Positions 1 to 64,000 of a stretch of DNA of 64,000 nt are shown here, piece after piece. Below the pieces are notes generated by a model. It made no database searches. It was given only the letters and a program-made list of their open reading frames with translations, and was not told where the DNA came from. The DNA lies in NCBI GenBank assembly GCA_009926865.1, contig RFOD01000002.1, forward strand, positions 28,576 through 92,575, written 5' to 3'. Both the position numbers and the translations under genes were made by a program. Numbering within the stretch: position 1 is the stretch's first letter; each line of letters starts with the position of its first letter. The DNA comes from Gammaproteobacteria bacterium. Its GTDB lineage: Bacteria; Pseudomonadota; Gammaproteobacteria; Steroidobacterales; Steroidobacteraceae.

Positions 1-237
1 GATACCGCATCACAGCCCGTTGCCAACCCTTACCCCGAGCGTATGCAGTTGCACCTGCAACGACACCCGGAATGATGAATACCTTGAGGGTACGTAAGCG
101 ACAGGTACCGCTTAGTAGCACCGATCTACTGGCAATAAATTTCTGGCAAAAATGGATAGCCGCGGGGTGATGCGCTTGCATCTTTTGTCCGCTCGTTGTG
201 TAGTTTGTGCTCAGGAGACACAAAACGGGGTGAAGCG

Positions 238-1563
238 ATGCAATCGTGCCGCATGTGGTCAGCTTTATTATTCAGTTGCATAGCGGGTATCGGTGTTTCA
301 GCCGAGTTTGAGCAGCCGACAGCGGTTACGCCGCCCTCACATCAAGCACTCGCAGCGGATCTTGCGGTCAATGCCGACGGTCAGCTGGCTCTTTTGTGGG
401 TCGATCGATCGCCGATGTCTGCGCCGGTTGCGGCTCCGGGAGATCAAGGCGGCCATTCAGGGCATAGCCAACATGCCAGCCAAGATCGCCATATCGCTTT
501 AACAGACCTTTATGTGGCGATCTCGCGCGACGGCGGCGAACATTTTGGTGAGCCCGTCAAGGTGAACGCCTCAGCCGGAGCGGTTTGGGGTCAGGCTGTC
601 AGTCGACCGAGGATTGTCGGGACGCCCGATGGAGCATGGCATGTCAGTTATGCCGCGAACGACCCGCATCCCAAATTGGGTAAGACGGCGTTGACGACGC
701 ACTACACCCGTTCGCTAGATGGGGGACAGACCTTTGAATCGCCGCGACGACTCTCGACTTTGACGGACCAAGATTTGAGCGATGTGATTCATGGGGGGTT
801 TGTCAGTGCAGCCGCGTTTGGCTCCATTGCCGCGTTGGATGATGGATCGGTCGTCGTCACCTGGATCGATACTCGTCACATGGCGCCAAACAGTAATTCG
901 GGTGCGCTCTACATCAATCGATCACGCGACTCGGGCGCCACTTTTGACGGTGAGCAACAACTCATTGATTCAGGCGTCTGCCCGTGTTGTCAGGTGATGG
1001 CGATTGATGGTGGAGCCGGTTCAGTGCTCATTGGGTCGCGAGCGGTTGATCCTAATAACTTTCGTGCTGCGACCGTCATGCGTTTAGCGCAAAAAGGAAT
1101 GGGTTCGGAGCGTCACGACATCGGCGGCGCAGCTTGGCAGATCGAAGGCTGTCCACTTAAACCAACAGTGATCACCCGATCAGGTCAGCATGTTTTCTCT
1201 GCTGTTCATAGTGGTGGTGAGTCGACACCCGGTGTCATTTTTTCGGTATCACAAGATGGAGGTGAGCAGTTTGCCTCGCGAGGCCTAGTTCACCCGCAAG
1301 CCTCTGTGTCGGACGCTCCAGCAATAGCGACTAACGGCAAAAATGTCGCGCTCGTCTGGCATGCGAAGACGACCAGCACTTGGGCGATTTATTATCAATT
1401 CTTTGATTTAGAGGGTAACGCCGTAGGCGACATACAGACTATCAATTCACCGGGTTCTGCGCGTGCACCAGTAGTGACCGCGCGGCCAGACGGCAGCTAT
1501 CAAGTGGCGTGGCAAGAAAATAGCCGCATCATGATGATGACCTTATCGGCGCCAACAACATGA
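238..1563 (+). CDS. Secreted BNR/Asp-box repeat beta-propeller protein (sialidase-like fold)
   Basis: ORF 196..1563. The in-frame ATG at 238 gives a signal-peptide-like N-terminus (MQSCRMWSALLFSCIAGIGVSA). Four Asp-box motifs SxDxGxxF are present: SRDGGEHF, SLDGGQTF, SRDSGATF, SQDGGEQF. A CPCC motif is also present. Confidence 0.7.
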   Translation: MQSCRMWSALLFSCIAGIGVSAEFEQPTAVTPPSHQALAADLAVNADGQLALLWVDRSPMSAPVAAPGDQGGHSGHSQHASQDRHIALTDLYVAISRDGGEHFGEPVKVNASAGAVWGQAVSRPRIVGTPDGAWHVSYAANDPHPKLGKTALTTHYTRSLDGGQTFESPRRLSTLTDQDLSDVIHGGFVSAAAFGSIAALDDGSVVVTWIDTRHMAPNSNSGALYINRSRDSGATFDGEQQLIDSGVCPCCQVMAIDGGAGSVLIGSRAVDPNNFRAATVMRLAQKGMGSERHDIGGAAWQIEGCPLKPTVITRSGQHVFSAVHSGGESTPGVIFSVSQDGGEQFASRGLVHPQASVSDAPAIATNGKNVALVWHAKTTSTWAIYYQFFDLEGNAVGDIQTINSPGSARAPVVTARPDGSYQVAWQENSRIMMMTLSAPTT

Positions 1564-2081
1564 TCAGAGCGGTGTGGTCTTTGAGCAGTCGCTGGTTGAT
1601 ATTGCTCTGTGTTACCACAGGGATGTCGGGTTTGGCGTATGCGAGGGATGCCGCTGTCCCACCTGCCTCGACTTTGAGTACGACCGCGTTTAAGTCTGAG
1701 CTCGACAAATATAAAGGCCAGGTATTAGTGGTGAACGTTTGGGCAACATGGTGCGTGCCTTGTTTGAGAGAAATACCGGATTTGCTTACTCTGCAACGCG
1801 ATTACGCTGACCAAGGTGTGGCCTTAATGGGTATTGCGGTGGATGAGCCAACACCCGGCGCAGCGGAAGTTGAGCGTTTTCGCCAACGCTACTTCCCGCA
1901 ATTTCTCACCTATGCCCGTCAGGGGCCCGACCTTGATGAGTTGACACGGGTTATTGATCCTGCATGGAATGAAGTGGTGCCCACCACTTACGTAATCGGC
2001 CGCGACGGTCAAATCATTCAGCGTATTCAGGGCAAGAGGACCCTCGAACAATTTCGAGCCTTGCTGCAGCAGGCTCTTTGA
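1560..2081 (+). CDS. TlpA/redoxin-family periplasmic thiol:disulfide oxidoreductase
   Basis: Thioredoxin-fold CxxC motif in the context VVNVWATWCVPCLREIP. Hydrophobic N-terminal anchor. 4-nt ATGA overlap with the upstream ORF. Confidence 0.85.
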   Translation: MIRAVWSLSSRWLILLCVTTGMSGLAYARDAAVPPASTLSTTAFKSELDKYKGQVLVVNVWATWCVPCLREIPDLLTLQRDYADQGVALMGIAVDEPTPGAAEVERFRQRYFPQFLTYARQGPDLDELTRVIDPAWNEVVPTTYVIGRDGQIIQRIQGKRTLEQFRALLQQAL

Positions 2082-2361
2082 TTGCTACTACCCTGAGTAA
2101 CGATCGACCCAATATATTGAGTCGATCTTGATAACTTAGCGGGACGGCTGGATAGCTCGCAGGCGTCATCAGCAAAACGTAGCTCTCAATCACAGGTAAC
2201 GGTAGATGGCGTGACTCCGGTACATCAAAGGCTGCCACGATCAATCGCCAACGATTTTCCGCTTCGTCAAGCGTCAATGTATCCGTATCTTGAGTCATAG
2301 CCGATAAGTGCTTTATGAGCGCTGAGGCGGGTCCCGTTAACTCAGTGAATTGGTCGGTCAT
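2014..2361 (-). CDS. Hypothetical protein
   Basis: 115-aa ORF with no recognisable motif. It overlaps the 3' end of the redoxin gene by 68 nt and faces an AT-rich intergenic region. Confidence 0.3.
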   Translation of the reverse strand: MTDQFTELTGPASALIKHLSAMTQDTDTLTLDEAENRWRLIVAAFDVPESRHLPLPVIESYVLLMTPASYPAVPLSYQDRLNILGRSLLRVVAIKEPAAARLEIVRGSSCPEYAE

Positions 2362-2595
2362 TGCGCCATCTCTGCCTAGCGATGGACGAGACTGCCAGTT
2401 TGTAGGGGCTGCGCATAGTAATCCTTTAAGTCTTGCAAAATATTTGCGTTTTTTAGACGAAAAATAGGCGTAATTTGTCTAGTGCAGAGCCATTCACTTT
2501 TACTGACAATCTCATATCAGTATGTGTATGCGAGAAAAAGCCGGATCTGGCTTTAGATCAGTGAAATCGTTCCAATTTTTTTCGTAATAATCTTG

Positions 2596-2973
2596 ATGTC
2601 AAAAATCACCAATTCAAAGAAATTAAGTCAGTCGATGATGGGAGAGGCCATTCGTCAGCAACGTCGGCGCCTCGGTATGACGCAGGCGCAGCTTGCAACG
2701 CTGATCAAGACACAACCTGATAGTATCTCGCGTATCGAGCGAGGACATCATCAGCCCTCGTTAGCGCGGCTCGAAAAAATTGCCTCGGCGTTAGAGATTT
2801 CACCGGAAGCTTTAATCGCACGAGCCAGTCACTCGCCGAGTCGGGAAATACTCGCGTTATTAAAAGAGATTGAGTCCCTACACCCTGACGCTCAGTCCTT
2901 TGTGCTCGAGAGTCTGCGAAAACACATTGCCTTTTTCTCGCGCGAGAACAACGCTTCTTACATCCATGCTTGA
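2596..2973 (+). CDS. XRE-family helix-turn-helix transcriptional regulator
   Basis: Classic HTH_3 signature: LGMTQAQLATLIKTQPDSISRIERGHHQPSLARLEKIASALEISPEALI. The ATG at 2596 lies one codon inside the ORF-track start. Confidence 0.85.
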   Translation: MSKITNSKKLSQSMMGEAIRQQRRRLGMTQAQLATLIKTQPDSISRIERGHHQPSLARLEKIASALEISPEALIARASHSPSREILALLKEIESLHPDAQSFVLESLRKHIAFFSRENNASYIHA

Positions 2974-3005
2974 CCGGCCTTTACCGGTTCCGTGACACTC
3001 GGGTC

Positions 3006-4133
3006 ATGAGCAAGTTAGAACTCCACACTATGTTGGCCGAAAGTACTCATGATGAACGTGAGCGCCAGCTATTTGTCACGCAGCTACGCGGTCATTTGGC
3101 CAGTCGTGTGGTGCCGGGAAATTACGCGGTCTATGAGCGCCGTATTGAACCGAGTTTTCGCCGTCGCCATGGGCGCTCTCCACAGCACTTCAATGACGTT
3201 CGCGCTGCGATGGAACAAGACGGTTACTACCAGTTTTGGAGTGCGATGCAGCGTTGTAGTCAGGAGCTCATGTGGGAGTCGGTCATCGATCCGGTCGAGC
3301 GCGCTGCGAGTACGTTAAACCGAAAAGCAAAATCAGCCAAGCCTAAGACTAAAGGCTCACTTAAGTTGGATCCGAGCTTGGTGGTGCCTCGCTATCACAC
3401 GGCGGTCGATATCCATCTACAGCCCGGTGGGTACCATAGTGAATTTATTGAGGATGACGTCAGTGCAGGCGTGATCTATGACATGGCCCTCAATATTTAC
3501 TCGAATGGTAGCATGGGCCCGCGCAATGAATATTTAGGTGAACTCTTAGTAGGGTTTTTTTGCGAGCAATATCCAGACCGTCAGCCGCGCAAAATACTGG
3601 ATATGGGCTGTGCTATTGGTAATAGCACACTCCCTTGGGCAAAAGCATTTCCGCGATCGCGAGTCGAGGCGATCGACGTAGCCGCGCCGCAGTTAAGATA
3701 TGCGCATGCGCGTGCTGAAGCATGGGATATTCCAGTTCACTTTAGTCAACAAAATGCAGAGTGCACTCATTTCGAAGATTCAAGTTTTGATCTAGTGATC
3801 TCCCATATCATGTTGCACGAAACATCAAAATCCGCACTCAATCATATTTTGCGAGAGTGCCATCGAATTCTACGGCCAGGCGGTCTCATGTTGCACCTTG
3901 AGGTCCCTCGTGGCCGCACAGTACTCGAGCAGTTTTTGTATAACTGGGAGAGCTGGAACAATAACGAGACATTCGGTCAGTTCATGACCGAGGCCAGATT
4001 GGCGGACTTGGCATGTAAGGCGGGCTTCTCGTCAGAGGCCGTTGAGTGTCTTGATTATTCAGTTCGACGTGAAAAGGAGCAGCAGCTGTACTCTGCCGAT
4101 AGCTATTGGAAGATCCTGTTGGCTCAAAAATAA
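3006..4133 (+). CDS. Class I SAM-dependent methyltransferase with a ~190-aa N-terminal extension
   Basis: SAM-binding motif I (KILDMGCAIGNST), then DLVISHIMLHE and LRPGGLMLHLE. The start is ambiguous: TTG 2970 overlapping the XRE stop, or ATG 3006. Confidence 0.8.
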   Translation: MSKLELHTMLAESTHDERERQLFVTQLRGHLASRVVPGNYAVYERRIEPSFRRRHGRSPQHFNDVRAAMEQDGYYQFWSAMQRCSQELMWESVIDPVERAASTLNRKAKSAKPKTKGSLKLDPSLVVPRYHTAVDIHLQPGGYHSEFIEDDVSAGVIYDMALNIYSNGSMGPRNEYLGELLVGFFCEQYPDRQPRKILDMGCAIGNSTLPWAKAFPRSRVEAIDVAAPQLRYAHARAEAWDIPVHFSQQNAECTHFEDSSFDLVISHIMLHETSKSALNHILRECHRILRPGGLMLHLEVPRGRTVLEQFLYNWESWNNNETFGQFMTEARLADLACKAGFSSEAVECLDYSVRREKEQQLYSADSYWKILLAQK

Positions 4134-4150
4134 CGACTTCGATTATGGGG

Positions 4151-4582
4151 TCAGGCTGAGCTGCGCCAGGGTTCGCGCAAGATCCGCAGGATGCCCTGAA
4201 ACCGAGGATCGAGTGCCGGGGAAGGGGTGGCTGGTGTCGATTCGGGCGAGGTTGTGCGAGGCTCGACTGGCTCGATGGTGATGTCTTCGTAGGTGAGCTG
4301 CCCGAAGACCTCAGCGTCAGCGCCGAGCACGAGAGACTGTTGTGCCCCGACGTCGCCATGTACGCACCCGTGCAGTTCGATGTCGGTCGCTCTAACCGCA
4401 CCGTGGATTACCGCGGAATGATCCACGGAAAGCGTCGAGCGCCGCTGGGGTTGGGTGGGGGTCACATGCCCCAATACGGTCCCCGCGATGTGGGCGCCTT
4501 GGGCGAAGCGTAAGCTGCCGTGAATGACGGTATTCGCCCCAATAACCGTCTTGATTTTATTTCGTCGCAAGAGGCTTCGCAT
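4151..4582 (-). CDS. Bactofilin (DUF583) paralogue A1
   Basis: Repetitive beta-helix windings: TVIGANTVIHGSLRFAQGAHIAGTVLGHV ... AVIHGAVRATDIELHGCVHGDVGAQQSLVLGADAEVFGQLTYEDITIE. Pro/Ser/Thr-rich tail. Start taken at internal Met30 (MRSLLRRNKIK). Clear paralogue of 5574..6038. Confidence 0.75.
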   Translation of the reverse strand: MRSLLRRNKIKTVIGANTVIHGSLRFAQGAHIAGTVLGHVTPTQPQRRSTLSVDHSAVIHGAVRATDIELHGCVHGDVGAQQSLVLGADAEVFGQLTYEDITIEPVEPRTTSPESTPATPSPALDPRFQGILRILREPWRSSA

Positions 4583-4680
4583 GCACGGGAGTATGCAAAC
4601 TGCAGTGCAAGTTGCGTCCTTAAAACTGATCCAATATGGTAGTGTCTGCGCATAAACATAAAGGTTCACAGGCGGCCGTC

Positions 4681-5103
4681 ATGGACAGCAAGGATTCCAA
4701 AGGATGTCTCTTTGTCGGAGAGGGCGTCACGATCAATGGTGAAGTGGCCCTGCCGGGTGCAGTATTTGTAGACGGCGTCATCAACGGTCAGATCCGAGCC
4801 AACGAAGTCTTCGTTGGTGTCACAGGTCAAGTCAATGGCACCGTCAGCGCATCCAAGGCGGACATCCGCGGCGCCGTAGGCGATGCCATCGAAATCCACG
4901 AGCATATTACGGTGAGAGCCAGCGCGCGATTGCAAGGTAACGTGACCTATCGATCGCTTGAGATTGAGCGCGGCGGCGTGATTGAGGGTCAGCTGGTGTG
5001 CGTCGATGAGCCGATCGAGCCTGCGCCCGCACTCGTATCCCCGGCGTCTGTACCCTTGACGGAATCGGACGATGTATCAACCGGTTCCACGCCTAGTTCT
5101 TGA
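4681..5103 (+). CDS. Bactofilin (DUF583) paralogue B1
   Basis: GCLFVGEGVTINGEVALPGAVFVDGVINGQIRANEVFVGVTGQVNGTVSASKADIRGAVGD ... LQGNVTYRSLEIERGGVIEGQLV. Disordered C-tail. Start at ATG 4681 (MDSKDSKG). Paralogue of 6172..6621. Confidence 0.8.
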   Translation: MDSKDSKGCLFVGEGVTINGEVALPGAVFVDGVINGQIRANEVFVGVTGQVNGTVSASKADIRGAVGDAIEIHEHITVRASARLQGNVTYRSLEIERGGVIEGQLVCVDEPIEPAPALVSPASVPLTESDDVSTGSTPSS

Positions 5104-5124
5104 ATCCGATTTCATTGGTGACCC

Positions 5125-5571
5125 ATGTTTGGTAAACGCCGGAACGACGCGTCCAGCGAATCCCAGCAGTCTGAATCCACGCGTCAGTCTTTGGAGCCCC
5201 CAGTCATGAACGACCTGAGTCGAAAACCCCTTTCTGCCGCGGATGAGGCGTCTCGTAATCGGTTGGGCGTGATCTCAGAGGGTTTTGAATGCGAAGGGTC
5301 GATCCGATTTGATGGGCCTTTGCAGCTTGATGGGCGTTTCAAAGGCACGATGTCGGTGAAAAGTTTGACTATCGGTAAGACAGGAGACTGTGAAGCCGAT
5401 TTGCGCTGCAAATCTTTGGTCGTGCGTGGGCGTTTCACCGGTAAGGCGGTCTGCGAAGAGCTCGAGGTAGCGACGGGTGCCATCATCTTGGCGGATGTGG
5501 CCTATGGCCGCATCCGGGTTGCAGCGGATTCTCATATCCGCGGCCGTCTGAGCCATCAACCTATCGACTGA
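5125..5571 (+). CDS. Bactofilin (DUF583) paralogue C1
   Basis: N-terminal MFGKRR, a disordered linker, then FECEGSIRFDGPLQLDGRFKGTMSVKSLTIGKTGDCEADLRCKSLVVRGRFTGKAVCEELEVATGAIILADVAYGRIRVAADSHIRGRL. Paralogue of 6631..7035. Confidence 0.8.
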   Translation: MFGKRRNDASSESQQSESTRQSLEPPVMNDLSRKPLSAADEASRNRLGVISEGFECEGSIRFDGPLQLDGRFKGTMSVKSLTIGKTGDCEADLRCKSLVVRGRFTGKAVCEELEVATGAIILADVAYGRIRVAADSHIRGRLSHQPID

Positions 5572-5573
5572 GA

Positions 5574-6038
5574 TTACACGCGCGGTCGGCGCAGCATTTG
5601 CACCATATCCTGATAGCGTTTGACGGATTTGTTGCTGCTGCGTTCGTTTTCTAGTTCGCCCACTGATTCTTCGAGCAGCCGATTGGGGATAAACCGACCC
5701 ATCACTGAATTGCAGCCATCCACCGCGAGTTCTGAATAACACACATCGCCCGCCACACGAGCCTTGGCGCCGATCGTCACGCGTTGCAGAGCAAAGATAT
5801 CGCCGTCGACCGAGCCATGCACGATGACATCCGTACCGCGCACAGAACCTTTGACGATCCCCTTCTCTCCGATCCAAACCTGCGAGGGTTCGTCAGGGTT
5901 TTCAGGTGCCAAATCACCGAGCACTGTGCCGTCAATGTGAATGCCGCCCGAATAGGTTAAGTTGCCATCCACAAGCGTCCCAGCCCCAATCAAAGTGGCG
6001 AGCGCGCACGGTTTACCTTTTTTATCTCGACGAAACAT
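5574..6038 (-). CDS. Bactofilin (DUF583) paralogue A2
   Basis: MFRRDKKGKP N-terminus (ATG at 6038), then TLIGAGTLVDGNLTYSGGIHIDGTVLGDL ... IVKGSVRGTDVIVHGSVDGDIFALQRVTIGAKARVAGDVCYSELAVD. Its stop lies 2 nt from the stop of 5125..5571. Confidence 0.8.
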   Translation of the reverse strand: MFRRDKKGKPCALATLIGAGTLVDGNLTYSGGIHIDGTVLGDLAPENPDEPSQVWIGEKGIVKGSVRGTDVIVHGSVDGDIFALQRVTIGAKARVAGDVCYSELAVDGCNSVMGRFIPNRLLEESVGELENERSSNKSVKRYQDMVQMLRRPRV

Positions 6039-6171
6039 ATCGGCTGGGTTCCCCAAGTTGACCGTTCCACTGCGGATCAGTCTAACCCCGTTGCCCAGTG
6101 ATGGGCAGGTCTGACGAGGACGATAATCCGAAGTTGGCTACCATGACACAAGATGCGGGGGGTTGCGCAGC

Positions 6172-6621
6172 ATGATTGATCACACCAAAGACACCAAAGG
6201 GTGTTTATTTGTCGGTGAGGGGGTCACCATATCAGGCGAAATTACTTTGCCTGGCGCCATCTTCGTCGATGGTGTGGTGGATGGCACTATCGAGGCGCGC
6301 GAGCTCTTCGTCGGGGCTTCAGGGTGCGTCACGGGGAGCGCTAAAGTCGCGAAAGCCGACATTCGCGGTGTCATGGGGCAGCATCTTGAGGCCGCCGAAC
6401 ACGTGACTCTGCGTTCGACGGGTCGCTTGGAGGGCAAAGTTGTTTACCGCTCGATTGATATCGAGCGAGGGGGCATCGTACAAGGCGAGATGGTATGCGA
6501 AGCGGCGCTGCCGGAGACGGCAGCAGCGGCGCCTGCAGCAGAAGCGCTCGGTGATGAGCGAAGCCGCGACGCAGTAGCTTCATCCTTATCGGACCCAACC
6601 GATCCATCGGCTGCACCGTGA
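6172..6621 (+). CDS. Bactofilin (DUF583) paralogue B2
   Basis: MIDHTKDTKGCLFVGEGVTISGEITLPGAIFVDGVVDGTIEARELFVGASGCVTGSAKVAKADIRG ... VVYRSIDIERGGIVQGEMV. Ala/Pro-rich tail. Confidence 0.8.
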   Translation: MIDHTKDTKGCLFVGEGVTISGEITLPGAIFVDGVVDGTIEARELFVGASGCVTGSAKVAKADIRGVMGQHLEAAEHVTLRSTGRLEGKVVYRSIDIERGGIVQGEMVCEAALPETAAAAPAAEALGDERSRDAVASSLSDPTDPSAAP

Positions 6622-6630
6622 GGTTGGTCG

Positions 6631-7035
6631 ATGTTCGGTAAACGACGCGATAACACGCCTCCCGCGACGGCTGAATTAGAGACAGAGGTGTTGCCGGCAC
6701 CCCCTGCCCCGGCGCCGGCACGAGGTCGCCCCGCCTACTTTGGTCCCGGCTTTACGGCCGAGGGTGCAATCCAATTTGAGGGGCAGCTGGATCTTGACGG
6801 ACAATTCAGCGGTGATATCCGGGCGGCGCGCTTGATTATTGGTCCGACCGGCCGCTGTGATGGGACTGTGATCTGCGATTCACTGGTGGTGAAGGGGCGA
6901 TTCTCTGGGTCGGCAAGCTGTCGTGAGCTCGAGGTCCACACCGGCGCTCATTTGATGGCCGATGTCACGTACACTGAGATCCGTGTGACGCCGCGGGCCC
7001 AGATCTCCGGTCGGCTCATGCATCGAAACCGCTAA
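6631..7035 (+). CDS. Bactofilin (DUF583) paralogue C2
   Basis: MFGKRRDN N-terminus, then FTAEGAIQFEGQLDLDGQFSGDIRAARLIIGPTGRCDGTVICDSLVVKGRFSGSASCRELEVHTGAHLMADVTYTEIRVTPRAQISGRL. Confidence 0.8.
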   Translation: MFGKRRDNTPPATAELETEVLPAPPAPAPARGRPAYFGPGFTAEGAIQFEGQLDLDGQFSGDIRAARLIIGPTGRCDGTVICDSLVVKGRFSGSASCRELEVHTGAHLMADVTYTEIRVTPRAQISGRLMHRNR

Positions 7036-7043
7036 GCGAGTTA

Positions 7044-7061
7044 CCGCGACCTTTGTCGCGG
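7044..7061 (+). terminator. Short GC hairpin after the bactofilin array (weak terminator candidate)
   Basis: CCGCGAC-cttt-GTCGCGG, a 7-bp stem immediately 3' of the stop at 7035. No T-tract follows, so this is weak. Confidence 0.25.
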
Positions 7062-7110
7062 CGACCCTCGGTATACTCGGTCCTCTCCATCTTGGCGCGG
7101 GGCCTTATTC

Positions 7111-7689
7111 ATGAAACAGCTGAGCAGCACGTTGCTGAAAGGGCTACTGACCATCTTGCCCATCAGTTTGACCCTCTATTTCGCGTATTGGCTGGGTGTG
7201 ACCACCGAGAGTTTGCTCTCAGTACCCCTCAAAATGTTGGTCTCTGAGGCCTACTATTGGCCCGGTATGGGCGTGATCGCCGGAGTGCTCGTGCTGCTGG
7301 TCGTGGGTCTTTTGGTGAACGCCTATTTAGTTCGACGCTTGATCGAGTTTGGTGAGCGCTTGTTATTGCGCGTGCCGGTCTTAAAGACGGTCTACGGGGC
7401 GATTCGTGATCTCACTAGCCTCGTTCGCGTGGGCGATGGTGGGGGTGAGCTACAACGAGTGGTGCTCGTCGATGTCGGTCCGGGTCGAGTGATTGGGTTT
7501 GTGACCCAAGAGGCCGCGAGTTTGCCCGGTATGATAGAAGACAATTCTTTGGTGGCCGTCTATTTGCCCATGAGCTATCAAATCGGTGGGTATACCCTAT
7601 ATTTGCCACGAGAACGCTTGCAGCCGACGGATCTTTCCGTTGAGCAGGCGATGCGAATCGTACTCACGGGTGGCCTGCAAAACCGTTGA
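7111..7689 (+). CDS. DUF502-family membrane protein
   Basis: N-terminal LLKGLLTILPISLTLYFAYWL plus a second TM helix, then a soluble C-terminal domain. The architecture is typical of DUF502. The family call is from memory. Confidence 0.65.
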   Translation: MKQLSSTLLKGLLTILPISLTLYFAYWLGVTTESLLSVPLKMLVSEAYYWPGMGVIAGVLVLLVVGLLVNAYLVRRLIEFGERLLLRVPVLKTVYGAIRDLTSLVRVGDGGGELQRVVLVDVGPGRVIGFVTQEAASLPGMIEDNSLVAVYLPMSYQIGGYTLYLPRERLQPTDLSVEQAMRIVLTGGLQNR

Positions 7690-7731
7690 GTCGTTGTCGT
7701 TGAGAGATCCGAACACGAGAAGGTCAGAGTC

Positions 7732-9843
7732 ATGACGTCATTAGACTATTCCCTCCAGCAAGAGGTTGCGGTGATCGCTTTTGCATCGCCACCCGTTAAC
7801 AGTTTGGGTCACGGACTTCGGTCCGCTTTAGTGGAGGCGCTAGAGCGAGCCAAACGAGATGACAAAGTAGCAGCGGTTGTACTGATTGGCGCTAATGCAA
7901 CTTTTTGCGCAGGTGCGGATATCAAAGAATTTGGAACTTCCGCGATGTCGCGAGGCCCAGGTTTACCCACGCTGAATGCGACGATTGAGAGTCTTGGAAA
8001 GCCGGTGGTTGCCGCAATTGAAGGGGTGGCACTAGGTGGTGGGCTCGAGCTTGCCATGAGTTGTCATCATCGCGTCGCGCAAAGTGGTGCTCGCCTTGGG
8101 CTCCCTGAAGTCAAGCTAGGCTTGCTGCCGGGTGCGGGTGGCACTCAGCGATTGCCAAGACTCATCGGTATCGAAAACGCGCTCAATATCATGCTCTCGG
8201 GCGAACCCCTCCCTGCGAAAATGTTTCAAGGTTCTCCCCTACTCGATGCGGTGGTGGACCATGACTTACTCGATACGGCGATCGCCGTCGCCAAGCAGTC
8301 GGCTGCTGCTCACCAAGCCGGTAGCCGATTGCCGCGCGCACGAGATCTCAAAATCCGCGAGCTAGACCTTCAAGCGCTCTGTCAGTTTGCTCGGAATACC
8401 GTTAAGACCGCTTTTAAGCCGTATCCAGCACCTGCCGCGATCGTCGATGCGGTGGAATATGGAGCCCAACACGGTTTCGCCGCGGGTCTAGAGGAAGAGA
8501 ATCGTCTGTTCCGGGGTCTATTGGTTGATCCTGTCTCTGCATCGCTAAGACATATTTTCTTTGCTGACCGAGCTGCTGCGCGCATCAAAGACTTATCACC
8601 CGACATCAAACCGAGCGCGTTTGAAAAAGTCGCGATCATCGGCGCCGGCACGATGGGTACGGGAATTGCTATTAATTTCTTGACCGCGGGGATCGAAACT
8701 CGTTTGCTGGAAGTCAATCAAGAGGCGCTCGATCGTGGTGTGGAGAGAATTCAAAAGTATTTTGAAGGCCGAGTCAAAAAAGGAAAGCTCACAGCAGACA
8801 AAGCACAAGGGATGGCCAAGAACCTAGTACCCGTGCTCGATTACGCCCAGATTAGTGATGTGGATTTAGTGATTGAAGCGGTCTTTGAGGACATGGCAAT
8901 CAAAAAATCCGTGTTTTCTCAGCTCGATTCGGTTATGCGCGAGGGCGCGATACTGGCAACGAATACGTCCACACTCGATATTGATGAAATCGCTGCAACG
9001 ACTAAAAGAGCTGAGGATGTCATTGGTCTGCACTTCTTCAGTCCCGCCAACGTCATGAAACTGCTGGAAGTCGTCCGAGGAAAAAAGACGAGCCTACAGG
9101 TGCTGGCAACGGCCATGGCGCTCGCTAAGAAAATTCGGAAGACTGCGGTGGTATCAGGTGTCTGCGACGGCTTCATTGGCAACCGAATGATCAATCAATA
9201 TTCGGCGCAAGCTCTGGCCATGTTGGAGGAAGGGGCGAGTCCGCAGCAGATCGATGCAGCCATCGAAAAGTTCGGCTTTGCAATGGGGCCATTTCGCATG
9301 AGCGATTTGGCGGGTAACGATATTGGTTGGCATATCCGTAAGCGCCAATTAGCAGAGGGTAAACTGACGCGTACCTCTCTGATCGCAGATCGCCTGTGTG
9401 AGTTAGGTCGATTCGGTCAGAAGACAGGAGCCGGTTGGTATGACTACCGACTCGGTGATCGCCATGCGCATGTCTCGGAGGTCGTCGAAAAACTGATTGC
9501 AGAGCAACGCACAGCAAGTGGCGTTAGCACTCGATCTTTAGATGATGCAGAAATTGTCGATCGTCTCGTTTTCTCTTTGGTCAATGAAGGAGCGAAGATT
9601 TTGCAAGAGGGTATTGCACAGCGAGCTTCCGACATCGATCTAGTTTATTTGACGGGATATGGCTTCCCCATCTGGCGCGGAGGCCCAATGCATTACGCTG
9701 AATCTCGCTCGCTGTATGAAGTGGCAAGACGCATGCGTGAGTTTGCCACTTTACCGAGTGCCGATGAGGCATTTTGGCAGCCTGCCGACCTCTTGCAGCA
9801 ATGTATCGCGGCGGGACACGGGTTTGATGGAGGTGCAGCATGA
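7732..9843 (+). CDS. Bifunctional enoyl-CoA hydratase / 3-hydroxyacyl-CoA dehydrogenase (fatty-acid oxidation alpha subunit-like)
   Basis: N-terminal crotonase fold ([23 protein letters not shown]). Central Rossmann motif ([14 protein letters not shown]). 3HCDH C-terminal domains. Followed by a thiolase gene. Confidence 0.93.
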
Positions 9844-11036
9844 TGCGTGGTGCTAGCGATGAGGTGGTCATTGCCTCGACAGCGCGTACCGCGCTAGCCA
9901 AAAGTTGGCGTGGCTCATTCAATATGACGCATGGCGCAACGCTGGGTGCGCATGTGGTGAGAGCGGCCGTAGAGCGAGCGGGAATTGATCCGCAGACCGT
10001 CGAAGATGTGGTGATGGGCTGTGCACTACCCGAGGGCGCGACCGGTAATAACATTGCACGCCAGATCGCGTTGCGTGCCGAGCTACCGGTCACCGTTTCA
10101 GGTATGACGGTTAATCGATTTTGCTCGTCGGGTCTACAGAGTATTGCCCTAGCAGCACAGCGCATACTGGCTGGTGAAGGAGATGTGTATGTAGCCGGTG
10201 GACTTGAGTCGATTTCATGTGTCCAGCTCGAAGTCAATATGCACATGGCTATGGAGTCATGGCTCAAAGAAAAAAAACCCGGTATTTATCATTCAATGTT
10301 GCAAACCGCCGAGACCGTCGCCGAGCGCTACGGGATTTCTCGTGAACGGCAGGACGAATACGGCGCGCGTAGCCAGCAAAGAGCCTGTGCGGCAGATGCA
10401 GCGGGTCATTTCAAAGATGAAATTGTGCCGATTACTGTGCGCATGGCGGGCGTTGATCAATCGGCGGGCGGAAAGCTGTATACCCGCGAAGTGACTGTCT
10501 CGCGCGATGAGGGTTTGCGGGAAGGCACCACGTATGAGGCGGTCGCGCGTATCAAGTCGGCGAGCCCAGGTGGATCCATCGCTGCAGGTAATGCCAGTCA
10601 GTTTTCAGACGGTGCAGGCGCCTGTGTGGTCATGAGTGCGAAGGAAGCGGCGCGTCAAGGCGTCCAACCTCTTGGAATATTCCGAGGGTTTGCGGTGGCA
10701 GGGTGCGAACCCGATGAAATGGGGATTGGACCGGTGTACGCCATTCCGAAGCTCTTACAGCGTACCGGTATCGGTATCGATGATGTGGGTCTGTGGGAGT
10801 TGAATGAAGCATTCGCTGTACAGGTGCTTTATTGTCGAGACCGATTAGGTATTCCTGATGAGCGCTTAAATATCGATGGTGGAGCGATCGCAGTGGGTCA
10901 TCCATACGGGATGAGTGGCCAAAGATTAGTGGGTCACGCCTTGCTAGCTGGCAAACGCCTTGGGGCTAAGCGTGTTGTAACGACGATGTGTATTGGTGGT
11001 GGCATGGGCGCTGCTGCCTTGTTTGAGATCGTGTGA
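9840..11036 (+). CDS. Acetyl-CoA C-acyltransferase (3-ketoacyl-CoA thiolase)
   Basis: Thiolase motifs: active-site Cys in [10 protein letters not shown], and C-terminal [17 protein letters not shown] and CIGGGMGAA. 4-nt overlap with the upstream gene. Confidence 0.95.
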
Positions 11037-11698
11037 CGAGTGCTGCATACCTTGAAGGCGCAAGTCGTGGCCGGGTTTGGCTCGCCGCCATTTATGCCTT
11101 TTTTTTGGTAGCGATAGGGGCTGTTGCCTTGGCAATCGAGATTCCAGACTATCAGGTGATTGAATCGGATCAGGCCTTTGAGGTGCGTGAGTATCCGACT
11201 TATTTGATTGCCGAGACAGAGGTTCAGGCGGGATTTATGGACGCTGGTAATGTCGCCTTTGGCCGACTGTTCCGTTATATCAGCGGTGCTAACGTGAGCC
11301 AGCAACGTATTTCGATGACGGCACCCGTGGAGCAATCGGTGACGGAGGGGGAGCGCATTGTGATGACCGCTCCCGTGGAACAGGTTAAAACCGAAGATAT
11401 GTATCGAGTGGGGTTCATTGTGCCACGGCAGTACACTTTGGAGACGGTGCCGCAACCACTCGACCCTCGCGTCAAGATTCGCCAAGTCAATGCTCGGCGC
11501 GTGGCTGTTTGGCGCTACAGTGGTCGCTGGACGGAGGACAACTTTCGCGAAAATGAGCGGATGCTCAGAGACGCGCTGCGTACACGCGGCATTTCAGTAG
11601 CTCCTACCGCTCCGGCCATCATTGCCCGTTATGACGCGCCATTCATGCCGTGGTTTATGCGTCGTAATGAAGTGCATATTTCTTTGACTGCACAGTAG
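11033..11698 (+). CDS. SOUL/HBP heme-binding-family protein with N-terminal TM anchor
   Basis: Duplicated I/VxMTAPVEQ motif ([18 protein letters not shown]) and overall SOUL-like layout. GTG start overlapping the thiolase stop (GTGA). Confidence 0.7.
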
Positions 11699-11712
11699 CT
11701 GAGGGTTCTATC

Positions 11713-12573
11713 ATGAGCGCAATGGATCGACGACACTTCGTCGCAGGCTCTTTAGCATCCGGTTTTGCTGCGGCTGTTTTGCCCGTGAGTGCGACGACGC
11801 TCACCACTTCGAGCGAGGGTCTTGCGCAGGGTGAGAGTGAAATCCCGGTAGGCGATATCGCTTTACCTGCCTACTGGGCGCGGCCTGAACAGGGCGAGGC
11901 TTGGCCGCTTGTCATCGTGGTACAAGAAATTTTTGGTGTTCACGAGCATATCCGTGACGTATGCCGACGTTTCGCCCGTCGCGGCGTTCTCGCTGTGGCG
12001 CCAGAGCTCTTTGTGCGTCAGGGTGATCCTTCGCAGGTAGGAGATATTAGCCAACTCATGCGGGACATCGTATCGCGCGTCCCAGACGCCCAAGTCATGG
12101 CAGATCTTGATGCCACGATAAGCTGGGCGAGATCGCAGGGGGCGACCGATGCCGTAGCGATTACTGGATTTTGTTGGGGAGGGCGCATCAGCTGGCTCTA
12201 TGCCGCGCACCAACCTGCCATCCGAGCGGCGGTGGCTTGGTATGGGCGATTAACGGGTACGGCGACCGAACTGCAGCCGCAACACCCCGTAGATCTCGCG
12301 GCAGACCTAAAGGCCCCCGTCCTTGGGCTCTATGGCGGGCTCGATCGCGGGATCCCTTTGCAGGATGTTCAGCAAATGCGGCGCGCGCTTGAACAGGAGG
12401 GCGTATCGGTAGCAGCTCGCGCATCACGGTTTGTGGTGTATCCCGAGGCGGGGCATGGCTTCCATGCCGACTATCGCGCTTCCTATCGCGATGTGGATGC
12501 GCGTGCTGCGTTCGCCGAATGTTGTCTGTGGATGCGTGATCACGGCATCGCGCTTGATACGCGAGATGCTTGA
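11713..12573 (+). CDS. Dienelactone hydrolase family protein (Tat-exported)
   Basis: Twin-arginine signal (MDRRHFVAGS). DLH nucleophile elbow with Cys (ITGFCWGG). C-terminal GHGF. Confidence 0.88.
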   Translation: MSAMDRRHFVAGSLASGFAAAVLPVSATTLTTSSEGLAQGESEIPVGDIALPAYWARPEQGEAWPLVIVVQEIFGVHEHIRDVCRRFARRGVLAVAPELFVRQGDPSQVGDISQLMRDIVSRVPDAQVMADLDATISWARSQGATDAVAITGFCWGGRISWLYAAHQPAIRAAVAWYGRLTGTATELQPQHPVDLAADLKAPVLGLYGGLDRGIPLQDVQQMRRALEQEGVSVAARASRFVVYPEAGHGFHADYRASYRDVDARAAFAECCLWMRDHGIALDTRDA

Positions 12574-14436
12574 GTGCTCTTACGTCTTGATCAAATTTCT
12601 TTGGCGTTCGGAGCCAAGCCACTACTCGATCGAGTTTCGCTACAGGTTGAAGAACGCGAACGGGTCTGTATCGTCGGCCGAAACGGCGAAGGCAAATCAT
12701 CGCTACTGAAAGTCGCTCAGGGTCAAACCTCACCTGATGACGGCCGCTGCTGGGTGAGGCCAGGTGCGAAACTTTCCATGCTAGTGCAGGATCTCGATGA
12801 GGCCACCGACGCATCGGTAGGTGATGTAGTGATGGCCGGCCGTTGTCTTAATCAGGTCATCGAGAGCAGCGTTAACTCCGATTTTGAGGTGCCCGAATAC
12901 CGAGTACACGCGCTCTTATCGAGGCTTAAATTAGATCCTGGCTGGTCTTTCGCTTCGCTGTCGGGTGGATGGCGACGGCGAGTTCTGCTGGCGCGTGCAC
13001 TTGCTTGCGAGCCCGATATCTTGCTCTTAGATGAACCGACTAATCATCTGGACATTGAAGCGATCGAATGGCTGGAATCGACGATGCTCGATTTCAAGGG
13101 TGCCTTACTCTTCGTGAGCCACGATCGATATTTTGTAAATCGTCTTGCCACACGCATAGCTGAGCTGGATCGGGGTCAATTGAGTCTCTGGCCTGGAAAT
13201 TATGATGAGTATCTGAAGCGAAAAGCCTTGCAGCTTGAAAACGAGGCCAAAGAAATTGCTGAATTTGAAAAGAAATGGTCGGCAGAGGAAGTTTGGATCC
13301 GTAAAGGCGTTGAAGCCCGTCGCACGCGTAATGAGGGGCGAGTGCGAGCACTTGAAAAAATGCGTGAAGAACGACGTCAGCGGCGAACTCGTGCAGGTGC
13401 GGCAAAGATTGAGTTATTTGAGTCCGAGCGATCAAGCAAAATGGTCTTCGAGCTCGATAAAGTCAGTTTGAAGCGTGGACAATCTCAGATCATTGATAAT
13501 TTCAGTTTACGCGTGCAGCGCGGTGACCGTATCGGCATCGTCGGCGCGAACGGTCAGGGAAAAAGCTCCCTTATCAAACTCCTTTTAGGCGAGCTAGAGC
13601 CAGATCATGGGTCGATACGACGCGCGCACTCTATCGAACTTGCCTACTACGATCAGCAACGCGAGCAACTCGACCTAGATGCCACTGTATTCGATAACGT
13701 CAACGACGGTAATGAATATATTGGCGAGGGTTCGAATAGGCGTCATCTATCAAGTTGGTTGCGAGATTTTCTCTTTCGTCCAGAGCAATTTAGAACACCT
13801 GCGTCAGCGCTGTCAGGTGGTGAACGAAACCGGTTGTTATTGGCACGAATTTTCGCACGGCCAGCAAATCTGCTCGTACTCGATGAACCCACTAATGATT
13901 TAGATATTGAAACACTTGAGCTGCTCGAAGAGAAAATCGCGGAGTTTTCCGGAACCCTTCTTTTGGTAAGCCATGATCGCGCATTCTTAGATCGTGTCGT
14001 GAGCAGTCTTTTGGTGCTTGAAGGTCAAGGCCACGTGCAAGAGTTTGTCGGTGGCTGGTCAGATTGGCGTCAATGGAAAGCACAGCAGAGCGCTGCGACG
14101 ACATCTACCGATATCAAAAACGCTCGCGACTCAAAAAGAAATATAACTTCCGCGAGCGACCGAGCAACATCGTCTGAGTCTGCGCCTCGTTCGCGCCCTC
14201 AACGCATGAGCTATAAAGAGCAGCGCGAGTTTGAGGAATTGCCGCAACGATTAGAGTCCTTAGAGACGCGCAAGCTGAGCTTAACGGCCGAAGTGTCGAC
14301 ACCCGAGTTTTATGCACAAGATGAACAAGTGATCCGTGACGGGCTTCAGGCCTTGCAGGCGCTGGAGCAAGAGATTAGTCAGGCTTGGGAGCGATGGGCC
14401 GAGCTCGATGCCTTGGCAGCCAAGCTCGCGCGCTAG
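12574..14436 (+). CDS. uup: ABC-F family ATPase (Uup-like)
   Basis: Two ABC cassettes: Walker A GRNGEGKSS and GANGQGKSS; signatures LSGGWRRR and LSGGERNR; Walker B LLLDEPTNHLD and LVLDEPTNDLD. No TM domain. Charged linker and C-terminal coiled coil. Confidence 0.88.
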   Translation: MLLRLDQISLAFGAKPLLDRVSLQVEERERVCIVGRNGEGKSSLLKVAQGQTSPDDGRCWVRPGAKLSMLVQDLDEATDASVGDVVMAGRCLNQVIESSVNSDFEVPEYRVHALLSRLKLDPGWSFASLSGGWRRRVLLARALACEPDILLLDEPTNHLDIEAIEWLESTMLDFKGALLFVSHDRYFVNRLATRIAELDRGQLSLWPGNYDEYLKRKALQLENEAKEIAEFEKKWSAEEVWIRKGVEARRTRNEGRVRALEKMREERRQRRTRAGAAKIELFESERSSKMVFELDKVSLKRGQSQIIDNFSLRVQRGDRIGIVGANGQGKSSLIKLLLGELEPDHGSIRRAHSIELAYYDQQREQLDLDATVFDNVNDGNEYIGEGSNRRHLSSWLRDFLFRPEQFRTPASALSGGERNRLLLARIFARPANLLVLDEPTNDLDIETLELLEEKIAEFSGTLLLVSHDRAFLDRVVSSLLVLEGQGHVQEFVGGWSDWRQWKAQQSAATTSTDIKNARDSKRNITSASDRATSSESAPRSRPQRMSYKEQREFEELPQRLESLETRKLSLTAEVSTPEFYAQDEQVIRDGLQALQALEQEISQAWERWAELDALAAKLAR

Positions 14437-14765
14437 CCGCCTGCGCGCTTGGCGGTGAAGCCTCGCTTGGCCAGTTCAGCTACGAGCGTATCGCGATGTT
14501 CTCCTTGAATTTCAATATGGCCGTCAACTACACGACCTCCTGAGCCACATCGTTGTTTGAGTTCTTTCGCAAGGTGTTCCAGCTGGCTCATTGGTAACGG
14601 CAAGCCGCTGATCACGGTGACGCCCTTGCCACCTCGTCCTTGCGTAGCGCGACTGACGCGTATGGCAGTGGGTTTCCCCGCAGCGAGTGACGAGGAAAGG
14701 GCGCCAGCGAGCTTTTTTCGACGTTCATCAATGCTCATGCTGCTGAGTTTAGAGGAGTACAACAC
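14433..14765 (-). CDS. yciH: SUI1/eIF1-family translation initiation factor homologue
   Basis: GRGGKGVTVISGL ... LKQRCGSGGRVVDGHIEIQGEHRD matches the SUI1 domain. Confidence 0.85.
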   Translation of the reverse strand: MLYSSKLSSMSIDERRKKLAGALSSSLAAGKPTAIRVSRATQGRGGKGVTVISGLPLPMSQLEHLAKELKQRCGSGGRVVDGHIEIQGEHRDTLVAELAKRGFTAKRAGG

Positions 14766-14807
14766 GCGCTAGAATCCCTGATCAGAATTTCGCGGGGGAG
14801 GTGATAC

Positions 14808-16334
14808 ATGATCACGGTGTTCAATTTTTACGCTCCGTTCGGGCGTTGGCTGGCTACACGTGCGTTTGTGGTCATGGCGATCCTCGTGCCTGCGCTCGCA
14901 GTGGCGGCAGAGGCCGAACGGAGTAACACCCAGGATGTCATTGAACGAGTACGCCGTTGGCTGCCCGGCGAATTTGAGGGCGCTATCCCGGGCCCTGAAG
15001 CTGCAGCGTCCGATTCACCCCAGCGCTTGCGCCATCAAATCGTACGCGTGCCGGCGTCAAGTCTCGGCGAAGAGGTGTATTACCATGAAATCGCCGTAGG
15101 GCCTCCCGAAGCCACTCGAATATTCCAACGTAAGCTCTATGTGGTGGTAATGGATGCGTCATCGGTCAAAACTCGGGTGTGGTTACTCCCAGCTGAGACA
15201 CGCTCTGTCGCATCGCACTCATCCTTAGCAGAAGCTGTTGCGTCAGAGTTGGCTGAACTCGATCTCGCTACTTTACCCTCCTTTCCGGAAGGCTGTGAAA
15301 TTCATTGGTCTTTGGGAGGCGAAGATGCGCTCATCGCGCGAGTGACGCCAGATCGATGTCGTTATTTCAGTACAGCGTTCGCCACGGATATTTTTCCCGA
15401 CATGATGTATCGTGTAACCATCAATGATTTTTCAATGCGAGATCGACTACTTAACGCAGAGGGTAAGGACCAAGTGCCGGATGTAGGCGTGATGAAAGCC
15501 GAGCGCGCACCGTCCACAACGAGCGAAGCCTTATCGATGACGACAGATGCCGATTGGCGAGTGCCTAATGCCGATCACCTACTAGTGATGAAGTTAGCAG
15601 CTGGTCCTGTCATCATTGAGCTTGCGCCTGAATTTGCACCGAAGCATGTCCATAATATTTTGAAGCTAGTCCAGCAGAAGTGGTTCGATGGACTGACTAT
15701 TAATCGCGTTCAAGATAATTTTGTGGTGCAGTGGGGAGACCCAGACAACACCCGCGATTTAGGTGACGCTGAGCGCTCACTTGCACCAGAATTTACGCTT
15801 ACGGACTCATCCACCTTGAATTGGCGATATCTATCGGACGGCGATCTGTATGCCAAGAAAGTGGGCTGGGCGGAAGAGTTTCCGGCCGCACTAGATCCGG
15901 AAACAGGTACCGCTTGGCTGGCTCACTGCTACGGCACGGTGGGTGTCGGTAGAGATAATGCGGCAGACTCAGGGAATGGTGCAGAACTGTATGCGGTGAT
16001 TGGTCACGCACCGCGGCAACTAGATCAAAACATCACTGTCGTCGGTCGCATTCTCTCTGGCATGGAACTCTTATCGGCTTTACCACGCGGAAGTGGTCCG
16101 CTCGGCTTTTATGAAAGAGTAGAGGAACGTATCTCCATTCTCTCAATTCGGCAGGCCAGTCAGTTACCGGTAGAGGAGCGACCGCTTATCCAAGTGCTGA
16201 AAACCACGCGACCGATATTTGACCGCTTCGTGGAAAGCCGTCGTAATCGTCGCGACTCGTGGTACCTCCAGCCCGCAGGTCATGTCGATCTATGTGCTAT
16301 TTCTTTGCCGACTCGCGTACCGCTTACGCCATGA
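14808..16334 (+). CDS. Cyclophilin-type peptidyl-prolyl isomerase domain protein with a large N-terminal extension
   Basis: C-terminal half has FDGLTINRVQDNFVVQWGDP ... GTVGVGRD ... ELYAVIGHAPRQLDQNITVVGRI (cyclophilin-like). The N-terminal ~250 aa follows a signal/anchor and looks like a CpcT/CpeT beta-barrel; that call is low confidence. Confidence 0.7.
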   Translation: MITVFNFYAPFGRWLATRAFVVMAILVPALAVAAEAERSNTQDVIERVRRWLPGEFEGAIPGPEAAASDSPQRLRHQIVRVPASSLGEEVYYHEIAVGPPEATRIFQRKLYVVVMDASSVKTRVWLLPAETRSVASHSSLAEAVASELAELDLATLPSFPEGCEIHWSLGGEDALIARVTPDRCRYFSTAFATDIFPDMMYRVTINDFSMRDRLLNAEGKDQVPDVGVMKAERAPSTTSEALSMTTDADWRVPNADHLLVMKLAAGPVIIELAPEFAPKHVHNILKLVQQKWFDGLTINRVQDNFVVQWGDPDNTRDLGDAERSLAPEFTLTDSSTLNWRYLSDGDLYAKKVGWAEEFPAALDPETGTAWLAHCYGTVGVGRDNAADSGNGAELYAVIGHAPRQLDQNITVVGRILSGMELLSALPRGSGPLGFYERVEERISILSIRQASQLPVEERPLIQVLKTTRPIFDRFVESRRNRRDSWYLQPAGHVDLCAISLPTRVPLTP

Positions 16335-16356
16335 TTCCGCTGTAAGAGAGATTTTT

Positions 16357-17526
16357 ATGCAACAGTCAAACGTGGCGATTATTGGCGCCGGAATTGGGGG
16401 CTTAGCCGCTGCGTTGGCATTATTGCGCGCGGGGCAGCGCGTCCAGATTTTTGAGCTGGTCGATACCCTAGGTGAGGTAGGTGCAGGGCTTAGTATCACG
16501 CCAAATGCCGGAAAGGCGCTGCGTGCATTGGGATTAGCGAGTGATCTGGAGAAAGTGGGTAATCGGCCGCCCGCTGGGGCAATCCGACATTTTGCGACGG
16601 GTGAGCAATTGGTGGCACTGCCACAAGATCAGAGCGAGTCGCGATATGGGATCCCGTTATTCCATGTGCATCGCGCCGATCTCCATTCAGCCTTGCTATC
16701 GGCCATCTTGGAGCTCGACCCTCACTGCTTGCGAACAGGCGCGGGGCTCACTGACTTACAGACATCCGGCCATGGAGTGCAATTTAGTTTGACCGATGGC
16801 TCGGAGCATGCGGCTGATTGGTTAGTCGGAGCGGATGGCATCCACTCGCGTACTCGTCAACAAATCTTTGGGGCAGATCAGCCTAACTTCACAGGCTATG
16901 TCGCTTGGCGTGGCTTGATTCCTGGCGATCAGGTCCCGCCGGCACTACTGGATCCCCCACTGTGTATGACGGTAGGTCCGAGGCGGATGTTGATGCGTTA
17001 TCCGCTGCGTAGAGGTAGCTGGGTGAATTTCGTTGCGGTGGCCAAACGAGCCGCGTGGGTGGAGGAAGGTTGGTCGGTACCCTCAACCTTGGATGAGTTG
17101 CTGACGGAATTTGCCGATTTTGAAGAGCACACGCTCGCTTTACTAAGACTCACGCCGGTTGACCGCTTGTTTAAATGGGGGCTCTTTGATCGCGATCCTT
17201 TAGTCACTTGGATCCAAGGCCGGGTGACTCTGTTGGGCGATGCCGCCCATGCGATGCCTCCTTTTACGGGGCAAGGTGCAGTCATGGCTTTAGAAGATGC
17301 GGTCGTTCTCGGTCGTGCCGCCGCTCTCGCGAACGATCCGCAGGAGGCTTTAAGTCGGTACGAGCAAGCGCGTCTTTCGCGTGTCACCCACGCTTTGCAG
17401 ATGTCGCGCAGCCGCGCCGACTTATATTTTGCAGATGAACCTTCGACTCAAGTGCAGGCACTGGCGGCAGGCATGGCCGAGTTACGCACGCTCTATGACT
17501 ACGACGCAGGGCAGGTGGCGATCTAA
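16357..17526 (+). CDS. FAD-dependent aromatic-ring monooxygenase (salicylate hydroxylase-like)
   Basis: Start at internal ATG 16357 (MQQSNVAIIGAGIGGLAAA, a GxGxxG motif). DG motif (VGADGIHSRTR). C-terminal GDAAHAMPPFTGQGA. Confidence 0.87.
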   Translation: MQQSNVAIIGAGIGGLAAALALLRAGQRVQIFELVDTLGEVGAGLSITPNAGKALRALGLASDLEKVGNRPPAGAIRHFATGEQLVALPQDQSESRYGIPLFHVHRADLHSALLSAILELDPHCLRTGAGLTDLQTSGHGVQFSLTDGSEHAADWLVGADGIHSRTRQQIFGADQPNFTGYVAWRGLIPGDQVPPALLDPPLCMTVGPRRMLMRYPLRRGSWVNFVAVAKRAAWVEEGWSVPSTLDELLTEFADFEEHTLALLRLTPVDRLFKWGLFDRDPLVTWIQGRVTLLGDAAHAMPPFTGQGAVMALEDAVVLGRAAALANDPQEALSRYEQARLSRVTHALQMSRSRADLYFADEPSTQVQALAAGMAELRTLYDYDAGQVAI

Positions 17527-18653
17527 AGAATCACGGTTTGTCGCAACGTGGCGCCGCTGGCTAACCGATCAAATCCCGCGTTGATATCCTCTAGGCTCAA
17601 AGTTTCAGCTAATAATTGATCAACGGGTAGGCGCCCTTCTTGGAACCACTCAATGTATCGCGGGATATCCCTGGAGGGTACGCAACTGCCAAGATAACTA
17701 CCTTTGATGGTTCGTTCCTCTGCGACTAACCCAGTCTGCGGTACCGAAAAAACAGTTTGTGGGTGGGGGAGTCCTGCGGTCACGGTGGTGCCGCCGCGCC
17801 GGGTGATTTGATAGGCGAGCGTCATCGCCTGTGCAGAGCCTGCCATTTCAAACGCGTAATCGACGCCGCCCTGTGACGCCTCACGTATTTCTTTGACAAT
17901 ATCGGGGTTGGTCGCATCGAAGACATGCGTCGCGCCCAGTTTTCGCGCTAGCTCAAGCTTCGACGGCGACAGGTCGACAGCGATCAGAGGCGAGGCGCCT
18001 CGCATTTGAGCGCCGAGCAATGCGGCCATCCCTACGCCGCCGAGTCCGATGACGGCTACGCTCTTCTCAGCCGCCACATCAGCCGTATTGATGACGGCGC
18101 CGGTGCCTGTAATGACCGCGCACCCGAATACGGCCGCTTGTGCGAAATCAAGACTACGATCCACGCGTACCAGCGACTGCTCGGAGACGACGGCATACTC
18201 TGCAAAAGCCGATACCCCAAGATGATGGTGCAACTTCTGACCGTCTCGATGCAGACGACGAGCGCCACTCAATAACGTCCCTGCGGTATTCGTAGCGAGT
18301 GCTGGCTCGCATAAAGCGGGACGACCCTCGAGGCAGGGCCGACAGTGCCCACAGCTTGGTACAAACGCCGTGACGACATGATCCCCAACAGACAAGGATT
18401 TCACGCCGGGCCCGAGTTCTTCGACGATACCCGCGCCTTCGTGTCCAAGTACCATGGGGACCGGACGGGGTCGATTACCATCAATCACTGACAAATCCGA
18501 GTGACATAAGCCCGCCGCGCGCATCTTGAGCAGTACTTCGCCAGGGCCGGGCGGATCCAGATCGACTTCCGCTATCTCTAGCGGGCGGGACTCGGCGTAG
18601 GGCTTTGCAGCACCGATCTGGTGCAAAATGGCAGCGCGGGTCTTCATGACCAT
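17523..18653 (-). CDS. Zinc-dependent alcohol dehydrogenase (MDR superfamily, class III-like)
   Basis: GLCHSDL, GHEGAGIVEE, structural-Zn Cys cluster (CGHCRPC ... C), Rossmann motif VIGLGGVG. Confidence 0.9.
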   Translation of the reverse strand: MVMKTRAAILHQIGAAKPYAESRPLEIAEVDLDPPGPGEVLLKMRAAGLCHSDLSVIDGNRPRPVPMVLGHEGAGIVEELGPGVKSLSVGDHVVTAFVPSCGHCRPCLEGRPALCEPALATNTAGTLLSGARRLHRDGQKLHHHLGVSAFAEYAVVSEQSLVRVDRSLDFAQAAVFGCAVITGTGAVINTADVAAEKSVAVIGLGGVGMAALLGAQMRGASPLIAVDLSPSKLELARKLGATHVFDATNPDIVKEIREASQGGVDYAFEMAGSAQAMTLAYQITRRGGTTVTAGLPHPQTVFSVPQTGLVAEERTIKGSYLGSCVPSRDIPRYIEWFQEGRLPVDQLLAETLSLEDINAGFDRLASGATLRQTVIL

Positions 18654-18779
18654 AAAACCTGTGTTGGGTTAGACCCTATGACGCTAAGCCTTGGGAGGTC
18701 ATCTGGCAATGTCTGTGAAGCGATACTCCCGTGTAGCGGCCTCGACGTCATTTGGCTAGTGATGAGAGGATGACTTGAA

Positions 18780-19223
18780 ATGAGTAAGAAAGCTCCATCG
18801 CCTGGGCGCGAGCAGTTCAAGGCGTTTCGTCCAGTATCCACGCGTTGGCGAGATAACGATGTGTATGGTCATGTTAATAACGTCGTTTACTACGAATATT
18901 TTGATACTGCTGTCAATGGATATTTGATCGACACAACGGGCATTGATATTCGAGAAATGAGTGCGATTGGCGTAGTAGTCGAGACGGGATGTCAGTTCTT
19001 TGAGTCGGTTTCATTTCCTGAAACGCTGGAGATCGGTTTGGCGGTCACGCATATTGGTCAAAGCAGTATTCAGTATCGACTAGGCGTTTTTCGCCGCGAT
19101 GCGCAGCAAGCCGCAGCCGAAGGTCGCTTTGTACATGTATATGTGGACGCAAAAACTCGGACTAAGGTTGCGATCCCTGCTCAAATTGCCGAGGCGGCTG
19201 CGAAATTAGTATTTTTGGTATAG
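18780..19223 (+). CDS. Hotdog-fold acyl-CoA thioesterase (4HBT/YbgC-like)
   Basis: RWRDNDVYGHVNNVVYYEYFD, a typical 4HBT catalytic region. About 147 aa. Confidence 0.8.
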   Translation: MSKKAPSPGREQFKAFRPVSTRWRDNDVYGHVNNVVYYEYFDTAVNGYLIDTTGIDIREMSAIGVVVETGCQFFESVSFPETLEIGLAVTHIGQSSIQYRLGVFRRDAQQAAAEGRFVHVYVDAKTRTKVAIPAQIAEAAAKLVFLV

Positions 19224-19250
19224 ATTTATTTTGATATCAACGGGAGGTTC

Positions 19251-20009
19251 ATGAAAAAAGCACTAATTCTGTTGTCGGTTCTAGCGGCGCCGGTGGCGGG
19301 TGTGGTGGCTTTGGAAATCGGTGGGCTGACCGGGTTCAAGCAGCTTTGGCAGATCCTCTTGTTTGTCTGGCCTGCGAGCATTGCGCTCATCTGGATTCTC
19401 GTTTCGCGGCCGCTTGGTGTTTCGATCGCGCGCCGTCAGGGTGCAGTGAGTTGGAGTGGCCTATCAAAGTTTTTTCATTGGTTTATGGCATTTTGTATGT
19501 TCGGTACAGCAGCGCTGATGTACTACATGGTTAACCTGGGGGATACAGAAGATCCAATCGTCCGTGCCGAGTACAGTTTTTTACTTAAGCAACATAAGTC
19601 AATCGGCTTGATCGTATTGTTTTTAGTGGCCTTTCGTTTTGTTTGGAATCGAGTTCAGACTCGACCACCTGCGGCAGTCGGCATCACGCCGAGTCAACAT
19701 ATGGCATCAAAAGCCAGCCATCATTTTTTGTACTTAGCGATGCTTGTCGTACCGCTACTTGGTTGGATGGCCTCTATGACCTACGGCGGGCGCACATTTT
19801 TCTTCGGCCTGTTTGAGCTGCCCGTTTGGTTGCCCAAGAATATCGATTGGGCATATGTATTACAGCCTGCGCATATTTGGGGGGCTTGGATTATGTTTGG
19901 GGTCGTCGCGATACATGCCACCGCAGCATTGTGGCACCACTTCGTACGCCGAGATGCGACCTTGGCGCAGATGTTGCCCGGCGCTCAGGGTCGGCCGCAG
20001 GGCGACTAA
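19251..20009 (+). CDS. Cytochrome b561-family membrane protein with N-terminal extension
   Basis: Multiple TM helices with conserved His (SKFFHWFMA, HKSIGLIVLFLVAFRFVWN, ASHHFLY, HATAALWHHF), typical of the CybB/Ni_hydr_CYTB fold. Confidence 0.7.
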   Translation: MKKALILLSVLAAPVAGVVALEIGGLTGFKQLWQILLFVWPASIALIWILVSRPLGVSIARRQGAVSWSGLSKFFHWFMAFCMFGTAALMYYMVNLGDTEDPIVRAEYSFLLKQHKSIGLIVLFLVAFRFVWNRVQTRPPAAVGITPSQHMASKASHHFLYLAMLVVPLLGWMASMTYGGRTFFFGLFELPVWLPKNIDWAYVLQPAHIWGAWIMFGVVAIHATAALWHHFVRRDATLAQMLPGAQGRPQGD

Positions 20010-20030
20010 GGGAGCTCAGAAGAACGGTGC

Positions 20031-20534
20031 TTAAGACGGCGCAGCGACTCGCGCGCGATTTGCGCGGCTGATACCGAGCGCGCCACTGCGCACGACCTCA
20101 CGCAATTCTGCGCCTTTGCCGAGATCATGGATGAACCGGTCGACCTCTGCTTCATTCGCGGTTAATTCAACGACAAAACCTTCGGTTGCGGGATCCAACA
20201 CTCGTCCACCTGCTCGAACTACATAGCCACGTACGGCATCCGCTTGTTCGGGGCGCACTTTTAAGCGCAACAATACAAGCTCTCGTTCAATGTGCCCCCC
20301 TTGGGTGAGATCTTCGACAGTGACAATATCAATGAGCTTATTCAGCTGACTCAAGATCTGCTGGATCACAGAGTCCGACCCACGCGTGACCAATGTGATG
20401 CGTGAGACGGTCGGATCATTAGTTGCCGCGACCGATAAGGATTCGATGTTGTATCCCCGCGTGGAGAACAAACCGGCAACACGCGTGAGTGCCCCCGCCT
20501 CGTTTTGCAAGTGTATGGCGATGATGTGTCTCAT
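20031..20534 (-). CDS. ilvH: Acetolactate synthase small (regulatory) subunit
   Basis: MRHIIAIHLQNEAGALTRVAGLFSTRGYNIESLSVA (ACT domain) plus an ALS_ss_C domain. Start at Met9 of the ORF. Confidence 0.9.
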   Translation of the reverse strand: MRHIIAIHLQNEAGALTRVAGLFSTRGYNIESLSVAATNDPTVSRITLVTRGSDSVIQQILSQLNKLIDIVTVEDLTQGGHIERELVLLRLKVRPEQADAVRGYVVRAGGRVLDPATEGFVVELTANEAEVDRFIHDLGKGAELREVVRSGALGISRANRARVAAPS

Positions 20535-20685
20535 GATTCGCCACACAGCATATTGCATGCATGCCTCGAACTGATAGTCTGATGGGCTCTCAAAGCCAGT
20601 TTTTTCAGTGGTGTTCGCCGTGTCTGAGTCAAATGATCGTTCGCTAGCCGCTCATCGTTCCACACATCCTCGCGCTGGGCAGACT

Positions 20686-22479
20686 ATGACTGGCGCTGAA
20701 ATGATTGTGCAGGTGCTCGCCGATGAGGGGACGACCGCGATCTTTGGTTACTCAGGCGGCGCGATTCTGCCAACCTATGATGCGGTGTTTTTGCACAATC
20801 AGGCCTGTGCGAGCGCCGGTCACCCGCAGATGCCACTTATTGTCCCCGCCAATGAACAAGGTGCCGGTTTTATGGCGGCAGGTTATGCACGTGCGAGTGG
20901 TCGAGTCGGTGTGTGCTTGGTGACATCGGGTCCGGGCGCGACTAATACCGTAACTCCGGTGCGTGACTCTATGGCGGACTCGATCCCCATGGTTGTCATC
21001 TGCGGACAAGTACCCACCGCTGTGATTGGTACCGATGCTTTTCAGGAAGCACCTGTCCCAGCACTCATGGGTGCCGTTGCCAAGCATATTTTTTTGGTCA
21101 CCGACCCGGAAAAACTTGAAGCGACCGTGCGTACAGCTTTTGAAATCGCCCGTACGGGTCGGCCTGGGCCCGTCGTGGTGGATGTACCAAAAGATGTTCA
21201 AAATTGGACCGGGGTTTTCCGTAGCGAAGGGCTTTTGCCGATCCCGGGTTATCGCAAGCGTTTGTTTGCCACAACCCATGCCGGTATCGAGGATGATGAG
21301 GCGGCAGAATTCTTTGGGATGCTGAGGCAAGTCAAGCGCCCGTTGATCTATGCGGGGGGTGGCGTCATTAATGGGGATGCGGCTGCCGAGCTCACCGCAT
21401 TCGCGACACGCCTTCAAATCCCAGTTGTCACTACGTTGATGGGCATTGGCGCGTTTGACACAACCCACACTCTGGCCATGCGGATGTTAGGCATGCATGG
21501 CGCGGCGTTCGCTAATTATGCGGTCGATGACTGCGACATGTTAATTGCTATTGGAGCACGCTTTGACGATCGAGTCGCTGGTGTACCTGATAAGTTTGCG
21601 CCGAATGCCAAAAAAATTGCACATATGGATATCGATCGTGCAGAGATAAATAAGGTTAAGCGAGTCGATTGGAGTCATGTCGGAGAATTACGCGCAGCCA
21701 TCGCCACATTGAGCGATTATGCTGAGCGCACCGGGTTCCAAGCCGATTTCAGTGCGTGGCATCGTGAAACTGAACAACTGCGTACCGAATATGCGATGAA
21801 CTATGACCGCGATAGTGAGTTGATTCAGCCTTACTATGTAATCGAAGAAATCAATCGACAAACCCAAGGCGAAGCCATCATCGCAACCGGGGTCGGCCAG
21901 CATCAGATGTGGGCGGCTCAGTACTTTGATTTTCGTCGGCCACGGCTGTGGTTGACGTCTGGCTCAATGGGGACGATGGGTTTTGGTCTGCCCGCTGCAG
22001 TGGGCGCTCAATTTGCGAATCCCGATGCCTTGGTTATTGATATAGACGGTGATGCGTCGATTCGTATGAACATCGGTGAGCTTGAGACGGTGACCACCTA
22101 TAACTTACCCATCAAAGTTGTGGTGCTGAATAACTTTGGCGATGGGATGGTTAAGCAGTGGCAGAAGCTTTTTTTCAAAGGTCGGCTATCTGCGAGCGAT
22201 AAGTCCCTACACAAAAAAGATTTCATCAAGACAGCGCAGGCTGATGGTTTCGAGTTTGCAGTCCGCCTCGACAAAAAATCTGATGTGCCAAAGGTCATCA
22301 AGGACTTTATTGAATTTAAGGGTCCTGCATTTCTTGAGGTGATCATTGACCCAGACGCTGGGGTATATCCCATGGTTGGGCCGGGTCAATCTTATGATGC
22401 AATGATTACTGGTGACTTCATTAAAGCTCGGCATGCAGTGACTGATCCAGAGAGCCCTGGCCCATCACAAATGTTCTGA
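20686..22479 (+). CDS. ilvI: Acetolactate synthase large (catalytic) subunit
   Basis: ThDP-enzyme layout: MTGAEMIVQVLADEGTTAIFGYSGGAILP, GPGATN, ThDP-binding GSMGTMGFGLPAAVGA ... DGDASIRMN ... NN. Start at ATG 20686. Confidence 0.93.
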   Translation: MTGAEMIVQVLADEGTTAIFGYSGGAILPTYDAVFLHNQACASAGHPQMPLIVPANEQGAGFMAAGYARASGRVGVCLVTSGPGATNTVTPVRDSMADSIPMVVICGQVPTAVIGTDAFQEAPVPALMGAVAKHIFLVTDPEKLEATVRTAFEIARTGRPGPVVVDVPKDVQNWTGVFRSEGLLPIPGYRKRLFATTHAGIEDDEAAEFFGMLRQVKRPLIYAGGGVINGDAAAELTAFATRLQIPVVTTLMGIGAFDTTHTLAMRMLGMHGAAFANYAVDDCDMLIAIGARFDDRVAGVPDKFAPNAKKIAHMDIDRAEINKVKRVDWSHVGELRAAIATLSDYAERTGFQADFSAWHRETEQLRTEYAMNYDRDSELIQPYYVIEEINRQTQGEAIIATGVGQHQMWAAQYFDFRRPRLWLTSGSMGTMGFGLPAAVGAQFANPDALVIDIDGDASIRMNIGELETVTTYNLPIKVVVLNNFGDGMVKQWQKLFFKGRLSASDKSLHKKDFIKTAQADGFEFAVRLDKKSDVPKVIKDFIEFKGPAFLEVIIDPDAGVYPMVGPGQSYDAMITGDFIKARHAVTDPESPGPSQMF

Positions 22480-23604
22480 GTCCGAAAGTAGATTACGGCC
22501 AGCAGGAACATCCAGTGACAGCGATTTAATCAACGCGTACACGGGTAAGTCAGCACGTAACCCGAGCTCTTCACTGGCTGCCGTTGTGACCGAGGCGAGC
22601 AGTCGTTGCTGACCAATCGCGAGTTCGACGAGCATCGTTTGTGATGTCTGAGGAATTAGGCGCTCGATACGGCAGGCAAGTTTATTACGGACGGATAAAC
22701 CGTTTGGCGGCTCGAGCGCCAAAATCACTTCGTGCGCAGGCACATAGACCCGTAGTGGTAGGGCGCGAGCAGGGAGCCTCCACTCACCCGCCTGCAGAGG
22801 CAAGAACAGTGACTGCCCTTCCAGTAAACCCACAGCTGGGCGGCCCTCGACCAGCGTCAAGTCATTCAGTTTTAACAAGCTGCCTGCATCACGACGGTCA
22901 GACAACATGGGTGTGTCCGCTTTACCCATCAAAGACTCAATACTGCCCGCCGCTTTAATTTTTCCTTGATCAATTAATACCAGTTGATCGGCAAGACGCA
23001 TCACCTCGGCAAGACTGTGTGTTACATGCACAATCGGAATATTAAATTCATGTTTGATTTCATCCAAAAGATCCAGAATTTCACTACGCTTCTTCGCATC
23101 TAACGATGCGAGCGGCTCATCCAATAGTAAAAGTTTTGAGTTGGACAGTAATGCTCGGCCCAATGCAACCCGTTGTTTCTCGCCACCCGATAATTCACGC
23201 GGCCAGCGAGCGAGCAGACGATCCAAACCGAGAACCCCAATGACTTGATGCGGGGATGGGCTCGAATGCGATGAATCACGTCGTCGTCGATGTCCAAACA
23301 ACAAGTTATCAATCACGTTTAGGTGTGGGAACAAGAGAGCATCTTGTGGTACCCAACCTATCTGGCGCTGATAGGGGGCCTTAAAAGCTTGAGTGCTTGT
23401 ATCAACGAGTATCTCTTTACCTAATTTGATGATGCCGCGATCAGGCGACAGATTTCCGTTAATTAAGTCAAGTAGAGTCGATTTGCCTGCTCCCGACGGC
23501 CCAAAGATTGCAGTGCACTTGCCATGGATGTCTAGACGACATTCCAATAAAAACGACTCGCGGGCGATCGAGACATCGATGGATAGCAAAGGCAGATCAG
23601 CCAT
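22465..23604 (-). CDS. modC: Molybdate ABC transporter ATP-binding protein with C-terminal TOBE domain
   Basis: Walker A GPSGAGKST, signature LSGGEKQRV, Walker B LLLDEPLASLD. The ~130-aa C-terminal extension is typical of ModC. Confidence 0.82.
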   Translation of the reverse strand: MADLPLLSIDVSIARESFLLECRLDIHGKCTAIFGPSGAGKSTLLDLINGNLSPDRGIIKLGKEILVDTSTQAFKAPYQRQIGWVPQDALLFPHLNVIDNLLFGHRRRRDSSHSSPSPHQVIGVLGLDRLLARWPRELSGGEKQRVALGRALLSNSKLLLLDEPLASLDAKKRSEILDLLDEIKHEFNIPIVHVTHSLAEVMRLADQLVLIDQGKIKAAGSIESLMGKADTPMLSDRRDAGSLLKLNDLTLVEGRPAVGLLEGQSLFLPLQAGEWRLPARALPLRVYVPAHEVILALEPPNGLSVRNKLACRIERLIPQTSQTMLVELAIGQQRLLASVTTAASEELGLRADLPVYALIKSLSLDVPAGRNLLSDSEHL

Positions 23605-23622
23605 GAGTTGGTGCCGCGGTGA

Positions 23623-24327
23623 TCATGTGGAGGCCTTACCATGCCAGCGCTGCGCTCGCCGGCCTAACCACTCCGCTGCCAGTAGCGCGAGCATGGCAAT
23701 AAACAAAGAAATCATCGCCAGTCTTAAAGCGAGCGCTTCGCCGCCGGGTATCTGTAGGGCGCTATAAATGGCGAGCGCAAGGGTTTGTGTTTCACCCGGG
23801 ACATTGGCAGCAAACGTGATGACCGCGCCAAATTCGCCTAAGCTAATTGCAAAGCCTAAGATGGCCGCAGACAACACCCCTGGTAAGGTTAGCGGTAGGG
23901 TGATTGAGCGAAAGCGATCCCACGGGTCAGCGCCTAGACTCGCCGCCGCTCTCTCAAGCCGCGGGTCAATATTTTCTAGCGAGAGTCTGATACTGCGCAC
24001 CATGATGGGTAGCGCCACAATACCAGCAGCCAAGGCGGCGCCTTCAGCGGTGAACACTAGGCGCACACCCAGCACTTGATCTAACCATTGGCCGATCGGG
24101 CTTTGAACGCCCAAGGTAAGTAGCAGGGCATATCCGACCACGACGGGCGGCAGCACCAGAGGCGCATGCACCAAGGCGTCAAGGATGGCGAGTCCCGCGA
24201 AGCGTTTGCGTGCTAGCACCCAGCCGAGCAGAATGGCCAGCGGTAAAGTAAAAGCGAGCGAACGCGCCGCGACGCTCAAACTGGTGATAATCGCCTGCCA
24301 TTCAACGGTGGAATCGGTGGGTATCAA
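23623..24327 (-). CDS. modB: Molybdate ABC transporter permease
   Basis: About 5-6 TM helices with an EAA-like loop (ERAAASLGADPWDRFRSITLPL). Lies directly upstream of modC. Confidence 0.82.
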   Translation of the reverse strand: MIPTDSTVEWQAIITSLSVAARSLAFTLPLAILLGWVLARKRFAGLAILDALVHAPLVLPPVVVGYALLLTLGVQSPIGQWLDQVLGVRLVFTAEGAALAAGIVALPIMVRSIRLSLENIDPRLERAAASLGADPWDRFRSITLPLTLPGVLSAAILGFAISLGEFGAVITFAANVPGETQTLALAIYSALQIPGGEALALRLAMISLFIAMLALLAAEWLGRRAQRWHGKAST

Positions 24328-24349
24328 TCTGGAGCCCTATACTTAGCCA

Positions 24350-24769
24350 ATGAAATATTTACACACCATGGTCAGAGTATCCGACCTCGATGTCTCCCTG
24401 AGATTTTATCGTGATGCGCTCGGTCTGGAAGAACTGTCCCGCAAAGAGTCTCCACAAGGTCGTTTCACCTTGGTGTTTCTGGCGGCATCAGGAGATCATT
24501 CAGCGCAGGTAGAGCTCACCTACAACTGGGACCCTGAGTCCTACTCGGGCGGGCGCAATTTTGGCCATATCGCCTACGCCGTGCCCGACATATATGCACA
24601 GTGTGAGCGTCTCCAAGCACACGGGGTCGAGATTTTACGGCCACCACGTGACGGACGTATGGCCTTTGTTCGATCTCCTGATGGCATTTCGATCGAGCTT
24701 TTGCAGCAGGGTTCGGCGTTGGCTCCAAAAGAGCCTTGGGTATCGATGCCAAATACGGGGGTCTGGTAG
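24350..24769 (+). CDS. gloA: Lactoylglutathione lyase (glyoxalase I)
   Basis: MKYLHTMVRVSDLDVSLRFYRDALGL ... VELTYNW ... FGHIAYAV ... AFVRSPDGISIELLQ. Confidence 0.9.
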   Translation: MKYLHTMVRVSDLDVSLRFYRDALGLEELSRKESPQGRFTLVFLAASGDHSAQVELTYNWDPESYSGGRNFGHIAYAVPDIYAQCERLQAHGVEILRPPRDGRMAFVRSPDGISIELLQQGSALAPKEPWVSMPNTGVW

Positions 24770-24774
24770 TGCTC

Positions 24775-25461
24775 ATGTCAAATATTGCTAATCGCTTGCT
24801 CAGGCAGACGGTCTTAGCGACGGTGATCATCACCAGTATCGGTTCCCCAGCGGTCTTTTCGGCGGATGAACGTGAAGTTCGCGAGACGGCTCGTGTTGAG
24901 TTGGAAGCGGCTCTGCAGTTATCGGGCGATCCCGAGCGGGGACGCTCCTTGTTCGCAACCTGTGCCGCCTGTCATGGTGTCGATGGCGCGGGACAGTCCG
25001 ATGGCAACGCGCCCGTTATCGCACGACAGCATCGCTCCGTCGTGCTCAAGCAGTTGGTGGATTATCGCCACGCGCTACGTTGGGATCTACGAATGGAGCA
25101 CGTGGTGGAGCTCAAAAAATTTGAGTCCTTACAGGATCTCGCGGACGTCGCGGTATACGTGAGCCAGCTACCGAGAGTTGATCAGGTGGGCTACGGTCCA
25201 GGGGAGCATCTACAGCGTGGCTCATGGACATTCATTTTGCAGTGTGCGAGCTGTCATGGCGCCTCGGGTGATGGATCCTCCACCGCCCGAATCCCTCGTT
25301 TAGCCGCTCAGCACTATGACTACCTACGTCGCCAGCTATGGGATATTGCAGAGGGTCGTCGGCCCCAATTATCCGCAACCCATGACAAGTGGTTATCTGA
25401 TCTCGAGCAAACAGATGTGAATGGGATAGCTGATTATTTATCGCGAGTGGTCCCCCGCTAA
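24775..25461 (+). CDS. Periplasmic dihaem c-type cytochrome (c4-like)
   Basis: Signal peptide from ATG 24775. Two CxxCH motifs: CAACHG and CASCHG. Confidence 0.82.
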   Translation: MSNIANRLLRQTVLATVIITSIGSPAVFSADEREVRETARVELEAALQLSGDPERGRSLFATCAACHGVDGAGQSDGNAPVIARQHRSVVLKQLVDYRHALRWDLRMEHVVELKKFESLQDLADVAVYVSQLPRVDQVGYGPGEHLQRGSWTFILQCASCHGASGDGSSTARIPRLAAQHYDYLRRQLWDIAEGRRPQLSATHDKWLSDLEQTDVNGIADYLSRVVPR

Positions 25462-25495
25462 GCAGGGCAGGACCAGCAAACAGATTAGTCATCTC

Positions 25496-26902
25496 GTGAC
25501 CATCGCTCAGTCGTATCGTTCGCTGTGGACGCTGATCTGCACTGCGTTGCTTACTACAGGATGCGCACTTTCACCACGCTCTGATTTTGGCTCGACCTTG
25601 GAATCGATCGATACTCAGAGTGGGTATCGCGCGTCATCGATTCTATTGCGACGACCTGATGATGGCATGCTCGTTATCTTGAGTTTTTCCGGTGGTGGCA
25701 TGCGGGCATCAGTAATGGCTTATGGCGTACTTGAGCAGCTGGCCCAAGAGATGCTACCGAGCCATCCACACACGGCTAACCCGGCAAAGGGTCTACATGC
25801 GAAATCTCTCATCGAAACGGTCGATGTTATTTCTGCTGTCTCGGGTGGGGCTGTGCCTGCCGCCTACTACGTCTTGTATGGCGATCAGATGTTTGAGGAT
25901 TTTGCAGATCGCTACCTATATAGAGATATTAATTCTGCTCTGCGCAAGCGGCTACTTTTGAGCCCACAGAACTGGTGGCGATTGACGGATAAGCATTTCA
26001 GTCGGTCGGATATCTTAGCTGAATTTTTTGATAGCAAGTTATTTGGTAATGCTCGCTATCAAGATTTAGATCAATCGGGAAAACGGCCATTTTTGATTGT
26101 CAATGCAACTGATATCGGCGCAGCGACACGATTTGAATTTACTCAGGATGAGTTCGATCGCGTATGTCTTAATCTTGGTGACTGGTCGATCAGTCGAGCG
26201 GTGACAGCCTCATCCGCTGTGCCGGCCCTGATCACGCCTGTCACGCTACGTAGTCGTGCGGGCGAATGTGGATATCATTTGCCAGCTTGGGTTCAAGAGG
26301 TCGTATCGAGTAGTGATCACAGCTCGCCTCGCTATCAGCTCGCAGTGTCGCGAATGTTGCGGGCGGATCCCAATCGCTATCGTCATCTGCACCTAGTGGA
26401 TGGGGCCCTAAGCGATAATCTCGGTGTCGGCGCTATCCTTGATGCATTATTGGACCCTGAAGCAGGTCGTATGCGTCAGGATATGCCGCAAAAATTGGTC
26501 GTGCTGATGGTGAACGCAGGGGATTCGCAGGCTGAGCGGATCGGCTCCAATGCAGAGCCACCGGGGTTTTTTGACATGCTCCGGTTGATGGGAACCGTTC
26601 CGGTTGATCGATACACAGCAGCCAGTAAGGCGGCGCTACGCGAGCAATTATCAAATCGACTAGGTCATGATCGGATCGACTCGCTCTATTTCATAGAGGT
26701 CGAGTTATCTTCGCTGCTGGGACATCCCGAATGGAGCTATCTTGCGACACTGCCGACCTCGTTTACGATAGAGCGCTCTCAGGTGGACGCACTTCGTGAG
26801 GCTACGGGGTACTTACTTCGCGGTTCGCCGGAATATCGTCGGTGGTTAGACGATATCCAGGCTTCGTCACCGATGCCTGGTATTTCTAGCACTACCAGGT
26901 GA
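25496..26902 (+). CDS. Patatin-like phospholipase lipoprotein
   Basis: Lipobox (LTTGC). Oxyanion GGGMRA, nucleophile GxSxG (AVSGGA), Asp dyad motif DGALSDNLG. Confidence 0.85.
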   Translation: MTIAQSYRSLWTLICTALLTTGCALSPRSDFGSTLESIDTQSGYRASSILLRRPDDGMLVILSFSGGGMRASVMAYGVLEQLAQEMLPSHPHTANPAKGLHAKSLIETVDVISAVSGGAVPAAYYVLYGDQMFEDFADRYLYRDINSALRKRLLLSPQNWWRLTDKHFSRSDILAEFFDSKLFGNARYQDLDQSGKRPFLIVNATDIGAATRFEFTQDEFDRVCLNLGDWSISRAVTASSAVPALITPVTLRSRAGECGYHLPAWVQEVVSSSDHSSPRYQLAVSRMLRADPNRYRHLHLVDGALSDNLGVGAILDALLDPEAGRMRQDMPQKLVVLMVNAGDSQAERIGSNAEPPGFFDMLRLMGTVPVDRYTAASKAALREQLSNRLGHDRIDSLYFIEVELSSLLGHPEWSYLATLPTSFTIERSQVDALREATGYLLRGSPEYRRWLDDIQASSPMPGISSTTR

Positions 26903-28391
26903 TCGAAATTCCTTTTGTCTTGAGATAGGGCTCGAGCCCTTCTTTACCAAACTCCCGACCCCAGCCAGATTGTTTATTACCGCCAAAAGGCATAGCAGGG
27001 TCGATAGCCGCATGCATATTGACGCTCACTTGACCTGAGTCAATACGACGGACCATCTGCATCGCCGTACCGAGATCCCGCGTCCAGACGCTTCCCGATA
27101 GCCCATAGATTGTTGAATTCGCCGCTTTCACGACATCATCAAGATCATCATCGCCGAAGCGCTGTACACAAAGCACTGGGCCAAAAATTTCGTTGCAGAC
27201 AGGTGTCATGTCCGGTTGAGTCTGGGTCAGTATCGTTGGCTCATAGAAATAACCGGGTGACGATAGTGCTTTCCCTCCGCAGGCGAGCTCTGCCCCCTCT
27301 ATTAGACCAGCTTCGACGTAGCTTGCTACGCGATTTCGTTGCTCAGCCGAAATAAGAGGGCCAAATTCCGAACTTGGATCCAACCCAGGTCCGATTTTCA
27401 TGGCGCGAGCCGCCGCAGCGATCCCTTCAACGACCTGGTCATGTACGTACTCATGTACAAATAGACGCGTACCTGCCATGCAGTTTTGACCTTGAAGAAA
27501 AAAACAGGCACGCGCGGCGCCTGGGATCGCTTCTTCAAGCTTGGCATCATCAAAGATAACAACGGGAGACTTTCCGCCGAGCTCTAAGGTGACTTTTTTT
27601 AGGTTACCTGCTGCGGCATGAATGATCTTCCTACCTACTTCGGTGGAACCTGTGAAGGCGATTTTGTCGACACTGGGGTGTGCAGCGAGTGCGGCGCCCG
27701 CTGTGTCCCCAAAGCCGTTGACGATATTGATAACGCCATCGGGCACGCCCGCCTCTGCGCACAATTCCGCCAAGCGCATTGCGGTCAGCGGCGTGAGTTC
27801 CGCAGGTTTTAGAACGAGCGTGCAACCTGTTGCCAAGGTTGGTGCGATTTTCAGCATCACCATGGGGAGTGGTGAGTTCCAAGGGGTGATCGCCCCGACA
27901 ACGCCAATGGGCTCACGCAAAGTATAGGAGAAGACCTGCCCGGGGAGTTTTCCCTGAGGGGATGCTGGGATCGTCGCGCCCTCAATCTTGGTCGGCCAGC
28001 CTGCGTAGTAGCGGAAAAACTCAGGCACGACCATACCGCATACATATTGCGCCAGCGGCGTGGGGAGTCCGTTATCGAGGATTTCGAGTTCGCAGAGTTG
28101 TTGAAAATTTTGTTCGATGAGATCGGCGATTTTCCACAACACGCGGCTGCGCTGTGCGCTGGTGAATCGCGACCAAGGTCCTTCGAACGCTGCGCGAGCG
28201 GCCTTCACAGCTCGATCAATCTCCGCTTCGCCGCCCGCTGCGCAGTGCGCAATCACTTCGCCATTCGCTGGATTATGAACAGCAAAGGTCTCGCCTGAGT
28301 CCGAGGCGACCCACTGACCATTGATAAAGTGACCGTGTGAGCGCACCAGAAAATCTTTTGTTGCTGTGCTCAGCCCTGATTCGATACTCAT
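26892..28391 (-). CDS. NAD(P)+-dependent aldehyde dehydrogenase
   Basis: ALDH signatures: FTGSTEVGR, LELGGKSP, catalytic Cys region FFLQGQNCMAGTR, and PFGGNKQSG. Confidence 0.93.
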   Translation of the reverse strand: MSIESGLSTATKDFLVRSHGHFINGQWVASDSGETFAVHNPANGEVIAHCAAGGEAEIDRAVKAARAAFEGPWSRFTSAQRSRVLWKIADLIEQNFQQLCELEILDNGLPTPLAQYVCGMVVPEFFRYYAGWPTKIEGATIPASPQGKLPGQVFSYTLREPIGVVGAITPWNSPLPMVMLKIAPTLATGCTLVLKPAELTPLTAMRLAELCAEAGVPDGVINIVNGFGDTAGAALAAHPSVDKIAFTGSTEVGRKIIHAAAGNLKKVTLELGGKSPVVIFDDAKLEEAIPGAARACFFLQGQNCMAGTRLFVHEYVHDQVVEGIAAAARAMKIGPGLDPSSEFGPLISAEQRNRVASYVEAGLIEGAELACGGKALSSPGYFYEPTILTQTQPDMTPVCNEIFGPVLCVQRFGDDDLDDVVKAANSTIYGLSGSVWTRDLGTAMQMVRRIDSGQVSVNMHAAIDPAMPFGGNKQSGWGREFGKEGLEPYLKTKGISITW

Positions 28392-28557
28392 TGACGACCC
28401 CCTGAGGGCAACCTCGTTTTGGCAGCGATGCTAAAGCTTGCTTGAGATGTCTCTAGACTCGTCGTACCGGCCGACCGGTCAGTGGCCGCGCGAAGGACGC
28501 TGCCCTATGGTCACCCGTCATGAAGCAGGCTCCGACGGCCTACAATCCTCAGCCACT

Positions 28558-29976
28558 ATGACGCACTCTCATATGCCCGCTAACTTGTTGGATCCTCGTT
28601 CGGCTGACTTTGCAGGTCACATACCGCTGCTGGTGGTGGGCGGTGGAGGGTGCGGATTGACGGCAGCCTTGGCGGCGCAACAAGCTGGCACCGACGTTTT
28701 GGTCCTCGAGCGCGATAGTTCAGCGCTCGGCACCACAGCCATGTCTACCGGATTAATACCGGCTGCGGGTACGCGCATGCAGCGCGAAAAAGGAATTGAG
28801 GACTCCCCTGAGTTATTTGCTCAAGACATCGTGAGCAAAGCGAAGGGGCAGACGGACGAACAGATCGCCTTAGCACTCGCGCAGGCATCGGCTCGTACCA
28901 TCGAGTGGATGGTAGATGATCATCAGGTGCCCCTTTCTTTGGTTGATAGTTTTTTGTATCCCGGACATAGCGTCAAGCGGATGCATGGGTCGCCCAATCG
29001 CACGGGCTCAGAGTTGATGGGCTCTTTGTCCGCGGCGGTAGAGCGTCGTGGTATCGATGTGCTCACTGAGGCGCTGGTGACCGACCTATTTGCCGATGCC
29101 GCTGACCAACGAGTTCGTGGAGTACGTGTACTGCGCCCTGATGGATCGCATGAGGATTTGTCGTGTGATGCGCTGATGCTGGCGTGCTGTGGATTTGCGG
29201 GCAATACGGAGATGGTTCGGGAATATATCCCTGAGATCGAAGGCGCTACTTTCTTTGGCCATCCGGGCAATAAAGGCGATGCTATCCGTTGGGGTTTAGC
29301 GCTCGGTGCCGCCGTGCGTGATATTCATAGCTATCAAGGCCATGGTGGGTTAGCTGCTGGGCGCGGCATCCCAATTCTTTGGCCGCTGATCATGGAGGGT
29401 GGCTTTCAAGTCAATGTCGCGGGCGAGCGTTTCTCGAATGAGGCTCGTGGCTATTCTGAGCAAGCCGTCGATGTCGTAGCCCAACCGGGGCATGTCGCCT
29501 GGGATATCTACGATCAGCGATTGCACGAGCTGATGTTGGAATTCGATGATTATCGGGACGCGGTCGAGGCACGGGCCTTGATACAAGCCCAGTCGATCGC
29601 AGAGCTCGCGGCGCTGTGTGGTATCGACCCGCAGGGACTACAACGCACCACAGATGCGGTGGCGCAATGTGTACGCGGTGAGCAGGCTGATCGCTTTGGC
29701 CGAGACTTCACGGGTAAACCTGAACTATGCGCACCTTATTTTGCAGTCAAGGTGACAGGCGCCCTGTTTCATACCCAAGGGGGACTCGCAGTGGATGCGA
29801 GTGGCCGCGTACTACGTGAGGATGGTGTTGCGCTGCCTAATCTGTTCGCAGGGGGCGGCGCTGCGCGCGGGATCTCTGGACCGTCGAGCTGGGGATATAT
29901 GGCAGGTAATGGTTTGTTGACAGCGACGACTTTTGGTCGCTTGGCGGGTGAGACTGCGGCAGCTCTGCTTCGTTAA
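28558..29976 (+). CDS. FAD-binding dehydrogenase (fumarate reductase flavoprotein / KstD-like family)
   Basis: Dinucleotide motif LLVVGGGGCGLTAALAA. C-terminal FHTQGGL ... PNLFAGGGAARG. The start is ambiguous; ATG 28558 was chosen. Confidence 0.83.
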   Translation: MTHSHMPANLLDPRSADFAGHIPLLVVGGGGCGLTAALAAQQAGTDVLVLERDSSALGTTAMSTGLIPAAGTRMQREKGIEDSPELFAQDIVSKAKGQTDEQIALALAQASARTIEWMVDDHQVPLSLVDSFLYPGHSVKRMHGSPNRTGSELMGSLSAAVERRGIDVLTEALVTDLFADAADQRVRGVRVLRPDGSHEDLSCDALMLACCGFAGNTEMVREYIPEIEGATFFGHPGNKGDAIRWGLALGAAVRDIHSYQGHGGLAAGRGIPILWPLIMEGGFQVNVAGERFSNEARGYSEQAVDVVAQPGHVAWDIYDQRLHELMLEFDDYRDAVEARALIQAQSIAELAALCGIDPQGLQRTTDAVAQCVRGEQADRFGRDFTGKPELCAPYFAVKVTGALFHTQGGLAVDASGRVLREDGVALPNLFAGGGAARGISGPSSWGYMAGNGLLTATTFGRLAGETAAALLR

Positions 29977-30042
29977 TAAATATAAAAGATAATGACGATC
30001 CAAGATCAGTGCCGATATCGGATGTGCTCTGATCAAGAAAAA

Positions 30043-30078
30043 GGCCCGAAGTTCATTTGAACTCCGGGCCTTCGTTTT
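30043..30078. terminator. Bidirectional intrinsic terminator between convergent genes
   Basis: Hairpin GGCCCGaAGTTCA-ttt-GAACTcCGGGCC, flanked by GAAAAA on the 5' side and TTCGTTTT on the 3' side. A second small hairpin (GCCGCC-gccag-GGCGGC) lies at about 30081..30097. Confidence 0.65.
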
Positions 30079-30117
30079 AGGCCGCCGCCAGGGCGGCGAT
30101 CCTACAGCGATGGTGTT

Positions 30118-32334
30118 TTAGTTCATGCTGTAGTTGACGGTGAACATGTATTCACGCGGGCGAGTCGGAATGAACCCACCCAGGAATCCACGGGAACCGG
30201 TCTGTAGGACGTATTTATCCGTGAAGTTCTTTACGGCACCGCGCACCGACAAGCTGTCGCTGAGCTGCAATGCGATGAAAGCATTGCCAATGCCGTGTGC
30301 TTTGACTTTGAATTCTTGCGTTGCTGAGGTGATGTAGTCATCGGTTTGGAACCAGTCCGCACCGACAGTCATTTCACCCAGTGCTGTGTCGAAGCTGTAG
30401 TCAAAGCCGAAGTTAACGGAGAAATCAGGTGTCTGCGGCACCACAGGAGAGACCCCGTAGCTGGCCAAAGAATTCGCAGGCGCGCTGGTCGGGTTGAGCG
30501 ACTTGAAGCTGCCATCCATCAGGCCTGTGCCGCTTAAGAACAGCGTCAGACCGTCGGTGGGGACTGCCGTGATTTCGAACTCTAAGCCCTTGACCTCAGC
30601 CTTACCCGCATTGGTGACCGGGAAGGTGGCAAGACCGTCAACAATGACTTGCGCGTTCAGCGTTAGATCATCCGTATTCGAGATGAAGTAGTTGGCATTC
30701 ACACGCAGACGATTGTTGAACAAGTCCGACTTCATGCCGAGCTCGTACGTGGTGTTGTTTTCCGGTGTGTAGGGCGACAACGCGTCGTTAAAATTGAAAA
30801 TCGCGATGCCGTTGTAGCCGCCGGACTTGAAGCCCTGGGCCGCCGAGACGTAGAGCAGCAAGCGATCAATGTTTTCACTTTCAGTCGGGACGGTGTAATC
30901 CAATCCAAACCGACCGGTGCCTTCCGAGTAAGTGTTTAAGTGTTCCACTAAGCCTGTCGCTGGAACAAAAGGCAGCGGTGTCACACCGGCAAAGTTCATA
31001 CGGAAGTCTTTGTCATCTTCCGTATAGCGATAACCCAGCGTGAGTTTCAGCGCGTCGCTGACTTGATAATCAAACTGGGTAAACGCAGAGATCGATGACG
31101 TATCGATGTTCAACAAGCTCTGCGAGATAGGCAGGATGGGAAACACACCTGGGAAGTAAGAGTTCCAAGCGAAAGCCTGGGTCGCTTCTTCACGGAATAG
31201 ATACACACCCACCAAATAATTCAGCTTGCCGTCCATACCAGACCCCGACAGTTGCAGCTCCTGGCTGAACTGTTCGGCATCGGCTTCGTTGGAAGCTTCA
31301 ATATTGCCATTGCCGCTGAAGTCGTTGGTGAAGTAGTCCTTAGTTTTGACATAGCCCGTGATCGAGCGCAGCACCATATCGCCAAAGTCATACCCAATGT
31401 TCAAAGAACCAATGGTTTGCTTAGTGGTGCCAATCGGGTAGTTACGAAGGCCATTCGGGCGATCGAGCTCTGGCGTGTTCAGCGCATAGTTACCAAACTG
31501 CGGAACAAGATCGTCCGAGGTGAACTGTCGATTCGCCGCGACGTTGGGGGTTTGCGCTGGGATCAGCTGACCACCATCGTTCAGCGCATCGGCGTGCGAG
31601 ACGGTCAGCGTGACATCCAGATTTTCGATGCCGGTGTAACGCAGCTTGCCACGCATGGCCCAGTTACGCTCTTTGCCCGTCGCCTCGTCTTTGGTCGGAT
31701 GAACGCTGTAGAACTGAGGCCCTTTGTAGGATTTAAATGCAGAGAAAGACCCTGCCCAGCCGTCACTACCGATCGGACCACCCGCGCTGAAGCTGATGCG
31801 GTATTGGTCAAAGTTACCGGCGCCTGCGCTGGCGTTTAACCAGCTCTCTTCGCCCGGATTACGGGACATAAATTTGATGGCACCTGCGAGCGTGTTACGG
31901 CCGTACAGTGTGCCCTGCGGGCCGCGCAGAACTTCAACGCGCTCAATATCCGCCAAAGTAATGTTGTTACCGTTTAAGCGGGCGAGATAGACATCATCAA
32001 CATAAATACCAAACGGTGATTCAGCGACTACCAGTGACGCATCCTGCTGCAACGAACCACGCAGCGACGGTGACAGGTTAGTCGGCGTCGTGATGTTATT
32101 GAACATCTTCAATGAGGGCGCAAACCGCGCGAGATCACGCGCTTCGGTAACTTGTTTATCCTCGAGTGCTTCGGCCGTGATGGCTGTCACAGGTACCGGC
32201 ACGGTTTGGAGCGACGCTTCGCGACGTTCCGCGGTGACAACGATTTCTTCTAGGCCACCTGCCTGATTTTGAGCATAGCCACTAACTGGCAATGCGGCGA
32301 TGACAGCGAGATGCAACAGACGATTCTTCGGCAT
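30118..32334 (-). CDS. TonB-dependent outer-membrane receptor
   Basis: Signal peptide. Plug-domain motifs (LEEIVVTAERRE, IERVEVLRGPQGTLYGRNTLAGAI). Long beta-barrel ending in an aromatic-rich C-terminus. Confidence 0.93.
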   Translation of the reverse strand: MPKNRLLHLAVIAALPVSGYAQNQAGGLEEIVVTAERREASLQTVPVPVTAITAEALEDKQVTEARDLARFAPSLKMFNNITTPTNLSPSLRGSLQQDASLVVAESPFGIYVDDVYLARLNGNNITLADIERVEVLRGPQGTLYGRNTLAGAIKFMSRNPGEESWLNASAGAGNFDQYRISFSAGGPIGSDGWAGSFSAFKSYKGPQFYSVHPTKDEATGKERNWAMRGKLRYTGIENLDVTLTVSHADALNDGGQLIPAQTPNVAANRQFTSDDLVPQFGNYALNTPELDRPNGLRNYPIGTTKQTIGSLNIGYDFGDMVLRSITGYVKTKDYFTNDFSGNGNIEASNEADAEQFSQELQLSGSGMDGKLNYLVGVYLFREEATQAFAWNSYFPGVFPILPISQSLLNIDTSSISAFTQFDYQVSDALKLTLGYRYTEDDKDFRMNFAGVTPLPFVPATGLVEHLNTYSEGTGRFGLDYTVPTESENIDRLLLYVSAAQGFKSGGYNGIAIFNFNDALSPYTPENNTTYELGMKSDLFNNRLRVNANYFISNTDDLTLNAQVIVDGLATFPVTNAGKAEVKGLEFEITAVPTDGLTLFLSGTGLMDGSFKSLNPTSAPANSLASYGVSPVVPQTPDFSVNFGFDYSFDTALGEMTVGADWFQTDDYITSATQEFKVKAHGIGNAFIALQLSDSLSVRGAVKNFTDKYVLQTGSRGFLGGFIPTRPREYMFTVNYSMN

Positions 32335-32615
32335 GAAACGATCCCCATGAGTGTGTGAATCCTTGATACGGCTCCCTGCGTCCTACGCACAAACCGACAC
32401 CATCGAATTTATCAAACAAATGGGGCGGAAGGGCAGATTGTGTTGCAGCAGGCCCGACCATGTTGCGAATTCACAACAAATATGTATCCAAACTGGATTC
32501 ATATCGCACCTGAGCCCATTTCGAAACGAATAGGGTGCGCGCACTATCGTGAGATGAGTTCGCGGATGCCTGAGTTAGCAACTGAATTTCCAAGACAAAA
32601 CACTGGTGTGGGGTC

Positions 32616-33887
32616 ATGAGTCTTGCCCCTCAGTTGGTGTCATCTCGCTTGAGTCGTTTGCCTCAAGACGAGATCCACGTCGTTCGACAGCCCATCTTTG
32701 ACCGCCAACAGCGGGTCTTAGCCTACGAGCTGATTCATGGTGTCGCGGGGGAGGCGCCCAGTGAGTCCCTAAGTGCGACGGCGAGTGCGGCACGAGTCGT
32801 TCTTGCTGCGGTGACCGAGATTGGACTCGAGCGCTTGGTGGGTCGAGCGACGGCGCACTTCGCCTTACCACTAGAGCTCGCTCGCGACGGCTTCAGTTGG
32901 CCGCTCCCGCCTGATCAGACCGTCCTCAACTTAGCGGCCGATATCGTCCCAGACGAAGTGGGTGATTCAGCGTTGCTGGAAAACTTAGCTATCTGGCGCG
33001 CCGAGGGTTTTCGTCTGGCGGCTCGACTGCCCATTGACTACGCGCTCCAAGCACACCCTGGCATTTTCTCGCTATGCCAGATGATCCGATTAGACATGAC
33101 GGATCGTAATCCAGCGGATTATGTGGATACCGTTCGGCATTTACGTGAGCACCGCACCTATCTGATTGCAGACAACCTGTCGGACATCGCCCAGTTCAAT
33201 GTTTGTCGGGATATGGGGTTTCGTGGCTTTCACGGAACTTTTTTGCAGCAACCCGAGGCATTCCCCACCCGTGGTTCTGCCGCCCCAAAGAACTCTCGTC
33301 TCGAAGTCTTGGCTGCCCTGCAATCGCCGGATTATTCGATTGGCCAGATTGTCTCGCTAGTTTCGCGGGACCTTGATTTGGTCCATCGTATTTTGAGGAT
33401 CTTAAATTCTTCGTACTATTCTTTTGATGTGGAAGTCACCTCGATTTCGCACGGCATCAATTTATTGGGTCGCGATAAGTTGCTGCGCTTATGTTCGATG
33501 CTGGTCTTGGCTGCCTATAGAGATCGACCACCCTGGTTATTGGGTAACGTCTTGCTTCGGGCGAGGATGTGCGAGAGCCTGCGTCGCGGCACAGAAATTG
33601 AAATAGGCGCCTTATTTATCACTGGCATGCTGTCTCATCTGGATGCTTTGCTTGGGGAGCCGATTGCTACGGCTATTCGTGACCTTAAGCTCGCGGAGCC
33701 CGTCCGCGCTGCATTGCTACACCGCGAAGGTGAGATCGGCGATATCTTATCTTTGGTCGAGGCTTATGAGAGTGGGCAGTGGGATATTGTCGATCAGAGC
33801 GAGCTCGCTTCACCTGCTGATTTGCGCGAAGCTTATCTTGAAGCCTTAGCTTGGGCTGAGGATGCACTGAGCGTACAAGCTGATTGA
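32616..33887 (+). CDS. EAL-like plus HDOD domain signalling protein
   Basis: N-terminal VRQPIFDRQQRVLAYELI (start of an EAL domain). The C-terminal HDOD-like region has ILRILNSSYYSF ... ISHGINLLG. Confidence 0.75.
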   Translation: MSLAPQLVSSRLSRLPQDEIHVVRQPIFDRQQRVLAYELIHGVAGEAPSESLSATASAARVVLAAVTEIGLERLVGRATAHFALPLELARDGFSWPLPPDQTVLNLAADIVPDEVGDSALLENLAIWRAEGFRLAARLPIDYALQAHPGIFSLCQMIRLDMTDRNPADYVDTVRHLREHRTYLIADNLSDIAQFNVCRDMGFRGFHGTFLQQPEAFPTRGSAAPKNSRLEVLAALQSPDYSIGQIVSLVSRDLDLVHRILRILNSSYYSFDVEVTSISHGINLLGRDKLLRLCSMLVLAAYRDRPPWLLGNVLLRARMCESLRRGTEIEIGALFITGMLSHLDALLGEPIATAIRDLKLAEPVRAALLHREGEIGDILSLVEAYESGQWDIVDQSELASPADLREAYLEALAWAEDALSVQAD

Positions 33888-33958
33888 TGTCAGTCTCAGT
33901 CCATAAGTAGATTGACCACAACCCGAAAGGCTATAGACCTGACTCGGCTCTTAATCTA

Positions 33959-35005
33959 TCAGCAGAGCTTAATAACGACCTTGCCGGTGTTACGTCCGCT
34001 GAGTAAAAACTCTACTGCGTCCGAAACTTGCTCGAGCCCATCAAAAGTCTGGGGCTCCACCCAAGCCTGAAGACGGCCGCGATAGTATAGATCTAAAATA
34101 CGTTCAGCCGCTTCATCAAAGAACTCGGGGAAGCTTTGATTTTGAAAGCCACGAATCGATGCGGACTTCCAATAAAGCTTTCGGTACATGCGAGGATGCG
34201 GAATATTCTCTACGGGTTTGTCGAAGTCCGATGTATGACCACTTATGACAAGTCGGCCGCGCATGGCTAGGTGATCAACGAAAATATCAAAGATTTCGCC
34301 GCCTGCCGAATCGTAGGCCACATCGAGGCCATCCGGATATTCCTTGGCGAGAATATCTCGTAGATTATCTTGCTTGTAATTGATGACTCGGTCAGCGCCG
34401 AGCTGACTCAGTAGCGCACGTTTTTCTTCGCTACCCGTCAGCGCAATAACGTGACAGCCACGTAGCTTCGCCAGCTGCACAACAAAATGTCCGAGCCCCC
34501 CGGCGGCTGCCGACACCGCCACCGTGTCACCCGGACGTACTTCGCCGATACGCTCTAAGCCGACCATGGCCGAAATGCCGCTTGGAATAAGCGCGAGAAT
34601 TTCCGGGCTCGCTTCGCGGATCTTGAGCGGTTTAGATGCCTCGACCCGTTGATACTCTCTATAACCATTGCCGAGTCGGCTGACCGCGACGGTATCGCCA
34701 GCTGCGAGTCGAGTAACCCCGGCGCCGACCGCCACAACCTCACCGACCGCCTCGATCCCCATGTCAAAGGGTGGTTGGACGTCAACGTAGCGGATGGCAT
34801 TTCGACAAAGATTCTTGTCGAAAATAGCATTACAGCCGGCATAGTGATTACGCACGATGACTTCTCCGGCGGCGGGATCTTGCCAGGCTTGTTCCACGAT
34901 ATGGGTGGAGTTGCGAAAATCACCGGTGAGCTGCTGGATGATCAGTTTGCGATAAGAGCTTGGGTGCGGCATCAGGGCTTTTGATTTGGCGGCTGGAGTA
35001 GACAA
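33959..35005 (-). CDS. MDR-superfamily NAD(P)H-dependent oxidoreductase
   Basis: GIEAVGEVVAVG and nucleotide-binding VSAAAGGLGHFVVQLAK. No structural-Zn Cys cluster. Confidence 0.82.
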   Translation of the reverse strand: MSTPAAKSKALMPHPSSYRKLIIQQLTGDFRNSTHIVEQAWQDPAAGEVIVRNHYAGCNAIFDKNLCRNAIRYVDVQPPFDMGIEAVGEVVAVGAGVTRLAAGDTVAVSRLGNGYREYQRVEASKPLKIREASPEILALIPSGISAMVGLERIGEVRPGDTVAVSAAAGGLGHFVVQLAKLRGCHVIALTGSEEKRALLSQLGADRVINYKQDNLRDILAKEYPDGLDVAYDSAGGEIFDIFVDHLAMRGRLVISGHTSDFDKPVENIPHPRMYRKLYWKSASIRGFQNQSFPEFFDEAAERILDLYYRGRLQAWVEPQTFDGLEQVSDAVEFLLSGRNTGKVVIKLC

Positions 35006-35093
35006 GGGTAGATTGCGAACTTGCCCTCGTCCACGCGAATAGCGTGAGTGAGGGGGCAGGCTTTTACCAGAACGTGCAGCAAGAGGTTATGTC

Positions 35094-35822
35094 ATGCCGA
35101 CAGTATTGGTGACCGGCGCATCGCGCGGCCTAGGGCTCGAGTTGACTCGGCAGTATGCAGAGGCACCAGAGGGATGGCGGATTTTAGCTTGCGTACGTGC
35201 GCCGTCGAGTGCGACCGCTCTGCAAGCGCTGGCTGACAGTGCCGCCGGCCGTATTAGCATTCACGCGCTGGATGTCGAGGATCATTCCTCCATCGAGCGT
35301 CTCGGATCTGAGTTGGCCGGTGAATCGATCGACGTGTTGATTAACTCGGCGGGCACGATGGGTCGCCGTAGCTTTGCTGAAGAGGGTAAGCAGTTTGGTC
35401 GGTTTGGCGATTCAGACTACGAGGATTGGGCGCAGGTGTTTCGTCTCAATGTCATGGGTCCCATGAAAATGGCCGAAACCTTTGTAGAGCATGTCGCTCG
35501 TTCCGATCAAAAAAAGCTCATTACTTTGAGCAGTATTTTGGGCTCGATCGAAAAAAATACAATTGGGGGTTTGTACGCGTATCGGGCGAGCAAATCGGCG
35601 GTTAATGCCATCATGCGCTCGATGGCCATCGACTTAGCCCGCAGTCACGGCATCATCGCGACCGCCTTGCATCCAGGTTGGGTACGTACGGATATGGGTG
35701 GCCCCAATGCGGATATCGATGCTGTAGAGAGTGCAGCCGGCATGCGCCGAGTGATTGCGGGTCTCGATGCATCCAAGGCTGGCCGATATTGGGTCTACGA
35801 CGGCAGCGAATTACCGTGGTAA
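35094..35822 (+). CDS. Short-chain dehydrogenase/reductase (SDR)
   Basis: TGASRGLG cofactor motif, NSAG, catalytic YRASKSAVN. Confidence 0.9.
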   Translation: MPTVLVTGASRGLGLELTRQYAEAPEGWRILACVRAPSSATALQALADSAAGRISIHALDVEDHSSIERLGSELAGESIDVLINSAGTMGRRSFAEEGKQFGRFGDSDYEDWAQVFRLNVMGPMKMAETFVEHVARSDQKKLITLSSILGSIEKNTIGGLYAYRASKSAVNAIMRSMAIDLARSHGIIATALHPGWVRTDMGGPNADIDAVESAAGMRRVIAGLDASKAGRYWVYDGSELPW

Positions 35823-35884
35823 TCGCGACCCTCGTAACGGCCGCCACCTTATTCTTTTAGATGCTTTGAGAAAAAGGGCGGCCT

Positions 35885-36673
35885 TTAGTCGCTATACATG
35901 CCCCACATCGTGCGGCGGCTCGGGTCATACGCAGCGTAGGTTTTGCCAATCGTCGCCGGATTGCCGAGCGCCTCAACCGCTAAGTTCGCCAAATCTGTAC
36001 GTGCGATGTAGCTGAATGCCTGCGGATCTTCGGCAAGTACAGCGGTGCCGCTGGCTTGTCGATCGGTGAGGCCGCCCGGACGGATGATCGTGTAGTCAAG
36101 GCCGCTTGCCCGCAAATGATCTTCTGCTTGAGTTTTGAGTGTGATGACTTCGCGTAGGAAGTTTCGGGCCGGTAATGGAGCGGCATCGTAGGAGTCTCCC
36201 GCTCCGACTACGGTAATGAAGATGAACCGTTGAGTCCCTGCCTCGACGGCCGCATCAATCACATTTCGATTGCCAATGTAATCGGGCCGTTTGGCTTGAT
36301 CTCCGCGGGTGGTGCCGAGCGTCGAGATCACTGTAGCAAAGTTGCCGGCTTGAAACGCGGTGCGGACTTCCTCGGCGTTGAGAGCATCCGCCACAACAGT
36401 TGTGACTCCCAGAGCTTCGAGTTCGCGGGTATCAGAGGTAGCGCGAACGGCTACGGTCACATCCTCGCCTTTGGCCACTAACTGCCGAACGATACCTAGT
36501 CCAGTGGCTCGAGTGCCACCAAAGACTAAAATGTTGCCTTGCGGAGACTCATAGTTTGAACGAGCCTCGTGGCTCGAGCCACTAAACCAAAACACGTAGG
36601 AAGCAACTAGAAGGCCAAGGGCGACCACCAAGGTTAGCAGGCCTTTTAGGATCCACTTGATTGCTTTCATCAT
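35885..36673 (-). CDS. NAD(P)H-binding (NmrA/atypical SDR-like) protein with N-terminal TM anchor
   Basis: Start at ATG 36673, preceded by GAGGAG. TM helix (LLTLVVALGLLVASYVFWF), then VFGGTRATGLGIVRQL, a Rossmann motif. Confidence 0.78.
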   Translation of the reverse strand: MMKAIKWILKGLLTLVVALGLLVASYVFWFSGSSHEARSNYESPQGNILVFGGTRATGLGIVRQLVAKGEDVTVAVRATSDTRELEALGVTTVVADALNAEEVRTAFQAGNFATVISTLGTTRGDQAKRPDYIGNRNVIDAAVEAGTQRFIFITVVGAGDSYDAAPLPARNFLREVITLKTQAEDHLRASGLDYTIIRPGGLTDRQASGTAVLAEDPQAFSYIARTDLANLAVEALGNPATIGKTYAAYDPSRRTMWGMYSD

Positions 36674-36693
36674 GACTTTCTCCTCTTCGGCGC

Positions 36694-38778
36694 TTACGGT
36701 ACCTCGGGCGGTGCGAAGCGCTCGATCCAATCTCGTACGGTCTGATACCAGAATATCGAGTTTTGCGGACTGAGAATCCAATGATTTTCATCCGGATAAT
36801 AGATGAGCTTAGACTCAACACCGCGTTTTTGTAAGGTGTTGAAGAGCTCAAATCCATGATTCACGGGGACGCGCAGATCGTTCTGTCCGTGGATCACTAA
36901 GGTCGGGGTATTAAAGTTTGCCGCTTGGGTGTGTGGGGAGTAGCGAGCAAACTCCTGTGGTCGTTGCCAGAACTCGAAAAAGCGCGCTTTCTCCCCGCCA
37001 TAGTCGGCGCCAATTTGGGTGTACAGGTTGTACACCGCAGCATGAGCAATCAGCGCCTTAAAAGGGTGTGGTCTTCCGAGTAGAGTGCTCGCTAAAAACC
37101 CCCCGTAACTACCGCCACCCGCTACCATCCGCTCGGGATCAATGAAATCTTTCGCTGCAAAATATTGTGCAGCACGCAACGTATCCTCGTAGGGCTTGCT
37201 GACCCAATCTGGGTTGATCGAGTCAGCAAATGATTGTCCAAAGCCGCTGGAGCCATGAAAGTTATGCCAAGCGACGACATAACCCCAACTCGCGAATACT
37301 TGTGCATTCCAGCGCCACTGTACTGCGTCTTGAATGGCGTTGTGTGGGCCGCCATGTAAAAGGAGGAAGAGCGGATACTTTTTTTGTGGATCGAAGCCCG
37401 GTGGGTAAATCACCCACATCTGTACAGGATGCTCGCCTGAGCCTGCGTAGTTGACACTTTCCACCGCGCCCATTTTGACGGTTGAGAGCGCCGCGTCGTT
37501 GAAGGAACTGAGCGCCTCACTGCGTCCAGACCGCAGATCCAAGCGGACGAGCGTAGGGGGTTCAGAAAAACTTTGACGAAGGGCAACAGCAGTTGGTGCA
37601 GGTCCGGGTATTTTAGCGATCGAAAGTGACCCGAAACTCGATTGTTGGGTAATCGGGGCGGGTTTGCCAGGTCTTTGTAGATCAAATCGGTAGACGCGCT
37701 GAGTTGCCGCATCATCGATCGTACTGAATAGGGCAGTTGAGTCAGCGCGCCAGATCGGTTCGCCGACTGATCGATCCCAGTCCAAAGATAAATCAATGGA
37801 GTCACGGTTGAGGGTGCGAGAGTGCAGTTTTAAACGTCGTCGATCAGCATAAAACCCTTTGAGCGACTGGGCGGAGTACGCAAGCCAGCGCCCATCTGGG
37901 CTGTAGCGTGGTGTGTCATCGTCCGCAGGGTTATCAGCCGTCAGTCGCACGGCCGGTTTGCAGCCGCAACTGGCAGTTGCGATCAAGTCGAGATTGGGAT
38001 CAACGCCACTAAGGTCGACATCGGCGACAAAGGTGATTTCATCGCCATCCGGTGAAATGTCATAAGACGTGTCGGAGTAAGAGGTTTTGGGTAAATGAAA
38101 ACCGCTGAGTCGAGTGACGGCTGTGGGTTCGCGGCCGTTGAGATCTGTCCAAAAAATATGCGGTTGTCGGTCGTCAAGGAAATGATCCCAGTAGCTGATG
38201 GGCGCCTTATCCCAGACTCGCGCCGTCATCTTGGGCTCTTTACGCTCTTCCAGCCGTGCCGCTTGATCTTCCCAGCGAACGAGATCGGGCCAGATGCTGG
38301 AGACAAAAGCAATTCGATCGCCATCGTTAAACCATCTGGGTGCCTCGACACCAGTTGGAATATCGGTTAGACGGCGCGCCTCGCCACCGGTCATCGGTAA
38401 CACGTAGAGTTGAGGCGCCTCATCGTCATCTCGCTGTGCGACAAAGGCTAAATACCGTCCATTAGGGCTGAAGCGCGGATTTTTTTCTGCAGCGGGATCT
38501 GAGGTGAGGGGCTCGGCCGCTCCGCCAGCGACAGGGATGCGCCAAAGATCGGTGAGCGTCGCGTTGGATTGCGCGTCATATTGGGTGACACTCACCACAG
38601 CAATCTCGCCATTCGGTGAAATGACCGCATCGCTCAGTCTGCCAAGCGACCACATTTTTTCTGCAGACAGTGTTTCAGGCGCCGTTTGAGTCAGGTCGGG
38701 CTCTTTGGCAGAGGTGTAATTCAAAGAAATCGCAGCAGTCACTACCAAGATCCAGCTGTAGGCATGGGTGTTCTTCAT
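36694..38778 (-). CDS. S9-family serine peptidase (prolyl oligopeptidase/acylaminoacyl peptidase) with TolB-like beta-propeller
   Basis: Signal peptide. Repeated SPDG/SPNG propeller motifs. Nucleophile GGGSYGGF. C-terminal HGQNDLRVP and DENH. Confidence 0.9.
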   Translation of the reverse strand: MKNTHAYSWILVVTAAISLNYTSAKEPDLTQTAPETLSAEKMWSLGRLSDAVISPNGEIAVVSVTQYDAQSNATLTDLWRIPVAGGAAEPLTSDPAAEKNPRFSPNGRYLAFVAQRDDDEAPQLYVLPMTGGEARRLTDIPTGVEAPRWFNDGDRIAFVSSIWPDLVRWEDQAARLEERKEPKMTARVWDKAPISYWDHFLDDRQPHIFWTDLNGREPTAVTRLSGFHLPKTSYSDTSYDISPDGDEITFVADVDLSGVDPNLDLIATASCGCKPAVRLTADNPADDDTPRYSPDGRWLAYSAQSLKGFYADRRRLKLHSRTLNRDSIDLSLDWDRSVGEPIWRADSTALFSTIDDAATQRVYRFDLQRPGKPAPITQQSSFGSLSIAKIPGPAPTAVALRQSFSEPPTLVRLDLRSGRSEALSSFNDAALSTVKMGAVESVNYAGSGEHPVQMWVIYPPGFDPQKKYPLFLLLHGGPHNAIQDAVQWRWNAQVFASWGYVVAWHNFHGSSGFGQSFADSINPDWVSKPYEDTLRAAQYFAAKDFIDPERMVAGGGSYGGFLASTLLGRPHPFKALIAHAAVYNLYTQIGADYGGEKARFFEFWQRPQEFARYSPHTQAANFNTPTLVIHGQNDLRVPVNHGFELFNTLQKRGVESKLIYYPDENHWILSPQNSIFWYQTVRDWIERFAPPEVP

Positions 38779-39575
38779 GGCTCACTCTCCGTTGAAATGC
38801 AGACTGGGCAATCACCAGTTTGGGGTAGCGACGGTAGTGTTACCCCGCGTTCAATCAAATCAGGGATGAGATTTGGCTGGTGGGTGCGACAATCTTTGGA
38901 CATCGGCTGGCTTTTACCTGCGATAGCGGCGCGCACAGCCGCGACCGAACCTTCGATTACAGGGACACGAGCTAATTTTTGAAGCTCGAGTCCGATAGGC
39001 CCCATGCAGGTACAGCCAAGAACGATACTGTTTGCGCCTTGCTGCATCAGTTTTTCGCCGGACGCTTGTAAGGTTCGGATGATGTCGGATTCTTGTCGTG
39101 CCATGCGCTGCATGACGCCTGTTTCGTCTGCAAGACGCTCCAGTTCGTCTTCGTTTTGCACGTGATGTAGTGCGACACATCGGGCCTCAAGTCGCAAACT
39201 GCGTAGCCGCTCGGTATATAGAAAGCCCATCGAAGCCGGCCAGACGGTCACGATGCCAAAGAGGCCTTGATCGGCTGCTTCCGCTAGAGCTGACTCACCC
39301 GCGCCATAAACGGGCACATCCACCACGGCGCGCGCCGCATCGATTCCATAATCTGCGAAGGAATTGATGACAATGGCGTCGGCCCCCTCGGCAGCAGCTT
39401 GTTGACAGGCATCAACATACCCGACATCGACCAATAGTCGCTCATAAGCGGTAAAGGCAAAGAGCGATAAGCGAGGTTGAACCAATGCGAGTTCGACACC
39501 CGGACGAGCTAACTCTCGTAGATGGGGAGGCAGCGTGGGGCTTTGGCTACCCGATCCGATGATCGCAATCTTCAT
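38775..39575 (-). CDS. Asp/Glu/hydantoin racemase-family protein
   Basis: About 266 aa with ADAIVINSFADYG and IVLGCTCMG, typical of PF01177-like racemases. ATGA overlap with the downstream peptidase gene. Confidence 0.7.
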   Translation of the reverse strand: MKIAIIGSGSQSPTLPPHLRELARPGVELALVQPRLSLFAFTAYERLLVDVGYVDACQQAAAEGADAIVINSFADYGIDAARAVVDVPVYGAGESALAEAADQGLFGIVTVWPASMGFLYTERLRSLRLEARCVALHHVQNEDELERLADETGVMQRMARQESDIIRTLQASGEKLMQQGANSIVLGCTCMGPIGLELQKLARVPVIEGSVAAVRAAIAGKSQPMSKDCRTHQPNLIPDLIERGVTLPSLPQTGDCPVCISTESEP

Positions 39576-39669
39576 AGGCGTAGAGGCTAAGCGATCCTCT
39601 TACCGGAGGCCATTGGTTAAGTGCATACTGCGTGCGGTACGGTGATGGCTACAAGGTAGTGTACGAGTC

Positions 39670-40101
39670 ATGTCTTATCGAGACGCGGGGATCGTAGTGG
39701 GTGCAGCGCGGACGGAGCGGGCCAGCGCGATCGACCTCGTACGTCAATGGTTTGATGCGGTACATCAAGGGCAGTCAGAGAAAGCGATGGCGCTGATGGG
39801 ATCGCCGATGACTATCAGTATTTCCGGTGGCCATCGATTTTCTCGTTTCGAAGAGTTCCTAGTCTTTGCGTCCAAGCGGTACGCGGGCATTCGTAAGCAG
39901 GTCGAAGCGTTTGAAGCCTGTGAGGCTCCAGGTGGGGTTGCGGTGTACGCACGGGGACATCTGAGCGGAAATTGGCAAGATGGCACGACCTTCGAGTCGG
40001 TGCGATGGTGCGATCGCTTTTTAGTGAGTCAGGGGCAGATCACCGATCTGCAAACTTGGAGTGATATCGCGGAGACTCGCTTGCCCCCTCTTGCCGATTG
40101 A
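39670..40101 (+). CDS. NTF2/SnoaL-like fold protein
   Basis: About 143 aa with a pattern typical of the SnoaL_2/DUF4440 family: LVRQWFDAVHQG ... VAVYARGHLSG ... RWCDRFLVSQGQITDLQTWSD. Confidence 0.55.
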   Translation: MSYRDAGIVVGAARTERASAIDLVRQWFDAVHQGQSEKAMALMGSPMTISISGGHRFSRFEEFLVFASKRYAGIRKQVEAFEACEAPGGVAVYARGHLSGNWQDGTTFESVRWCDRFLVSQGQITDLQTWSDIAETRLPPLAD

Positions 40102-40119
40102 TCGCTACACTAGGATCCC

Positions 40120-41163
40120 ATGAGCGAATTACTTGATCGATATGTGGCATTGGCGTTGCAGATCGACTGTGACGGGGTGCATGTGGATTCGGACCGTGCG
40201 TCAGCAGCACAGCGCATGCAGCGCTCGTTGCGTCGTATTGACTCGGCGATCGGGGGCGCGCGTCGCTGGATTGGTGCTGATTTGCGGTTGGTGGTGTTGC
40301 CTGAATACATCCTCACTGGGCCACCTTGGGGCGAAGCTATTCCAGAGTGGGCCGATAAGGCGGCGTTGGCGCTTGATGGTCCTGAGTACGATGAGCTGGC
40401 CCGCCTTGCCGAAAAGCATGCCGTCTATCTGGCGGGTAACGGCTATGAGCTGGACCCTCATTTTCCGGGACTCTATTTTCAGGCGTGTTGGGTGTTTGCC
40501 CCGAATGGCGAGCGTATTCTGCGCTATCGACGCTTGATCTCGATTTTCGCACCGACTCCGCACGACGTGTGGGACAAGTACCTCGACATCTACGGCTTAG
40601 AGGCCGTGTTTCCGGTCGCGGTGACGCCGATCGGTAAGCTCGCAGCGATTGCTTCCGAAGAAATCCTCTATCCTGAAATTGCTCGTGCACATGCCATTCG
40701 TGGTGCCGAGGTTTTTCTTCACTCGACCAGCGAGGTTGCTTCGCCAAAATTAACGATCAAACAAATTGCGCGACGCGCACGTGCGCTCGAAAATTTGGCG
40801 TATGTGGTGTCAGCGAATAACGCAAGTTTGCATGGTATTGACGTCCCCATTGATTCAAGTAACGGTTTCTCGGACATCATCGATTATCAAGGGCAGCAGA
40901 TGGTGGTCGCCGGGGTGGGCGAGTCATCTGTCGCGAGTGCTTCTTTGGATATGGCGGGATTGCGTGCATACCGACGACGGCCGGCGATGGGTAATATGCT
41001 CTCGCGACAGGCGCTCGAGCTCTTTGCGCATTTTGGTGAGGCGGATTTGCGCCGTGCAAATGGTTTGTTGCAGGGTGATAAAGTCATCATTCCCGATCGT
41101 AGTTATTTCCAACAACGACAGGCTGATGCCATTGCGCGCATGATCGAGCGCGGAATTCTTTGA
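40120..41163 (+). CDS. Carbon-nitrogen hydrolase (nitrilase superfamily) protein with atypical catalytic positions
   Basis: CN_hydrolase layout: LVVLPEY (Glu), YRRLISIF where YRKxHLF is expected, and IGKLAAIASEEILYPE where G.ICxDxxFPE is expected. Confidence 0.75.
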   Translation: MSELLDRYVALALQIDCDGVHVDSDRASAAQRMQRSLRRIDSAIGGARRWIGADLRLVVLPEYILTGPPWGEAIPEWADKAALALDGPEYDELARLAEKHAVYLAGNGYELDPHFPGLYFQACWVFAPNGERILRYRRLISIFAPTPHDVWDKYLDIYGLEAVFPVAVTPIGKLAAIASEEILYPEIARAHAIRGAEVFLHSTSEVASPKLTIKQIARRARALENLAYVVSANNASLHGIDVPIDSSNGFSDIIDYQGQQMVVAGVGESSVASASLDMAGLRAYRRRPAMGNMLSRQALELFAHFGEADLRRANGLLQGDKVIIPDRSYFQQRQADAIARMIERGIL

Positions 41164-41167
41164 CGAT

Positions 41168-42163
41168 ATGCCAAGACGGGTAATCCATGAGACATACGGC
41201 AGGGCTCGTGATGTCTTGCTGTTGCAAGAGCACGCCTCAGAGACCCCGGCTGCCGATGAAGTGATCGTGCGTATGGAGGCGGCCGCCATGCATATCGCCG
41301 ATCTCCGTACCATTGAAGGCGTCGATACGTTTCGCTTTCCATTGCCCCGTACGCCCGGCTTTGAGGGGATTGGGAATATCGTGCGGGTGGGCTCAGCGGT
41401 ATCTCAATGGCAGATCGGCGATCGGGTATTTCCGCCTTTGGGCTCTGGAACTTTTTGCGAAGAACTGCGCTGCAAGGCTGCTACCTGTTTGCCTGCGCCC
41501 GCAGGCGATGCCTTGCAGCTGAGTTTGCTGACCGTTAACGGACCCACTGCGGCTGTGATGTTGGAGGACTTCGCATCATTACAGCCGGGTGATTGGTTGA
41601 TTCAGAACGCCGCGAATTCGAGCTGCGGACGCTATTTAATTCGATTGGCTAGTCTCCGAGGGATTCACACAGTGAATGTCGTGCGGCGCGTAGAGCTTAT
41701 CGATGAGTTATTGGCGTTAGGTGGCGATGTGGTGTTACTTGACGGTGAAGATCTTGCGCGACGAGTCGCTGAGGCTACGCATCACGCGCCCATCAAGTTG
41801 GGAATAGATGCCGTCTCTGGACCAGCGACTCAGCGTTTGGCTGAATGTTTGGCCGAGAGTAGTCCCTTGATTTCGTATGGGTCGATGACAAATCAACGAT
41901 GTGAAATCGATTTTTATTTGATGTTCCGCCAGGGCATCACACTACATGGCCTAAGCTTCGTCCGGCAATTCCGACAACGTACGCCTGAGGCAGTCAAAGC
42001 CTTGTACGCTGAGCTTGCTAAGTTGATGTCAGAGGGCGAGTTAGTGGCTAAGATCGCGGCCGTTTATCCTCTCGAAGATATTGTTAAAGCCTGCGAGCAC
42101 GCTGCTCGCTGCGGCGAAGACCGTGAAGGCAAAGTAATCATCGCGTTCAATCACTCAACTTAA
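41168..42163 (+). CDS. MDR-superfamily enoyl/quinone reductase
   Basis: GFEGIGNIVRVG, and a nucleotide-binding region NAANSSCGRYLIRLA. Confidence 0.78.
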   Translation: MPRRVIHETYGRARDVLLLQEHASETPAADEVIVRMEAAAMHIADLRTIEGVDTFRFPLPRTPGFEGIGNIVRVGSAVSQWQIGDRVFPPLGSGTFCEELRCKAATCLPAPAGDALQLSLLTVNGPTAAVMLEDFASLQPGDWLIQNAANSSCGRYLIRLASLRGIHTVNVVRRVELIDELLALGGDVVLLDGEDLARRVAEATHHAPIKLGIDAVSGPATQRLAECLAESSPLISYGSMTNQRCEIDFYLMFRQGITLHGLSFVRQFRQRTPEAVKALYAELAKLMSEGELVAKIAAVYPLEDIVKACEHAARCGEDREGKVIIAFNHST

Positions 42164-43128
42164 TCGTTAACGAGCACCACTTTCCCAAAGTGACGTCGCT
42201 CGTCCACCATCTGATGGGCTCTCACTAATTCGCTCATCGGGAGTGTTTGATCGACAACTGCTTTGAAGTGACCTGAGGCAAACAGTGGTAGTGCCACTTC
42301 GCGAAAACTTTTCATGGTAATCGGCATGAATAAAGCGCTAGATGAAATACTCATCGCCATCAATTGTAGATTTCGCATACCGATGTTGAGACTGAAACAC
42401 ACCTTGCGTCCGCCCGTACTACCGTACATCACGATTCGGCCTTCAGCGGCCATGGCGCCAAACAACGCTTCTGCGGTTTCTTCGCCAATGGTCATAAGCC
42501 CGATATCGATACCATGACCGTGTGTATCCGCGTGTACTGCTGAGATGAGGTCTGATTCTTTGTAGTTGTAGGTGGCATCAGCACCCGCTTCGAGGGCGCG
42601 CTCACACTTATCTTGTCGACTCGCAGTTCCTGCCACCCAGCAGCCTTGCCATTTGGCAATTTGCAGCGCAGCACTACCCACGCTGCTTGCCACAGCCTCA
42701 ATTAAAACTTTTTCTCCAGCGCGTGCTTTAGCGACCGTCATCAACGCGTGCCAGGCGGTCAACCAGCCGACTGGTATCGCCGCGGCTTCGACAAAGCTCA
42801 TATTGGCTGGCATCGGGAGGCTATGCGCTGCATCAAATAATACATGCGTAGCATGCGAGCCTCGAGCTCGCCCGAAGACTCTGTCGCCGACCGCAAAGCC
42901 AGCGACATTTGAGCCGATCGCTTCGATGACACCCGCTGATTCCATACCCATTAAGAACGGGAGTTCTTGACCTGAGTAGGTACCGGCACGCATACGCGTC
43001 TCAGCAAAGTTGATTCCTGAGGCATGCACGCGGACCCTTAACTGGCCAGGGCCAGGCTGCGGATCGTCCATGGATACCCAGCGCATGACCTCGGGTCCGC
43101 CGAAACGCTCAACTTGCCAGGCGTGCAT
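42160..43128 (-). CDS. NADPH:quinone oxidoreductase (MDR superfamily)
   Basis: GMESAGVIEAIG, AVASSVGSAALQIAK, and C-terminal HFGKVVLV. Confidence 0.85.
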   Translation of the reverse strand: MHAWQVERFGGPEVMRWVSMDDPQPGPGQLRVRVHASGINFAETRMRAGTYSGQELPFLMGMESAGVIEAIGSNVAGFAVGDRVFGRARGSHATHVLFDAAHSLPMPANMSFVEAAAIPVGWLTAWHALMTVAKARAGEKVLIEAVASSVGSAALQIAKWQGCWVAGTASRQDKCERALEAGADATYNYKESDLISAVHADTHGHGIDIGLMTIGEETAEALFGAMAAEGRIVMYGSTGGRKVCFSLNIGMRNLQLMAMSISSSALFMPITMKSFREVALPLFASGHFKAVVDQTLPMSELVRAHQMVDERRHFGKVVLVND

Positions 43129-43778
43129 CAGCGGCGGCTCTGGAAAAAGCTAAATACGGCTGTCTGATAGCGCTCAATAAAAGCTTGAGTCGGCTGAGTG
43201 CTTTGCAGGTGGTGCCACCAAGCCGACAGTTTGGGCAGATCGGCGTAGGGGTCGGCAATATCATATCGACTAGCAATGATGCTCATCAGTTGTAGGCAGG
43301 GGAGCATTGCGCAATCGGCATAGCCTAGCGTCGAGCCCAACGCGAACGGTCCACTGCCCATGAAGTGCTCAAGTTGGGATAACGCTTTCAAATAAGCGTC
43401 TTTGCCTGCCGCGACCTCTGTCTCATTACGTTTAGTGGGATCTAGGCCAGCAAATAGAGGGCGTGTTGCTGCCATCACGTAAAGATCAACAATACGTCCC
43501 AAGAGGCGGGCTTTGGCGCGTAGGAGCGGATCTTGAGAGAGCAGCGAGGGCGTAGGATGCGCCTCTTCCAGATAATCCATAATGACCATGGATTCGGCGA
43601 TGCAGTCATCGCCCACTTTGAGCGCCGGCATTTTTCCCATGGGGTTCAGCGCAAGGAATTCCGGTGATTTTAAATCTCCGCCTGGTATAGGCTGTGGTTC
43701 CAAAGAAATTCCTTTGAGTTCAGCCGCCAAAACGACGCGAGCAACATAGGGGGAAACTAGGTGGCCATATAAATTCAT
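43128..43778 (-). CDS. Glutathione S-transferase
   Basis: N-terminal thioredoxin-like GST domain (LYGHLVSPYVARV ... NPMGKMPAL) plus an alpha-helical C-terminal domain. Confidence 0.85.
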   Translation of the reverse strand: MNLYGHLVSPYVARVVLAAELKGISLEPQPIPGGDLKSPEFLALNPMGKMPALKVGDDCIAESMVIMDYLEEAHPTPSLLSQDPLLRAKARLLGRIVDLYVMAATRPLFAGLDPTKRNETEVAAGKDAYLKALSQLEHFMGSGPFALGSTLGYADCAMLPCLQLMSIIASRYDIADPYADLPKLSAWWHHLQSTQPTQAFIERYQTAVFSFFQSRR

Positions 43779-44992
43779 GAGGAGGTTCCTCTAGTGTGTG
43801 GGCGATGAGTCAGGGTCATCCAGAAAACAAAGAGCAAGAGCGGTAGGGTTATCAGATTAAGAATCTCCCAGCCGAGCGTTTCAATTGCGGTTCCGGCTAG
43901 TAGGGAGGCTGCAGCTTGGCAGCCAAACACCGCAAAATCATTGAACCCCTGTGCTCGAAAGCGTTCTTCTGGGCGATAGGTACTACCCAGTTGAGTGGTC
44001 GCTGCCACGAACATTAGATTCCAGCCCACCCCCAGTAATACCAGCGCCCAAAAATAATGTATGAAATCATGGCCCACCCAAGCGCAGATGGCGACGCAAG
44101 CGACGTTAGCGGCGATACCGAGCAACATCATATTGCGAATACCGAGCATTCGTACGATTAAGGGGCTGACCAGGGAGGGGAGATACATACCCAGTAAGTG
44201 AGCGGTAATCACGGTCGTCGTTTGTGCACTACTAAAACCATCATGCACATGCATGCTAAGGGGCGTGGCTGTCATGATGAAACTCATCACAGCATAGGAT
44301 GCGAGTCCGCCCATGACGGCGAGTCGATAGCGTCTATCACACAAAATCTCACGTAGGCTGCGTCCCTGATCCACCGCCGTTGTTGAGGCGAGGGTGCTTG
44401 ACTTCGCGTCCGTCATCGGTGAAGGCGTCTGACTGGGGGAGTCTGTCGGTAGTCGTGACAGTACTGCAGCCGCTGCGATACAAATTCCCGAAAGGATGAC
44501 AAAGGAGCCTGTGAATTCCTGCCAATCACCAAGGTGGCTCGCACGTTGACCTAATGTTGGGCCAATAATGGCAGCGGCGAGCGTCCCAATCATGACAGTC
44601 GAGACCGCTTTGCCTGCATCCCTTTCGCTCACAAACTCCATCGCTGCGAAGCGGTACTGGTGTACAAAGGCCATGTTGGCGCCAATGAAAAACGCGGCAA
44701 AGCACAAACCTATGAAATAGCCGTGTGCGATACTATAAGCGCACAGTAAGGCACCAATCGCAGCGATTAATGCACTGGCGATGAACGCCCGTTTCCGTCC
44801 AATGCGTTGCATCAGAAGTGATGCGGGTAAGGACGTCGCTGCCAATCCCAGGATCGACATGGATAGCGGCAGCGTTGCAAGGGCGGGTTCAGGTGCGATG
44901 CGCGTGCCAACAATGCCACCAAACGACACCAGAATAATCGTGCCACATGCAGCAAAGGCCTGGGCGAGAGTCAGAATCCAGACGTGTTGCAT
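43775..44992 (-). CDS. MFS transporter
   Basis: About 12 predicted TM helices. MFS loop motif LMQRIGRKR. Start taken at Met17 (MQHVWILTLAQ). Confidence 0.85.
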   Translation of the reverse strand: MQHVWILTLAQAFAACGTIILVSFGGIVGTRIAPEPALATLPLSMSILGLAATSLPASLLMQRIGRKRAFIASALIAAIGALLCAYSIAHGYFIGLCFAAFFIGANMAFVHQYRFAAMEFVSERDAGKAVSTVMIGTLAAAIIGPTLGQRASHLGDWQEFTGSFVILSGICIAAAAVLSRLPTDSPSQTPSPMTDAKSSTLASTTAVDQGRSLREILCDRRYRLAVMGGLASYAVMSFIMTATPLSMHVHDGFSSAQTTTVITAHLLGMYLPSLVSPLIVRMLGIRNMMLLGIAANVACVAICAWVGHDFIHYFWALVLLGVGWNLMFVAATTQLGSTYRPEERFRAQGFNDFAVFGCQAAASLLAGTAIETLGWEILNLITLPLLLFVFWMTLTHRPHTRGTSS

Positions 44993-45078
44993 GCGTAGGG
45001 GTATCGATATCGTCGCGCAGTGATCAGTAAAGCAGCGCACAGTATATCCGCTTGACCCCCTGAGTTATGCTTTGTCGC

Positions 45079-45390
45079 ATGACGGACACCACGACTCATA
45101 CGCAAGCCCCGAAGCCAGCGCCGCAGCCCGCCTTTTTTGACAACCCTGTGATCGATAACTTGATTGCAGTGACGCTCGAGTTGGGCGCTGAGCTTTGGGT
45201 ACAACGAGAGCGTATGCGCATCGTCGAGCGATTGCTGGCTGAAAAGGGGATGGTGACTCCTGAGCTGATCGAAGCGTATACCCCGAGCCCTGAAGAAGCG
45301 GAGCGATCCAAAGCTGAGCGTGATGCATTCGTCCAGCGCGTGTTCGGCGTCTTCGGACGCGAGATGGTTAAGGCGACGCCCGACCCGTGA
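45079..45390 (+). CDS. Small conserved-looking hypothetical protein upstream of ilvA
   Basis: About 103 aa, helical and charged. Its stop overlaps the GTG start of ilvA (GTGA). Confidence 0.45.
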   Translation: MTDTTTHTQAPKPAPQPAFFDNPVIDNLIAVTLELGAELWVQRERMRIVERLLAEKGMVTPELIEAYTPSPEEAERSKAERDAFVQRVFGVFGREMVKATPDP

Positions 45391-46928
45391 GTGACAAGAT
45401 GAGCGTGCGTGAGCTGTCTCCGTACATAGAACGTATCTTGCGCGCGCGCGTTTATGATGTGGCGATCGAGTCGCCTCTTGAGCTCGCGCCAAGACTTTCG
45501 CGTCGAGTCAATAATTCAATATGGTTGAAGCGAGAAGATATGCAAAGTGTCTTTTCGTTCAAGCTACGCGGCGCGTATAACAAAATTTCGCAATTATCTA
45601 AGCAGGACGCCGCGCGCGGGGTCATTTGCGCATCTGCCGGAAATCATGCTCAGGGCGTCGCATTGGCGGCGCGAGCACGGGGCCTCTCAGCGGTGATTGT
45701 CATGCCCGTCACCACGCCCGAGATCAAAGTTCAAGCCGTGGTGGCGCTCGGCGGACAGGTGCTTTTGGAAGGCGATGATTACGATGCCGCATTTGCCCAT
45801 GCCTCCGAATTGGCAGAGGAGCGCGACCTGACTTTTGTACATCCGTTCGACGATCCCGATGTGATCGCCGGGCAAGGTACGATCGGAATGGAACTATCCC
45901 GCCAAACGGGAGGCGACATGCACGCGGTGTTCGTGCCCGTCGGGGGTGGGGGCTTGATTGCTGGCATCGCCGCCTATCTGAAGTATGTCCATCCTCATGT
46001 CCGGATCATTGGCGTGAACGCGGAAGACTCCACCGCGATGCATGACTCACTACGCCAGGGTGAACGTATCACCTTGCAAAAAGTCGGAATTTTTGCGGAC
46101 GGGGTCGCGGTCAAGAAGGTCGGCGTCGAAACTTTCGCGTTATGCCGTGATTTGGTCGATGAGATGATCCTGGTCAGCACCGACGAAATTTGTGCGGGCA
46201 TACAAGATATTTTTGAAGACACTCGGTCAATCGTTGAGCCCTCGGGCGCGATGGCTATCGCCGCCATCAAAAAATATATCGCTCGAGAGAATATTAATGA
46301 TCAGCGGCTCGTCGCGATTAATTGCGGTGCGAATATGAATTTTGATCGTCTGCGTCACGTTGCAGAACGCGCGGACTTGGGCGGTGAGCGAGAAGCGCTT
46401 TTCGCCGTCAAAATCCCTGAGAAGCCAGGTAGTTTTTTGCAACTTTGCCAAGCGCTTGGCGCGCGGCAAGTAACAGAGTTCAACTATCGTTTGGGTGCGG
46501 GTGATTTCGCGGAGATATTTTTAGGGTTTGCGTTGCGGCGGGGCTGGGAGGAACGTGACGAGGTCATGAAAGCCTTGGAACAAGCAGGGTTTGCGGTCAC
46601 AGATCTAACGGATAATGAGCTCGCCAAGTTACACGTGCGTTATATGGTGGGCGGACGTTTAGCGGGACTGGTCGACGAACGATTATTTCGGTTTGAATTC
46701 CCGGAGCGACCCGGGGCACTGCTAAAGTTTTTACAAGCAATCGGAAGTCGGTGGAATATATCCCTGTTCCACTATCGTAACCATGGTTCAGACGCAGGCC
46801 GTGTCTTAGCGGGTATTCAGATCGCGGCAGAGAGTCACGCAGAATTCTTACAGCATTTGGTAGCGCTGCAATATCCGTGGGTTGAAGAGACCGATAACCC
46901 CGCCTATCAACGATTTTTGAGCGCGTAA
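45387..46928 (+). CDS. ilvA: Biosynthetic threonine dehydratase
   Basis: PLP site (SFKLRGA), GGGGL loop, and two C-terminal ACT-like regulatory domains. 513 aa. Confidence 0.93.
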   Translation: MSDKMSVRELSPYIERILRARVYDVAIESPLELAPRLSRRVNNSIWLKREDMQSVFSFKLRGAYNKISQLSKQDAARGVICASAGNHAQGVALAARARGLSAVIVMPVTTPEIKVQAVVALGGQVLLEGDDYDAAFAHASELAEERDLTFVHPFDDPDVIAGQGTIGMELSRQTGGDMHAVFVPVGGGGLIAGIAAYLKYVHPHVRIIGVNAEDSTAMHDSLRQGERITLQKVGIFADGVAVKKVGVETFALCRDLVDEMILVSTDEICAGIQDIFEDTRSIVEPSGAMAIAAIKKYIARENINDQRLVAINCGANMNFDRLRHVAERADLGGEREALFAVKIPEKPGSFLQLCQALGARQVTEFNYRLGAGDFAEIFLGFALRRGWEERDEVMKALEQAGFAVTDLTDNELAKLHVRYMVGGRLAGLVDERLFRFEFPERPGALLKFLQAIGSRWNISLFHYRNHGSDAGRVLAGIQIAAESHAEFLQHLVALQYPWVEETDNPAYQRFLSA

Positions 46929-46958
46929 ACTCAAGGTAGCGAAACCGCTGTTCGATCG

Positions 46959-47900
46959 ATGAGCGAACCGTATAAAATCCAATGGCAGCCCACCGAATTC
47001 CACCTTGAATTACGAGGGGTTAAGCATCGTCTTCTTCGGTGGCACGATTCATCGTCCCCAAGTACAGCACCGACGGTAGTGTTATTGCACGGCTTCCAAG
47101 ATTGCTCAGATACCTTTCAATTCTTGATTGATGCAATGCCCCGCCGGTGGCAATTCGTGGCTTTGGATTGGCGTGGGTTTGGTGGTAGTGATTGGCAAGA
47201 CGGCCCTTACTGGTTCGTCGATTATCTAGCGGATCTCGATGCCCTTCTTCAGACATTGATGCCGAACGAGCCAGTACGTGTCATTGGTCATAGTATGGGC
47301 GGCAATATCGCAGGTTCGTATGCAGGGGTACGACCAGAGCGCATTCGGTGGTTGATTTCATTGGAGGGATTTGGATTACAACGTACCTCATCAGATTTGG
47401 CTCCGCAGCGATACCGCGACTGGCTCGATCAGGTTCGCGCGGGCCCGCGTCCGTCGAAGCGCGAGTCTGTATCGACTTTGGCTGCCGCTTTGCTACGACG
47501 CAACCCACGGCTGTCGGTACCGATCGCGAACTACGTGGCCAACGCTTGGATGCGGGCGAATCCTGTAGATGGCCGCTTGGCGTTACATTTTGATCCGTGG
47601 CACCGGCTAATTAATCCAGTGCTTTATCGCCGTGAGGAAGCTGAGGCGTGTTGGCGAAACGTCGTAGCGCCCGTATTGATTGCTCTCGGTGCGGAATCGG
47701 AGTATCGGCGACGACTCGAGGCAGATGGCGACTTGGAACGCTTTATTCAATGTTTTCGTCATGCAGAGGTGGCAGACTTTGAGGGCGTCGGTCACATGTT
47801 GCACCACGAAGCACCGATTGTAATGGCGCAGAGATTTGCCGACTGGATAGAGCGACAAGAACAGCGACAAGAACAGCGATCAGATGTAGCGAGCGTTTAA
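46959..47900 (+). CDS. Alpha/beta hydrolase
   Basis: HGF oxyanion region (VVLLHGFQD), canonical nucleophile elbow (GHSMGG), C-terminal GVGHMLHHE. Confidence 0.85.
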   Translation: MSEPYKIQWQPTEFHLELRGVKHRLLRWHDSSSPSTAPTVVLLHGFQDCSDTFQFLIDAMPRRWQFVALDWRGFGGSDWQDGPYWFVDYLADLDALLQTLMPNEPVRVIGHSMGGNIAGSYAGVRPERIRWLISLEGFGLQRTSSDLAPQRYRDWLDQVRAGPRPSKRESVSTLAAALLRRNPRLSVPIANYVANAWMRANPVDGRLALHFDPWHRLINPVLYRREEAEACWRNVVAPVLIALGAESEYRRRLEADGDLERFIQCFRHAEVADFEGVGHMLHHEAPIVMAQRFADWIERQEQRQEQRSDVASV

Positions 47901-47951
47901 GGCTCCGCTACACTCGGCTAGACGAAGTAACGGAATTTCATAGTAAGGGGG

Positions 47952-48632
47952 ATGACCATGATTCGTAAATCCATGTGTGCTCTGGCAGCGGCCGGCGTAT
48001 TGGCTTTGGGAGTGTCTTCCGTCGGAGCCGCGCAGAGTGGGGCGAGTGGTTGGACGGGCGAGCTACCGGAAGAGGGCTTTCGGTATGACCCGAATTCTCA
48101 CTCACGTGAGGTGACCGAGTGCGATCGAATGGCATCGCATCCGGATGATCCGAATCGTGTTGCGCCAGGGATGTCGAGATCTAAGATTGATTTACCAAAG
48201 GCTATCGAGGCGTGTCAGCAAGCCGTGGCCAATGATCCAACAAACCCTCGCCTGAACTATTTGTTGGGGCGCACCCTCGGGTATAGCGGTCGTGGCGCCG
48301 AGGGTCTAGCCAATCGACAAGCAGCCGTGAAAGCCGGTTACCCGCAGTCTTTATTTGTGGTGGGCTACATGTCGCTCTATGGCATCAACCAGCAGCCAAA
48401 AGATGTGTGTCTCGGCGCTGAGCTGATTCGCCGAGCTGCGCTGGAAGGTCGACTGGCAGGTCAGCTTGGTTTTGTACAGTATGTTGTTACCGGTTTATTT
48501 GATGATTGCGGCGTAGCTAAAGACAAAGCCGAGATGCAGGGTTTCATCGCGGCGGCGCGTAAGCAGTTCGGTGGTGACTACTATCAGGGTCTCTTGGCAG
48601 ATCTACTCGAACGAGAGTTAAATCAGCGCTGA
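47952..48632 (+). CDS. Secreted Sel1/TPR-like repeat protein
   Basis: Signal peptide. Sel1-like repeats (AAVKAGYPQSLFVVGYMSLYG ... AALEGRLAGQLGFVQY). Confidence 0.55.
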   Translation: MTMIRKSMCALAAAGVLALGVSSVGAAQSGASGWTGELPEEGFRYDPNSHSREVTECDRMASHPDDPNRVAPGMSRSKIDLPKAIEACQQAVANDPTNPRLNYLLGRTLGYSGRGAEGLANRQAAVKAGYPQSLFVVGYMSLYGINQQPKDVCLGAELIRRAALEGRLAGQLGFVQYVVTGLFDDCGVAKDKAEMQGFIAAARKQFGGDYYQGLLADLLERELNQR

Positions 48633-49093
48633 TGAGTCAAGAGTCTCGCGCCGCAGGCTATTTAGGTCTATTGCCATTTGTGGCGAGCTTGGCGTTAGCG
48701 CTTAGTGCTAACGCAGGAGGCGTCGCAAGCTGGTCTGCGGCTGAGACTCGTGCTTATGCTGAACAATTAGGGCTGAGTTGGGGTGCGATTATTTTGACGT
48801 TTGTGGGTGCGGTGCATTGGGGACTTGCGGTCGCCGGCGCGTGTGCTTGGCAGCCCAAATCAGTCCTCACAGCTATTACCCCGTCGGCGGTCGCTTTGCT
48901 GGGTCTTTGGCTTGGCGGTATTCAGGGCTATTCCATTCTCATCGCGGGTCTCGGTTTTTTTTGGTTGTACGAGCGCCGATATTGCACTGAATTTCTGCCC
49001 GCTGATTATGTGCAGTTACGCCGTGTATTAACATTCGCCGTTTGCAGTCTTTTAGCGCTCACAGCCATAGCGCTTGATGTAGGGTCTCTGTAA
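48632..49093 (+). CDS. Four-TM membrane protein (DUF3429-like)
   Basis: 153 aa with four hydrophobic helices and N-terminal AAGYLGLLPF. The family assignment is from memory and tentative. Confidence 0.5.
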   Translation: MSQESRAAGYLGLLPFVASLALALSANAGGVASWSAAETRAYAEQLGLSWGAIILTFVGAVHWGLAVAGACAWQPKSVLTAITPSAVALLGLWLGGIQGYSILIAGLGFFWLYERRYCTEFLPADYVQLRRVLTFAVCSLLALTAIALDVGSL

Positions 49094-50188
49094 TGCTGTT
49101 AGAAGATTTAGCGGAAGCGAAGTGGCTCAAGCGGTTAATCGTTGCCACGTTACTGGCGGCCTTGGTATTGCTGGCTGTAATGATCCTGAAGCCATTTGTT
49201 GTGCCTGTCATTTGGGCGACGATTTTGGCTTATGTGTGTTGGCCGTTGAATCAAAGGCTCGTTGTGCTCATGAAGGGGCGGCGATCCGTCGCTGCGCTCC
49301 TGATGACGCTATTATTGAGCGCGGCCATTATCTTACCGATTGTTTGGTTTGTATTTTTGGTGCGGGCAGAGGCGATGCCATTGGTCCGCGAAATCGGCCC
49401 GCTATTACCGCTTCCAACTTCCCGATTTCGTGGGTCAGATTCCCTACTTAGGTCCGAAGATTGTAGATTTTGTCGCAGAAATAGAGCGGGATCCGAACTT
49501 AATCAACGCCGAGATTCGCGAATTACTAAATCAATACTCTGGGCAAATGACCGACATCATGGGCGGTGTGGGCCGCAATATCGTCAAGCTGGGTTTGTCG
49601 ATGGTTACGCTCTATTTCATGTTTGTGGATGGCGAACGCGTGGCGGCGCAGGTTACGCGCATGTTGCAACAATTCTTTGGTGATGAGCGTGTTAAGCATT
49701 ACGTGGATGCAATCGGTAGCACCGTCAAAGGGGTTGTGTATGGCATTGTCCTCGCAGCGCTAGCGCAAGGGACGTTAGCGGGCATCGGTTATTGGGTCTC
49801 GGGGCTCCCCGCGCCTTTGCTATTTGCCGCGCTCACTTTCATGGTGGGTTTGATTCCTTTCGTTGTGCCCTTTATGTGGATCGGCGCTAGCCTCTGGTTG
49901 CTATTGACTGGTCAGACGGTCGCAGCGATCGGTCTATTTCTCTGGGGAGCCACGGCGGTCAGTTGGGTGGACAACATTGTTCGACCGTTAGTGATTAGTG
50001 GCGCATCGCGTATACCGTTTTTGTTGGTTTTATTTGGAGTCTTAGGGGGTCTCGCTGCCTTCGGGTTGGTCGGGCTCTTCATTGGCCCGGTGATTTTGGC
50101 TGTGCTGATGGCGATTTGGCGTGAATGGTTGTCCGAAAAACGGGCAGCCGCCGAGGAGGGCGAACAACATGACATCCATTCTGCGTAG
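49093..50188 (+). pseudogene. AI-2E (PerM/TqsA) family transporter interrupted by a 1-nt frameshift
   Basis: ORF 49093..49683 carries the N-terminal TM helices. ORF 49340..50188, in a different frame, carries the remaining AI-2E core (GLIPFVVPF ... VDNIVRPLVISG ... GLFIGPVILAV). The frames switch near 49390..49410. Confidence 0.65.
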
Positions 50189-50639
50189 AACAACTTTTAT
50201 CGTTGCGGACGCTGAAGCGTCCGCGCGTTTCTATGAGACTGTTTTCGGTTGGACTCGGTTCTACGACCACGAGCTTGTGGCACGGGCGGGTTTTCCGCCT
50301 GTGGGGCCCAAAGATGAACCTGTCAAACTGGTGATGTTGAAAGCTGAGGATCCGTTGATCGGTATGCTCGGTTTTCTGCAATATCTCGAGCCGCCCTTCG
50401 ATACGGGGGTATTACAAGCGCGTAGTAAAGTCCGCATGGGCGAGCCGATTCTCGTAATCCAGACGGATGATGTGCAGGGCGCACACACGCGTGCGGTCGC
50501 AGGTGGAGCGACCATCTGCCAGCCGCCGACGGATTGGTCGGTGCCTTCGCATGATGGCTCAAGCGTGATTCACCTGCGCTCAATGTCGATGTTTGATCCG
50601 CAGGGCATTTACTCTGAAATCAATCAACACCTGTCTTGA
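50169..50639 (+). CDS. VOC/glyoxalase-family protein
   Basis: From ATG 50169: MTSILRRTTFIVADAEASARFYETVFGW, a typical glyoxalase/bleomycin-resistance fold start. Confidence 0.72.
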   Translation: MTSILRRTTFIVADAEASARFYETVFGWTRFYDHELVARAGFPPVGPKDEPVKLVMLKAEDPLIGMLGFLQYLEPPFDTGVLQARSKVRMGEPILVIQTDDVQGAHTRAVAGGATICQPPTDWSVPSHDGSSVIHLRSMSMFDPQGIYSEINQHLS

Positions 50640-52317
50640 GTAGCGCATCAGCCCAATCACGCATATCGTTGGGTAAAGCCACGAATGTAGCGTTAGTCAC
50701 CTCCCGAGCCGCTTGCTGAGAGTGCTCAAGCTGGGGATCCCACGAGGGGGCCGCAAATTCTACGGATCGTTGCAGTTGAGCTAACTTATCTTTAATGGGG
50801 TAGGAGAAGTGAGCGTGGTAGGCCTTGCGCCACATGCCTTCTGAACGAAATAGCTCGAGCACTCTGGCATTCACCATGACAGGGTCAACATAGGGCTCAG
50901 CACGAATAATGCCAGCGCGCGTGCGTCGGTACCACGGCCAGAACAAGCCTTGATCGCGCATAAGGTACCAAGCCTGTAGTAGATGCCCGCCATACCATAC
51001 AGGCTGGATATCAGGCGTGTAATTCTCCAAAAGCTCCGTACGTAAAGCATCATCAAAATACAGGACATCCGCCATGATTAGTCGGCGAATTCGTTGAGGT
51101 CTCTGCAGAGCAAGCTCAAGACCAACTAATCCGCCACCCCATGTGCCGATAAAGTCGATTTCTTTGATTTGCAAGGAATCGAGTGCTTGTGAGACCGCCT
51201 GCGCATAGGCCGTGACATTGATTTCGCCGCCTACGAGAGTGTTATCTGATTCGCCATGACCGGGAAGATTGAGCGCAATCACCGGTTGCTTGCCAATAAA
51301 TCCGCTTGCGAGAGGTCGAACGATATCGCTTGATCCCGCGGCGTCATGGAGGACGAGAATGGGTGTGCCTGAGCCTTCGTCATTACGTTGCAAGCGCAAC
51401 TGACCACCCGGGATCTCCACATAATCGCTCCACATCCGGCCGGGTATGGCCTTCGGTGCCGTAATGGCGGGCGCGGCAGGCGGTGCGTGTTGCAGGATGA
51501 AGTCGCGACAAAGATCTAGAGTCTCTTCCATGCTGCCACCGACCTTCACAGTCACGCAGTCAGAGCGATGTTGAATCCGATCTAATTGAGTTGATAAGAC
51601 ATCGGTTGCGGCGGCTGTAATCAGTGTGGGTACGCGAAGTTCACGCAGCGTTTGATCTGAGCGCATGGTGAAAGCCGCCCGATATCCGACGCGATAGTGA
51701 TCACCAGAACGCATGAAATCTAGGAGGCCCGCGTGTAGGGCCTCGGCTGAGGGGACATCAATGCTCATTCGGTCGGCGAGCGATTTGCGATACCACGGGA
51801 AAAAGATCGTTTGCTCTCGCATCCTGGCCCACAGCCAAGTCAGATGACTGCCATCCCACTTAGGCTCCAATGCAGGAAGGTAATGGCGCACGATGTCTGC
51901 GCGCTCGGGTTCCGTGAGCATGACGTAGCCATTGGCCGCCGCACACACAATCCGTTCGGGGTAAGCCGCTGCAATGGCACCGCTGATCATGGCGCCTGTA
52001 TGAAAGCCATAGACGGCAGCACGTTCGACACCAATCGCGTCCATGAACTCGATGGCGGCGTCGGCGAAGTCGGACATGTCGGCTTGCTCAACGCCAAGTG
52101 GGTCGGACAAGCCAAAGCCCGGTGAGTCGGGGGCAATGCATGTGAAGTGGGTCTGCCAGCGTTCCATGGTGCTGATCATGTCGCGCGAGGACATCGGGGA
52201 TTGATGAAAGCAAATCACGACGGGGCCTGAACCCGTGCGTCGGTAGTGCACCTGGCGCGCACCAAAGCGACCTTGGCGGATGGTGGCAAAATGACGGGTG
52301 ATACCGGTTGTGCTCAT
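50620..52317 (-). CDS. Tandem (fused) double alpha/beta-hydrolase-fold protein
   Basis: Two successive alpha/beta-hydrolase-like halves. First: VVICFHQSP ... PGFGLSD ... YGFHTGA. Second: ILVLHDAAGS ... PGHGESD ... IGTWGGG. Confidence 0.78.
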   Translation of the reverse strand: MSTTGITRHFATIRQGRFGARQVHYRRTGSGPVVICFHQSPMSSRDMISTMERWQTHFTCIAPDSPGFGLSDPLGVEQADMSDFADAAIEFMDAIGVERAAVYGFHTGAMISGAIAAAYPERIVCAAANGYVMLTEPERADIVRHYLPALEPKWDGSHLTWLWARMREQTIFFPWYRKSLADRMSIDVPSAEALHAGLLDFMRSGDHYRVGYRAAFTMRSDQTLRELRVPTLITAAATDVLSTQLDRIQHRSDCVTVKVGGSMEETLDLCRDFILQHAPPAAPAITAPKAIPGRMWSDYVEIPGGQLRLQRNDEGSGTPILVLHDAAGSSDIVRPLASGFIGKQPVIALNLPGHGESDNTLVGGEINVTAYAQAVSQALDSLQIKEIDFIGTWGGGLVGLELALQRPQRIRRLIMADVLYFDDALRTELLENYTPDIQPVWYGGHLLQAWYLMRDQGLFWPWYRRTRAGIIRAEPYVDPVMVNARVLELFRSEGMWRKAYHAHFSYPIKDKLAQLQRSVEFAAPSWDPQLEHSQQAAREVTNATFVALPNDMRDWADALLKTGVD

Positions 52318-52407
52318 GCGAGAATACCCTTACCTAATGACCGCTTCTAACGTTACCACTGGCCACCCGATCAGATTGTGCCTTTGGCGAGTCGGGCCAC
52401 ACGCAGG

Positions 52408-53745
52408 ATGACATCTTCAGCGTCTGATGATACCGATGCCTCGGCGACGGGCGTTCGTGCGGCTTTATTGCATGCCGATTTTCGTCGTTATGTCTGGGGT
52501 CGCTTCTTCGGCACCATCGCCTGGCAGATGTTGGGTGTCGCGGTGGGTTGGCAGGTCTACTCCATTACCGGCGATCCGCTGGATTTGGGGTTGGTGGGTC
52601 TCGCGCAATTTTTGCCGTTCTTTGCACTTGTTCTTCCGAGTGGTCAATGGGCGGATCGAACGGATCGGCGTTTGATAATTATTGGTGCGTACATCATTGA
52701 GACGATTTGCGCGATCATTTTAATTAGTTTCACGCTTTCAGGCAGTCAAACGGTATGGCCCGTTTTTTTGGCAATGGCGTTATTCGGCGCGGGCCGAGCG
52801 TTATGGATGCCATCGAGTCAGGCCATGATTATCAATCTCGTACCAAACTCGGTTTTGCCAGCTGCGGTCGCCTTTAACTCGAGCTTGTTTCAGGTTGCGG
52901 TGATTGCAGGGCCCTCGATCGGCGGTGTCCTTTATGCGCTCGGCGAGTTACCGATGATGTCGGTATACGCAGGTAGTCTGAATGGTGGCTTGCCCATGGC
53001 GGGTGGGTTCGGTGCGCTGCTGGTGTACACCATTGCGGCTCTGATGTTAATGACGGTAATTTTTTTGATGATCCGGGTTAAGCCTGTGCGAGCGAAGCGG
53101 GTAGCCAATGACACAGGTTGGCGGACCATTTTTGAAGGTCTGCGTTTCGTATGGCAAAAAAAACCAGTGCTCGGTGCGATCTCGCTTGATTTATTTGCTG
53201 TTTTATTTGGTGGCGCAACCGCGCTACTTCCGGTGTTTGCCGCTGACGTGCTGCACGTAGGTCCTGAAGGGCTCGGTATCTTACGTACAGCGCCGGGCGT
53301 CGGGGCCGCTGTGACGGCGATATGGCTAGCACGAAGGCCGATTGCGCGGCACGCTGGAAGTTGGATGTTCGGGGGGGTGGCCTTGTTCGGTGTCGCCACT
53401 ATCGTCTTTGGTTTATCCACCTCGTTTTGGCTGTCTTGCGCCGCCTTATTTCTGCTAGGGGTGGGCGACATGGTGTCGGTGTTTGTTCGACATCTATTGG
53501 TGCAGCTTGAGACGCCTGATGCGATTCGCGGGCGGGTGAGCGCCGTCAACGCCTTGTTTATCGGCGCATCCAATGAGCTCGGCGAATTCGAGTCGGGGCT
53601 CACCGCGCGTTGGTGGGGTGCGGTGCCTGCGGTGGTGGTGGGTGGCGTGCTCTGTCTTGGGGTCGTCGGTGCCTATCTACGCCTCTTTCCGCAGCTGCGT
53701 GTGCTCGATCGCTTTCCAGATCCGGCTACCGCGCGCGACGACTAA
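52408..53745 (+). CDS. MFS transporter (EntS/MFS_3-like)
   Basis: About 12 TM helices. N-terminal FRRYVWGRFFGTIAWQM and GQWADRTDRR, typical of this MFS subfamily. Confidence 0.83.
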   Translation: MTSSASDDTDASATGVRAALLHADFRRYVWGRFFGTIAWQMLGVAVGWQVYSITGDPLDLGLVGLAQFLPFFALVLPSGQWADRTDRRLIIIGAYIIETICAIILISFTLSGSQTVWPVFLAMALFGAGRALWMPSSQAMIINLVPNSVLPAAVAFNSSLFQVAVIAGPSIGGVLYALGELPMMSVYAGSLNGGLPMAGGFGALLVYTIAALMLMTVIFLMIRVKPVRAKRVANDTGWRTIFEGLRFVWQKKPVLGAISLDLFAVLFGGATALLPVFAADVLHVGPEGLGILRTAPGVGAAVTAIWLARRPIARHAGSWMFGGVALFGVATIVFGLSTSFWLSCAALFLLGVGDMVSVFVRHLLVQLETPDAIRGRVSAVNALFIGASNELGEFESGLTARWWGAVPAVVVGGVLCLGVVGAYLRLFPQLRVLDRFPDPATARDD

Positions 53746-53862
53746 GGACCATCACCCAAATCTCCTAGGGTGAGTCACTTGGGAACTCCCGTGTGGCGTC
53801 AGGGGTCATTCTCTTATCGTGGGTGCGTGGCATACTCGACGCATCGCATGAGAGGGCTTCCT

Positions 53863-54540
53863 ATGCGCAAGGCTTGTCGAGTCACCATCCTTGCTGCGAC
53901 CGTGTCGCTGGCCGGCTGCATGAGCGCGGTTATCGAAGAGTCGCGTGAGTTGCCAACCCAGATCGCGGCGGGCGAGGCGGTGGTCATTTTGGCCAAACCT
54001 CAAATTGAAGGCGCGGGTGCTGACGACGATTTTATGGATTGTGTTGGCAAAGGTTTGGATCAGGCCTCCGAGAATATCGTCGTGCACGATAACAATCGGT
54101 TTGTGGATGATTTGTTTCCATGGTTTGAGCCGGCGACGGCTCCGGCTCGGCCTGAAGCGGTCACCGAGCTCTTGAACAAACCGGATGTGGGGGAGCGGAT
54201 CGCGGCGTCAGGCGTGCGTTATCTCGTATGGTTGGACGGTGGGACGCGACGGCTCGATGGCGGTGGCAGTCTGGCGTGTGGAGCCGCGCCGGGGGCGGCA
54301 GGTTGTATCGGGTTCGGTTGGTGGGAAAAAGAGACCGACTACGAAGCCACCATATGGGATTTACAGCGCGCGCGAAGCGCCGGTAGCGTCGGAACGAGTG
54401 TCACGGGAACCTCCGCAATTGTCGGCGCGGTGGTGCCCTTGCCGTTTATTGCTCGAGTGGAAGGAACCGCTTGCGATCGACTCGCAGATCAACTGCATAG
54501 CTTTTTCACAGGGGGTGCTTCCGGGGGGTCAGCTCAATGA
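53863..54540 (+). CDS. Lipoprotein, unknown function (first gene of the candidate kinase/FHA/stator locus)
   Basis: Lipobox MRKACRVTILAATVSLAGC from internal ATG 53863. No recognisable domain. Its stop overlaps the next start (ATGA). Confidence 0.6.
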   Translation: MRKACRVTILAATVSLAGCMSAVIEESRELPTQIAAGEAVVILAKPQIEGAGADDDFMDCVGKGLDQASENIVVHDNNRFVDDLFPWFEPATAPARPEAVTELLNKPDVGERIAASGVRYLVWLDGGTRRLDGGGSLACGAAPGAAGCIGFGWWEKETDYEATIWDLQRARSAGSVGTSVTGTSAIVGAVVPLPFIARVEGTACDRLADQLHSFFTGGASGGSAQ

Positions 54541-55373
54541 AGTGGATGTTCGCGGGATGTCTGCTGTTAGCCCTGATCGCCTTGGGCGCTTGTGCATCGC
54601 CGCCGACAGCCGGTGGCGGTGGAGGCGGTGGCGCGCCTAGCGTGCCGACGACGGGTGGCTCCGGTGGCGGTGGCGCAGGAGATATGCCCAGTGTGCCGAC
54701 GACGGGTGGTTCCGGTGGCGGTGGCGCAGGAGAGATGCCTAGTGTGCCGACGACGGGGTCGCCGGCACCCAGCACGGGCAACGGTGACATGGGTAACGAT
54801 GATGAGGCCGGCGGGAGCGATGTGGATGATGCGGCCACCACAGCGGGAGCGGTTGGCTCGACCGATACGGCTGAAGCGTCGGCTGACGCGTCAGCCGAAG
54901 GTGGTATCTCCGAAGAACCTGCTATGACAGCCGATGAGCGAAAGCGAGCGCTCGCTCGAAAATTAGATGAATCTTTAAACGACTTTGACTCGACACTGGA
55001 AGATGAGCAACGGCGTACGGCTGCCGAGCGTGATGCGCGCACGGCGAGTGCTGCCAGTACTCGCGGCGATGAGATCGGAGATGAGGGCCGTGGCAGTGGC
55101 GGCCGGTCTGGCGATCTTCGCTCAGAGCGAGATCGCCGTCAGTCTACGGTTGCCGGAGGCGCGCGCGGCTCGGGCGGCGCTGCGGGCGGCGCTCGAGACC
55201 GCGGCGCCGTAGGCGCGGGCAGTGGGGCGCCAGATCGGGGTATTCCCTCTGGCGATGATGATGACATTGTTGCACGTAGACTGAGGCGAGCAGCCGAGCA
55301 AGAAACAGATCCGGAGCTCAAAGAGAAGCTGTGGCAGGAATACATTGAGTACAAGCGCAATGCACAGGGATGA
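54537..55373 (+). CDS. Lipoprotein, Gly-rich and acidic, predicted disordered, with tandem repeats
   Basis: Lipobox LIALGAC. Poly-Gly tract and PSVPTTGGSGGGGAG[D/E]M repeats. Long acidic/Arg-rich low-complexity region. Conserved-looking C-terminal helix (DDDIVARRLRRAAEQETDPELKEKLWQEYIEYKRN). Confidence 0.6.
   Translation: MKWMFAGCLLLALIALGACASPPTAGGGGGGGAPSVPTTGGSGGGGAGDMPSVPTTGGSGGGGAGEMPSVPTTGSPAPSTGNGDMGNDDEAGGSDVDDAATTAGAVGSTDTAEASADASAEGGISEEPAMTADERKRALARKLDESLNDFDSTLEDEQRRTAAERDARTASAASTRGDEIGDEGRGSGGRSGDLRSERDRRQSTVAGGARGSGGAAGGARDRGAVGAGSGAPDRGIPSGDDDDIVARRLRRAAEQETDPELKEKLWQEYIEYKRNAQG
54636..54758 (+). repeat. 51-bp in-frame tandem repeat, about 2.4 copies
   Basis: Copies at 54636..54686 and 54687..54737, with a partial copy to about 54758. 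Each full copy encodes PSVPTTGGSGGGGAG(D/E)M. The copies differ at a few mostly synonymous positions. Confidence 0.85.
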
Positions 55374-56652
55374 TGCCATCAAAAATTTTCTCGGGATTCA
55401 TCAAGAAGAGCTGAGTGCCAGCGTGTCTAAACTGACGCTTTTGGCGCTTGGTTTTCTGATCCTGACGGGTTGTGTGGTGAATGAGGTTCGGCCACAACCG
55501 AAGCTACAGGCGGTACAAGCGACGCAGATGATTGCGCAAGCCGAGCTGCTTGATGTTGCGGTCGTTGATTTTGATTCGGGAGTACCGAAAGCCTTACTCG
55601 ACGATGAGCAAGAGCTTGAAAAAAGACGGATTTATCCCGAGGTTAGGCGCGCCGAGTCTCGTCTACTTGCGGTAAGACTCAAAGAAACCTTAGAAAACAC
55701 GGGCCAATGGGGCGCGGTTCGGGTTGTGCCGCCAAGTGTCAATTATGTGGACGTCGTGGTGACTGGGCGGATCATCGAATCAACAGGCTCGGAGCTCGCC
55801 TTGCGAGTATCGGCACGTGATGCGTCGGGGCGAGTTTGGATTGACGACAAGCCCTATCAGGCCGACGCAGATTTGGGTTCCTATAAAACCGAAGCTGCCC
55901 TCAAGGCCCGCGATCCTTTTCAAAATATTTATGTACAGATTGCCGACGATTTACTGGCGGCGCGTCAGCAGTTAAGTGCTACGCAGCGACGCGAGGTTCG
56001 CCAGATCGCAGAATTACGTTTCGCAGGGGATTTAGATCCTGCTTCGTTTTCAGGCTACATACAGGCGAGCGAAGGTGGTCAGTGGTCTCTCGTGCGTTTG
56101 CCAGCAGCAGATGATCCAGCCTTGCTAAGAATTCGAGCTATTCGAGAGCGAGATGCCAGTGTCATCGATACCTTGGATGGCTATAACCAAGAGTTTTCGG
56201 ATCAGTTGTTTGAGTCTTATGGGTCATTTCGTCGTACTAGTCGCGAAGCGATTGAGAAGGCGGATAAGGCTCGAAATCAGGCGATGACCCGTACAGTATT
56301 GGGTGCAGCCGCTGTCTTGGGTAGTATTTTTGTGGGGAGTAATTGCTCGTCCATGGATTACAACTGCCGGCGTATAGACGATGCGGTACGGACTGCTGGG
56401 GTGATTGGTGGGACGGCGGCCGTTATGTCCGGTATAAAAAAATTCTCTGATGCCAAAATTGCGGCACAAGAAGTGCGTGAGTTAGCTGATAGTTTTGAGG
56501 CAGAGGTTGCCGGGCAGGTGGTGGAAGTCGAAGGGCGAACACTCAAATTGACGGGTACTGCTGAAGAGCAATACCGAGAGTGGCGTCGATTGCTGGCGGC
56601 GATCTATCGAGAAGAAACGTTGCCCGAGTCCGCTGCAACGCCAGCACCGTAG
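55345..56652 (+). CDS. Lipoprotein/membrane protein, unknown function
   Basis: Lipobox LGFLILTGC. The N-terminal domain has VAVVDFDSG, which looks LpoB/CsgG-like (inference). The C-terminal region has Gly-rich hydrophobic segments (VLGAAAVLGSIFVG, GVIGGTAAVMSG). Overlaps the upstream gene. Confidence 0.55.
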   Translation: MSTSAMHRDDAIKNFLGIHQEELSASVSKLTLLALGFLILTGCVVNEVRPQPKLQAVQATQMIAQAELLDVAVVDFDSGVPKALLDDEQELEKRRIYPEVRRAESRLLAVRLKETLENTGQWGAVRVVPPSVNYVDVVVTGRIIESTGSELALRVSARDASGRVWIDDKPYQADADLGSYKTEAALKARDPFQNIYVQIADDLLAARQQLSATQRREVRQIAELRFAGDLDPASFSGYIQASEGGQWSLVRLPAADDPALLRIRAIRERDASVIDTLDGYNQEFSDQLFESYGSFRRTSREAIEKADKARNQAMTRTVLGAAAVLGSIFVGSNCSSMDYNCRRIDDAVRTAGVIGGTAAVMSGIKKFSDAKIAAQEVRELADSFEAEVAGQVVEVEGRTLKLTGTAEEQYREWRRLLAAIYREETLPESAATPAP

Positions 56653-56669
56653 CCGACGCTGGAGCGCTG

Positions 56670-59009
56670 ATGGAGTTTTCCTTGTTCGAGAAGGGGCAAA
56701 GACTCTGCGACCGCTTCGTGTTGCTCGAAATACTTTACGCCGCAGACGACTGGTCGATTTGGCAGGCGCTGGATGAGCAGCGCTCCGTCCAGGTGGCCAT
56801 TAAATGCATCGTCCGTGATAACCCGCGAGCCGATGAACAATGGAGACTGATGCTTCGGCAATATGCCGTACGTTTACGACTCGATCACGAGCGAGTGCTG
56901 AGGATTGACGAGCCAGTTCGTGATCATGAAGTTTGTGTACTACCAATGCAGCTGGCCGCAGGCAACGCGAGTCGCTTACGAGGCAAGGCTTGGCGCCAAT
57001 GGCGTGCGGTTGCCATTGATGTGGCGCGTGCCCTAGCGCATTTGCATCAGCGTGGTTGGGTACACGGCGATCTCAAGTCAAGCAATGTCTTACTGGACTT
57101 CCGTGGCGATGCGTTGCTCGCAGATTTCGAATCGACCACCGCTTGTGGCGAGGTAGCGCCGCTTAGCGGCTCTCCATTCAGCGCAAGTCCCGCTCGCCTA
57201 CGCGAACAGCCAGTCAGCATTGCAGACGACCTTTACGGATTCGGTGCATTGCTGCATGAATGGATGACCGGTTACCCCCCGTATTTTCCTGAGCGACCGG
57301 ATCCGAGTCAGTTCCCGTCATTGCCTCCGTTACATTGCGTTCATCCGACTCCCGAGCATTTGAAATCTTTGGTCATACGTTTGTTGGCTTCTGAGCCAAG
57401 CGCTCGACCTTCAAATATGGCTGAAGTGCTTGAATGCTTGGAATGCGATGAGAGCGGTACAGTAAGCCCTGTACTCAGTGCTGACTCCGACGTATTCGAC
57501 ATATCACAGGTTATCGCCGTCACGCCAAATCGTGATGAGGCGCGAGTCGCTGAGCTCGCGGGCGACTCCAGAAAAAGTCGGCGGTGGATTGGTGTCGGTG
57601 TCGTCGCCGGGTTGCTGCTCGGCGGTCTTTGGTGGGTTTTGCCTCAATTGACGCAACAGCAAAGCGCACAGCTGACAAAAGCTTTGTCTGCTGCGCGCGA
57701 AGCGGCTGGGCTTGATGATGCTACGACCTCATCGAGTGTAGTGTCGGACTCCGCAGAGGGCGCCGGCGCGACCCTCGCGCCATCGGTACGTTACGCCACG
57801 CTCGAGGATGCTTATCTCGCTAAGCTCGAAGAGCTTGAGCGGCGTGCAGCCGGCGTCTGGGGTGGTGAAGTATTTGCCAGTGGTAAATCTTTGGGTCGCT
57901 TAGCCAAGGAAGCGGCCGATGACCGAGATTGGGAGATTGCTCTTGATCGGATTGCCGTAGCCACTCGTCGACTCGAGCGTGTCGAAGTTGACATCCCAGT
58001 AATTAAGGCCACTCGATTGCAAGATGCTGTGGCAGCGCTAGATCTTGGGCAGCTTGAGCTGGCGAGACAAAACTTTGATCTGGTGCGCCAAATTGAGCCT
58101 ACCGATTCTCAAGCGCTCGAGGGTCTGGAGCGTGTCTCAGCGCTCGCTGCTGTCTTGCCCGTGCTCGCCCAGGCGGAGTCGGCACTACTGGCAGGGCAAG
58201 CGCTACAGGCCTTAACTTTATTTGAGCAAGTTTTGCGGGTCGATGCCGGTAATCGTCGTGCTAAAGATGGCTTGCAGCAAGCGAGTTTAAGCTTAGGTAA
58301 CGATCAATTTGGTCAAGCGATTGGTGAAGCGCTCGCCGAATTGCGGGCGGGTGATTTTCCGGCCGTTGAATCGGCATTACAACGCGCAGCCGCGCTACGC
58401 CCCTTAGCGCCGGAGCTCGCAGCCGTACGCGCGCAGTTATCGGCGGGGGTTGAAAGGCGCGCCCTGGAGGGTGAGCGCGAGCGTATTCTCGCGCTCGAGC
58501 AGGCTGAACGCTGGGGTGAGGCTTTGCGTCGCTACGAGCAGGTCTTGGCGCAAGATCCCAGTTTGGTATTTGCACGTACGGGTCGGGAGCGCGTGGCTTC
58601 GCGAGCCCTTGTCGAGCAAAGATTTAATGCCTTGATCGGTGAGCCTGCTCGTTTGGTTTCCCCCGATGTGCGCAGAGAAGCGCAGCGACTCATTGCTCAA
58701 TCAGACGTATGGCTCAAAAAGGGCGGTGCGCCTGTGCTGGAGCGTCAACGTGCGGCTTTAGAGACAGAGTTAGAGCGCTTTGCGCAGCGAATTAGAACCG
58801 TCATTGAGTCAGATGGAATGACAGAAGTGCGCATCCAAAGGGTAGGTTCGCTCGGCGTCTTTGAACGCAGAGAACTTGAGTTACAACCTGGGCGTTATGT
58901 GGCGATTGGTACTCGGGCGGGGTTTCGTGATGTCCGTCTAGAGTTTTCTCTGATGCCGGGCGAGTCTACGCCCGTGATTGATGTTAGATGCTCGGAGTCG
59001 GTGACGTGA
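56670..59009 (+). CDS. Hanks-type Ser/Thr protein kinase (atypical motifs), one TM helix, periplasmic TPR-like region
   Basis: ATG 56670 preceded by GGAG. VAIK Lys (VQVAIKCI), catalytic loop VHGDLKSSNVLLD, DFE in place of DFG (LLADFEST), and DLYGFGALLHEWMTGYPPY. TM helix WIGVGVVAGLLLGGLWWVL. Repetitive helical Ala/Leu-rich region. C-terminal beta-domain (PGRYVAIGTRAGFRDVRLEF). Confidence 0.85.
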   Translation: MEFSLFEKGQRLCDRFVLLEILYAADDWSIWQALDEQRSVQVAIKCIVRDNPRADEQWRLMLRQYAVRLRLDHERVLRIDEPVRDHEVCVLPMQLAAGNASRLRGKAWRQWRAVAIDVARALAHLHQRGWVHGDLKSSNVLLDFRGDALLADFESTTACGEVAPLSGSPFSASPARLREQPVSIADDLYGFGALLHEWMTGYPPYFPERPDPSQFPSLPPLHCVHPTPEHLKSLVIRLLASEPSARPSNMAEVLECLECDESGTVSPVLSADSDVFDISQVIAVTPNRDEARVAELAGDSRKSRRWIGVGVVAGLLLGGLWWVLPQLTQQQSAQLTKALSAAREAAGLDDATTSSSVVSDSAEGAGATLAPSVRYATLEDAYLAKLEELERRAAGVWGGEVFASGKSLGRLAKEAADDRDWEIALDRIAVATRRLERVEVDIPVIKATRLQDAVAALDLGQLELARQNFDLVRQIEPTDSQALEGLERVSALAAVLPVLAQAESALLAGQALQALTLFEQVLRVDAGNRRAKDGLQQASLSLGNDQFGQAIGEALAELRAGDFPAVESALQRAAALRPLAPELAAVRAQLSAGVERRALEGERERILALEQAERWGEALRRYEQVLAQDPSLVFARTGRERVASRALVEQRFNALIGEPARLVSPDVRREAQRLIAQSDVWLKKGGAPVLERQRAALETELERFAQRIRTVIESDGMTEVRIQRVGSLGVFERRELELQPGRYVAIGTRAGFRDVRLEFSLMPGESTPVIDVRCSESVT

Positions 59010-61423
59010 CTCGCGACCAGATTTTTATCTTTGAGCCGATGGGTGATAGGGCGCTATCGGCGCCGATCCGTGTGGGGTCTGCAACGGACTGTGATGTACG
59101 CATTCCGGATGATGAGACAGATCGGGAATTAATCATTGATAGAGATTCTGAGGGGTGGTTCATTCTGATCACCGCCGATGGTGCAAATCTAAACGGCGTG
59201 CCGTTACAGAGGGACTGGCGTTATCAGTTGCAGACCGAGGATGTGTTACGGATCGGTGATGCAGTACTACGAGTTCGTCTACTCGAGACGGATTTGGAAT
59301 TGCTTATTGATCATCCAGAGGGTAACGCGACCTTGGCGCCTTCAGCGCCCGTTTCTTTGCTTCAATACGATGAGCAAGCCGAGGAGCGTATTTCCGCTGC
59401 GCCGCGTGAGTTTTCTAAATCAATACCCTCAGACGATACAGGTTATCGAGTCAATCGGAAATTTGTTTGGGGGTCTTTGTTCGGCCTGGTTGCCATCTTG
59501 TTACTGGTTGTTACGATTTTGGGGCGCTTGCAGCCAGTGACGTTCGTAGTCGATCCAACGACAGCTTCGGTGGGGGGCTCGGGCTTAGGCTGGACATCTG
59601 GCAATACGCTATTTTTGATGCCAGGTGAGCGGACAATTCTTGCGTCTGCAAAGGGTTATTCATCGCTCCAACAACGGGTGTCGATCAAGCCAGATGAGCC
59701 CATGAGTTTACAGCTGCGGTTGGAGCCCCTACCCGGGATTGTGGAAGTCGATACCGCGGGTGTCGCAGCTGAAGTCTTTGTGGACGGCGCGCGCACAGGT
59801 AAAGTGCCTGGAGACTTGGAAATACTGCAAGGCATGAGAACGCTGACCATTCGAGCAGATAAATATTTTGACGAAATTCGGCAGTTGGAAGTTGAGGGGT
59901 TTGGGGTGCGTCAAGTTATCTCGGTACCCCTTCGTCCATCCTGGGGAACCGTGCAAGTGCAGACCGACCGTGCGGCGGCGACTCTGATCATTGAGGGGCA
60001 GGACCCCATCCCATTACCCGCTGAAGTGCAATTGCCGGCTGGGCTTCATCGATTGGAAGTGGCGGCACCCGAAGCGAAGTCTTGGCGTGGAGCGGTTTTG
60101 GTGGAAGCGGGAGTCGTTCAAACAATCGGCCCGTTATCTTTGGGGGAGCCAGATGCGATCTGGCAAATAAGCTCTCGCCCATCGGGCGCGTCGGTCACTG
60201 TCAACGGTGTATTTCGCGGTCGGACGCCTCTGGAGGTCACGCTCACACCTCAGATGGAGCATCAGATTACGGTGGGTGAGCAAGGATATTCACAAGTTGA
60301 GCGGCGGGTTCGACCGATGCCGGCCGAACGTCAAACTTTGCAACTTAACCTAGACGTACGTCGAGTGACATTGACGGTTGAGGGTGAGCCCATCGGAGCA
60401 GAGATTTTCTTGGCAGGACGTAAGTTGGGGGTTTCGCCGCTGGAGGTGGAACTGCCGGCGCGCCGAGCACAGTTGAGTATTCGCCAGCAGGGCTTTACCG
60501 AACAGTCCTTAAGCGTGGATTTGTCGTCAGGCGTTGCGCGACAAGTGACCTATCGGCTTGTACCTGAGGGGCGATCAGCTGATTGGCAGCCCCCCGCGCC
60601 ACAGGTGAGCTTAGTTCAGGGGCCGGTGCTGCGTTTGATACAAGGGGGTAGTTTTACGATGGGTAGCGCTCGACGCGAGCAGGGACGTCGCTCAAATGAG
60701 TGGCAACGGCGCGTCACGCTGCAGCGGCCCTTTTATATGGGGACGCGAGAAATAAGTAACGGCGAGTTTCGTCGTTTTCGTGCAGATCACGCATCGGGGT
60801 TCATTGGTAAACGCAGCCTCGATCTGGATTCGCAGTCGGTGACGGGTATTAGCTGGGAGGATGCAGTCGAATACTGCAATTGGTTATCGGCGCAAAACGG
60901 GCTCACACCCGCATACACTAAAAAGGAGGGTCGTTGGACTTTGGTGCAACCCGTTAACACAGGTTTCCGGTTACCCACTGAGGCGGAATGGGAATTTGTC
61001 ACTCGAGTTGAACCGGACGCCGCGCCAGTTCGTCGCTATCCCTGGGGCATGCAATTGCCGCCACCTATCGCAACGGCGAATCTTGCGGGCGAGGAGGCTG
61101 CAGCCGATTTATCGAGGACCCTCTCAGGATGGCGTGATGAGTATGTTGTGGTGGCGCCCAGCGCACAGCATCCGGCTAACACGAGAGGTTTGTACGATTT
61201 ATTAGGTAACGTGTCAGAGTGGGTGCATGACGCGTACGCAACGGTGCCTGAAGGGGAGCCCTTGGATCCGATCGGGCCGACCATAGACACTCGCTTACGA
61301 GTGATCAAAGGAGCTAATTGGCGAACGAGTCAATTTGCCGACTTACGTGCGGCGTGGCGGGACGGGCGCGATCGCCCCGCTGATGACGTGGGGTTTCGTA
61401 TTGCGCGCTATGCAGAAGAGTGA
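58988..61423 (+). CDS. FHA-like domain, TM helix, multiple PEGA domains and FGE/SUMF1 (formylglycine-generating-enzyme-like) domain fusion protein
   Basis: N-terminal FHA-like segment (PIRVGSATDCDVRIPDD ... VLRIGDAVLRV). TM helix FVWGSLFGLVAILLLVVTILG. PEGA-like repeats (AAEVFVDGARTGKVPGDL, ASVTVNGVFRGRTPLEV, GAEIFLAGRKLGVSPLEV). FGE-sulfatase motifs (GGSFTMGS, ISWEDAVEYCNWLS, RLPTEAEWEF, GNVSEWVHD, VGFRIARY). An alternative GTG start at 59006 gives a GTGA overlap with the kinase stop. Confidence 0.85.
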   Translation: MLGVGDVTRDQIFIFEPMGDRALSAPIRVGSATDCDVRIPDDETDRELIIDRDSEGWFILITADGANLNGVPLQRDWRYQLQTEDVLRIGDAVLRVRLLETDLELLIDHPEGNATLAPSAPVSLLQYDEQAEERISAAPREFSKSIPSDDTGYRVNRKFVWGSLFGLVAILLLVVTILGRLQPVTFVVDPTTASVGGSGLGWTSGNTLFLMPGERTILASAKGYSSLQQRVSIKPDEPMSLQLRLEPLPGIVEVDTAGVAAEVFVDGARTGKVPGDLEILQGMRTLTIRADKYFDEIRQLEVEGFGVRQVISVPLRPSWGTVQVQTDRAAATLIIEGQDPIPLPAEVQLPAGLHRLEVAAPEAKSWRGAVLVEAGVVQTIGPLSLGEPDAIWQISSRPSGASVTVNGVFRGRTPLEVTLTPQMEHQITVGEQGYSQVERRVRPMPAERQTLQLNLDVRRVTLTVEGEPIGAEIFLAGRKLGVSPLEVELPARRAQLSIRQQGFTEQSLSVDLSSGVARQVTYRLVPEGRSADWQPPAPQVSLVQGPVLRLIQGGSFTMGSARREQGRRSNEWQRRVTLQRPFYMGTREISNGEFRRFRADHASGFIGKRSLDLDSQSVTGISWEDAVEYCNWLSAQNGLTPAYTKKEGRWTLVQPVNTGFRLPTEAEWEFVTRVEPDAAPVRRYPWGMQLPPPIATANLAGEEAAADLSRTLSGWRDEYVVVAPSAQHPANTRGLYDLLGNVSEWVHDAYATVPEGEPLDPIGPTIDTRLRVIKGANWRTSQFADLRAAWRDGRDRPADDVGFRIARYAEE

Positions 61424-61701
61424 GTTCTGACGTGTCTACCCTAAAAGCCAGTAGTCGTCTGTCGCAAGCCACGGGTTGGCGCATGATTGTCGCGACTGCG
61501 TTGACGGCAATCATTTGTTGGCTCGTGGTACTTGTGATGTTGCGCGGTGTCGTCGCGCAGAATGCGGAGCCCGTTGGGACCGAGACCAACGAAGAAGAGG
61601 TGGTGTCGCGCCGTGTTTTGCCGCAGACAGAGCGAGAGGCGGACGCACCTGAATTTCGTGAGTCGGCGGATAACAATATTAGCTTTCCGGTGGATATATG
61701 A
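61420..61701 (+). CDS. Small single-pass membrane protein
   Basis: 93-aa ORF with TM helix WRMIVATALTAIICWLVVLVML. Overlaps both neighbouring genes by 4 nt (GTGA and ATGA). Confidence 0.5.
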   Translation: MSSDVSTLKASSRLSQATGWRMIVATALTAIICWLVVLVMLRGVVAQNAEPVGTETNEEEVVSRRVLPQTEREADAPEFRESADNNISFPVDI

Positions 61702-62495
61702 AAAAGTTGCCCAGCGAATTCGTCTTTATTGTGGCGGCATTATTGATTGCCGCCGTATTTGTGCACTCGGTCTACATTTTGCACATACGGCCTGTTGCTG
61801 AAATGACGCTCAAAATTGACCGCGAGCGTATGGCGGAGGACCCTGAGTACGTCGCAGACCGTTCCATATATGTGGTTATCAAAGATTATGAGCAGCAGGC
61901 CACGATTACGCTGATGTTATGGGCCTTGGCCATTATGGCCTTCAAGGCGATACAGCAACGCCGGGAAGCGGAGGTACTGGAGTCGGAATTGCTACGCTTG
62001 CCAGACGGCGTCAAGATTTTGCCCGAAGACACTCGGGAATACATGCGTCAGGTCGAGTCATTACCGATCGATACTCGAGGCTTATTGGTGCCGCGTGCAT
62101 TGCTTGGGGCACTGGCGAGATTTGGTGCTACGCGTAATGTTCAAGACGCTTCAACAGTAGCGCACGGGATCTGTCAGTCAGAGGCGGAACGTCTAGATTC
62201 TGATTTGGCATTGTTGCGGTATATCGCTTGGGCGATTCCCGCGATTGGTTTCATTGGTACGGTACGCGGCATTGGCGATGCGCTATCCCAGGCGCATAAA
62301 GCCGTCACGGGCGATATCTCTGGTGTGACCGAGGGCTTAGGCGTTGCGTTCAATTCGACCTTAATTGCGCTATTGTTATCAATTCTTCTGATGTTTTTGA
62401 TGCAACAGCTGCAGCAAGCTCAGGAGCGTCGAGTGCTCGATACCGAGACGTGGCTCGATCAAAAAGTCATCCGTAATCTGCAAGCGCGTGGCTAA
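61698..62495 (+). CDS. MotA/TolQ/ExbB-family proton-channel protein
   Basis: Three TM helices. PF01618-type signature: LRYIAWAIPAIGFIGTVRGIGDAL ... GVTEGLGVAFNSTLIALLLSILLMFL. Confidence 0.85.
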   Translation: MKKLPSEFVFIVAALLIAAVFVHSVYILHIRPVAEMTLKIDRERMAEDPEYVADRSIYVVIKDYEQQATITLMLWALAIMAFKAIQQRREAEVLESELLRLPDGVKILPEDTREYMRQVESLPIDTRGLLVPRALLGALARFGATRNVQDASTVAHGICQSEAERLDSDLALLRYIAWAIPAIGFIGTVRGIGDALSQAHKAVTGDISGVTEGLGVAFNSTLIALLLSILLMFLMQQLQQAQERRVLDTETWLDQKVIRNLQARG

Positions 62496-63712
62496 TGATT
62501 GGCGGTTTTCTCAATGAGCAGCAACTGATTCTGTCTGCAGCGGACGGATCACAGACCCTGCGTGCGGAGTTGGATGCGGGTCTTGATCAACGAGGTTTGC
62601 AGATCGCCAAGCAATGGCATAGCGCAGGCTTTCCCGACGCTCAGTTTTCTTTGGCAACGACCGCTCACGAGACCCCCGACCGATTGGCGGAGCTACTATC
62701 TACTCTGGATCGTGAAGGCTTGTCACTTACAGCGTTCATGGACTCGGCCGCATTGGTGGCGGGTGCGGTGGGTTTTAAAGGGGTAGGACTCGTCCTGCAA
62801 TTCCTACGTCATAGTGCATTAGTGACTCGCATTGTAGAGACGGAGGGTCGGTATCGTCGTGCCGCATTTTCCGTCGGAGAGGGTTGCGGACTGATAGATA
62901 TCCGTCGCGCCTGTCTGCAGTGCATTGCAGATCGTATGATTCGGCAAAGCCGTTTCGATCCACTGCACGATGTAAAAGACGAGGAGTATCTGGCGACCCA
63001 TTTGCTTGATTGGCTAAAGCAGGCGATGGAAGAAGGTTCTGTCACCATCAGCATGACGGCGCTCGGTAAGTCAATCGAACTGACGATCAGCTTGGGTGAG
63101 TTCATCAATGCAACAGAGCCTATCTTCAAAAAAATCCGAACTTTGGTGCTGGACACTCGACTACCTGGGACACGCGACTATCTACTCCTCCCTGACTGGC
63201 TAGGCCACACGCCAGGCGCTCGCGAGTATGTCGCGGCGCTGTCCGGATCAGCAGCTTATCTATTTGATGAATCGATCATTGCGCGTGCGGCTGCGCGCTG
63301 TGTACTTCCACCACGCGAGGATGACGCGGTCACGTTATATCGGCAGGTCGAGTTAGCGCCCTTTGCTGAAAGGGAAATCAAGTCGTTTAACGCTGAATCC
63401 AGTGAGTATCGCGCGCCGACTCACCTTCTTTATGGAAGTCGCGTTTGGCAGCTGATGACGTCGATGCGAGTGGGTCGAGGCGCTGACTGCACGGTGGTAT
63501 TGCCTCAAGGTGTAGCAGGCATATCACGTGATCATTGTACGTTGACAAGGCTGGACGACGAATGGGTGCTGATTGATCACAGTCGTTATGGTACGTGGAT
63601 CAATGATGAACGAGTCCGTGGTCGGCAGCGACTGGCGGCAGGAGATCGAGTGCGCGTGGGTGATCTAGGTGTTGAGCTGAATCTGATCACTGTGAGTGAC
63701 AATGATGGCTAA
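62495..63712 (+). CDS. Cytoplasmic protein with unknown ~300-aa N-terminal domain and canonical C-terminal FHA domain
   Basis: FHA signature: VGRGADCTVVLPQGVAGISRDHCTLTRLDDEWVLIDHSRYGTWINDERV ... GDRVRVGD. No TM segment. Start abuts the ExbB-like stop. Confidence 0.8.
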   Translation: MIGGFLNEQQLILSAADGSQTLRAELDAGLDQRGLQIAKQWHSAGFPDAQFSLATTAHETPDRLAELLSTLDREGLSLTAFMDSAALVAGAVGFKGVGLVLQFLRHSALVTRIVETEGRYRRAAFSVGEGCGLIDIRRACLQCIADRMIRQSRFDPLHDVKDEEYLATHLLDWLKQAMEEGSVTISMTALGKSIELTISLGEFINATEPIFKKIRTLVLDTRLPGTRDYLLLPDWLGHTPGAREYVAALSGSAAYLFDESIIARAAARCVLPPREDDAVTLYRQVELAPFAEREIKSFNAESSEYRAPTHLLYGSRVWQLMTSMRVGRGADCTVVLPQGVAGISRDHCTLTRLDDEWVLIDHSRYGTWINDERVRGRQRLAAGDRVRVGDLGVELNLITVSDNDG

Positions 63713-64000
63713 GCGCCGGGTTGAGGTTTTCAGTCTGTCGTTTTTGGATGTGATCTGCTGCGGATTTGGCGCCGTCATTCTTTTCTACACCATCATCAGC
63801 GCGCAAAGCGGTGTTGAGCGTACGCGGCAGGCGGAGGATCTGGCAGCACAGGTCTCGCTACTGGAAGAAGAAGTGCTACGCGGTGCCAAGAATCTAGTTC
63901 TACTACGAAATACACTCGAGAAAACTGAATCCGAGACAGTGTCCGCAGCATCGCGCGCTACCCAACTCATCGAAGCGTTGCAGCGACGACGAGAGGAGGC
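63705..64000 (+). CDS. Partial ORF: ExbD/TolR-like Asp-containing TM helix followed by a coiled coil (runs off the window)
   Basis: Not in the ORF track because it has no stop. ATG at 63705 overlaps the upstream stop. My translation: MAKRRVEVFSLSFLDVICCGFGAVILFYTIISAQSGVERTRQAEDLAAQVSLLEEEVLRGAKNLVLLRNTLEKTESE... The FLDV-plus-hydrophobic-helix segment resembles the ExbD (PFIDVMLVLLIIF) and TolR (PLLDVLLVLLLIF) TM regions. Confidence 0.55.
   Translation, partial: MAKRRVEVFSLSFLDVICCGFGAVILFYTIISAQSGVERTRQAEDLAAQVSLLEEEVLRGAKNLVLLRNTLEKTESETVSAASRATQLIEALQRRREE

Follow-up and report, generated by a model that had tools for sequence, protein, structure and literature searches.

Six contiguous bactofilin genes of three types in an Acidibacter-like gammaproteobacterium

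Bactofilins polymerise without nucleotides, and the question on which the locus described here bears is how length, composition and membrane attachment are controlled in such nucleotide-independent polymers. An Acidibacter-like uncultured gammaproteobacterium encodes six adjacent bactofilins within 2.9 kb of the 64-kb stretch of DNA that was analysed (the window). They comprise three types, each present twice: A1 (4151..4582, - strand, 143 aa; Pfam PF04519 E 3.4e-17), the acidic B1 (4681..5103, + strand, 140 aa; E 1.4e-21), C1 (5125..5571, + strand, 148 aa; E 2.9e-19, domain residues 49-142), A2 (5574..6038, - strand, 154 aa; E 1.1e-20), the acidic B2 (6172..6621, + strand, 149 aa; E 2.3e-19) and C2 (6631..7035, + strand, 134 aa; E 1.7e-20). 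These coordinates and strands agree with an earlier note on this DNA, as does family membership: the PF04519 Bactofilin HMM matches 6/6 proteins at 63-77 bits (cut-off 27.9; E 3e-17 to 1e-21), with A-type matches ending at profile positions 88-91 of 98. B1 also matches the PDB sequences of BacA (2N3D, E 1.4e-12) and TtBac (6RIA, E 2.3e-8), and none of the six proteins matches a named NCBIfam family. With its six contiguous genes, the array has three or more adjacent bactofilin genes, as does a BacNOP-type cluster. A core with flanking tails is apparent from the PF04519 domain coordinates of the six proteins, their alignment and the low-pLDDT tails in the models of A1 and A2. Start codons are backed by N-terminal conservation among orthologues, with the exception of A1, whose start may be off by about 4 codons. 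Further mechanical ORFs (e.g. 5275-5877, - strand) overlap the bactofilin genes in other frames, and public annotations call no gene at these overlapping ORFs. Searches of the window for tRNAs and Rfam families returned no tRNA and no Rfam family.

C-type proteins combine an N-terminal MFGKRR motif with a long linker and lack a C-tail. In C1, the motif (MFGKRRN, 5125-5145, + strand) is followed by a linker of ~40 aa and the C-tail is almost nil, and in C2 the motif (MFGKRRD, 6631-6651, + strand) precedes a conserved proline-rich linker, PAPPAPAPARGRPAYFG. MFGKRR is invariant across C1 and C2 orthologues; the two linkers are each conserved yet mutually different. The bactofilin membrane-targeting consensus is MFSKKKK, in which F2, K4 and K7 are critical (PMC12448750), and by sequence C1 and C2 each start with a putative membrane-targeting peptide of this canonical kind, which a long linker joins to the domain. 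Judged in the same way, the membrane-targeting motif, which is not universal among bactofilins, is present in C1, C2 (MFGKRR) and A2 (MFRRDKK), degenerate in A1 and absent from B1 and B2. B-type proteins, which have no such motif, are acidic (pI 4.4-4.6, compared with 6.7-8.1 for A and C) and end in a long, variable and disordered C-tail. B1 (pI 4.4) has a short N-terminus, MDSKDSKGC, that is conserved in orthologues, and its long, variable C-tail is rich in Pro, Ser and acidic residues; B2 (pI 4.6) starts with MIDHTKDTKGC and also has a long, variable C-tail.

A-type sequences are characterised by a short basic N-terminus beside the beta-helix and by a conserved C-terminal amphipathic peptide. 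A2 begins with MFRRDKKGK (6012-6038, - strand; translation), and A1 with MRSLLRRNKIK, a basic and degenerate version of the membrane-targeting motif. The AF2 model of A2 contains a full-length beta-helix (residues 15-118), including strands 111-113 and 116-118, which are missing from A1. In the AF2 model of A1, residues 12-103 form a beta-helix (pLDDT above 90) and are followed by disorder, and PF04519 covers A1 only over profile positions 1-88 of 98. In Foldseek, the top match of this model is the T. thermophilus bactofilin 6RIA (TM 0.91, rmsd 1.2 A), with 6RIB second. A1 is without the last two beta-strands, and the strand that aligns with TtBac F105 / BacA F130 is deleted; this residue belongs to the C-terminal polymerisation interface, and the aligned position is occupied by V or I in A2, B1, B2, C1 and C2. 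Both the A1 truncation and the A1 C-terminal motif are conserved among A1 orthologues. The C-terminal peptide of A1, DPRFQGILRILREPWR (4163..4210, - strand; translation), is amphipathic-helix-like, specific to the A type and conserved in all A1 orthologues, and A2 contains a conserved variant form, SVKRYQDMVQMLRRPR (5580-5627, - strand; translation); no such peptide was found in the nearest bactofilins from outside the clade. A helix is predicted at residues 126-136 of A1 with low confidence, as are the C-terminal helices of the A type generally (pLDDT 40-64). The hydrophobic moment of the A1 peptide (0.63-0.65) is close to that of the E. coli FtsA membrane-targeting helix in the same computation.

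The gene spacing is as first described, with 98 nt between A1 and B1, 133 nt between A2 and B2 and convergent stops of C1 and A2 that are 2 nt apart; furthermore, B1 and C1 are separated by 21 nt, and B2 and C2 by 9 nt. The divergent A1|B1 intergenic region (IG1, 4583..4680, 98 nt) contains blocks conserved among orthologues, among them AGTATGCAAA and TTGCGT-17 nt-TATGGT on the + strand, as identified in an alignment of five orthologous regions. The A2|B2 intergenic region (IG2, 6039..6171, 133 nt) contains a block of ~60 nt that hardly varies between orthologues, TTGACCGTTCCACTGCGGATCAGTCTAACC...GTGATGGGCAG...GACGATAAT. IG2 is not alignable with IG1; the two A|B control regions are unrelated, and each is conserved. 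For the divergent promoter region proposed for each module in the earlier note, a consensus sigma-70 scan found no site at its threshold, so the promoter assignment is drawn from conservation. Terminator-like matches are no commoner than in shuffled sequence and none lies between B and C, and B and C of each pair, on one strand, are probably co-transcribed. The A genes are transcribed apart from B-C, and operon structure therefore implies no fixed 1:1:1 stoichiometry. The heteropolymeric scaffold in fixed A/B/C stoichiometry that had been suggested is plausible by analogy, with BacNOP, BacA/B and BacA/D as precedents.

The grouping of the six genes into three paralogue pairs, whose identity had been estimated by eye at ~40-60%, was upheld by measured protein identities of 38.6% (A1/A2), 53.7% (B1/B2) and 48.5% (C1/C2); identity between types is 20-30%. 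In NJ trees, bootstrap values are 99-100% for C1+C2, 72-88% for B1+B2 and 55-57% for A1+A2. The paralogues have diverged far beyond orthologues of related genomes (59-93% identical), in agreement with an old duplication. At the DNA level, the best local match between modules 1 and 2 is 49 nt at 80%, and a global alignment is ~69% identical and nowhere near-identical over a long stretch. Since the modules share no long near-identical DNA and the array has been independently assembled several times, assembly duplication was ruled out, as the earlier note had argued.

The same six genes occur in the same context in several Acidibacter-like MAGs and metagenome contigs (L001, L002, L003, L008 and L009), and partial copies of the array in others (L004-L007 and L039-L041). 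The shared context is BNR - thioredoxin-like - HTH - [methyltransferase] - array - DUF502 - FadJ - thiolase. In the data searched, the array appears confined to this Acidibacter-like gammaproteobacterial clade: A-type profile scores drop from at least 171 bits within the clade to at most 94 bits outside, and C-type profile scores drop from 113 to 75 bits. A metagenome scan with the C-type profile was uninformative about distribution, as the two contigs that it yielded are each identical to the window. In every lineage the six reading frames are uninterrupted, and dN/dS is 0.03-0.23 for every gene (A1, the fastest-evolving, 0.06-0.23; A2, the slowest, 0.03-0.06), values that are rough because dS is saturated, and on this sequence evidence all six genes are under purifying selection. 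That the array is an assembly artefact, or consists of redundant copies drifting to pseudogenes, is highly improbable. The rapid evolution of A1 and its two lost strands could suggest decay but are not counted as real support, as the A1 truncation and C-terminal motif are themselves conserved, dN/dS remains <=0.23 with six intact frames, and several MAGs and metagenomes yielded the array in independent assemblies. In the best explanation, which together with the inferred function given below we consider on balance probable, the array goes back to an old segmental duplication that copied a set of three genes, and it is chromosomal, vertically inherited and kept under purifying selection.

Which three genes formed the duplicated set can be read in more than one way. 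The observed gene order fits the tandem duplication of a module (A- B+ C+) originally proposed, but this register is only one possible reading. The same three types occur twice, but the two modules are not equivalent as copies, given that A1 has lost its terminal strands, the control regions are unrelated and the C1 and C2 linkers differ. Alternatively, B+ C+ A- with convergent C and A may be the true unit, the hexad would then have survived from a longer (B C A)n array, or have grown out of an A|B-C locus by gain of a duplicated B-C-A unit; we regard this as possible, if somewhat doubtful. The one stand-alone triad found (L037/L038), which lies in a TetR context, has the exact order and orientation of the window's middle genes B1-C1-A2, and triads with + + - layout precede an M23 peptidase gene in Ferrovaceae and related MAGs (in Ferrovaceae, L024 7254-8270 matches PF01551, E 5e-33). 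However, the members of the stand-alone triad group inside the B1, C1 and A2 clades (bootstrap 83, 100 and 96), which makes the triad younger than the duplication and possibly a piece taken secondarily from the hexad. For members 2 and 3 of the Ferrovaceae triads, orthology to C and A could not be demonstrated, and a single tandem duplication of A-B-C explains the observed order most simply. Ferrovaceae and Polynucleobacter triads were also considered as orthologues of A/B/C as a whole and rejected, as only the B type is clearly shared and the other two members group with neither C nor A.

By analogy with Myxococcus BacNOP, we infer that the array rather probably encodes membrane-bound mixed bactofilin scaffolds of specialised, co-assembling subunits. 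B and C would be co-transcribed, and B, C and A would co-assemble end-to-end or laterally into membrane-apposed, nucleotide-independent polymers. Membrane attachment would be provided by C and probably also by A2, and B, which would display its tail, would be located at the membrane only via co-assembly. The C-terminal peptide of the A type could function as a second membrane contact or as a docking site for a client protein. A1 may end or limit filaments, because it has lost the terminal strands of one of the two polymerisation interfaces. The two sets would be non-redundant, considering their unrelated control regions and different C linkers. A cytoskeleton with full division of labour, in which C-type proteins serve as membrane anchors, B as unanchored acidic filler or display subunits, A2 as an adaptor whose C-terminal helix docks a partner or contacts the membrane, and A1, which retains one polymerisation face and has lost the strand forming the other, as a filament-end cap or length limiter, is quite unlikely; if true, A1 would represent the first natural bactofilin cap, conferring length control on a nucleotide-independent polymer.

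The genes could also encode separate systems, either as several distinct homopolymers or as two three-component sets independent of each other, with different jobs and different conditions of expression, that are clustered only through local duplication, which we consider rather unlikely. Such independence is suggested by IG1 and IG2, each conserved and mutually unrelated, by C1 and C2 linkers that are each conserved but unlike, and by the structural differences between A1 and A2; furthermore, Myxococcus BacM acts apart from BacNOP, and of the Rhodomicrobium bactofilins only BacA shows a strong phenotype. Yet B is without a membrane-targeting peptide in every lineage seen and always lies directly upstream (9-21 nt) of a partner that bears one, which fits dependence on co-assembly, and both copies, like the stand-alone triad, retain the tripartite A/B/C division. 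Co-assembly of clustered paralogues has precedents in BacNOP (PMC5703909), BacA/BacD (PMC10945521) and Rhodomicrobium BacABC (PMC10259793).

For the mixed scaffold favoured here, the most likely cellular role, by analogy only, is to organise the cell envelope or the cell wall in space. The genes flanking the array encode an HTH_3 regulator, a SAM methyltransferase, DUF502, a FadJ-like protein and a thiolase. PBP, ParA, PadC-like and ParAB genes are lacking among the flanking genes, and no M23 peptidase was identified among the ORFs of the 64-kb window (phmmer, Ferrovaceae M23 query) or among annotated neighbours. Because the array lacks a linked client gene, its cellular role is a guess. On present evidence, the locus does not represent a new kind of system but an old, conserved and lineage-specific expansion, restricted to its clade, of a familiar protein family in an uncultured organism. 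New here are the three subunit architectures, the A1 truncation, the ambiguous repeat register and the unrelated A|B control regions. The array provides a natural compact test set, with subunits that have or lack a membrane-targeting motif, one that is missing a polymerisation face and a conserved C-terminal peptide, all of them conserved under selection and represented by two diverged versions each. Should the subunits co-assemble, they could reveal how polymers of mixed bactofilins are put together and kept within limits.

Six copies exceed the number in every characterised organism found in the literature (five, dispersed, in Leptospira; four in Myxococcus), in agreement with the earlier note. 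The literature searched contains no mention of six-gene bactofilin arrays or of bactofilins in Acidibacter, and nothing usable on Acidibacter morphology. Leptospira LbbA-E are comparable in paralogue number, with five bactofilins in one genome, but we found no description of them as a contiguous array or as a structure of three types times two. Outside the clade, the A type is most closely related to the lone 'housekeeping' bactofilin found in many beta- and gammaproteobacteria (L031-L036; argC - DUF6776 - bactofilin - erpA - anmK - M23), which is ~38% identical, forms the sister group in the tree and shares a loop insertion with the A type (PGKPSTL against PTQPQRRSTL). It differs in its single copy, its context, its canonical MFNKK N-terminus and the lack of a RFQGILRILR-type C-terminal peptide. 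Published clusters of bactofilin and LmdC (M23 peptidase) are resembled by the Ferrovaceae triads beside an M23 gene; in contrast, the Acidibacter array has no adjoining M23 peptidase or PBP gene and contains six bactofilin copies rather than two. BacA/BacB of Caulobacter crescentus and BacA/BacD of Hyphomonas neptunium, whose paralogues co-polymerise, possess the same beta-helical polymerisation domain (PMC12448750, PMC10945521). Their MFSKKKK-type targeting sequence is matched at the sequence level by C1, C2 and A2 but absent from B1 and B2, and a hydrophobic residue (V or I) aligns with BacA F130 in all array proteins except A1, which lacks that strand. In Myxococcus xanthus, the three adjacent paralogues BacNOP have differing tails and form one scaffold, in which one serves as the core and the long C-tail of another binds clients (PMC5703909). 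The BacNOP genes lie on one strand in one putative operon with non-bactofilin ORFs and are tied to PadC/ParABS, whereas the present array comprises six genes (three types, each twice), one type of which is always on the opposite strand, and has no linked client. The likeness to BacN, BacO and BacP is one of arrangement; as side-by-side paralogue genes with differing terminal tails, they constitute the best precedent for specialised subunits.

The window encodes six adjacent bactofilins, A1 (4151-4582, −), B1 (4681-5103, +), C1 (5125-5571, +), A2 (5574-6038, −), B2 (6172-6621, +) and C2 (6631-7035, +), each of which matches Pfam PF04519 (Bactofilin) in an HMM search with 63-77 bits against a curated cut-off of 27.9. 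B1 is also similar in sequence to both solved bactofilins, Caulobacter BacA (2N3D) and the Thermus bactofilin TtBac (6RIA), and the AlphaFold2 model of A1 is a beta-helix with pLDDT >90 that superimposes onto 6RIA with a TM score of 0.91 and an rmsd of 1.2 Å. Divergent gaps of 98 nt (A1|B1) and 133 nt (A2|B2) separate the A and B genes, the B and C genes are spaced by 21 nt (B1-C1) and 9 nt (B2-C2), and only 2 nt lie between the convergent stops of C1 and A2. The coordinates, strands, family membership, divergent gaps and convergent stops proposed in an earlier note, made from the sequence alone, are all confirmed.

The six proteins form three paralogous pairs as had been proposed, with protein identities of 39% (A1/A2), 54% (B1/B2) and 48% (C1/C2) within pairs versus 20-30% between types. 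In neighbour-joining trees (106 domain columns, 200 bootstraps), C1 and C2 grouped with 99-100% bootstrap support, B1 and B2 with 72-88%, and A1 and A2 with 55-57%. A duplication introduced during assembly can be excluded, since the longest DNA match between the two halves of the locus spans 49 nt at 80% identity. Orthologues in related genomes are 59-93% identical compared with 36-54% for paralogues, and the duplication is therefore older than the split of these lineages, which upholds the earlier view of an old event.

Exact-protein look-ups and a one-genome-per-species scan placed the window in a lineage of uncultured Acidibacter-like Gammaproteobacteria, represented by the MAGs GCA_049432365.1 and GCA_049431655.1 and by further MAGs named ‘uncultured Acidibacter sp.’. 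The full six-gene array is also present in three related loci (L003, L008 and L009), where B1 is 76-96% identical, and partial copies were identified in seven others (L004-L007 and L039-L041). In L003, a run of Ns at ~6414-6640 deletes the N-terminal part of C1, and this assembly gap accounts for the shorter, 121-aa C1 called in that locus and in some other annotations. All six genes show dN far below dS relative to their orthologues (dN/dS 0.03-0.23, values that are rough because dS is saturated), with A2 evolving slowest and A1 fastest.

The genomic context of the array is likewise constant, with genes for a BNR-repeat protein, a thioredoxin-like protein, an HTH_3 regulator and a SAM methyltransferase upstream (the last absent from L007), and genes for a DUF502 protein, a FadJ-like enzyme and a thiolase downstream. 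In every locus, the array is directly preceded by the HTH_3/XRE-family regulator gene (2593-2973, +), which abuts A1 in L007, where the counterpart of the window's methyltransferase gene (2970-4133) is missing. The HTH_3 protein, whose gene remains next to the array even without the methyltransferase, is a candidate for its regulator; the Bacillus subtilis regulator BacR, encoded with bacEF, offers a loose precedent (PMC13649987). In all loci with the six-gene array, the DUF502 membrane-protein gene (7036-7689, +) shares the strand of C2 and starts 75 nt past it. It may be co-transcribed with B2 and C2; the spacer contains a short inverted repeat (CGCGAC-CTTT-GTCGCG) lacking a T-run. Across orthologues, both the A1|B1 and the A2|B2 intergenic region show strong conservation, but the two cannot be aligned with one another, which suggests separate control of the two gene sets. 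No site reached the threshold in a consensus sigma-70 scan of these divergent regions. Elsewhere in the window, a signalling cluster unrelated to the array (56580-63712, +) comprises genes for an 809-aa Ser/Thr protein kinase, an 811-aa protein with PEGA and FGE-sulfatase domains and a 405-aa FHA-domain protein.

The earlier note had read the locus as a repeated module, (A− B+ C+) x 2, and this register does give the simplest duplication history. However, a stand-alone triad of bactofilin genes was identified beside a TetR-family gene, away from the usual surroundings of the six-gene array, in three metagenome contigs of a relative, L037 (229-1616), L038 and a 4880-nt ENA contig (sample ERZ22067504), and its order, B+ C+ A−, corresponds to the middle three genes of the array and to neither of the proposed modules. 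Its members group with B1 (bootstrap 83), C1 (100) and A2 (96), and another contig of the same sample (L040) carries a normal right half of the six-gene array with DUF502. Elsewhere it is B-C-A, with C and A converging, that occurs by itself, and the data fit either register.

The triads of Ferrovaceae and related MAGs share the + + − layout of the stand-alone triad. Their first gene encodes a B-type protein, the second a protein whose N-terminus carries an FSK motif ahead of a long linker, and the third, on the opposite strand, a protein whose N-terminus is basic; kinship to the Acidibacter counterpart is demonstrable for the B member only. In these loci (L024, 5995-8270, in a Ferrovaceae MAG; also L021, L022 and L026), the triad is directly followed by a divergent M23 peptidase gene (PF01551, E 5e-33 in L024), which ties it to the published association of bactofilins with the M23 peptidase LmdC (PMC10945521) as a three-bactofilin version of that cluster. 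Polynucleobacter hallstattensis (L011, 3817-6923) and further loci (L010, L012-L020 and L025) contain three bactofilin genes over 3-4 kb with two interspersed ORFs, one encoding a 344-aa protein with no Pfam match and the other a 115-aa protein whose N-terminus (MQLIWISG...) resembles that of the Ferrovaceae M23 peptidase but which lacks the peptidase domain.

The A, B and C types represent three distinct architectures, each conserved across orthologues and each present twice in the array as intact genes under selection. C proteins begin with an invariant MFGKRR, followed by a linker of 35-48 residues, the beta-helix and almost no C-terminal tail; the C1 and C2 linkers are each conserved among orthologues and unlike one another. 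Judged by sequence, MFGKRR fits the experimentally defined membrane-targeting sequence (MTS) of bactofilins, which has the consensus MFSKKKK with F2, K4 and K7 critical (PMC12448750). Three cysteines (C76, C82 and C97 in C2) are invariant in all C1 and C2 orthologues and may either stack in the core of the beta-helix or matter for function. B proteins are acidic (pI 4.4-4.6). Their N-terminus, M(D/E)SKDSKGC or MIDHTKDTKGC, immediately precedes the helix and by sequence contains no membrane-targeting motif, and their long tail, in which Pro, Ala, Ser and acidic residues are frequent, is poorly conserved. In A proteins the N-terminus is short and basic, MTS-like in A2 (MFRRDKKGK) and degenerate in A1, and the disordered C-terminal tail ends in a conserved amphipathic peptide (DPRFQGILRILREPWR in A1, SVKRYQDMVQMLRRPR in A2). 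These peptides are predicted with low confidence to be helical, and their hydrophobic moment (0.59-0.65) is comparable to that of the FtsA membrane helix in the same calculation.

A1 is an incomplete copy: its match to the Pfam profile ends at position 88 of 98, its model lacks two terminal strands seen in the A2 model, and alignment with TtBac and BacA indicates that A1 lacks the strand bearing the equivalent of TtBac F105 and BacA F130, a residue that is V or I in the other five proteins. In BacA, F130R serves as the standard polymerisation-deficient variant (PMC12448750), and TtBac was crystallised as the F105R mutant. The truncation is common to all A1 orthologues.

Bactofilin filaments are non-polar and contain two kinds of end-to-end interface. 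Membrane binding in the family is MTS-dependent and cooperative (PMC12448750), and co-assembly of paralogues has been reported for the clustered BacNOP (PMC5703909), BacA/BacD (PMC10945521) and Rhodomicrobium BacABC (PMC10259793). By analogy with this established behaviour, and given the MTS-like motifs of C1, C2 and A2, the lost strands of A1 and the tight B-C spacing, we hypothesize that B and C are co-transcribed and, together with A, could build mixed polymers next to the membrane. Membrane attachment would come from C and probably also from A2, B would reach the membrane through co-assembly, and the C-terminal peptide of A could bind the membrane or client proteins. The two sets might be regulated differently, and A1 may terminate filaments. 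Among the genes linked to the array, none for a peptidoglycan enzyme, a ParA-type protein or another candidate client was found.

When 5.8 billion proteins were searched with an A-type profile, members of the clade scored at least 171 bits and no other protein exceeded 94 bits. The next matches were the single bactofilins of a widespread argC - DUF6776 - bactofilin - erpA (- anmK - M23 peptidase) locus (~4300-5800 in each of L031-L036). This DUF6776-linked bactofilin is the closest A-type relative outside the clade and its sister in the tree, sharing the A-type loop insertion but lacking the C-terminal peptide. C-type profile scores fall from 113 to 75 bits outside the clade, and the B type is part of a broader CLFVGEGVT...LPG subfamily also found in Polynucleobacter, Ferrovaceae and some alphaproteobacterial MAGs. 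The array encodes ordinary representatives of a well-known family in which paralogue clusters are already known; it offers bactofilin specialists a good system for experiments and holds no surprise for the wider field. No description of a six-gene bactofilin array was found in the literature searched. Its six contiguous genes outnumber those of any characterised organism found there, including Leptospira with five and Myxococcus with four, and the novelty lies in finding this number together with a conserved three-architecture set that exists in two diverged forms, a subunit class with no MTS in its sequence, a subunit predicted to lack one polymerisation face and a clade-specific C-terminal peptide.

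Follow-up and report, generated by a model that had tools for sequence, protein, structure and literature searches.

A candidate kinase-switched, proton-driven envelope motor encoded by a conserved bacterial gene block

Tol-Pal is composed of TolQRA, TolB, Pal, and CpoB. The type VI secretion (T6SS) threonine-phosphorylation pathway comprises PpkA, PppA, Fha1, TagR, TagQ, and TagS/T, with TagR as a probable FGE-like periplasmic partner. Folds of the PelC/CsgG/TolB-N/LptE type typically form rings or platforms beneath the outer membrane. A 2025 paper in Mol Biol Evol ('Origin and Evolution of Bacterial Periplasmic Force Transducers', PMC12204202) described by computation the TPH-vWA design, in which a TolQ-like motor goes with a pair of transpore-helix vWA proteins, and modeled it with AF3 as a pentamer of TolQ-like subunits plus two vWA helices. 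That paper covers the motor pair alone; the word 'kinase' occurs 0 times, and there is no mention of FHA, Hsp70-like, or PEGA-FGE proteins, lipoproteins, an FPVDI-tailed protein, or TPR/TonB_C (PMC12204202). In the T6SS pathway, the vWA domain of PpkA is periplasmic, and its C-terminal domain is the target of TagR (PMC3224232). In Myxococcus Agl-Glt, GltG is a bitopic FHA-TMH protein whose FHA docks on the motor (PMC11761067).

Herein, we describe a locus at the end of a 64,000-nucleotide stretch of DNA (the window) that looks like a kinase-switched, proton-driven, envelope-spanning machine, the prior record being its motor core, by computation only. On balance, we lean toward a self-contained trans-envelope motor that is driven by protons, gated by phosphorylation, and works on a platform of outer-membrane lipoproteins. 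New elements are the kinase/FHA layer and its co-variation, the apparent degenerate Hsp70-type domain of O8, the predicted lipoprotein folds of O1 and O3, an FGE-like domain without catalytic Cys, the FPVDI tail of O6, and the co-occurrence of a TPR/TonB_C gene. The evidence throughout is computational: sequence, profile searches, alignments, synteny, and predicted structures. The gene block described in the original prediction is confirmed, and its interpretation as an uncharacterized envelope system is supported; all of its refutation checks were run, and none went against it. The statement that no characterized system has this composition holds experimentally; the motor core was already described in silico in 2025, so the core is not wholly unknown (PMC12204202).

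Nine ORFs, O1–O9, overlap or abut on the + strand from 53863 to 64000, as predicted, and each junction was re-read in the DNA and found at its predicted coordinates. O1/O2 and O6/O7 are joined by ATGA (54537/54540 and 61698/61701), O5/O6 by GTGA (61420/61423, with an alternative O6 GTG at 61432), and O7/O8 by TAATG at 62495. The O3 ATG at 55360 (or TTG at 55345) precedes the O2 stop at 55373, the O5 ATG at 58988 (or GTG at 59006) precedes the O4 stop at 59009, and the O9 ATG at 63705 precedes the O8 stop at 63712. Between O3 and O4, the stop at 56652 is followed by GGAG and an ATG at 56670. Internal promoter-like sites showed no excess (1 versus a shuffled expectation of 4.9), and terminator-like sites were not above the shuffled level (13 versus 10.5). 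Based on these counts and the tight junctions, the block is compatible with the single operon that had been suggested, short of proof.

DNA past the window end was taken from contigs L001–L006, which encode an identical O8 protein. As anticipated, the locus continues beyond 64000, with the remainder of O9, its paralogue O10, and the lipoprotein O11; the operon closes after three further genes. Past O11 lie convergent TPR, methyltransferase, DUF2062, and UvrA-like genes. The nine ORFs of the predicted operon are real, but the whole system has 12–13 genes.

O7 (265 aa, 61698..62495, +) is the predicted MotA/TolQ/ExbB-family channel protein, passing the Pfam cut-off for MotA_ExbB at 3.4e-14, with four hydrophobic segments versus three in TolQ. 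Its direct similarity to solved TolQ and MotA is weak (E about 0.05). When aligned with TolQ (8odt) and MotA (8gqy), O7 Thr188 and Thr221 fall on the TolQ pore-ring residues Thr145 and Thr178. Both are invariant in alignment A1, and GFIGTVRG is found in 73/79 loci. The ORF that had been called ExbD/TolR-like does bear the Asp-containing TM helix, SFLDVICCGFGAVILF, but it is one of two proteins built from a transpore helix, a coiled coil, and a vWA domain. These are O9 (63705..64000, +, cut by the window end; 364 aa in full) and O10 (351 aa, after O9, beyond the window end). Overall identity between them is 25%, with a near-identical helix. The Asp of the SFLD helix is invariant in 76 and 74 orthologues of the two paralogues, VWA_2 is matched at 5.5e-7 by O9 and 1.3e-3 by O10, and the MIDAS DxSxS is kept in 68/69 and 64/66 orthologues, respectively. 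No operon protein matched ExbD, TolR, or MotB.

These features resemble TPH-vWA, judged by the published description, whose seed is from Idiomarina. Both have a tolQ-like gene in tight linkage with the genes for two heterologous vWA proteins tethered to the membrane, a helix with the conserved TolR/ExbD/MotB Asp, conserved pore Thr, no tolR/exbD gene, and a spread over Proteobacteria and beyond. The present locus differs in the FHA/Hsp70-like gene between the tolQ-like and vWA genes. As for stoichiometry, we infer that O7 would form the pentameric channel of a 5:2-type motor, in which the two transpore helices at the center, both bearing a protonatable Asp, would come from an O9/O10 heterodimer standing in for the TolR/ExbD/MotB family, which has no gene in the locus. 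The helices would lead into periplasmic coiled coils of ~125 residues, perhaps ~18 nm if extended, ending in vWA heads with an intact metal-ion site. With this arrangement of helix, coiled coil, and head, proton flow would become rotation or pulling on an acidic ligand gripped by the vWA heads.

O4 (779 aa, 56670..59009, +) is a bitopic Hanks-type Ser/Thr kinase, and the prediction of a membrane-spanning kinase is borne out by Pfam Pkinase at 4e-21, above the cut-off. Its kinase domain (residues 32–252) has the VAIK Lys, HGDLKSSN, and DFE catalytic residues, aligned across 52 orthologues. A TM helix at ~335–357 leads to a periplasmic part made of TPR-like helices with a beta-sandwich at the C-terminus. 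Some clades lack the kinase domain or have it in degenerate form. Two FHA proteins had been predicted, and profile searches upheld O8, whereas O5 is weak and has lost the binding residues. O8 (405 aa, 62495..63712, +) is cytoplasmic and carries an FHA domain at residues 325–389 (Pfam FHA 5.7e-16, above the cut-off) with canonical GR, SRDH, and GTWIN. A profile of 30 O8 orthologues matched the DnaK nucleotide-binding domain (8w1m, 4.3e-7), SSB1 (4.3e-6), and an FHA domain (3po8, 5.6e-8) in the PDB. The N-terminal domain is, as judged from these matches, a degenerate Hsp70/DnaK nucleotide-binding-domain-like domain of actin fold; conservation of its ATP-binding loops is lost (alignment A2).

O5 (811 aa, 58988..61423, +) consists of a cytoplasmic FHA-like fold, a TM helix at ~165–187, three to four periplasmic PEGA repeats, and an FGE-like domain at 550–807. 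PEGA (1.3e-35) and FGE-sulfatase (3.7e-40) exceed their Pfam cut-offs, in line with the predicted PEGA and FGE/SUMF1-like domains. FHA (5.4e-3) is below the curated cut-off, Yop-YscD_cpl matches at 1.1e-4, and the canonical phosphothreonine-binding GR/SRxH residues are lacking. The FGE-like domain is, by alignment, non-catalytic, since both catalytic Cys of human FGE (2aft, 2.7e-16) are replaced. O5 also matches PorK (9mzu, 1.7e-10), with a sequence nearer to true FGEs than to PorK. The T9SS PorLM motor with the PorK/PorN ring likewise combines a 5:2-type motor, a dimeric component spanning the periplasm, and a non-catalytic FGE-fold protein (PorK/GldK). In contrast, O5 is TM-anchored rather than a lipoprotein, and the locus has no PorL/M/N, Sov, or other T9SS genes.

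The state of the kinase co-varies with that of the readers. The O8 FHA SRxH is present in 38/38 loci with an intact kinase versus 1/13 with an absent or degenerate kinase (Fisher 8e-11, ignoring phylogeny; the kinase-less loci cluster in few clades). O5 occurs as a short form without the N-terminal region in some clades, and this region follows the same trend with kinase state (34:2 vs 4:9). The existence of a kinase-less form suggests that phosphorylation regulates the machine without belonging to it. Because the kinase-less, FHA-degenerate form keeps all other components, the non-kinase parts would have their own function. Control would run from O4, sensing a periplasmic cue and making phosphothreonine, to the canonical FHA of O8, which would read it while the Hsp70-like scaffold domain engages or releases the motor. 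The O8 gene always lies between the channel gene and the vWA genes.

This logic resembles that of PpkA/Fha1 in type VI secretion, a likeness drawn in the original prediction and reasonable as an analogy, given the periplasmic vWA domain of PpkA and the action of TagR upon PpkA (PMC3224232). Both systems have a bitopic Hanks kinase, an FHA reader, an outer-membrane lipoprotein, a periplasmic vWA domain, and, provided that TagR is FGE-like, a periplasmic partner of that type. However, the present locus has no T6SS core genes or PP2C phosphatase, its vWA domain sits on the motor plug instead of the kinase, its FHA protein carries an Hsp70-like domain, and its output would be a TolQ-like motor. 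As predicted, a scan of 29 other ORFs of 172–565 aa in the window gave no PP2C (five ORFs >600 aa lay outside the scan), and none of the linked genes encodes a cognate phosphatase.

The locus might instead be mainly a sensor, in which motor-like and periplasmic proteins report on the condition of the envelope, be it proton-motive force or the integrity of the outer membrane or peptidoglycan, and the output is kinase signaling to unlinked targets. The large periplasmic domain of O4 fits this, as does the lack of an obvious substrate or cargo encoded in the locus and of a conserved phospho-acceptor in the motor proteins, with no kinase-dependent conserved Ser/Thr found in O7, O9, or O10. We consider it unlikely, as the kinase-less form retains the remaining components and the FHA reader forms part of a protein whose gene sits inside the motor block.

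The phosphorylation-gated motor would act on proteins at the outer membrane. Three lipobox proteins without recognizable domains had been noted, and all were found: O1 (LAGC), O2 (LGAC), and O3 (LTGC), none with a Pfam match. O1 (225 aa, 53863..54540, +) has four invariant Cys (alignment A5) and no NCBIfam or PDB sequence match. Its AF2 model (pLDDT 70, moderate) matched PelC in Foldseek (5t0z, E 1.4e-6, probability 1.0), and also CsgG, FlgT, and an LPHT-ring chain, and a PelC/CsgG/FlgT/LptE-type fold is predicted. O2 (278 aa, 54537..55373, +) is of low complexity, rich in Gly/Ser/Asp/Glu, with a 17-aa repeat (DNA tandem repeat of 51 bp x 2.9 at 54610–54757) and the conserved C-terminal helix DDDIVARRLRRAAEQETDPELKEKLWQEY; orthologues were detected in 38/50 long loci. 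O3 (430 aa, 55360..56652, +), the signature protein of the system with a family of 803 clusters at E<=1e-10, runs from an N-terminal alpha/beta domain through long helices and a hydrophobic, Gly-rich stretch to a conserved C-terminal domain and has no PDB sequence match. In its AF2 model, residues ~55–280 reach pLDDT 70–94, and Foldseek matched the LPHT ring (8z5n, 1e-4), TolB (4r40, 3.5e-3, probability 1.0), and LptE; a TolB-N/LptE/FlgT-type fold is predicted for the N-terminal domain. The two lipoprotein models are moderate (mean pLDDT 64 and 70), with low to middling Foldseek TM-scores. A fourth lipoprotein, O11 (249 aa), follows O10 beyond the window end.

O6 (89–93 aa, 61432..61701, +) is a small exported protein carrying either a signal peptide or an anchor. 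Its linker is acidic and variable, whereas the very C-terminus is conserved and reads ...SADNNISFPVDI-COOH (motif codons 61684–61698). In most loci, a small ORF of this type separates the O5 gene from the TolQ-like gene, and the tail [FLY]P[VITSA][DN][IF]-stop occurs in 66/77. Beyond the window end, the convergent TPR gene encodes a 482-aa protein with a signal peptide and TonB_C, a domain found in 10/10 TPR orthologues. Likely outer-membrane-side partners would be O1, O3, and O11 as ring or platform candidates, the acidic lipoprotein O2, periplasmic O6 with its FPVDI-COOH tail, the secreted TPR/TonB_C protein, and the PEGA and FGE-like ectodomain of O5. Our best guess at the output, by analogy, is energized outer-membrane coupling or remodeling in the manner of Tol-Pal. 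Like Tol-Pal, the locus has a TolQ-family channel, a proposed two-helix Asp plug, a proposed pmf-driven periplasm-spanning element, a TolB N-terminal fold type on a lipoprotein, a linked TPR protein, and outer-membrane lipoproteins. Unlike Tol-Pal, it has no TolR periplasmic domain, TolA, TolB beta-propeller, or OmpA-type Pal; its plug proteins would span the periplasm themselves, ending in vWA domains, and nothing in Tol corresponds to the kinase/FHA control.

A surface-adhesion or gliding apparatus akin to Myxococcus Agl-Glt, with a TolQR-like motor driving vWA adhesive heads and TPR scaffolds, would share several of these parts. That complex has a TolQ/R-type motor, the FHA-TMH protein GltG, TPR proteins, and the vWA adhesin CglB (PMC11761067), and here O5 places an FHA-like fold next to a TM helix and ectodomain in a locus that also encodes vWA and TPR proteins. 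We regard it as quite improbable, because the vWA domains are tethered to the inner membrane via the motor helix, whereas that of Agl-Glt is a surface lipoprotein. Moreover, the loci show no sequence homology to Glt proteins, no recurring GltA/B/H/K-like or other outer-membrane barrels, no MglA/AglZ-like regulators or small GTPase module, and no exported adhesin.

Conservation argues for the self-contained motor. In the 50 loci with enough flanking DNA, scored for seven core genes, the order O3-kinase-O5-(O6)-TolQ-O8-vWA-vWA was kept on one strand in 48, an arrangement far beyond chance. These loci come from Steroidobacteraceae, Nevskiaceae, Woeseiaceae, Pseudomonadales, Rhodospirillaceae, Deltaproteobacteria, and several Acidobacteriota classes, so the synteny check proposed earlier showed strong retention across phyla. 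No further family was conserved across clades in the 10-kb flanks, which held no recurrent secretin, barrel, ATPase, nuclease, or PP2C. A Zorya-type anti-phage defense, in which a MotAB-like envelope sensor triggers an effector, could be read from a weak PADLOC match of O7 to ZorA (2.5e-5), from matches of the O4 kinase domain to the defense kinases PD-T4-6 and mad6 (1e-26), and from a TolQ-like orthologue beside P2-like baseplate genes on an IMG/VR contig. It is highly improbable: the kinase matches reflect generic kinase-domain similarity, PADLOC matches none of the other operon proteins, and there is no nuclease, helicase, other effector, or ZorB-type peptidoglycan-binding partner. Chromosomal context is also stable within families, divergence follows taxonomy, no plasmid copy was found, and the viral contig is 1 match in 2.9 million, without the remaining system genes.

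Least credible, and for linked genes largely refuted, is the idea that the block serves a known machine nearby as an accessory or regulatory module (T6SS phosphorylation pathway, gliding/T9SS, Tol-Pal, or TonB): the PpkA/Fha1/TagR/TagQ-like logic, partial NCBIfam matches (TagH FHA 2e-11, GldK 5.5e-26, TolQ, ExbB), and TonB_C on the linked TPR protein point that way, but every NCBIfam equivalog score is far below its curated cut-off, downstream retrieval, set beforehand as a possible refutation, gave no T6SS, gliding, Tol-Pal, or TonB cluster in the matching contigs, and 80 loci with up to 10 kb per side share no recurrent family of T6SS, T9SS, Tol, Pal, or TonB-dependent receptors. For the self-contained motor, O1, O11, and the TPR/TonB_C gene co-occur with the core while shifting position between loci, a pattern that functional partners would be expected to show.

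Nine consecutive ORFs occupy the + strand from 53863 to the window end, as the original prediction had proposed, and this was borne out when each junction was read in the sequence. The first lipoprotein gene, O1, overlaps the second, O2, in an ATGA at 54537/54540. The ATG of the third, O3, lies at 55360 within the end of O2, which stops at 55373. O3 stops at 56652 and is followed by a GGAG and the ATG of the kinase gene O4 at 56670. O5, which encodes an FHA-like, PEGA and FGE-like membrane protein, starts at an ATG at 58988 or a GTG at 59006, against an O4 stop at 59009, and shares a GTGA with O6, the gene for a small exported protein, at 61420/61423. O6 overlaps the channel gene O7 in an ATGA at 61698/61701, O7 meets the Hsp70-like and FHA gene O8 in a TAATG at 62495, and the ATG of O9 at 63705 precedes the O8 stop at 63712. 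Promoter- and terminator-like patterns within the ORF block showed no excess over shuffled controls.

The downstream DNA was obtained via six contigs encoding the exact O8 protein, one of which is nearly the same as the window (5 mismatches in 8.8 kb). Complete O9 has 364 aa and is followed by its paralogue O10 (351 aa) and a further lipoprotein, O11 (249 aa). The genes 3′ of O11 are convergent with the operon: a TPR gene, one for a CMAS-type methyltransferase, one for a DUF2062 protein and a very long gene of the UvrA type. In the related locus L001 (17326-21218, minus strand, about 7 kb past the window end), a UvrA-type gene was called at 1866 aa, about twice the ordinary UvrA length; it encodes UvrA DNA-binding and interaction domains and runs off the locus.

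For the TolQ-like protein O7, the protein collection contains over 7,000 relatives at E<=1e-5. A one-genome-per-species scan gave 580 matching stretches, and the best 80 of these loci were compared in detail, fifteen reference proteins being compared with all of their six-frame ORFs. The 80 loci came from Steroidobacteraceae, Nevskiaceae, Woeseiaceae, Pseudomonadales, Chromatiaceae, Rhodospirillaceae, one deltaproteobacterium, Isosphaeraceae and several Acidobacteriota classes, and an uncultured Acidibacter MAG matches the window at 99%. The block proposed as a unit kept its synteny: the order O2-O3-kinase-O5-(O6)-TolQ-O8-vWA-vWA recurs, on one strand throughout. All seven core genes (O3, the kinase-position gene, O5, O7, O8 and two vWA genes) were found in 48 of the 50 loci having enough flank. 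The two exceptions were L063, with no detectable O3, and L049, with a 5-kb stretch lacking long ORFs. This stretch (4887-9995) has no ORF >150 aa exactly at the site of O3, the kinase-position gene and O5, while the motor genes 3′ of it are intact; the gap reflects either pseudogenisation or a low-quality assembly. O1, O11 and the TPR gene are present in 35-38 of the same 50 loci and shift as a group to either cluster end or to the opposite strand. Because it co-occurs and moves together with O1 and O11, the convergent TPR gene past the window end is likely a component. In 10 of 10 orthologues its product combines a signal peptide with a TonB_C domain (best E 5e-8). When the remaining ORFs of the 80 loci were clustered, no further cross-clade family emerged, and no secretin, barrel, ATPase, nuclease or PP2C, so the gene set appears complete. 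A search of the plasmid collection with O9 gave no match, and viral contigs held one lone TolQ-like gene. This gene (L087, 4941-5789 of IMG/VR_UViG_3300028794_000114) encodes an orthologue 66% identical to O7 and is accompanied by no other system genes, its neighbours being an NhaA-type antiporter gene on one side and baseplate genes of a P2-like phage on the other. The arrangement may reflect chimeric assembly, insertion of a prophage into the cluster, or gene capture.

Pfam confirmed the MotA_ExbB assignment of O7 (3.4e-14). A single-sequence search of O7 against the PDB gave only marginal TolQ and MotA matches, and a profile of close TolQ-like orthologues gave no match there. In E. coli TolQ (8odt) the alignment with O7 covers the final two helices, and O7 also aligns with MotA (8gqy). 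Thr188 and Thr221 of O7 occupy the positions of the TolQ pore-ring residues Thr145 and Thr178, respectively, in the 8odt alignment, and both are invariant in the O7 family alignment A1. The partner of O7 had been predicted to be ExbD-like. Its Asp-bearing TM helix is indeed as in TolR, ExbD and MotB, but the protein has no ExbD family match and its C-terminus is a vWA domain. No operon protein matched the ExbD, TolR or MotB families in Pfam or NCBIfam. The O9 and O10 genes lie one gene downstream of O7, and each product consists of a helix, a coiled coil some 125 residues long and a C-terminal vWA fold (VWA_2, 5.5e-7 for O9 and 1.3e-3 for O10). Their N-terminal helices are almost identical (FSLSFLDVICCGFGA[VI]IL), with 25% identity elsewhere. 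An SFLD[VCAI] motif with an invariant Asp is found in 76 O9-type and 74 O10-type orthologues, and the MIDAS DxSxS is conserved in 68 of 69 and 64 of 66, respectively. The two vWA proteins thus form a heterologous pair, both members of which occur in nearly all loci.

A literature search on the full gene combination gave only one relevant match, a computational description of a motor pair (Mol Biol Evol 2025, PMC12204202). It reports vWA proteins that form heterologous pairs and whose genes are tightly linked to homologues of tolQ, tolR and exbD being absent; their helices were modelled by AF3 within the TolQ-like pentamer, and the function was given as unknown. Kinases and FHA domains are not mentioned, and the supplements hold no vWA-family sequence or neighbourhood table. 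The present locus resembles this TPH-vWA/TolQ-like family in its tolQ-like gene linked to vWA genes, with no tolR, exbD or motB in the locus, and in the transpore-helix Asp, the heterologous pair, the C-terminal vWA and the channel Thr ring. As judged by these features, O7, O9 and O10 share its in-silico motor design. Database names for the system's proteins are all generic or "hypothetical". The original claim that no characterised system has such a composition therefore stands for experimental work, where none was found, but the motor pair itself was described computationally in 2025. The locus apparently belongs to the stator-motor machines; its accessory set has no precedent, and phosphorylation appears to control it.

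That control would involve O4, O5 and O8. Pfam confirmed the predicted Pkinase domain in O4 (4e-21). In the window kinase the Lys of VAIK, the Asp and Asn of the catalytic loop (HGDLKSSN) and the Asp of DFG (here DFE) are all retained, and the Gly-rich loop is degenerate; most orthologues are canonical (HRDLKPSN, DFG). O4 has the residues of an active Hanks-type Ser/Thr kinase and is predicted to be active. O5 combines an FHA-like N-terminus, a TM helix, PEGA repeats and an FGE fold, and the latter two were confirmed by Pfam as predicted (three PEGA repeats, 1.3e-35; FGE-sulfatase, 3.7e-40). The FGE fold is retained despite the loss of both catalytic cysteines (human Cys336 and Cys341), MCHRSYC being replaced by WRTSQFA in the alignment to 2aft. 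Two FHA proteins had been claimed. The claim held for O8 (Pfam, 5.7e-16), which has the pocket (GR, SRDH, GTWIN), but the O5 match was weak (5.4e-3) and under the Pfam cut-off, with GS...TDRE instead of the GR/SRxH pocket.

A profile of 30 O8 orthologues matched FHA structures at the C-terminus and the DnaK/Hsp70 nucleotide-binding domain over about 250 N-terminal positions (8w1m, 4.3e-7; SSB1, 4.3e-6). The phosphate-binding loops are not conserved in the O8 family alignment A2, where DLGTT and DLGGGT are replaced by ELNDA and HLD.xLH. In addition, about 50 residues of the Hsp70-like domain are missing from the O8 proteins of the window and locus L008 (405 vs about 455 aa in most orthologues). 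O8 is probably a scaffold, not an ATPase.

Several clades have no kinase domain, for example L036, whose orthologue (501 aa) is TPR only and whose O5 partner lacks the N-terminal region. In other clades the domain is present and the catalytic residues are lost. Such loci show that phosphorylation is not needed for the remaining parts of the machine to work. The O8 FHA domain has SRxH in all 38 loci whose kinase is intact vs 1 of 13 with an absent or degenerate one (Fisher's test 8e-11, kinship of loci ignored). The long O5 form follows the same trend (34:2 with an intact kinase vs 4:9). The covariation of the FHA pocket with the kinase ties the kinase functionally to O8. A search of O7, O8, O9 and O10 for kinase-specific conserved Ser/Thr showed differences only in the FHA pocket residues, giving no phospho-acceptor; the acceptor may therefore lie in the kinase itself or in a variable linker. 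The kinase-less variants also weaken a purely sensory role for the locus, which we consider improbable.

O1, O2 and O3 were confirmed as lipobox proteins without a family match in Pfam or NCBIfam. Sequence searches of O1 and O3 against Pfam and the PDB gave nothing useful, and their folds come from AF2 and Foldseek only. The O1 model (pLDDT 70) matches PelC (1.4e-6, probability 1.0), CsgG and FlgT. O3 has a confident N-terminal domain in its AF2 model, which matches a Vibrio LPHT-ring chain, the TolB N-domain and LptE. Known proteins of this fold class build rings or platforms below the outer membrane. The sole PDB match of O3, the Ig-like repeat protein 9ncf, was dropped as a short repetitive match. 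The O3 family has no Pfam model; a search of 1.84 billion representatives gave 803 clusters at E<=1e-10. O2 holds a 51-bp tandem repeat (54610-54757, 2.9 copies) encoding the 17-aa unit GGSGGGGAG-D/E-MPSVPTT. Contigs that are otherwise nearly the same encode O2 proteins of 261, 278 or 282 aa, pointing to a copy number that varies between strains. O6 seemed dispensable, yet most loci have a small exported protein at its position, with conservation confined to the final residues ([F/L]P[V/I]DI and the stop, 66 of 77 loci).

The locus might be taken to serve adhesion or gliding, but outer-membrane and surface components for such a role are lacking, and we regard it as quite unlikely. A Zorya-like anti-phage defence role is very unlikely. 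In Zorya, the cytoplasmic tail of ZorA is long, ZorB carries a peptidoglycan-binding domain, and the effectors are ZorC/D or ZorE. PADLOC, run on the nine proteins, gave weak ZorA matches for O7 (2.5e-5) and generic kinase similarity, but nothing in the other proteins; effectors in the flanks, mobility and phage or plasmid association were likewise not found. The defence reading was dropped on these generic and weak matches.

Tol-Pal is approached only in the TolB-N-type fold of O3: TolR, TolA, the TolB beta-propeller and an OmpA-type Pal were not found in Pfam or NCBIfam searches, and the TolQ equivalog scored 27.7 bits vs a cut-off of 221. Against a TonB system, ExbB equivalog scores are far under their cut-offs, ExbD is missing and no receptor lies in the flanks; a TonB_C domain is present, but on the signal-peptide TPR protein. 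As the original prediction had stated for the window, the T6SS core (TssB/C, Hcp, VgrG, TssM) is absent. The PppA phosphatase is likewise missing, the window scan for a PP2C covering 29 other ORFs of 172-565 aa, and both absences extend to the downstream DNA and the 80 related loci. The TagH FHA model scored 44 bits vs a cut-off of 120. The operon is not followed by a T6SS, gliding, Tol-Pal or TonB cluster, so the first test set for the original account does not refute it, and the account survives. That the locus is an accessory module of a known machine is hardly credible, being excluded as to linked genes by the downstream DNA and the flank clustering of the 80 loci.

The most economical reading is a proton motor of the 5:2 type, which we hold to be somewhat probable, and whose contacts and output we infer throughout. 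O7 would form the pentamer and the O9/O10 helices its plug. These plug proteins would reach out as coiled-coil arms ending in vWA heads, and close to the outer membrane these heads would bind a ligand of acidic character. Candidate ligands are the tail of O6, O2 as an acidic lipoprotein, or a platform of the lipoproteins O1, O3 and O11. TolA and TonB dock at the edge of their motors, and TagR has an FGE fold. GltG, with an FHA domain beside a TM helix, is predicted to bind its motor (PMC11761067), and TagR acts on the vWA-bearing C-terminus of PpkA (PMC3224232). Like TolA, TonB and GltG, O5 may dock at the motor edge, and by analogy with TagR-PpkA its FGE-like domain may touch the vWA heads. 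The kinase would gate the motor via O8. More tentatively, and at somewhat less than even chances, the locus may encode a distinct, widespread trans-envelope machine of diderms, with a vWA-armed TolQ-like motor, a lipoprotein ring and a kinase-engaged FHA/Hsp70-like clutch. The vWA-tipped arms would pull on, or rotate against, the outer-membrane lipoprotein ring. If true, a stator-type motor would here for the first time be controlled by phosphorylation of the eukaryote-like kind, and its cellular role would lie outside the Tol, Ton, Mot, Agl, Gld and Zor systems.

Stator-type 5:2 motors power flagella, TonB uptake, Tol-Pal envelope maintenance, gliding, type IX secretion and Zorya defence, and every newly understood one gave another route for energy from the inner membrane across the periplasm. 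The locus would add a motor whose central plug proteins are themselves the force transducers, whose assembly has its own outer-membrane lipoprotein set and which is apparently gated by Ser/Thr phosphorylation. We know of no stator-type motor with such gating. Carriers are common among environmental Gammaproteobacteria and Acidobacteriota, groups whose genetics are little studied, which would explain why the system has been overlooked so far. The natural kinase-less variants, the invariant Asp and the FPVDI tail offer direct experimental handles.

Upstream of the operon, the window (1-53700) holds no tRNA genes and encodes ordinary metabolism and transport, including a thiolase, dehydrogenases, an ABC transporter, cytochromes, a threonine dehydratase and MFS transporters. 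A 565-aa protein encoded at 50620-52317 on the minus strand carries a tandem pair of alpha/beta-hydrolase domains.

Follow-up and report, generated by a model that had tools for sequence, protein, structure and literature searches.

Paired Asp-helix, coiled-coil vWA proteins encoded one gene away from a TolQ/ExbB-like subunit suggest an envelope motor in a cluster conserved across bacterial phyla

The genes described here lie in a 64-kb window (the whole stretch of DNA that was analysed) and are part of an 11-gene envelope cluster, conserved across phyla, that comprises a Ser/Thr kinase, an FHA-PEGA-FGE protein, a small protein whose C-terminal motif is conserved, four lipoproteins, a TolQ/ExbB-like A-type subunit (A), an Hsp70-like protein with an FHA domain and two paralogous B-type proteins, B1 and B2 (Table 1). 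The open reading frame coordinates of the first-pass annotation were all confirmed. Full-length B1 was taken from contigs that are identical to the window over its last 500 bases and in the FHA gene next to B1 (locus L001).

Table 1. Genes of the cluster in the window and, where so marked, in locus L001
Feature	Coordinates	Strand	Remarks
u225, predicted lipoprotein, 225 aa	53863..54540	+	lipobox LAGC; identical to L001 gene
u261, predicted lipoprotein, 278 aa here	54537..55373	+	lipobox LGAC
u430, predicted lipoprotein, 430 aa	55360..56652	+	lipobox LTGC
Bitopic Ser/Thr protein kinase	56670..59009	+	Pkinase E 4.3e-21
FHA-PEGA-FGE bitopic protein	58988..61423	+	FGE-sulfatase E 3.7e-40; PEGA E 1.3e-35 (3 stretches)
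s89, small single-pass or signal-anchored protein, 89 aa	61432..61701	+	93 aa from GTG at 61420
A-type subunit, TolQ/ExbB-fold proton-channel protein, 265 aa	61698..62495	+	PF01618
Hsp70-like-FHA cytoplasmic protein, 405 aa	62495..63712	+	FHA E 5.7e-16
B1, 5' part (98 of 364 codons)	63705..64000	+	about 800 nt of gene past window end
B1, full length, 364 aa	L001 11211-12305		VWA_2 E 5.5e-07
B2, B1 paralogue of like build, 351 aa	L001 12336-13391		follows B1
lipo249, lipoprotein, 249 aa	L001 13370-14119		follows B2

The orthologous set comprised 80 loci of about 20 kb with 10-kb flanks from several phyla, drawn from Gammaproteobacteria, Acidobacteriota, one 'Deltaproteobacteria' MAG and Planctomycetota, with Steroidobacteraceae, Woeseiaceae and Pseudomonadales MAGs among the lineages. 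The A proteins share between 53 and 83% identity among these loci, and the 11 genes keep a constant order across phyla. The succession of A, Hsp70-like gene, B1 and B2 was found in every locus that contains both A and B1 (70/70), and overlaps between stop and start codons join s89, A, the Hsp70-FHA gene and B1. Counts for the upstream genes were taken over the 53 loci with a full upstream flank, all of which carry the kinase and the FHA-PEGA-FGE gene.

The kinase combines an N-terminal cytoplasmic kinase domain, in which the VAIK, HGDLKxxN and DFE motifs are readable, with one transmembrane helix (residues 306-324 in the 779-aa form) and a TPR-like periplasmic part. Its neighbour has a weak cytoplasmic FHA domain (FHA E 0.0054 and Yop-YscD_cpl E 1.1e-4, both under cut-off), one transmembrane helix (160-178), periplasmic PEGA repeats and a domain of FGE-sulfatase fold. 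The predicted lipoproteins u430 and u261 are present in 52 and 49 of the 53 loci, respectively, and family searches gave no match for either; u261 has a Gly-rich repeat linker and, at its C-terminal end, a helical part that is conserved (DDDIVARQLREAA...DPELREKLW). The u225 gene, whose product had no Pfam, NCBIfam or PDB match, occurs in 42 loci and always adjoins the lipo249 gene, whether the two follow B2 or lie inverted on the upstream side; it is an accessory member of the cluster that travels with the 249-aa lipoprotein. The small single-pass protein that the first-pass annotation had placed in translational coupling upstream of A is indeed there: the s89 stop codon overlaps the A start (ATGA), and an acidic linker leads to the conserved C-terminal peptide ...ADNNISFPVDI-COOH. 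Of 78 loci, 66 have the motif FxP[ST]Ex3ADxx[IV]SFP[VI]DI, with a stop codon right after it, just 5' of A.

The identification of A as an ExbB/TolQ-like protein was borne out by both profile and structure searches. Its sequence, which contains GFIGTVRGIG, matched MotA_ExbB with an E value of 3.4e-14, scoring 53.1 bits where the cut-off is 22.9, and its single-chain AF2 model (pLDDT 84.7) retrieved TolQ chains as best Foldseek matches (9ddm_E, E 3.7e-4, TM 0.70 by target), ExbB next and MotA, PomA and ZorA with lower scores. The threonines T188 and T221 occur without exception in the orthologues (80/80) and align to T145/T178 of TolQ and T148/T181 of ExbB, so that A shares with the E. coli TolQ-TolR(-TolA) and ExbB-ExbD(-TonB) systems both the fold and the pore Thr pair. 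A differs from E. coli TolQ and ExbB in an extra hydrophobic helix at 67-85.

Between A and B lies the 405-aa protein that had been described as a soluble FHA protein. Its position and its FHA domain (325-389) stand, but the protein is not an FHA domain alone, as an Hsp70-NBD-like domain of actin fold comes first (approximately residues 1-300). The AF2 model (pLDDT 86.9) retrieved the NBDs of Hsp110, DnaK and Hsp70 as best Foldseek matches (E 3e-13), and the profile search gave weak Hsp70 matches (E about 0.09). In the FHA domain, S344, H347 and N370 are invariant and R345 nearly so, the phosphopeptide-binding residues being conserved. The gene, whose start overlaps the A stop codon (TAATG), sits between A and B1 in 69 of 70 loci, and in the remaining one, from a planctomycete, the Hsp70-like part is found without FHA. 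Because of this locus, the Hsp70-like part is the constant element of the intervening gene. No Gly-rich phosphate loops could be recognised by eye in the window's Hsp70-like domain, and this domain may therefore act only as a scaffold, a point against the motor reading set out below.

The B1 reading frame begins MAKRRVEVFSLSFLDVICCGFGAVILF and overlaps the preceding gene by 8 nt. The first-pass annotation had seen in it an N-terminus mimicking the Asp helix of ExbD/TolR, followed by heptad-like sequence in place of an ExbD periplasmic fold. The coiled coil and the lack of an ExbD fold hold, but two features lie past the window end, where the first-pass annotation could not see them: the vWA/MIDAS head in which the full-length protein ends and the second paralogue, B2. 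B1 runs from a basic N-terminus through a transmembrane helix (SFLD) and a coiled coil of about 115 aa to a vWA domain with the MIDAS motif DxSxS. The helix carries Asp15 (SFLDVICCGFGA), and the helix Asp is invariant in both paralogues (70/70 B1 and 65/65 B2 orthologues, 135/135 altogether); in the CGFGA stretch of the B helices the C, both G and the A are invariant or nearly so. B1 and B2 are only 25% identical overall (E 2e-14), yet they hardly differ in the N-terminal half of the helix. The MIDAS is present in all B orthologues at a near-fixed spacing from the Asp (median of 156 aa for B1 and of 143 aa for B2), and the heptad periodicity of the coiled coils exceeds that of shuffled sequences, of which 7/500 and 1/500 reach the observed value.

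As in E. coli TolR and ExbD, the B proteins have a basic N-terminus and one helix with an Asp some 15-25 residues from the start, and their SFLDVI motif resembles PLLDVL/PFIDVM of the E. coli TolR/ExbD-type partners. To judge from the sequences, this likeness is one of architecture and motif, without detectable homology. Pfam searches with the full B proteins and 50 helix fragments gave no ExbD/TolR match at E<=10; the B-helix profile retrieved no ExbD, TolR or MotB chain from the PDB at E<=10; and hhalign aligned only 8 columns of the B helix with ExbD/TolR, at 5% probability. We count this lack of a detectable sequence relation against the motor reading set out below.

A canonical B partner was also sought nearby, but neither the window nor the 10-kb flanks of the 80 loci yielded a tolR, exbD or motB gene, the one match being a weak MotB/OmpA-like ORF in a single locus (L064). 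With the helix Asp and the gene order both without exception, the arrangement is not due to chance. The core idea of the first-pass annotation, an A-type subunit with a non-ExbD, Asp-helix/coiled-coil partner encoded one gene away, is hence supported by the TolQ/ExbB fold, the pore Thr pair, the invariant Asp, the lack of a canonical B gene nearby, the synteny and the AF3 models published independently for an analogous family (PMC12204202).

Taking all these results together, the best explanation, to which we give a probability of roughly 60%, is that A, B1 and B2 form an inner-membrane, proton-driven 5:2 motor with a vWA-tipped axle under phosphorylation control, A5:B1:B2 most likely being one complex. 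The B1 and B2 helices would lie in the lumen of the TolQ-like pentamer, with D15 of B1 and D17 of B2 facing the T188/T221 ring of A as D23 of TolR faces T145/T178 of TolQ. In each B chain the coiled coil would take the place of both the ExbD/TolR periplasmic domain and a separate TolA/TonB arm and, if fully helical, would be about 17 nm long, enough to span much of the periplasm. Since each chain runs from the helix into the coiled coil and the vWA/MIDAS head, the heterodimer would be axle and force-transmitting arm at once. The heads would take hold of a partner in the periplasm or the outer membrane, for which the PEGA-FGE protein, the four lipoproteins and, in s89, the acidic C-terminal peptide ...SFPVDI are candidates. 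The cytoplasmic Hsp70-NBD-fold protein, encoded between A and B1 in every locus, probably belongs to the motor as a fixed partner. The FHA domain that this protein carries in nearly all lineages, the second FHA of the PEGA-FGE protein and the ever-present transmembrane Ser/Thr kinase suggest that a periplasmic signal probably switches the motor, in its assembly or its activity, through Thr phosphorylation; the phospho-Thr regulation proposed in the first-pass annotation is, like the rotation and the cellular role of the complex, something that we infer, in this case only from the linked kinase and FHA domains.

A non-rotary scheme, in which A is a proton or ion channel or a scaffold and B1 and B2 are BatA/BatB-like vWA adaptors whose helix Asp serves for something else, oligomerisation or metal binding for instance, seems unlikely. 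In its favour, single-helix-anchored vWA proteins are common and the B helix has no detectable homology to ExbD, TolR or MotB. Such adaptors would however leave aside that the Thr pair ringing the B-subunit Asp in TolQ/ExbB is invariant in A, that in both paralogues neither the buried Asp nor the small-residue face CGFGA varies from phylum to phylum, that no other B-type gene lies nearby, and that AF3 models of the analogous family put the helices in the pore (PMC12204202). We regard as quite unlikely that B1 and B2 are peripheral, TolA/TonB-like transducers outside the pentamer, with a canonical TolR or ExbD encoded elsewhere as the axle. The build of the B chains (transmembrane helix, long helical spacer, globular head) does resemble TolA, and there is a published TolA-like family with a vWA head and the motif SHLS, but the latter is reported to adjoin tolQ/tolR-like genes (PMC12204202), whereas no tolR or exbD lies within 10 kb here and the B helices have neither His nor the SHLS motif, carrying the invariant Asp instead. 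Canonical TolQR and ExbBD pairs are surely present elsewhere in these genomes, the loci examined being 20 kb, and cross-pairing with them may occur, which we count against the motor reading.

Zorya-type anti-phage defence, with a MotA-like/B-like membrane sensor and the kinase as signalling or effector arm, is highly improbable. PADLOC gave weak ZorA matches for A (best E 2.5e-05) and generic matches of the kinase to the PD-T4-6, mad6 and MkoA models, but the ZorA match spans only the shared MotA/ExbB core (residues 164-252), none of the six other scanned cluster proteins, B1 and B2 included, had a match, and these six contain no nuclease or other effector domain, long ZorA tail or ZorB-like PG-binding domain. 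The constant 11-gene order and the identity of the A proteins across phyla, the four lipoproteins and two bitopic periplasmic proteins, and the finding of no plasmid copies of B1 also speak against defence.

Placing the proposed motor among known ones, it departs from the E. coli Tol and Ton systems in having no ExbD/TolR periplasmic domain and no separate TolA or TonB, in its two different B chains, neither adjoining A, and in an arm made of a coiled coil with a vWA head. AglQ and AglS are the pair of TolR-like B proteins in the Myxococcus Agl-Glt system, and AglR-AglQ-AglS thus shares with the present cluster one TolQ-like A and two different TolR-like B proteins. AglRS have been placed among the non-flagellar relatives (PMC12505986). 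The Agl-Glt gliding machine spans the envelope and includes lipoproteins, TPR and FHA parts and the vWA adhesin CglB; AglQ and AglS are however of ordinary TolR type, the vWA is on a separate outer-membrane lipoprotein rather than on the axle, and no Glt homologues were detected in the cluster beyond a sub-threshold GltG FHA match (E 0.1). The GldL-GldM motor resembles the proposal in that the B-type subunit is itself a long periplasmic arm to an outer partner, and the GldK-GldN ring of type IX secretion and gliding likewise includes an FGE-fold protein, GldK/PorK, which among NCBIfam families best matches the FGE part here; this match reaches 91.8 bits against a cut-off of 350, and the protein here is bitopic in the inner membrane with a cytoplasmic FHA, not a lipoprotein. 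Neither GldL nor GldM gave a sequence match, and A has a TolQ fold. ZorA-ZorB is, like the proposed complex, a non-flagellar 5:2 core of MotA/ExbB type, and A gives a weak ZorA match in PADLOC and has 8vvn_D at Foldseek rank 47, but the ZorA cytoplasmic tail, the ZorB PG-binding domain and the ZorC/D/E effectors have no counterpart here, where it is the B chains that carry the coiled coil, predicted to be periplasmic.

The closest precedent is a computational prediction of 2025 (PMC12204202) in which paired trans-pore-helix vWA (TPH-vWA) proteins are the dimeric partner of TolQ-like pentamers, AF3 models showing two Asp ringed by conserved Thr. As in the present loci, the tolQ-like gene there has no syntenic tolR or exbD and the vWA genes come in heterologous pairs, and the 5:2 complex with its Thr-ringed Asp is that proposed here. 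Idiomarina loihiensis is the reference organism of that study, the stated range is Proteobacteria and Verrucomicrobia, and its authors note that deletion phenotypes have not been reported for the related SHLS-type vWA transducers; our loci, from Acidobacteriota and Planctomycetota as well as the proteobacterial lineages above, were compared with the Idiomarina family by description only. That study makes no mention of an intervening Hsp70-like/FHA gene, a kinase, lipoproteins or counterparts of s89 and the FHA-PEGA-FGE protein. This kind of motor had hence already been predicted, and what the present cluster adds to it is the Hsp70-FHA insertion, the link to a kinase and the full set of 11 genes.

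The genes at the end of the window form a real, widespread and non-canonical module of the proposed 5:2 type, for which we infer the stoichiometry. Its genes, which begin with predicted lipoproteins and end in a reading frame running off the window, are listed in the table, and the reading frames lie where the first-pass annotation had placed them. That annotation had seen a TolQ/ExbB-like gene (A) separated by an FHA gene from a downstream frame (B1), of which the window holds 98 codons reading MAKRRVEVFSLSFLDVICCGFGAVILFYTII and then charged heptad-like sequence; the motor inference it drew from these codons was sound. The 405-aa protein encoded between A and B1 (Hsp70-FHA) has an identical copy on 20 public contigs, on which the window's final 500 bases are also found exactly, and these contigs supplied the full-length B1 of 364 aa (locus L001, 11211-12305). 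Its paralogue B2, a protein of 351 aa with the N-terminus MRLKRRDAESFSLSFLDVICCGFGAIILLL and the same build as B1, begins 30 bases after it (L001, 12336-13391) and is followed by the gene for a predicted lipoprotein of 249 aa (lipo249).

Coordinates of the cluster genes in the window
Feature	Position	Remarks
Predicted lipoprotein, upstream	53863-54540	
Predicted lipoprotein, upstream (Gly-rich)	54537-55373	
Predicted lipoprotein, upstream	55360-56652	
Ser/Thr kinase, bitopic	56670-59009	
FHA-PEGA-FGE protein, bitopic	58988-61423	
Small protein, 93/89 aa, one hydrophobic helix	61420/61432-61701	TGA overlaps ATG of A
A, 265 aa, segments GFIGTVRGIG and GVAFNSTLIAL	61698-62495	Pfam MotA_ExbB
Hsp70-FHA protein, 405 aa	62495-63712	Pfam FHA at C-terminus; ATG overlaps TAA of A
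B1, start of reading frame	63705-window end	8-nt overlap with Hsp70-FHA gene; runs off window

The A protein matches PF01618 over residues 159-249 with 53.1 bits against a cut-off of 22.9 (E = 3.4e-14). The NCBIfam equivalog models for tolQ and exbB gave weak matches below the cut-off (27.7 against 221 bits), and because these models are so far from being reached A is not TolQ or ExbB proper; judged by its sequence, it is a separate TolQ-like family. When the AF2 model of the A monomer (pLDDT 84.7) was compared with the PDB in Foldseek, the top 34 matches consisted entirely of TolQ and ExbB chains (probability 1.00, with a TM by target of up to 0.71), headed by the TolQ proteins of E. coli and Acinetobacter, followed by ExbB, with MotA, PomA and ZorA lower, so that the A-type assignment of the gene holds at the level of both the Pfam family and the fold. 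Pairwise alignment places T188 and T221 of A on T145/T178 of TolQ and T148/T181 of ExbB, and both residues are invariant in the 80 orthologues (80/80). That this Thr pair of TolQ and ExbB lines the pentamer lumen around the Asp of the B subunit is established and is restated in the text of PMC12204202. Two further stretches of A, RFGATRNVQD (residues 141-150, with T145 in 78/80) and LPEDTREY (residues 108-115, with T112 in 67/80), are cytoplasmic, near-invariant across phyla and without a counterpart in the TolQ alignment. In the AF2 model of A the RFGATRNVQD loop lies at the cytoplasmic end, between helices 130-145 and 148-204, and our guess is that the two stretches, with T145 and T112, might be candidate docking or phosphorylation sites.

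B1 is composed of a basic N-terminus, one transmembrane helix, a coiled coil of about 115 residues and a vWA domain (VWA_2, E = 5.5e-07; VWA_3, E = 2.2e-06), and shares 25% identity with B2 (E = 2e-14). By the positive-inside rule, the N-terminus of both proteins would lie in the cytoplasm. The helix Asp (S-F-L-D) is invariant among orthologues (70/70 for B1 and 65/65 for B2), and in the CGFGA motif of the same helices the Cys and both Gly are invariant and the Ala nearly so. Over its first 14 residues the helix is nearly the same in both paralogues across phyla, and its second half is consistently split, reading LFYTII or LFFMII in B1 and LLLVLT in B2. All orthologues of both proteins carry the MIDAS motif DxSxS at a nearly constant distance from the Asp (a median of 156 aa in B1, range 149-157, and of 143 aa in B2), and the heptad periodicity of the spacer exceeds that of shuffled sequences, the observed value being equalled in 7/500 and 1/500 shuffles. 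Co-variation between B1 and B2 at helix positions was dropped as evidence of contact, being too confounded by phylogeny.

The first-pass annotation had read the N-terminus of B1 as an ExbD/TolR-like Asp-helix continuing into something other than the ExbD periplasmic fold. The latter point is borne out by the full-length protein, the ExbD/TolR periplasmic domain being absent from B1 and B2 and the C-terminal part consisting of coiled coil and vWA. As for the helix, the likeness stands where its position and the local motif are concerned (SFLDVI in place of PLLDVL and PFIDVM), but homology could not be shown. Pfam searches with B1, B2 and 50 helix fragments gave no match to PF02472 at E ≤ 10 and none to any ExbD, TolR or MotB family; at the same threshold, a profile built from the B helix and searched against all PDB sequences found no ExbD, TolR or MotB chain and only a chance match to NDUFB4; and hhalign of this profile with E. 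coli TolR and ExbD aligned 8 columns with 5% probability, pairing SLSFLDVI with IVPLLDVL, Asp on Asp. Because all these searches were negative we claim no homology between the B helix and ExbD or TolR. Searching the 98-aa fragment of B1 with phmmer against 1.84 billion cluster representatives yielded 857 matches at E ≤ 1e-3, of which the best 150 belong to the same family of about 364 aa or are fragments thereof, with no alternative C-terminal domain among them; two longer members of the family (485 and 492 aa) carry no extra Pfam domain. No match to B1 was found by tblastn on 72,556 plasmids. The clusters of ten distant members of the family carry only MAG-derived names, 'VWA domain-containing protein' or 'hypothetical', with no named cultured species among them, and B1 itself goes under the same names in the databases, a handful of stray labels from automatic annotation (Lpp, DivIVA, anti-sigma-28 factor) excepted.

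The gene between A and B1 had been annotated as encoding a soluble FHA protein, and the FHA domain stands (PF00498, E = 5.7e-16, 59.1 bits against a cut-off of 20.7), but the protein is more than this, an Hsp70-like part preceding the domain. Its AF2 model (pLDDT 86.9) has the fold of an Hsp70 nucleotide-binding domain (NBD) with the FHA domain after it, and the best Foldseek matches are the NBDs of Hsp110, DnaK and Hsp70 (E = 3e-13; TM about 0.55-0.60 to isolated NBDs). The Pfam HSP70 model does not match the 405-aa protein, and profile similarity to Hsp70 chains is weak (E about 0.09). The Hsp70-like part carries a conserved RFDPLH motif; inspected by eye, the window protein reads FLNE and LQF at the places of LNDAG and HLDL in orthologues, with no GGG loop seen, and the Gly-rich phosphate loops were not recognised. 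Because these loops are absent by eye and the window copy is N-terminally shorter, the Hsp70-like part may be a scaffold rather than an ATPase. In the FHA domain S344, H347 and N370 do not vary, R345 is kept in at least 90% of the 26 sequences compared, and the Arg in the GR pair upstream differs among orthologues. The intervening gene is Hsp70-like in 70/70 loci and has the FHA domain in 69/70, the exception being a planctomycete, an Isosphaeraceae MAG (locus L086, 1025-2059), whose 344-aa protein has RFDPLH and lacks the FHA domain. Because of this copy we regard the actin-fold part as what constantly accompanies the motor genes and the FHA domain as a near-universal addition. Relative to most orthologues, the copy of the window's lineage lacks about 45 N-terminal residues (405 aa against about 445-456 aa). 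The protein also evolves much faster than its neighbours, with 87% identity to the copy of locus L007 (10798-12015) against 98-99% for A, B1 and B2, and a median identity across the 80 loci of 29%.

The small protein upstream of A was detected by BLAST in 17 loci only and thus looked lineage-specific. A motif scan found its C-terminal motif, FxP[ST]Ex3ADxx[IV]SFP[VI]DI-stop, directly before A in 66 of 78 loci and across phyla; the remainder of the protein consists of a hydrophobic helix at the N-terminus and a linker that is acidic or Pro-rich. We consider it, on the strength of this sequence pattern, a real member of the system, and one may speculate that its acidic C-terminal peptide could be a ligand of the vWA/MIDAS. 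The kinase has a large TPR-like part that is periplasmic; in its catalytic domain HGD replaces HRD (a non-RD kinase) and DFE replaces DFG, and the VAIK Lys is retained, as are the two catalytic Asp residues. In the FHA-PEGA-FGE protein, the FGE-sulfatase-fold domain (residues about 550-807) has its best NCBIfam match in GldK/PorK (E = 5.5e-26), and also matches GldJ, both well below the cut-offs. Profiles of the four cluster lipoproteins searched against PDB sequences gave nothing interpretable, and Pfam and NCBIfam were also blank. The Gly-rich lipoprotein has 278 aa in the window against 261 aa in L001 (2094-2879), a contig otherwise near-identical, and the difference is one of copy number of a PSVPTTGGSGGGGAG repeat.

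The A family occurs in at least 580 places in contigs representing one genome per species, and the loci counted here are the 80 best of these. They comprise Gammaproteobacteria (Steroidobacteraceae/Acidibacter, which is the lineage of the window, with L007 at 99%, Nevskiaceae, Woeseiaceae and Pseudomonadales), Acidobacteriota, and one MAG each of 'Deltaproteobacteria', Rhodospirillaceae and Isosphaeraceae. All listed loci come from MAGs of uncultured organisms, and for this reason immediate testing is limited. The order A, intervening gene, B1, B2 is kept in all 70 loci having both A and B1, and B1 and B2 co-occur in 69 of the 70. The kinase and FHA-PEGA-FGE genes are present in all of the loci with a full upstream flank (53/53). 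When E. coli TolQ, TolR, ExbB, ExbD, MotA and MotB were searched with phmmer against the reading frames of the window and the 80 loci, relatives of TolR, ExbD or MotB were absent with one exception. This is a frame right after B2 in a Woeseiaceae locus (L064, 14437-15216) with weak similarity to MotB (E = 6e-4), probably through an OmpA-like part. Two of the lipoprotein genes, lipo249 and u225 (53863-54540 in the window), always shift together, and their place with respect to the other cluster genes varies: they lie after B2 in some loci (L036, L045, L049, L052, L063, L071, L073) and upstream and inverted in others (L058, L069, L079, L081, L082); neither was detected in the Acidobacteriota loci.

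Comparison with known systems places the module closest to a recent computational proposal. B1 and B2 resemble ExbD and TolR in their single N-terminal helix with a conserved Asp, whereas B1 does not adjoin A, one gene lying between them at each locus. Two vWA families tied to TolQ-like motors are described in PMC12204202 (Mol Biol Evol 2025). According to its text, the first is TolA-like, carries an SHLS motif and adjoins tolQ and tolR-like genes. The second is described as being without SHLS; its trans-pore helix resembles that of TolR/ExbD and bears the conserved Asp, its members are found 'predominantly in heterologous pairs', and AF3 models put their Asp residues inside a ring of conserved Thr. 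B1 and B2 do not fit an SHLS-type vWA transducer or TolA/TonB, the 130 B helices listed having no His, the SHLS motif being absent and no tolR lying nearby in the window or the 80 loci. Every feature of the second family that could be checked is found here, as far as that text describes it: a tolQ-like gene without syntenic tolR, exbD or motB (the weak MotB/OmpA-like frame of L064 apart), a helix-tethered vWA with Asp in the helix and no SHLS or His, and heterologous pairs, B1 and B2. For this reason the motor idea is not new, and the likeness to the Idiomarina loihiensis reference family of that paper is one of described features rather than of compared sequences. The text, legends and supplements of the paper hold no Hsp70-like/FHA gene in a motor operon, no kinase and no FHA-PEGA-FGE protein, nor do they include the small C-terminal-motif protein, the four lipoproteins or an occurrence in Acidobacteriota. 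Searches of the literature that combined ExbB/TolQ, vWA, FHA, PEGA, kinase and Hsp70 turned up no account of the cluster; it is not covered by the eLife 2020 paper on vWA conflict systems, and the mBio 2025 survey of MotAB mentions neither vWA nor FHA. The motor core was predicted computationally in 2025, and its regulatory and envelope context appears to be undescribed.

Two other ion-driven systems were considered and set aside. For Zorya defence PADLOC gave a weak match of A residues 164-252 to the ZorA core (E = 2.5e-05) and nothing for the other six cluster proteins scanned, B1 and B2 included, apart from generic kinase-model matches of the kinase; the long cytoplasmic tail of ZorA, the PG-binding domain of ZorB and the ZorC/D/E effectors, which define that system, are not found here. 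Identity with GldKLMN was likewise rejected, the GldK model reaching 91.8 bits against a cut-off of 350, with no match to GldL or GldM. In the match of the FGE domain to GldK/PorK one may see a parallel to the way GldLM and GldKN are arranged.

Placing these observations into one model, we would see A5:B1:B2 as a proton-driven 5:2 complex with the B helices in the pore, in which the coiled coil of B1 and B2 would form a periplasmic arm, about 17 nm long by its length if fully helical, and the two vWA heads would grip a periplasmic or outer-membrane partner. Because there is a kinase, and FHA domains are borne by both the Hsp70-like and the PEGA-FGE proteins, control of assembly or activity by Thr phosphorylation is suggested. 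Extended to all 11 genes, this model is of an undescribed trans-envelope machine, to which we give a probability of about 0.35: a TolQ-like 5:2 engine whose axle would be a B1/B2 heterodimer bearing the coiled-coil arm and two MIDAS heads, with the actin-fold (Hsp70-NBD-like) subunit permanently bound at the cytoplasmic face and a periplasm-sensing Ser/Thr kinase that would turn the motor on and off through the two FHA domains. Its output at the outer membrane or surface might be adhesion, gliding, lipoprotein display or envelope remodelling.

Ion-driven 5:2 motors (MotAB, ExbBD, TolQR, GldLM and ZorAB) are a small set that conveys inner-membrane energy to the rest of the envelope. The locus studied here and the related ones, at least 580 in number, support the computational proposal of a TolQ-like pentamer with a completely different axle, made of two unlike chains that would double as the arm transmitting the force and have vWA domains of the integrin type at their ends. 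What is new is the fixed set of companions of the motor: besides four lipoproteins, it comprises an actin-fold/FHA protein from within the operon, a Ser/Thr kinase that spans the membrane, the FHA-PEGA-FGE protein and a small protein whose C-terminal peptide is conserved. If the phosphorylation link holds, the system would offer a tractable 5:2 motor under eukaryote-like kinase control and define a complete candidate machine; and should the trans-envelope machine be real, it would be the first case of Thr phosphorylation gating a 5:2 ion motor, carried by abundant uncultured bacteria of soils and sediments.
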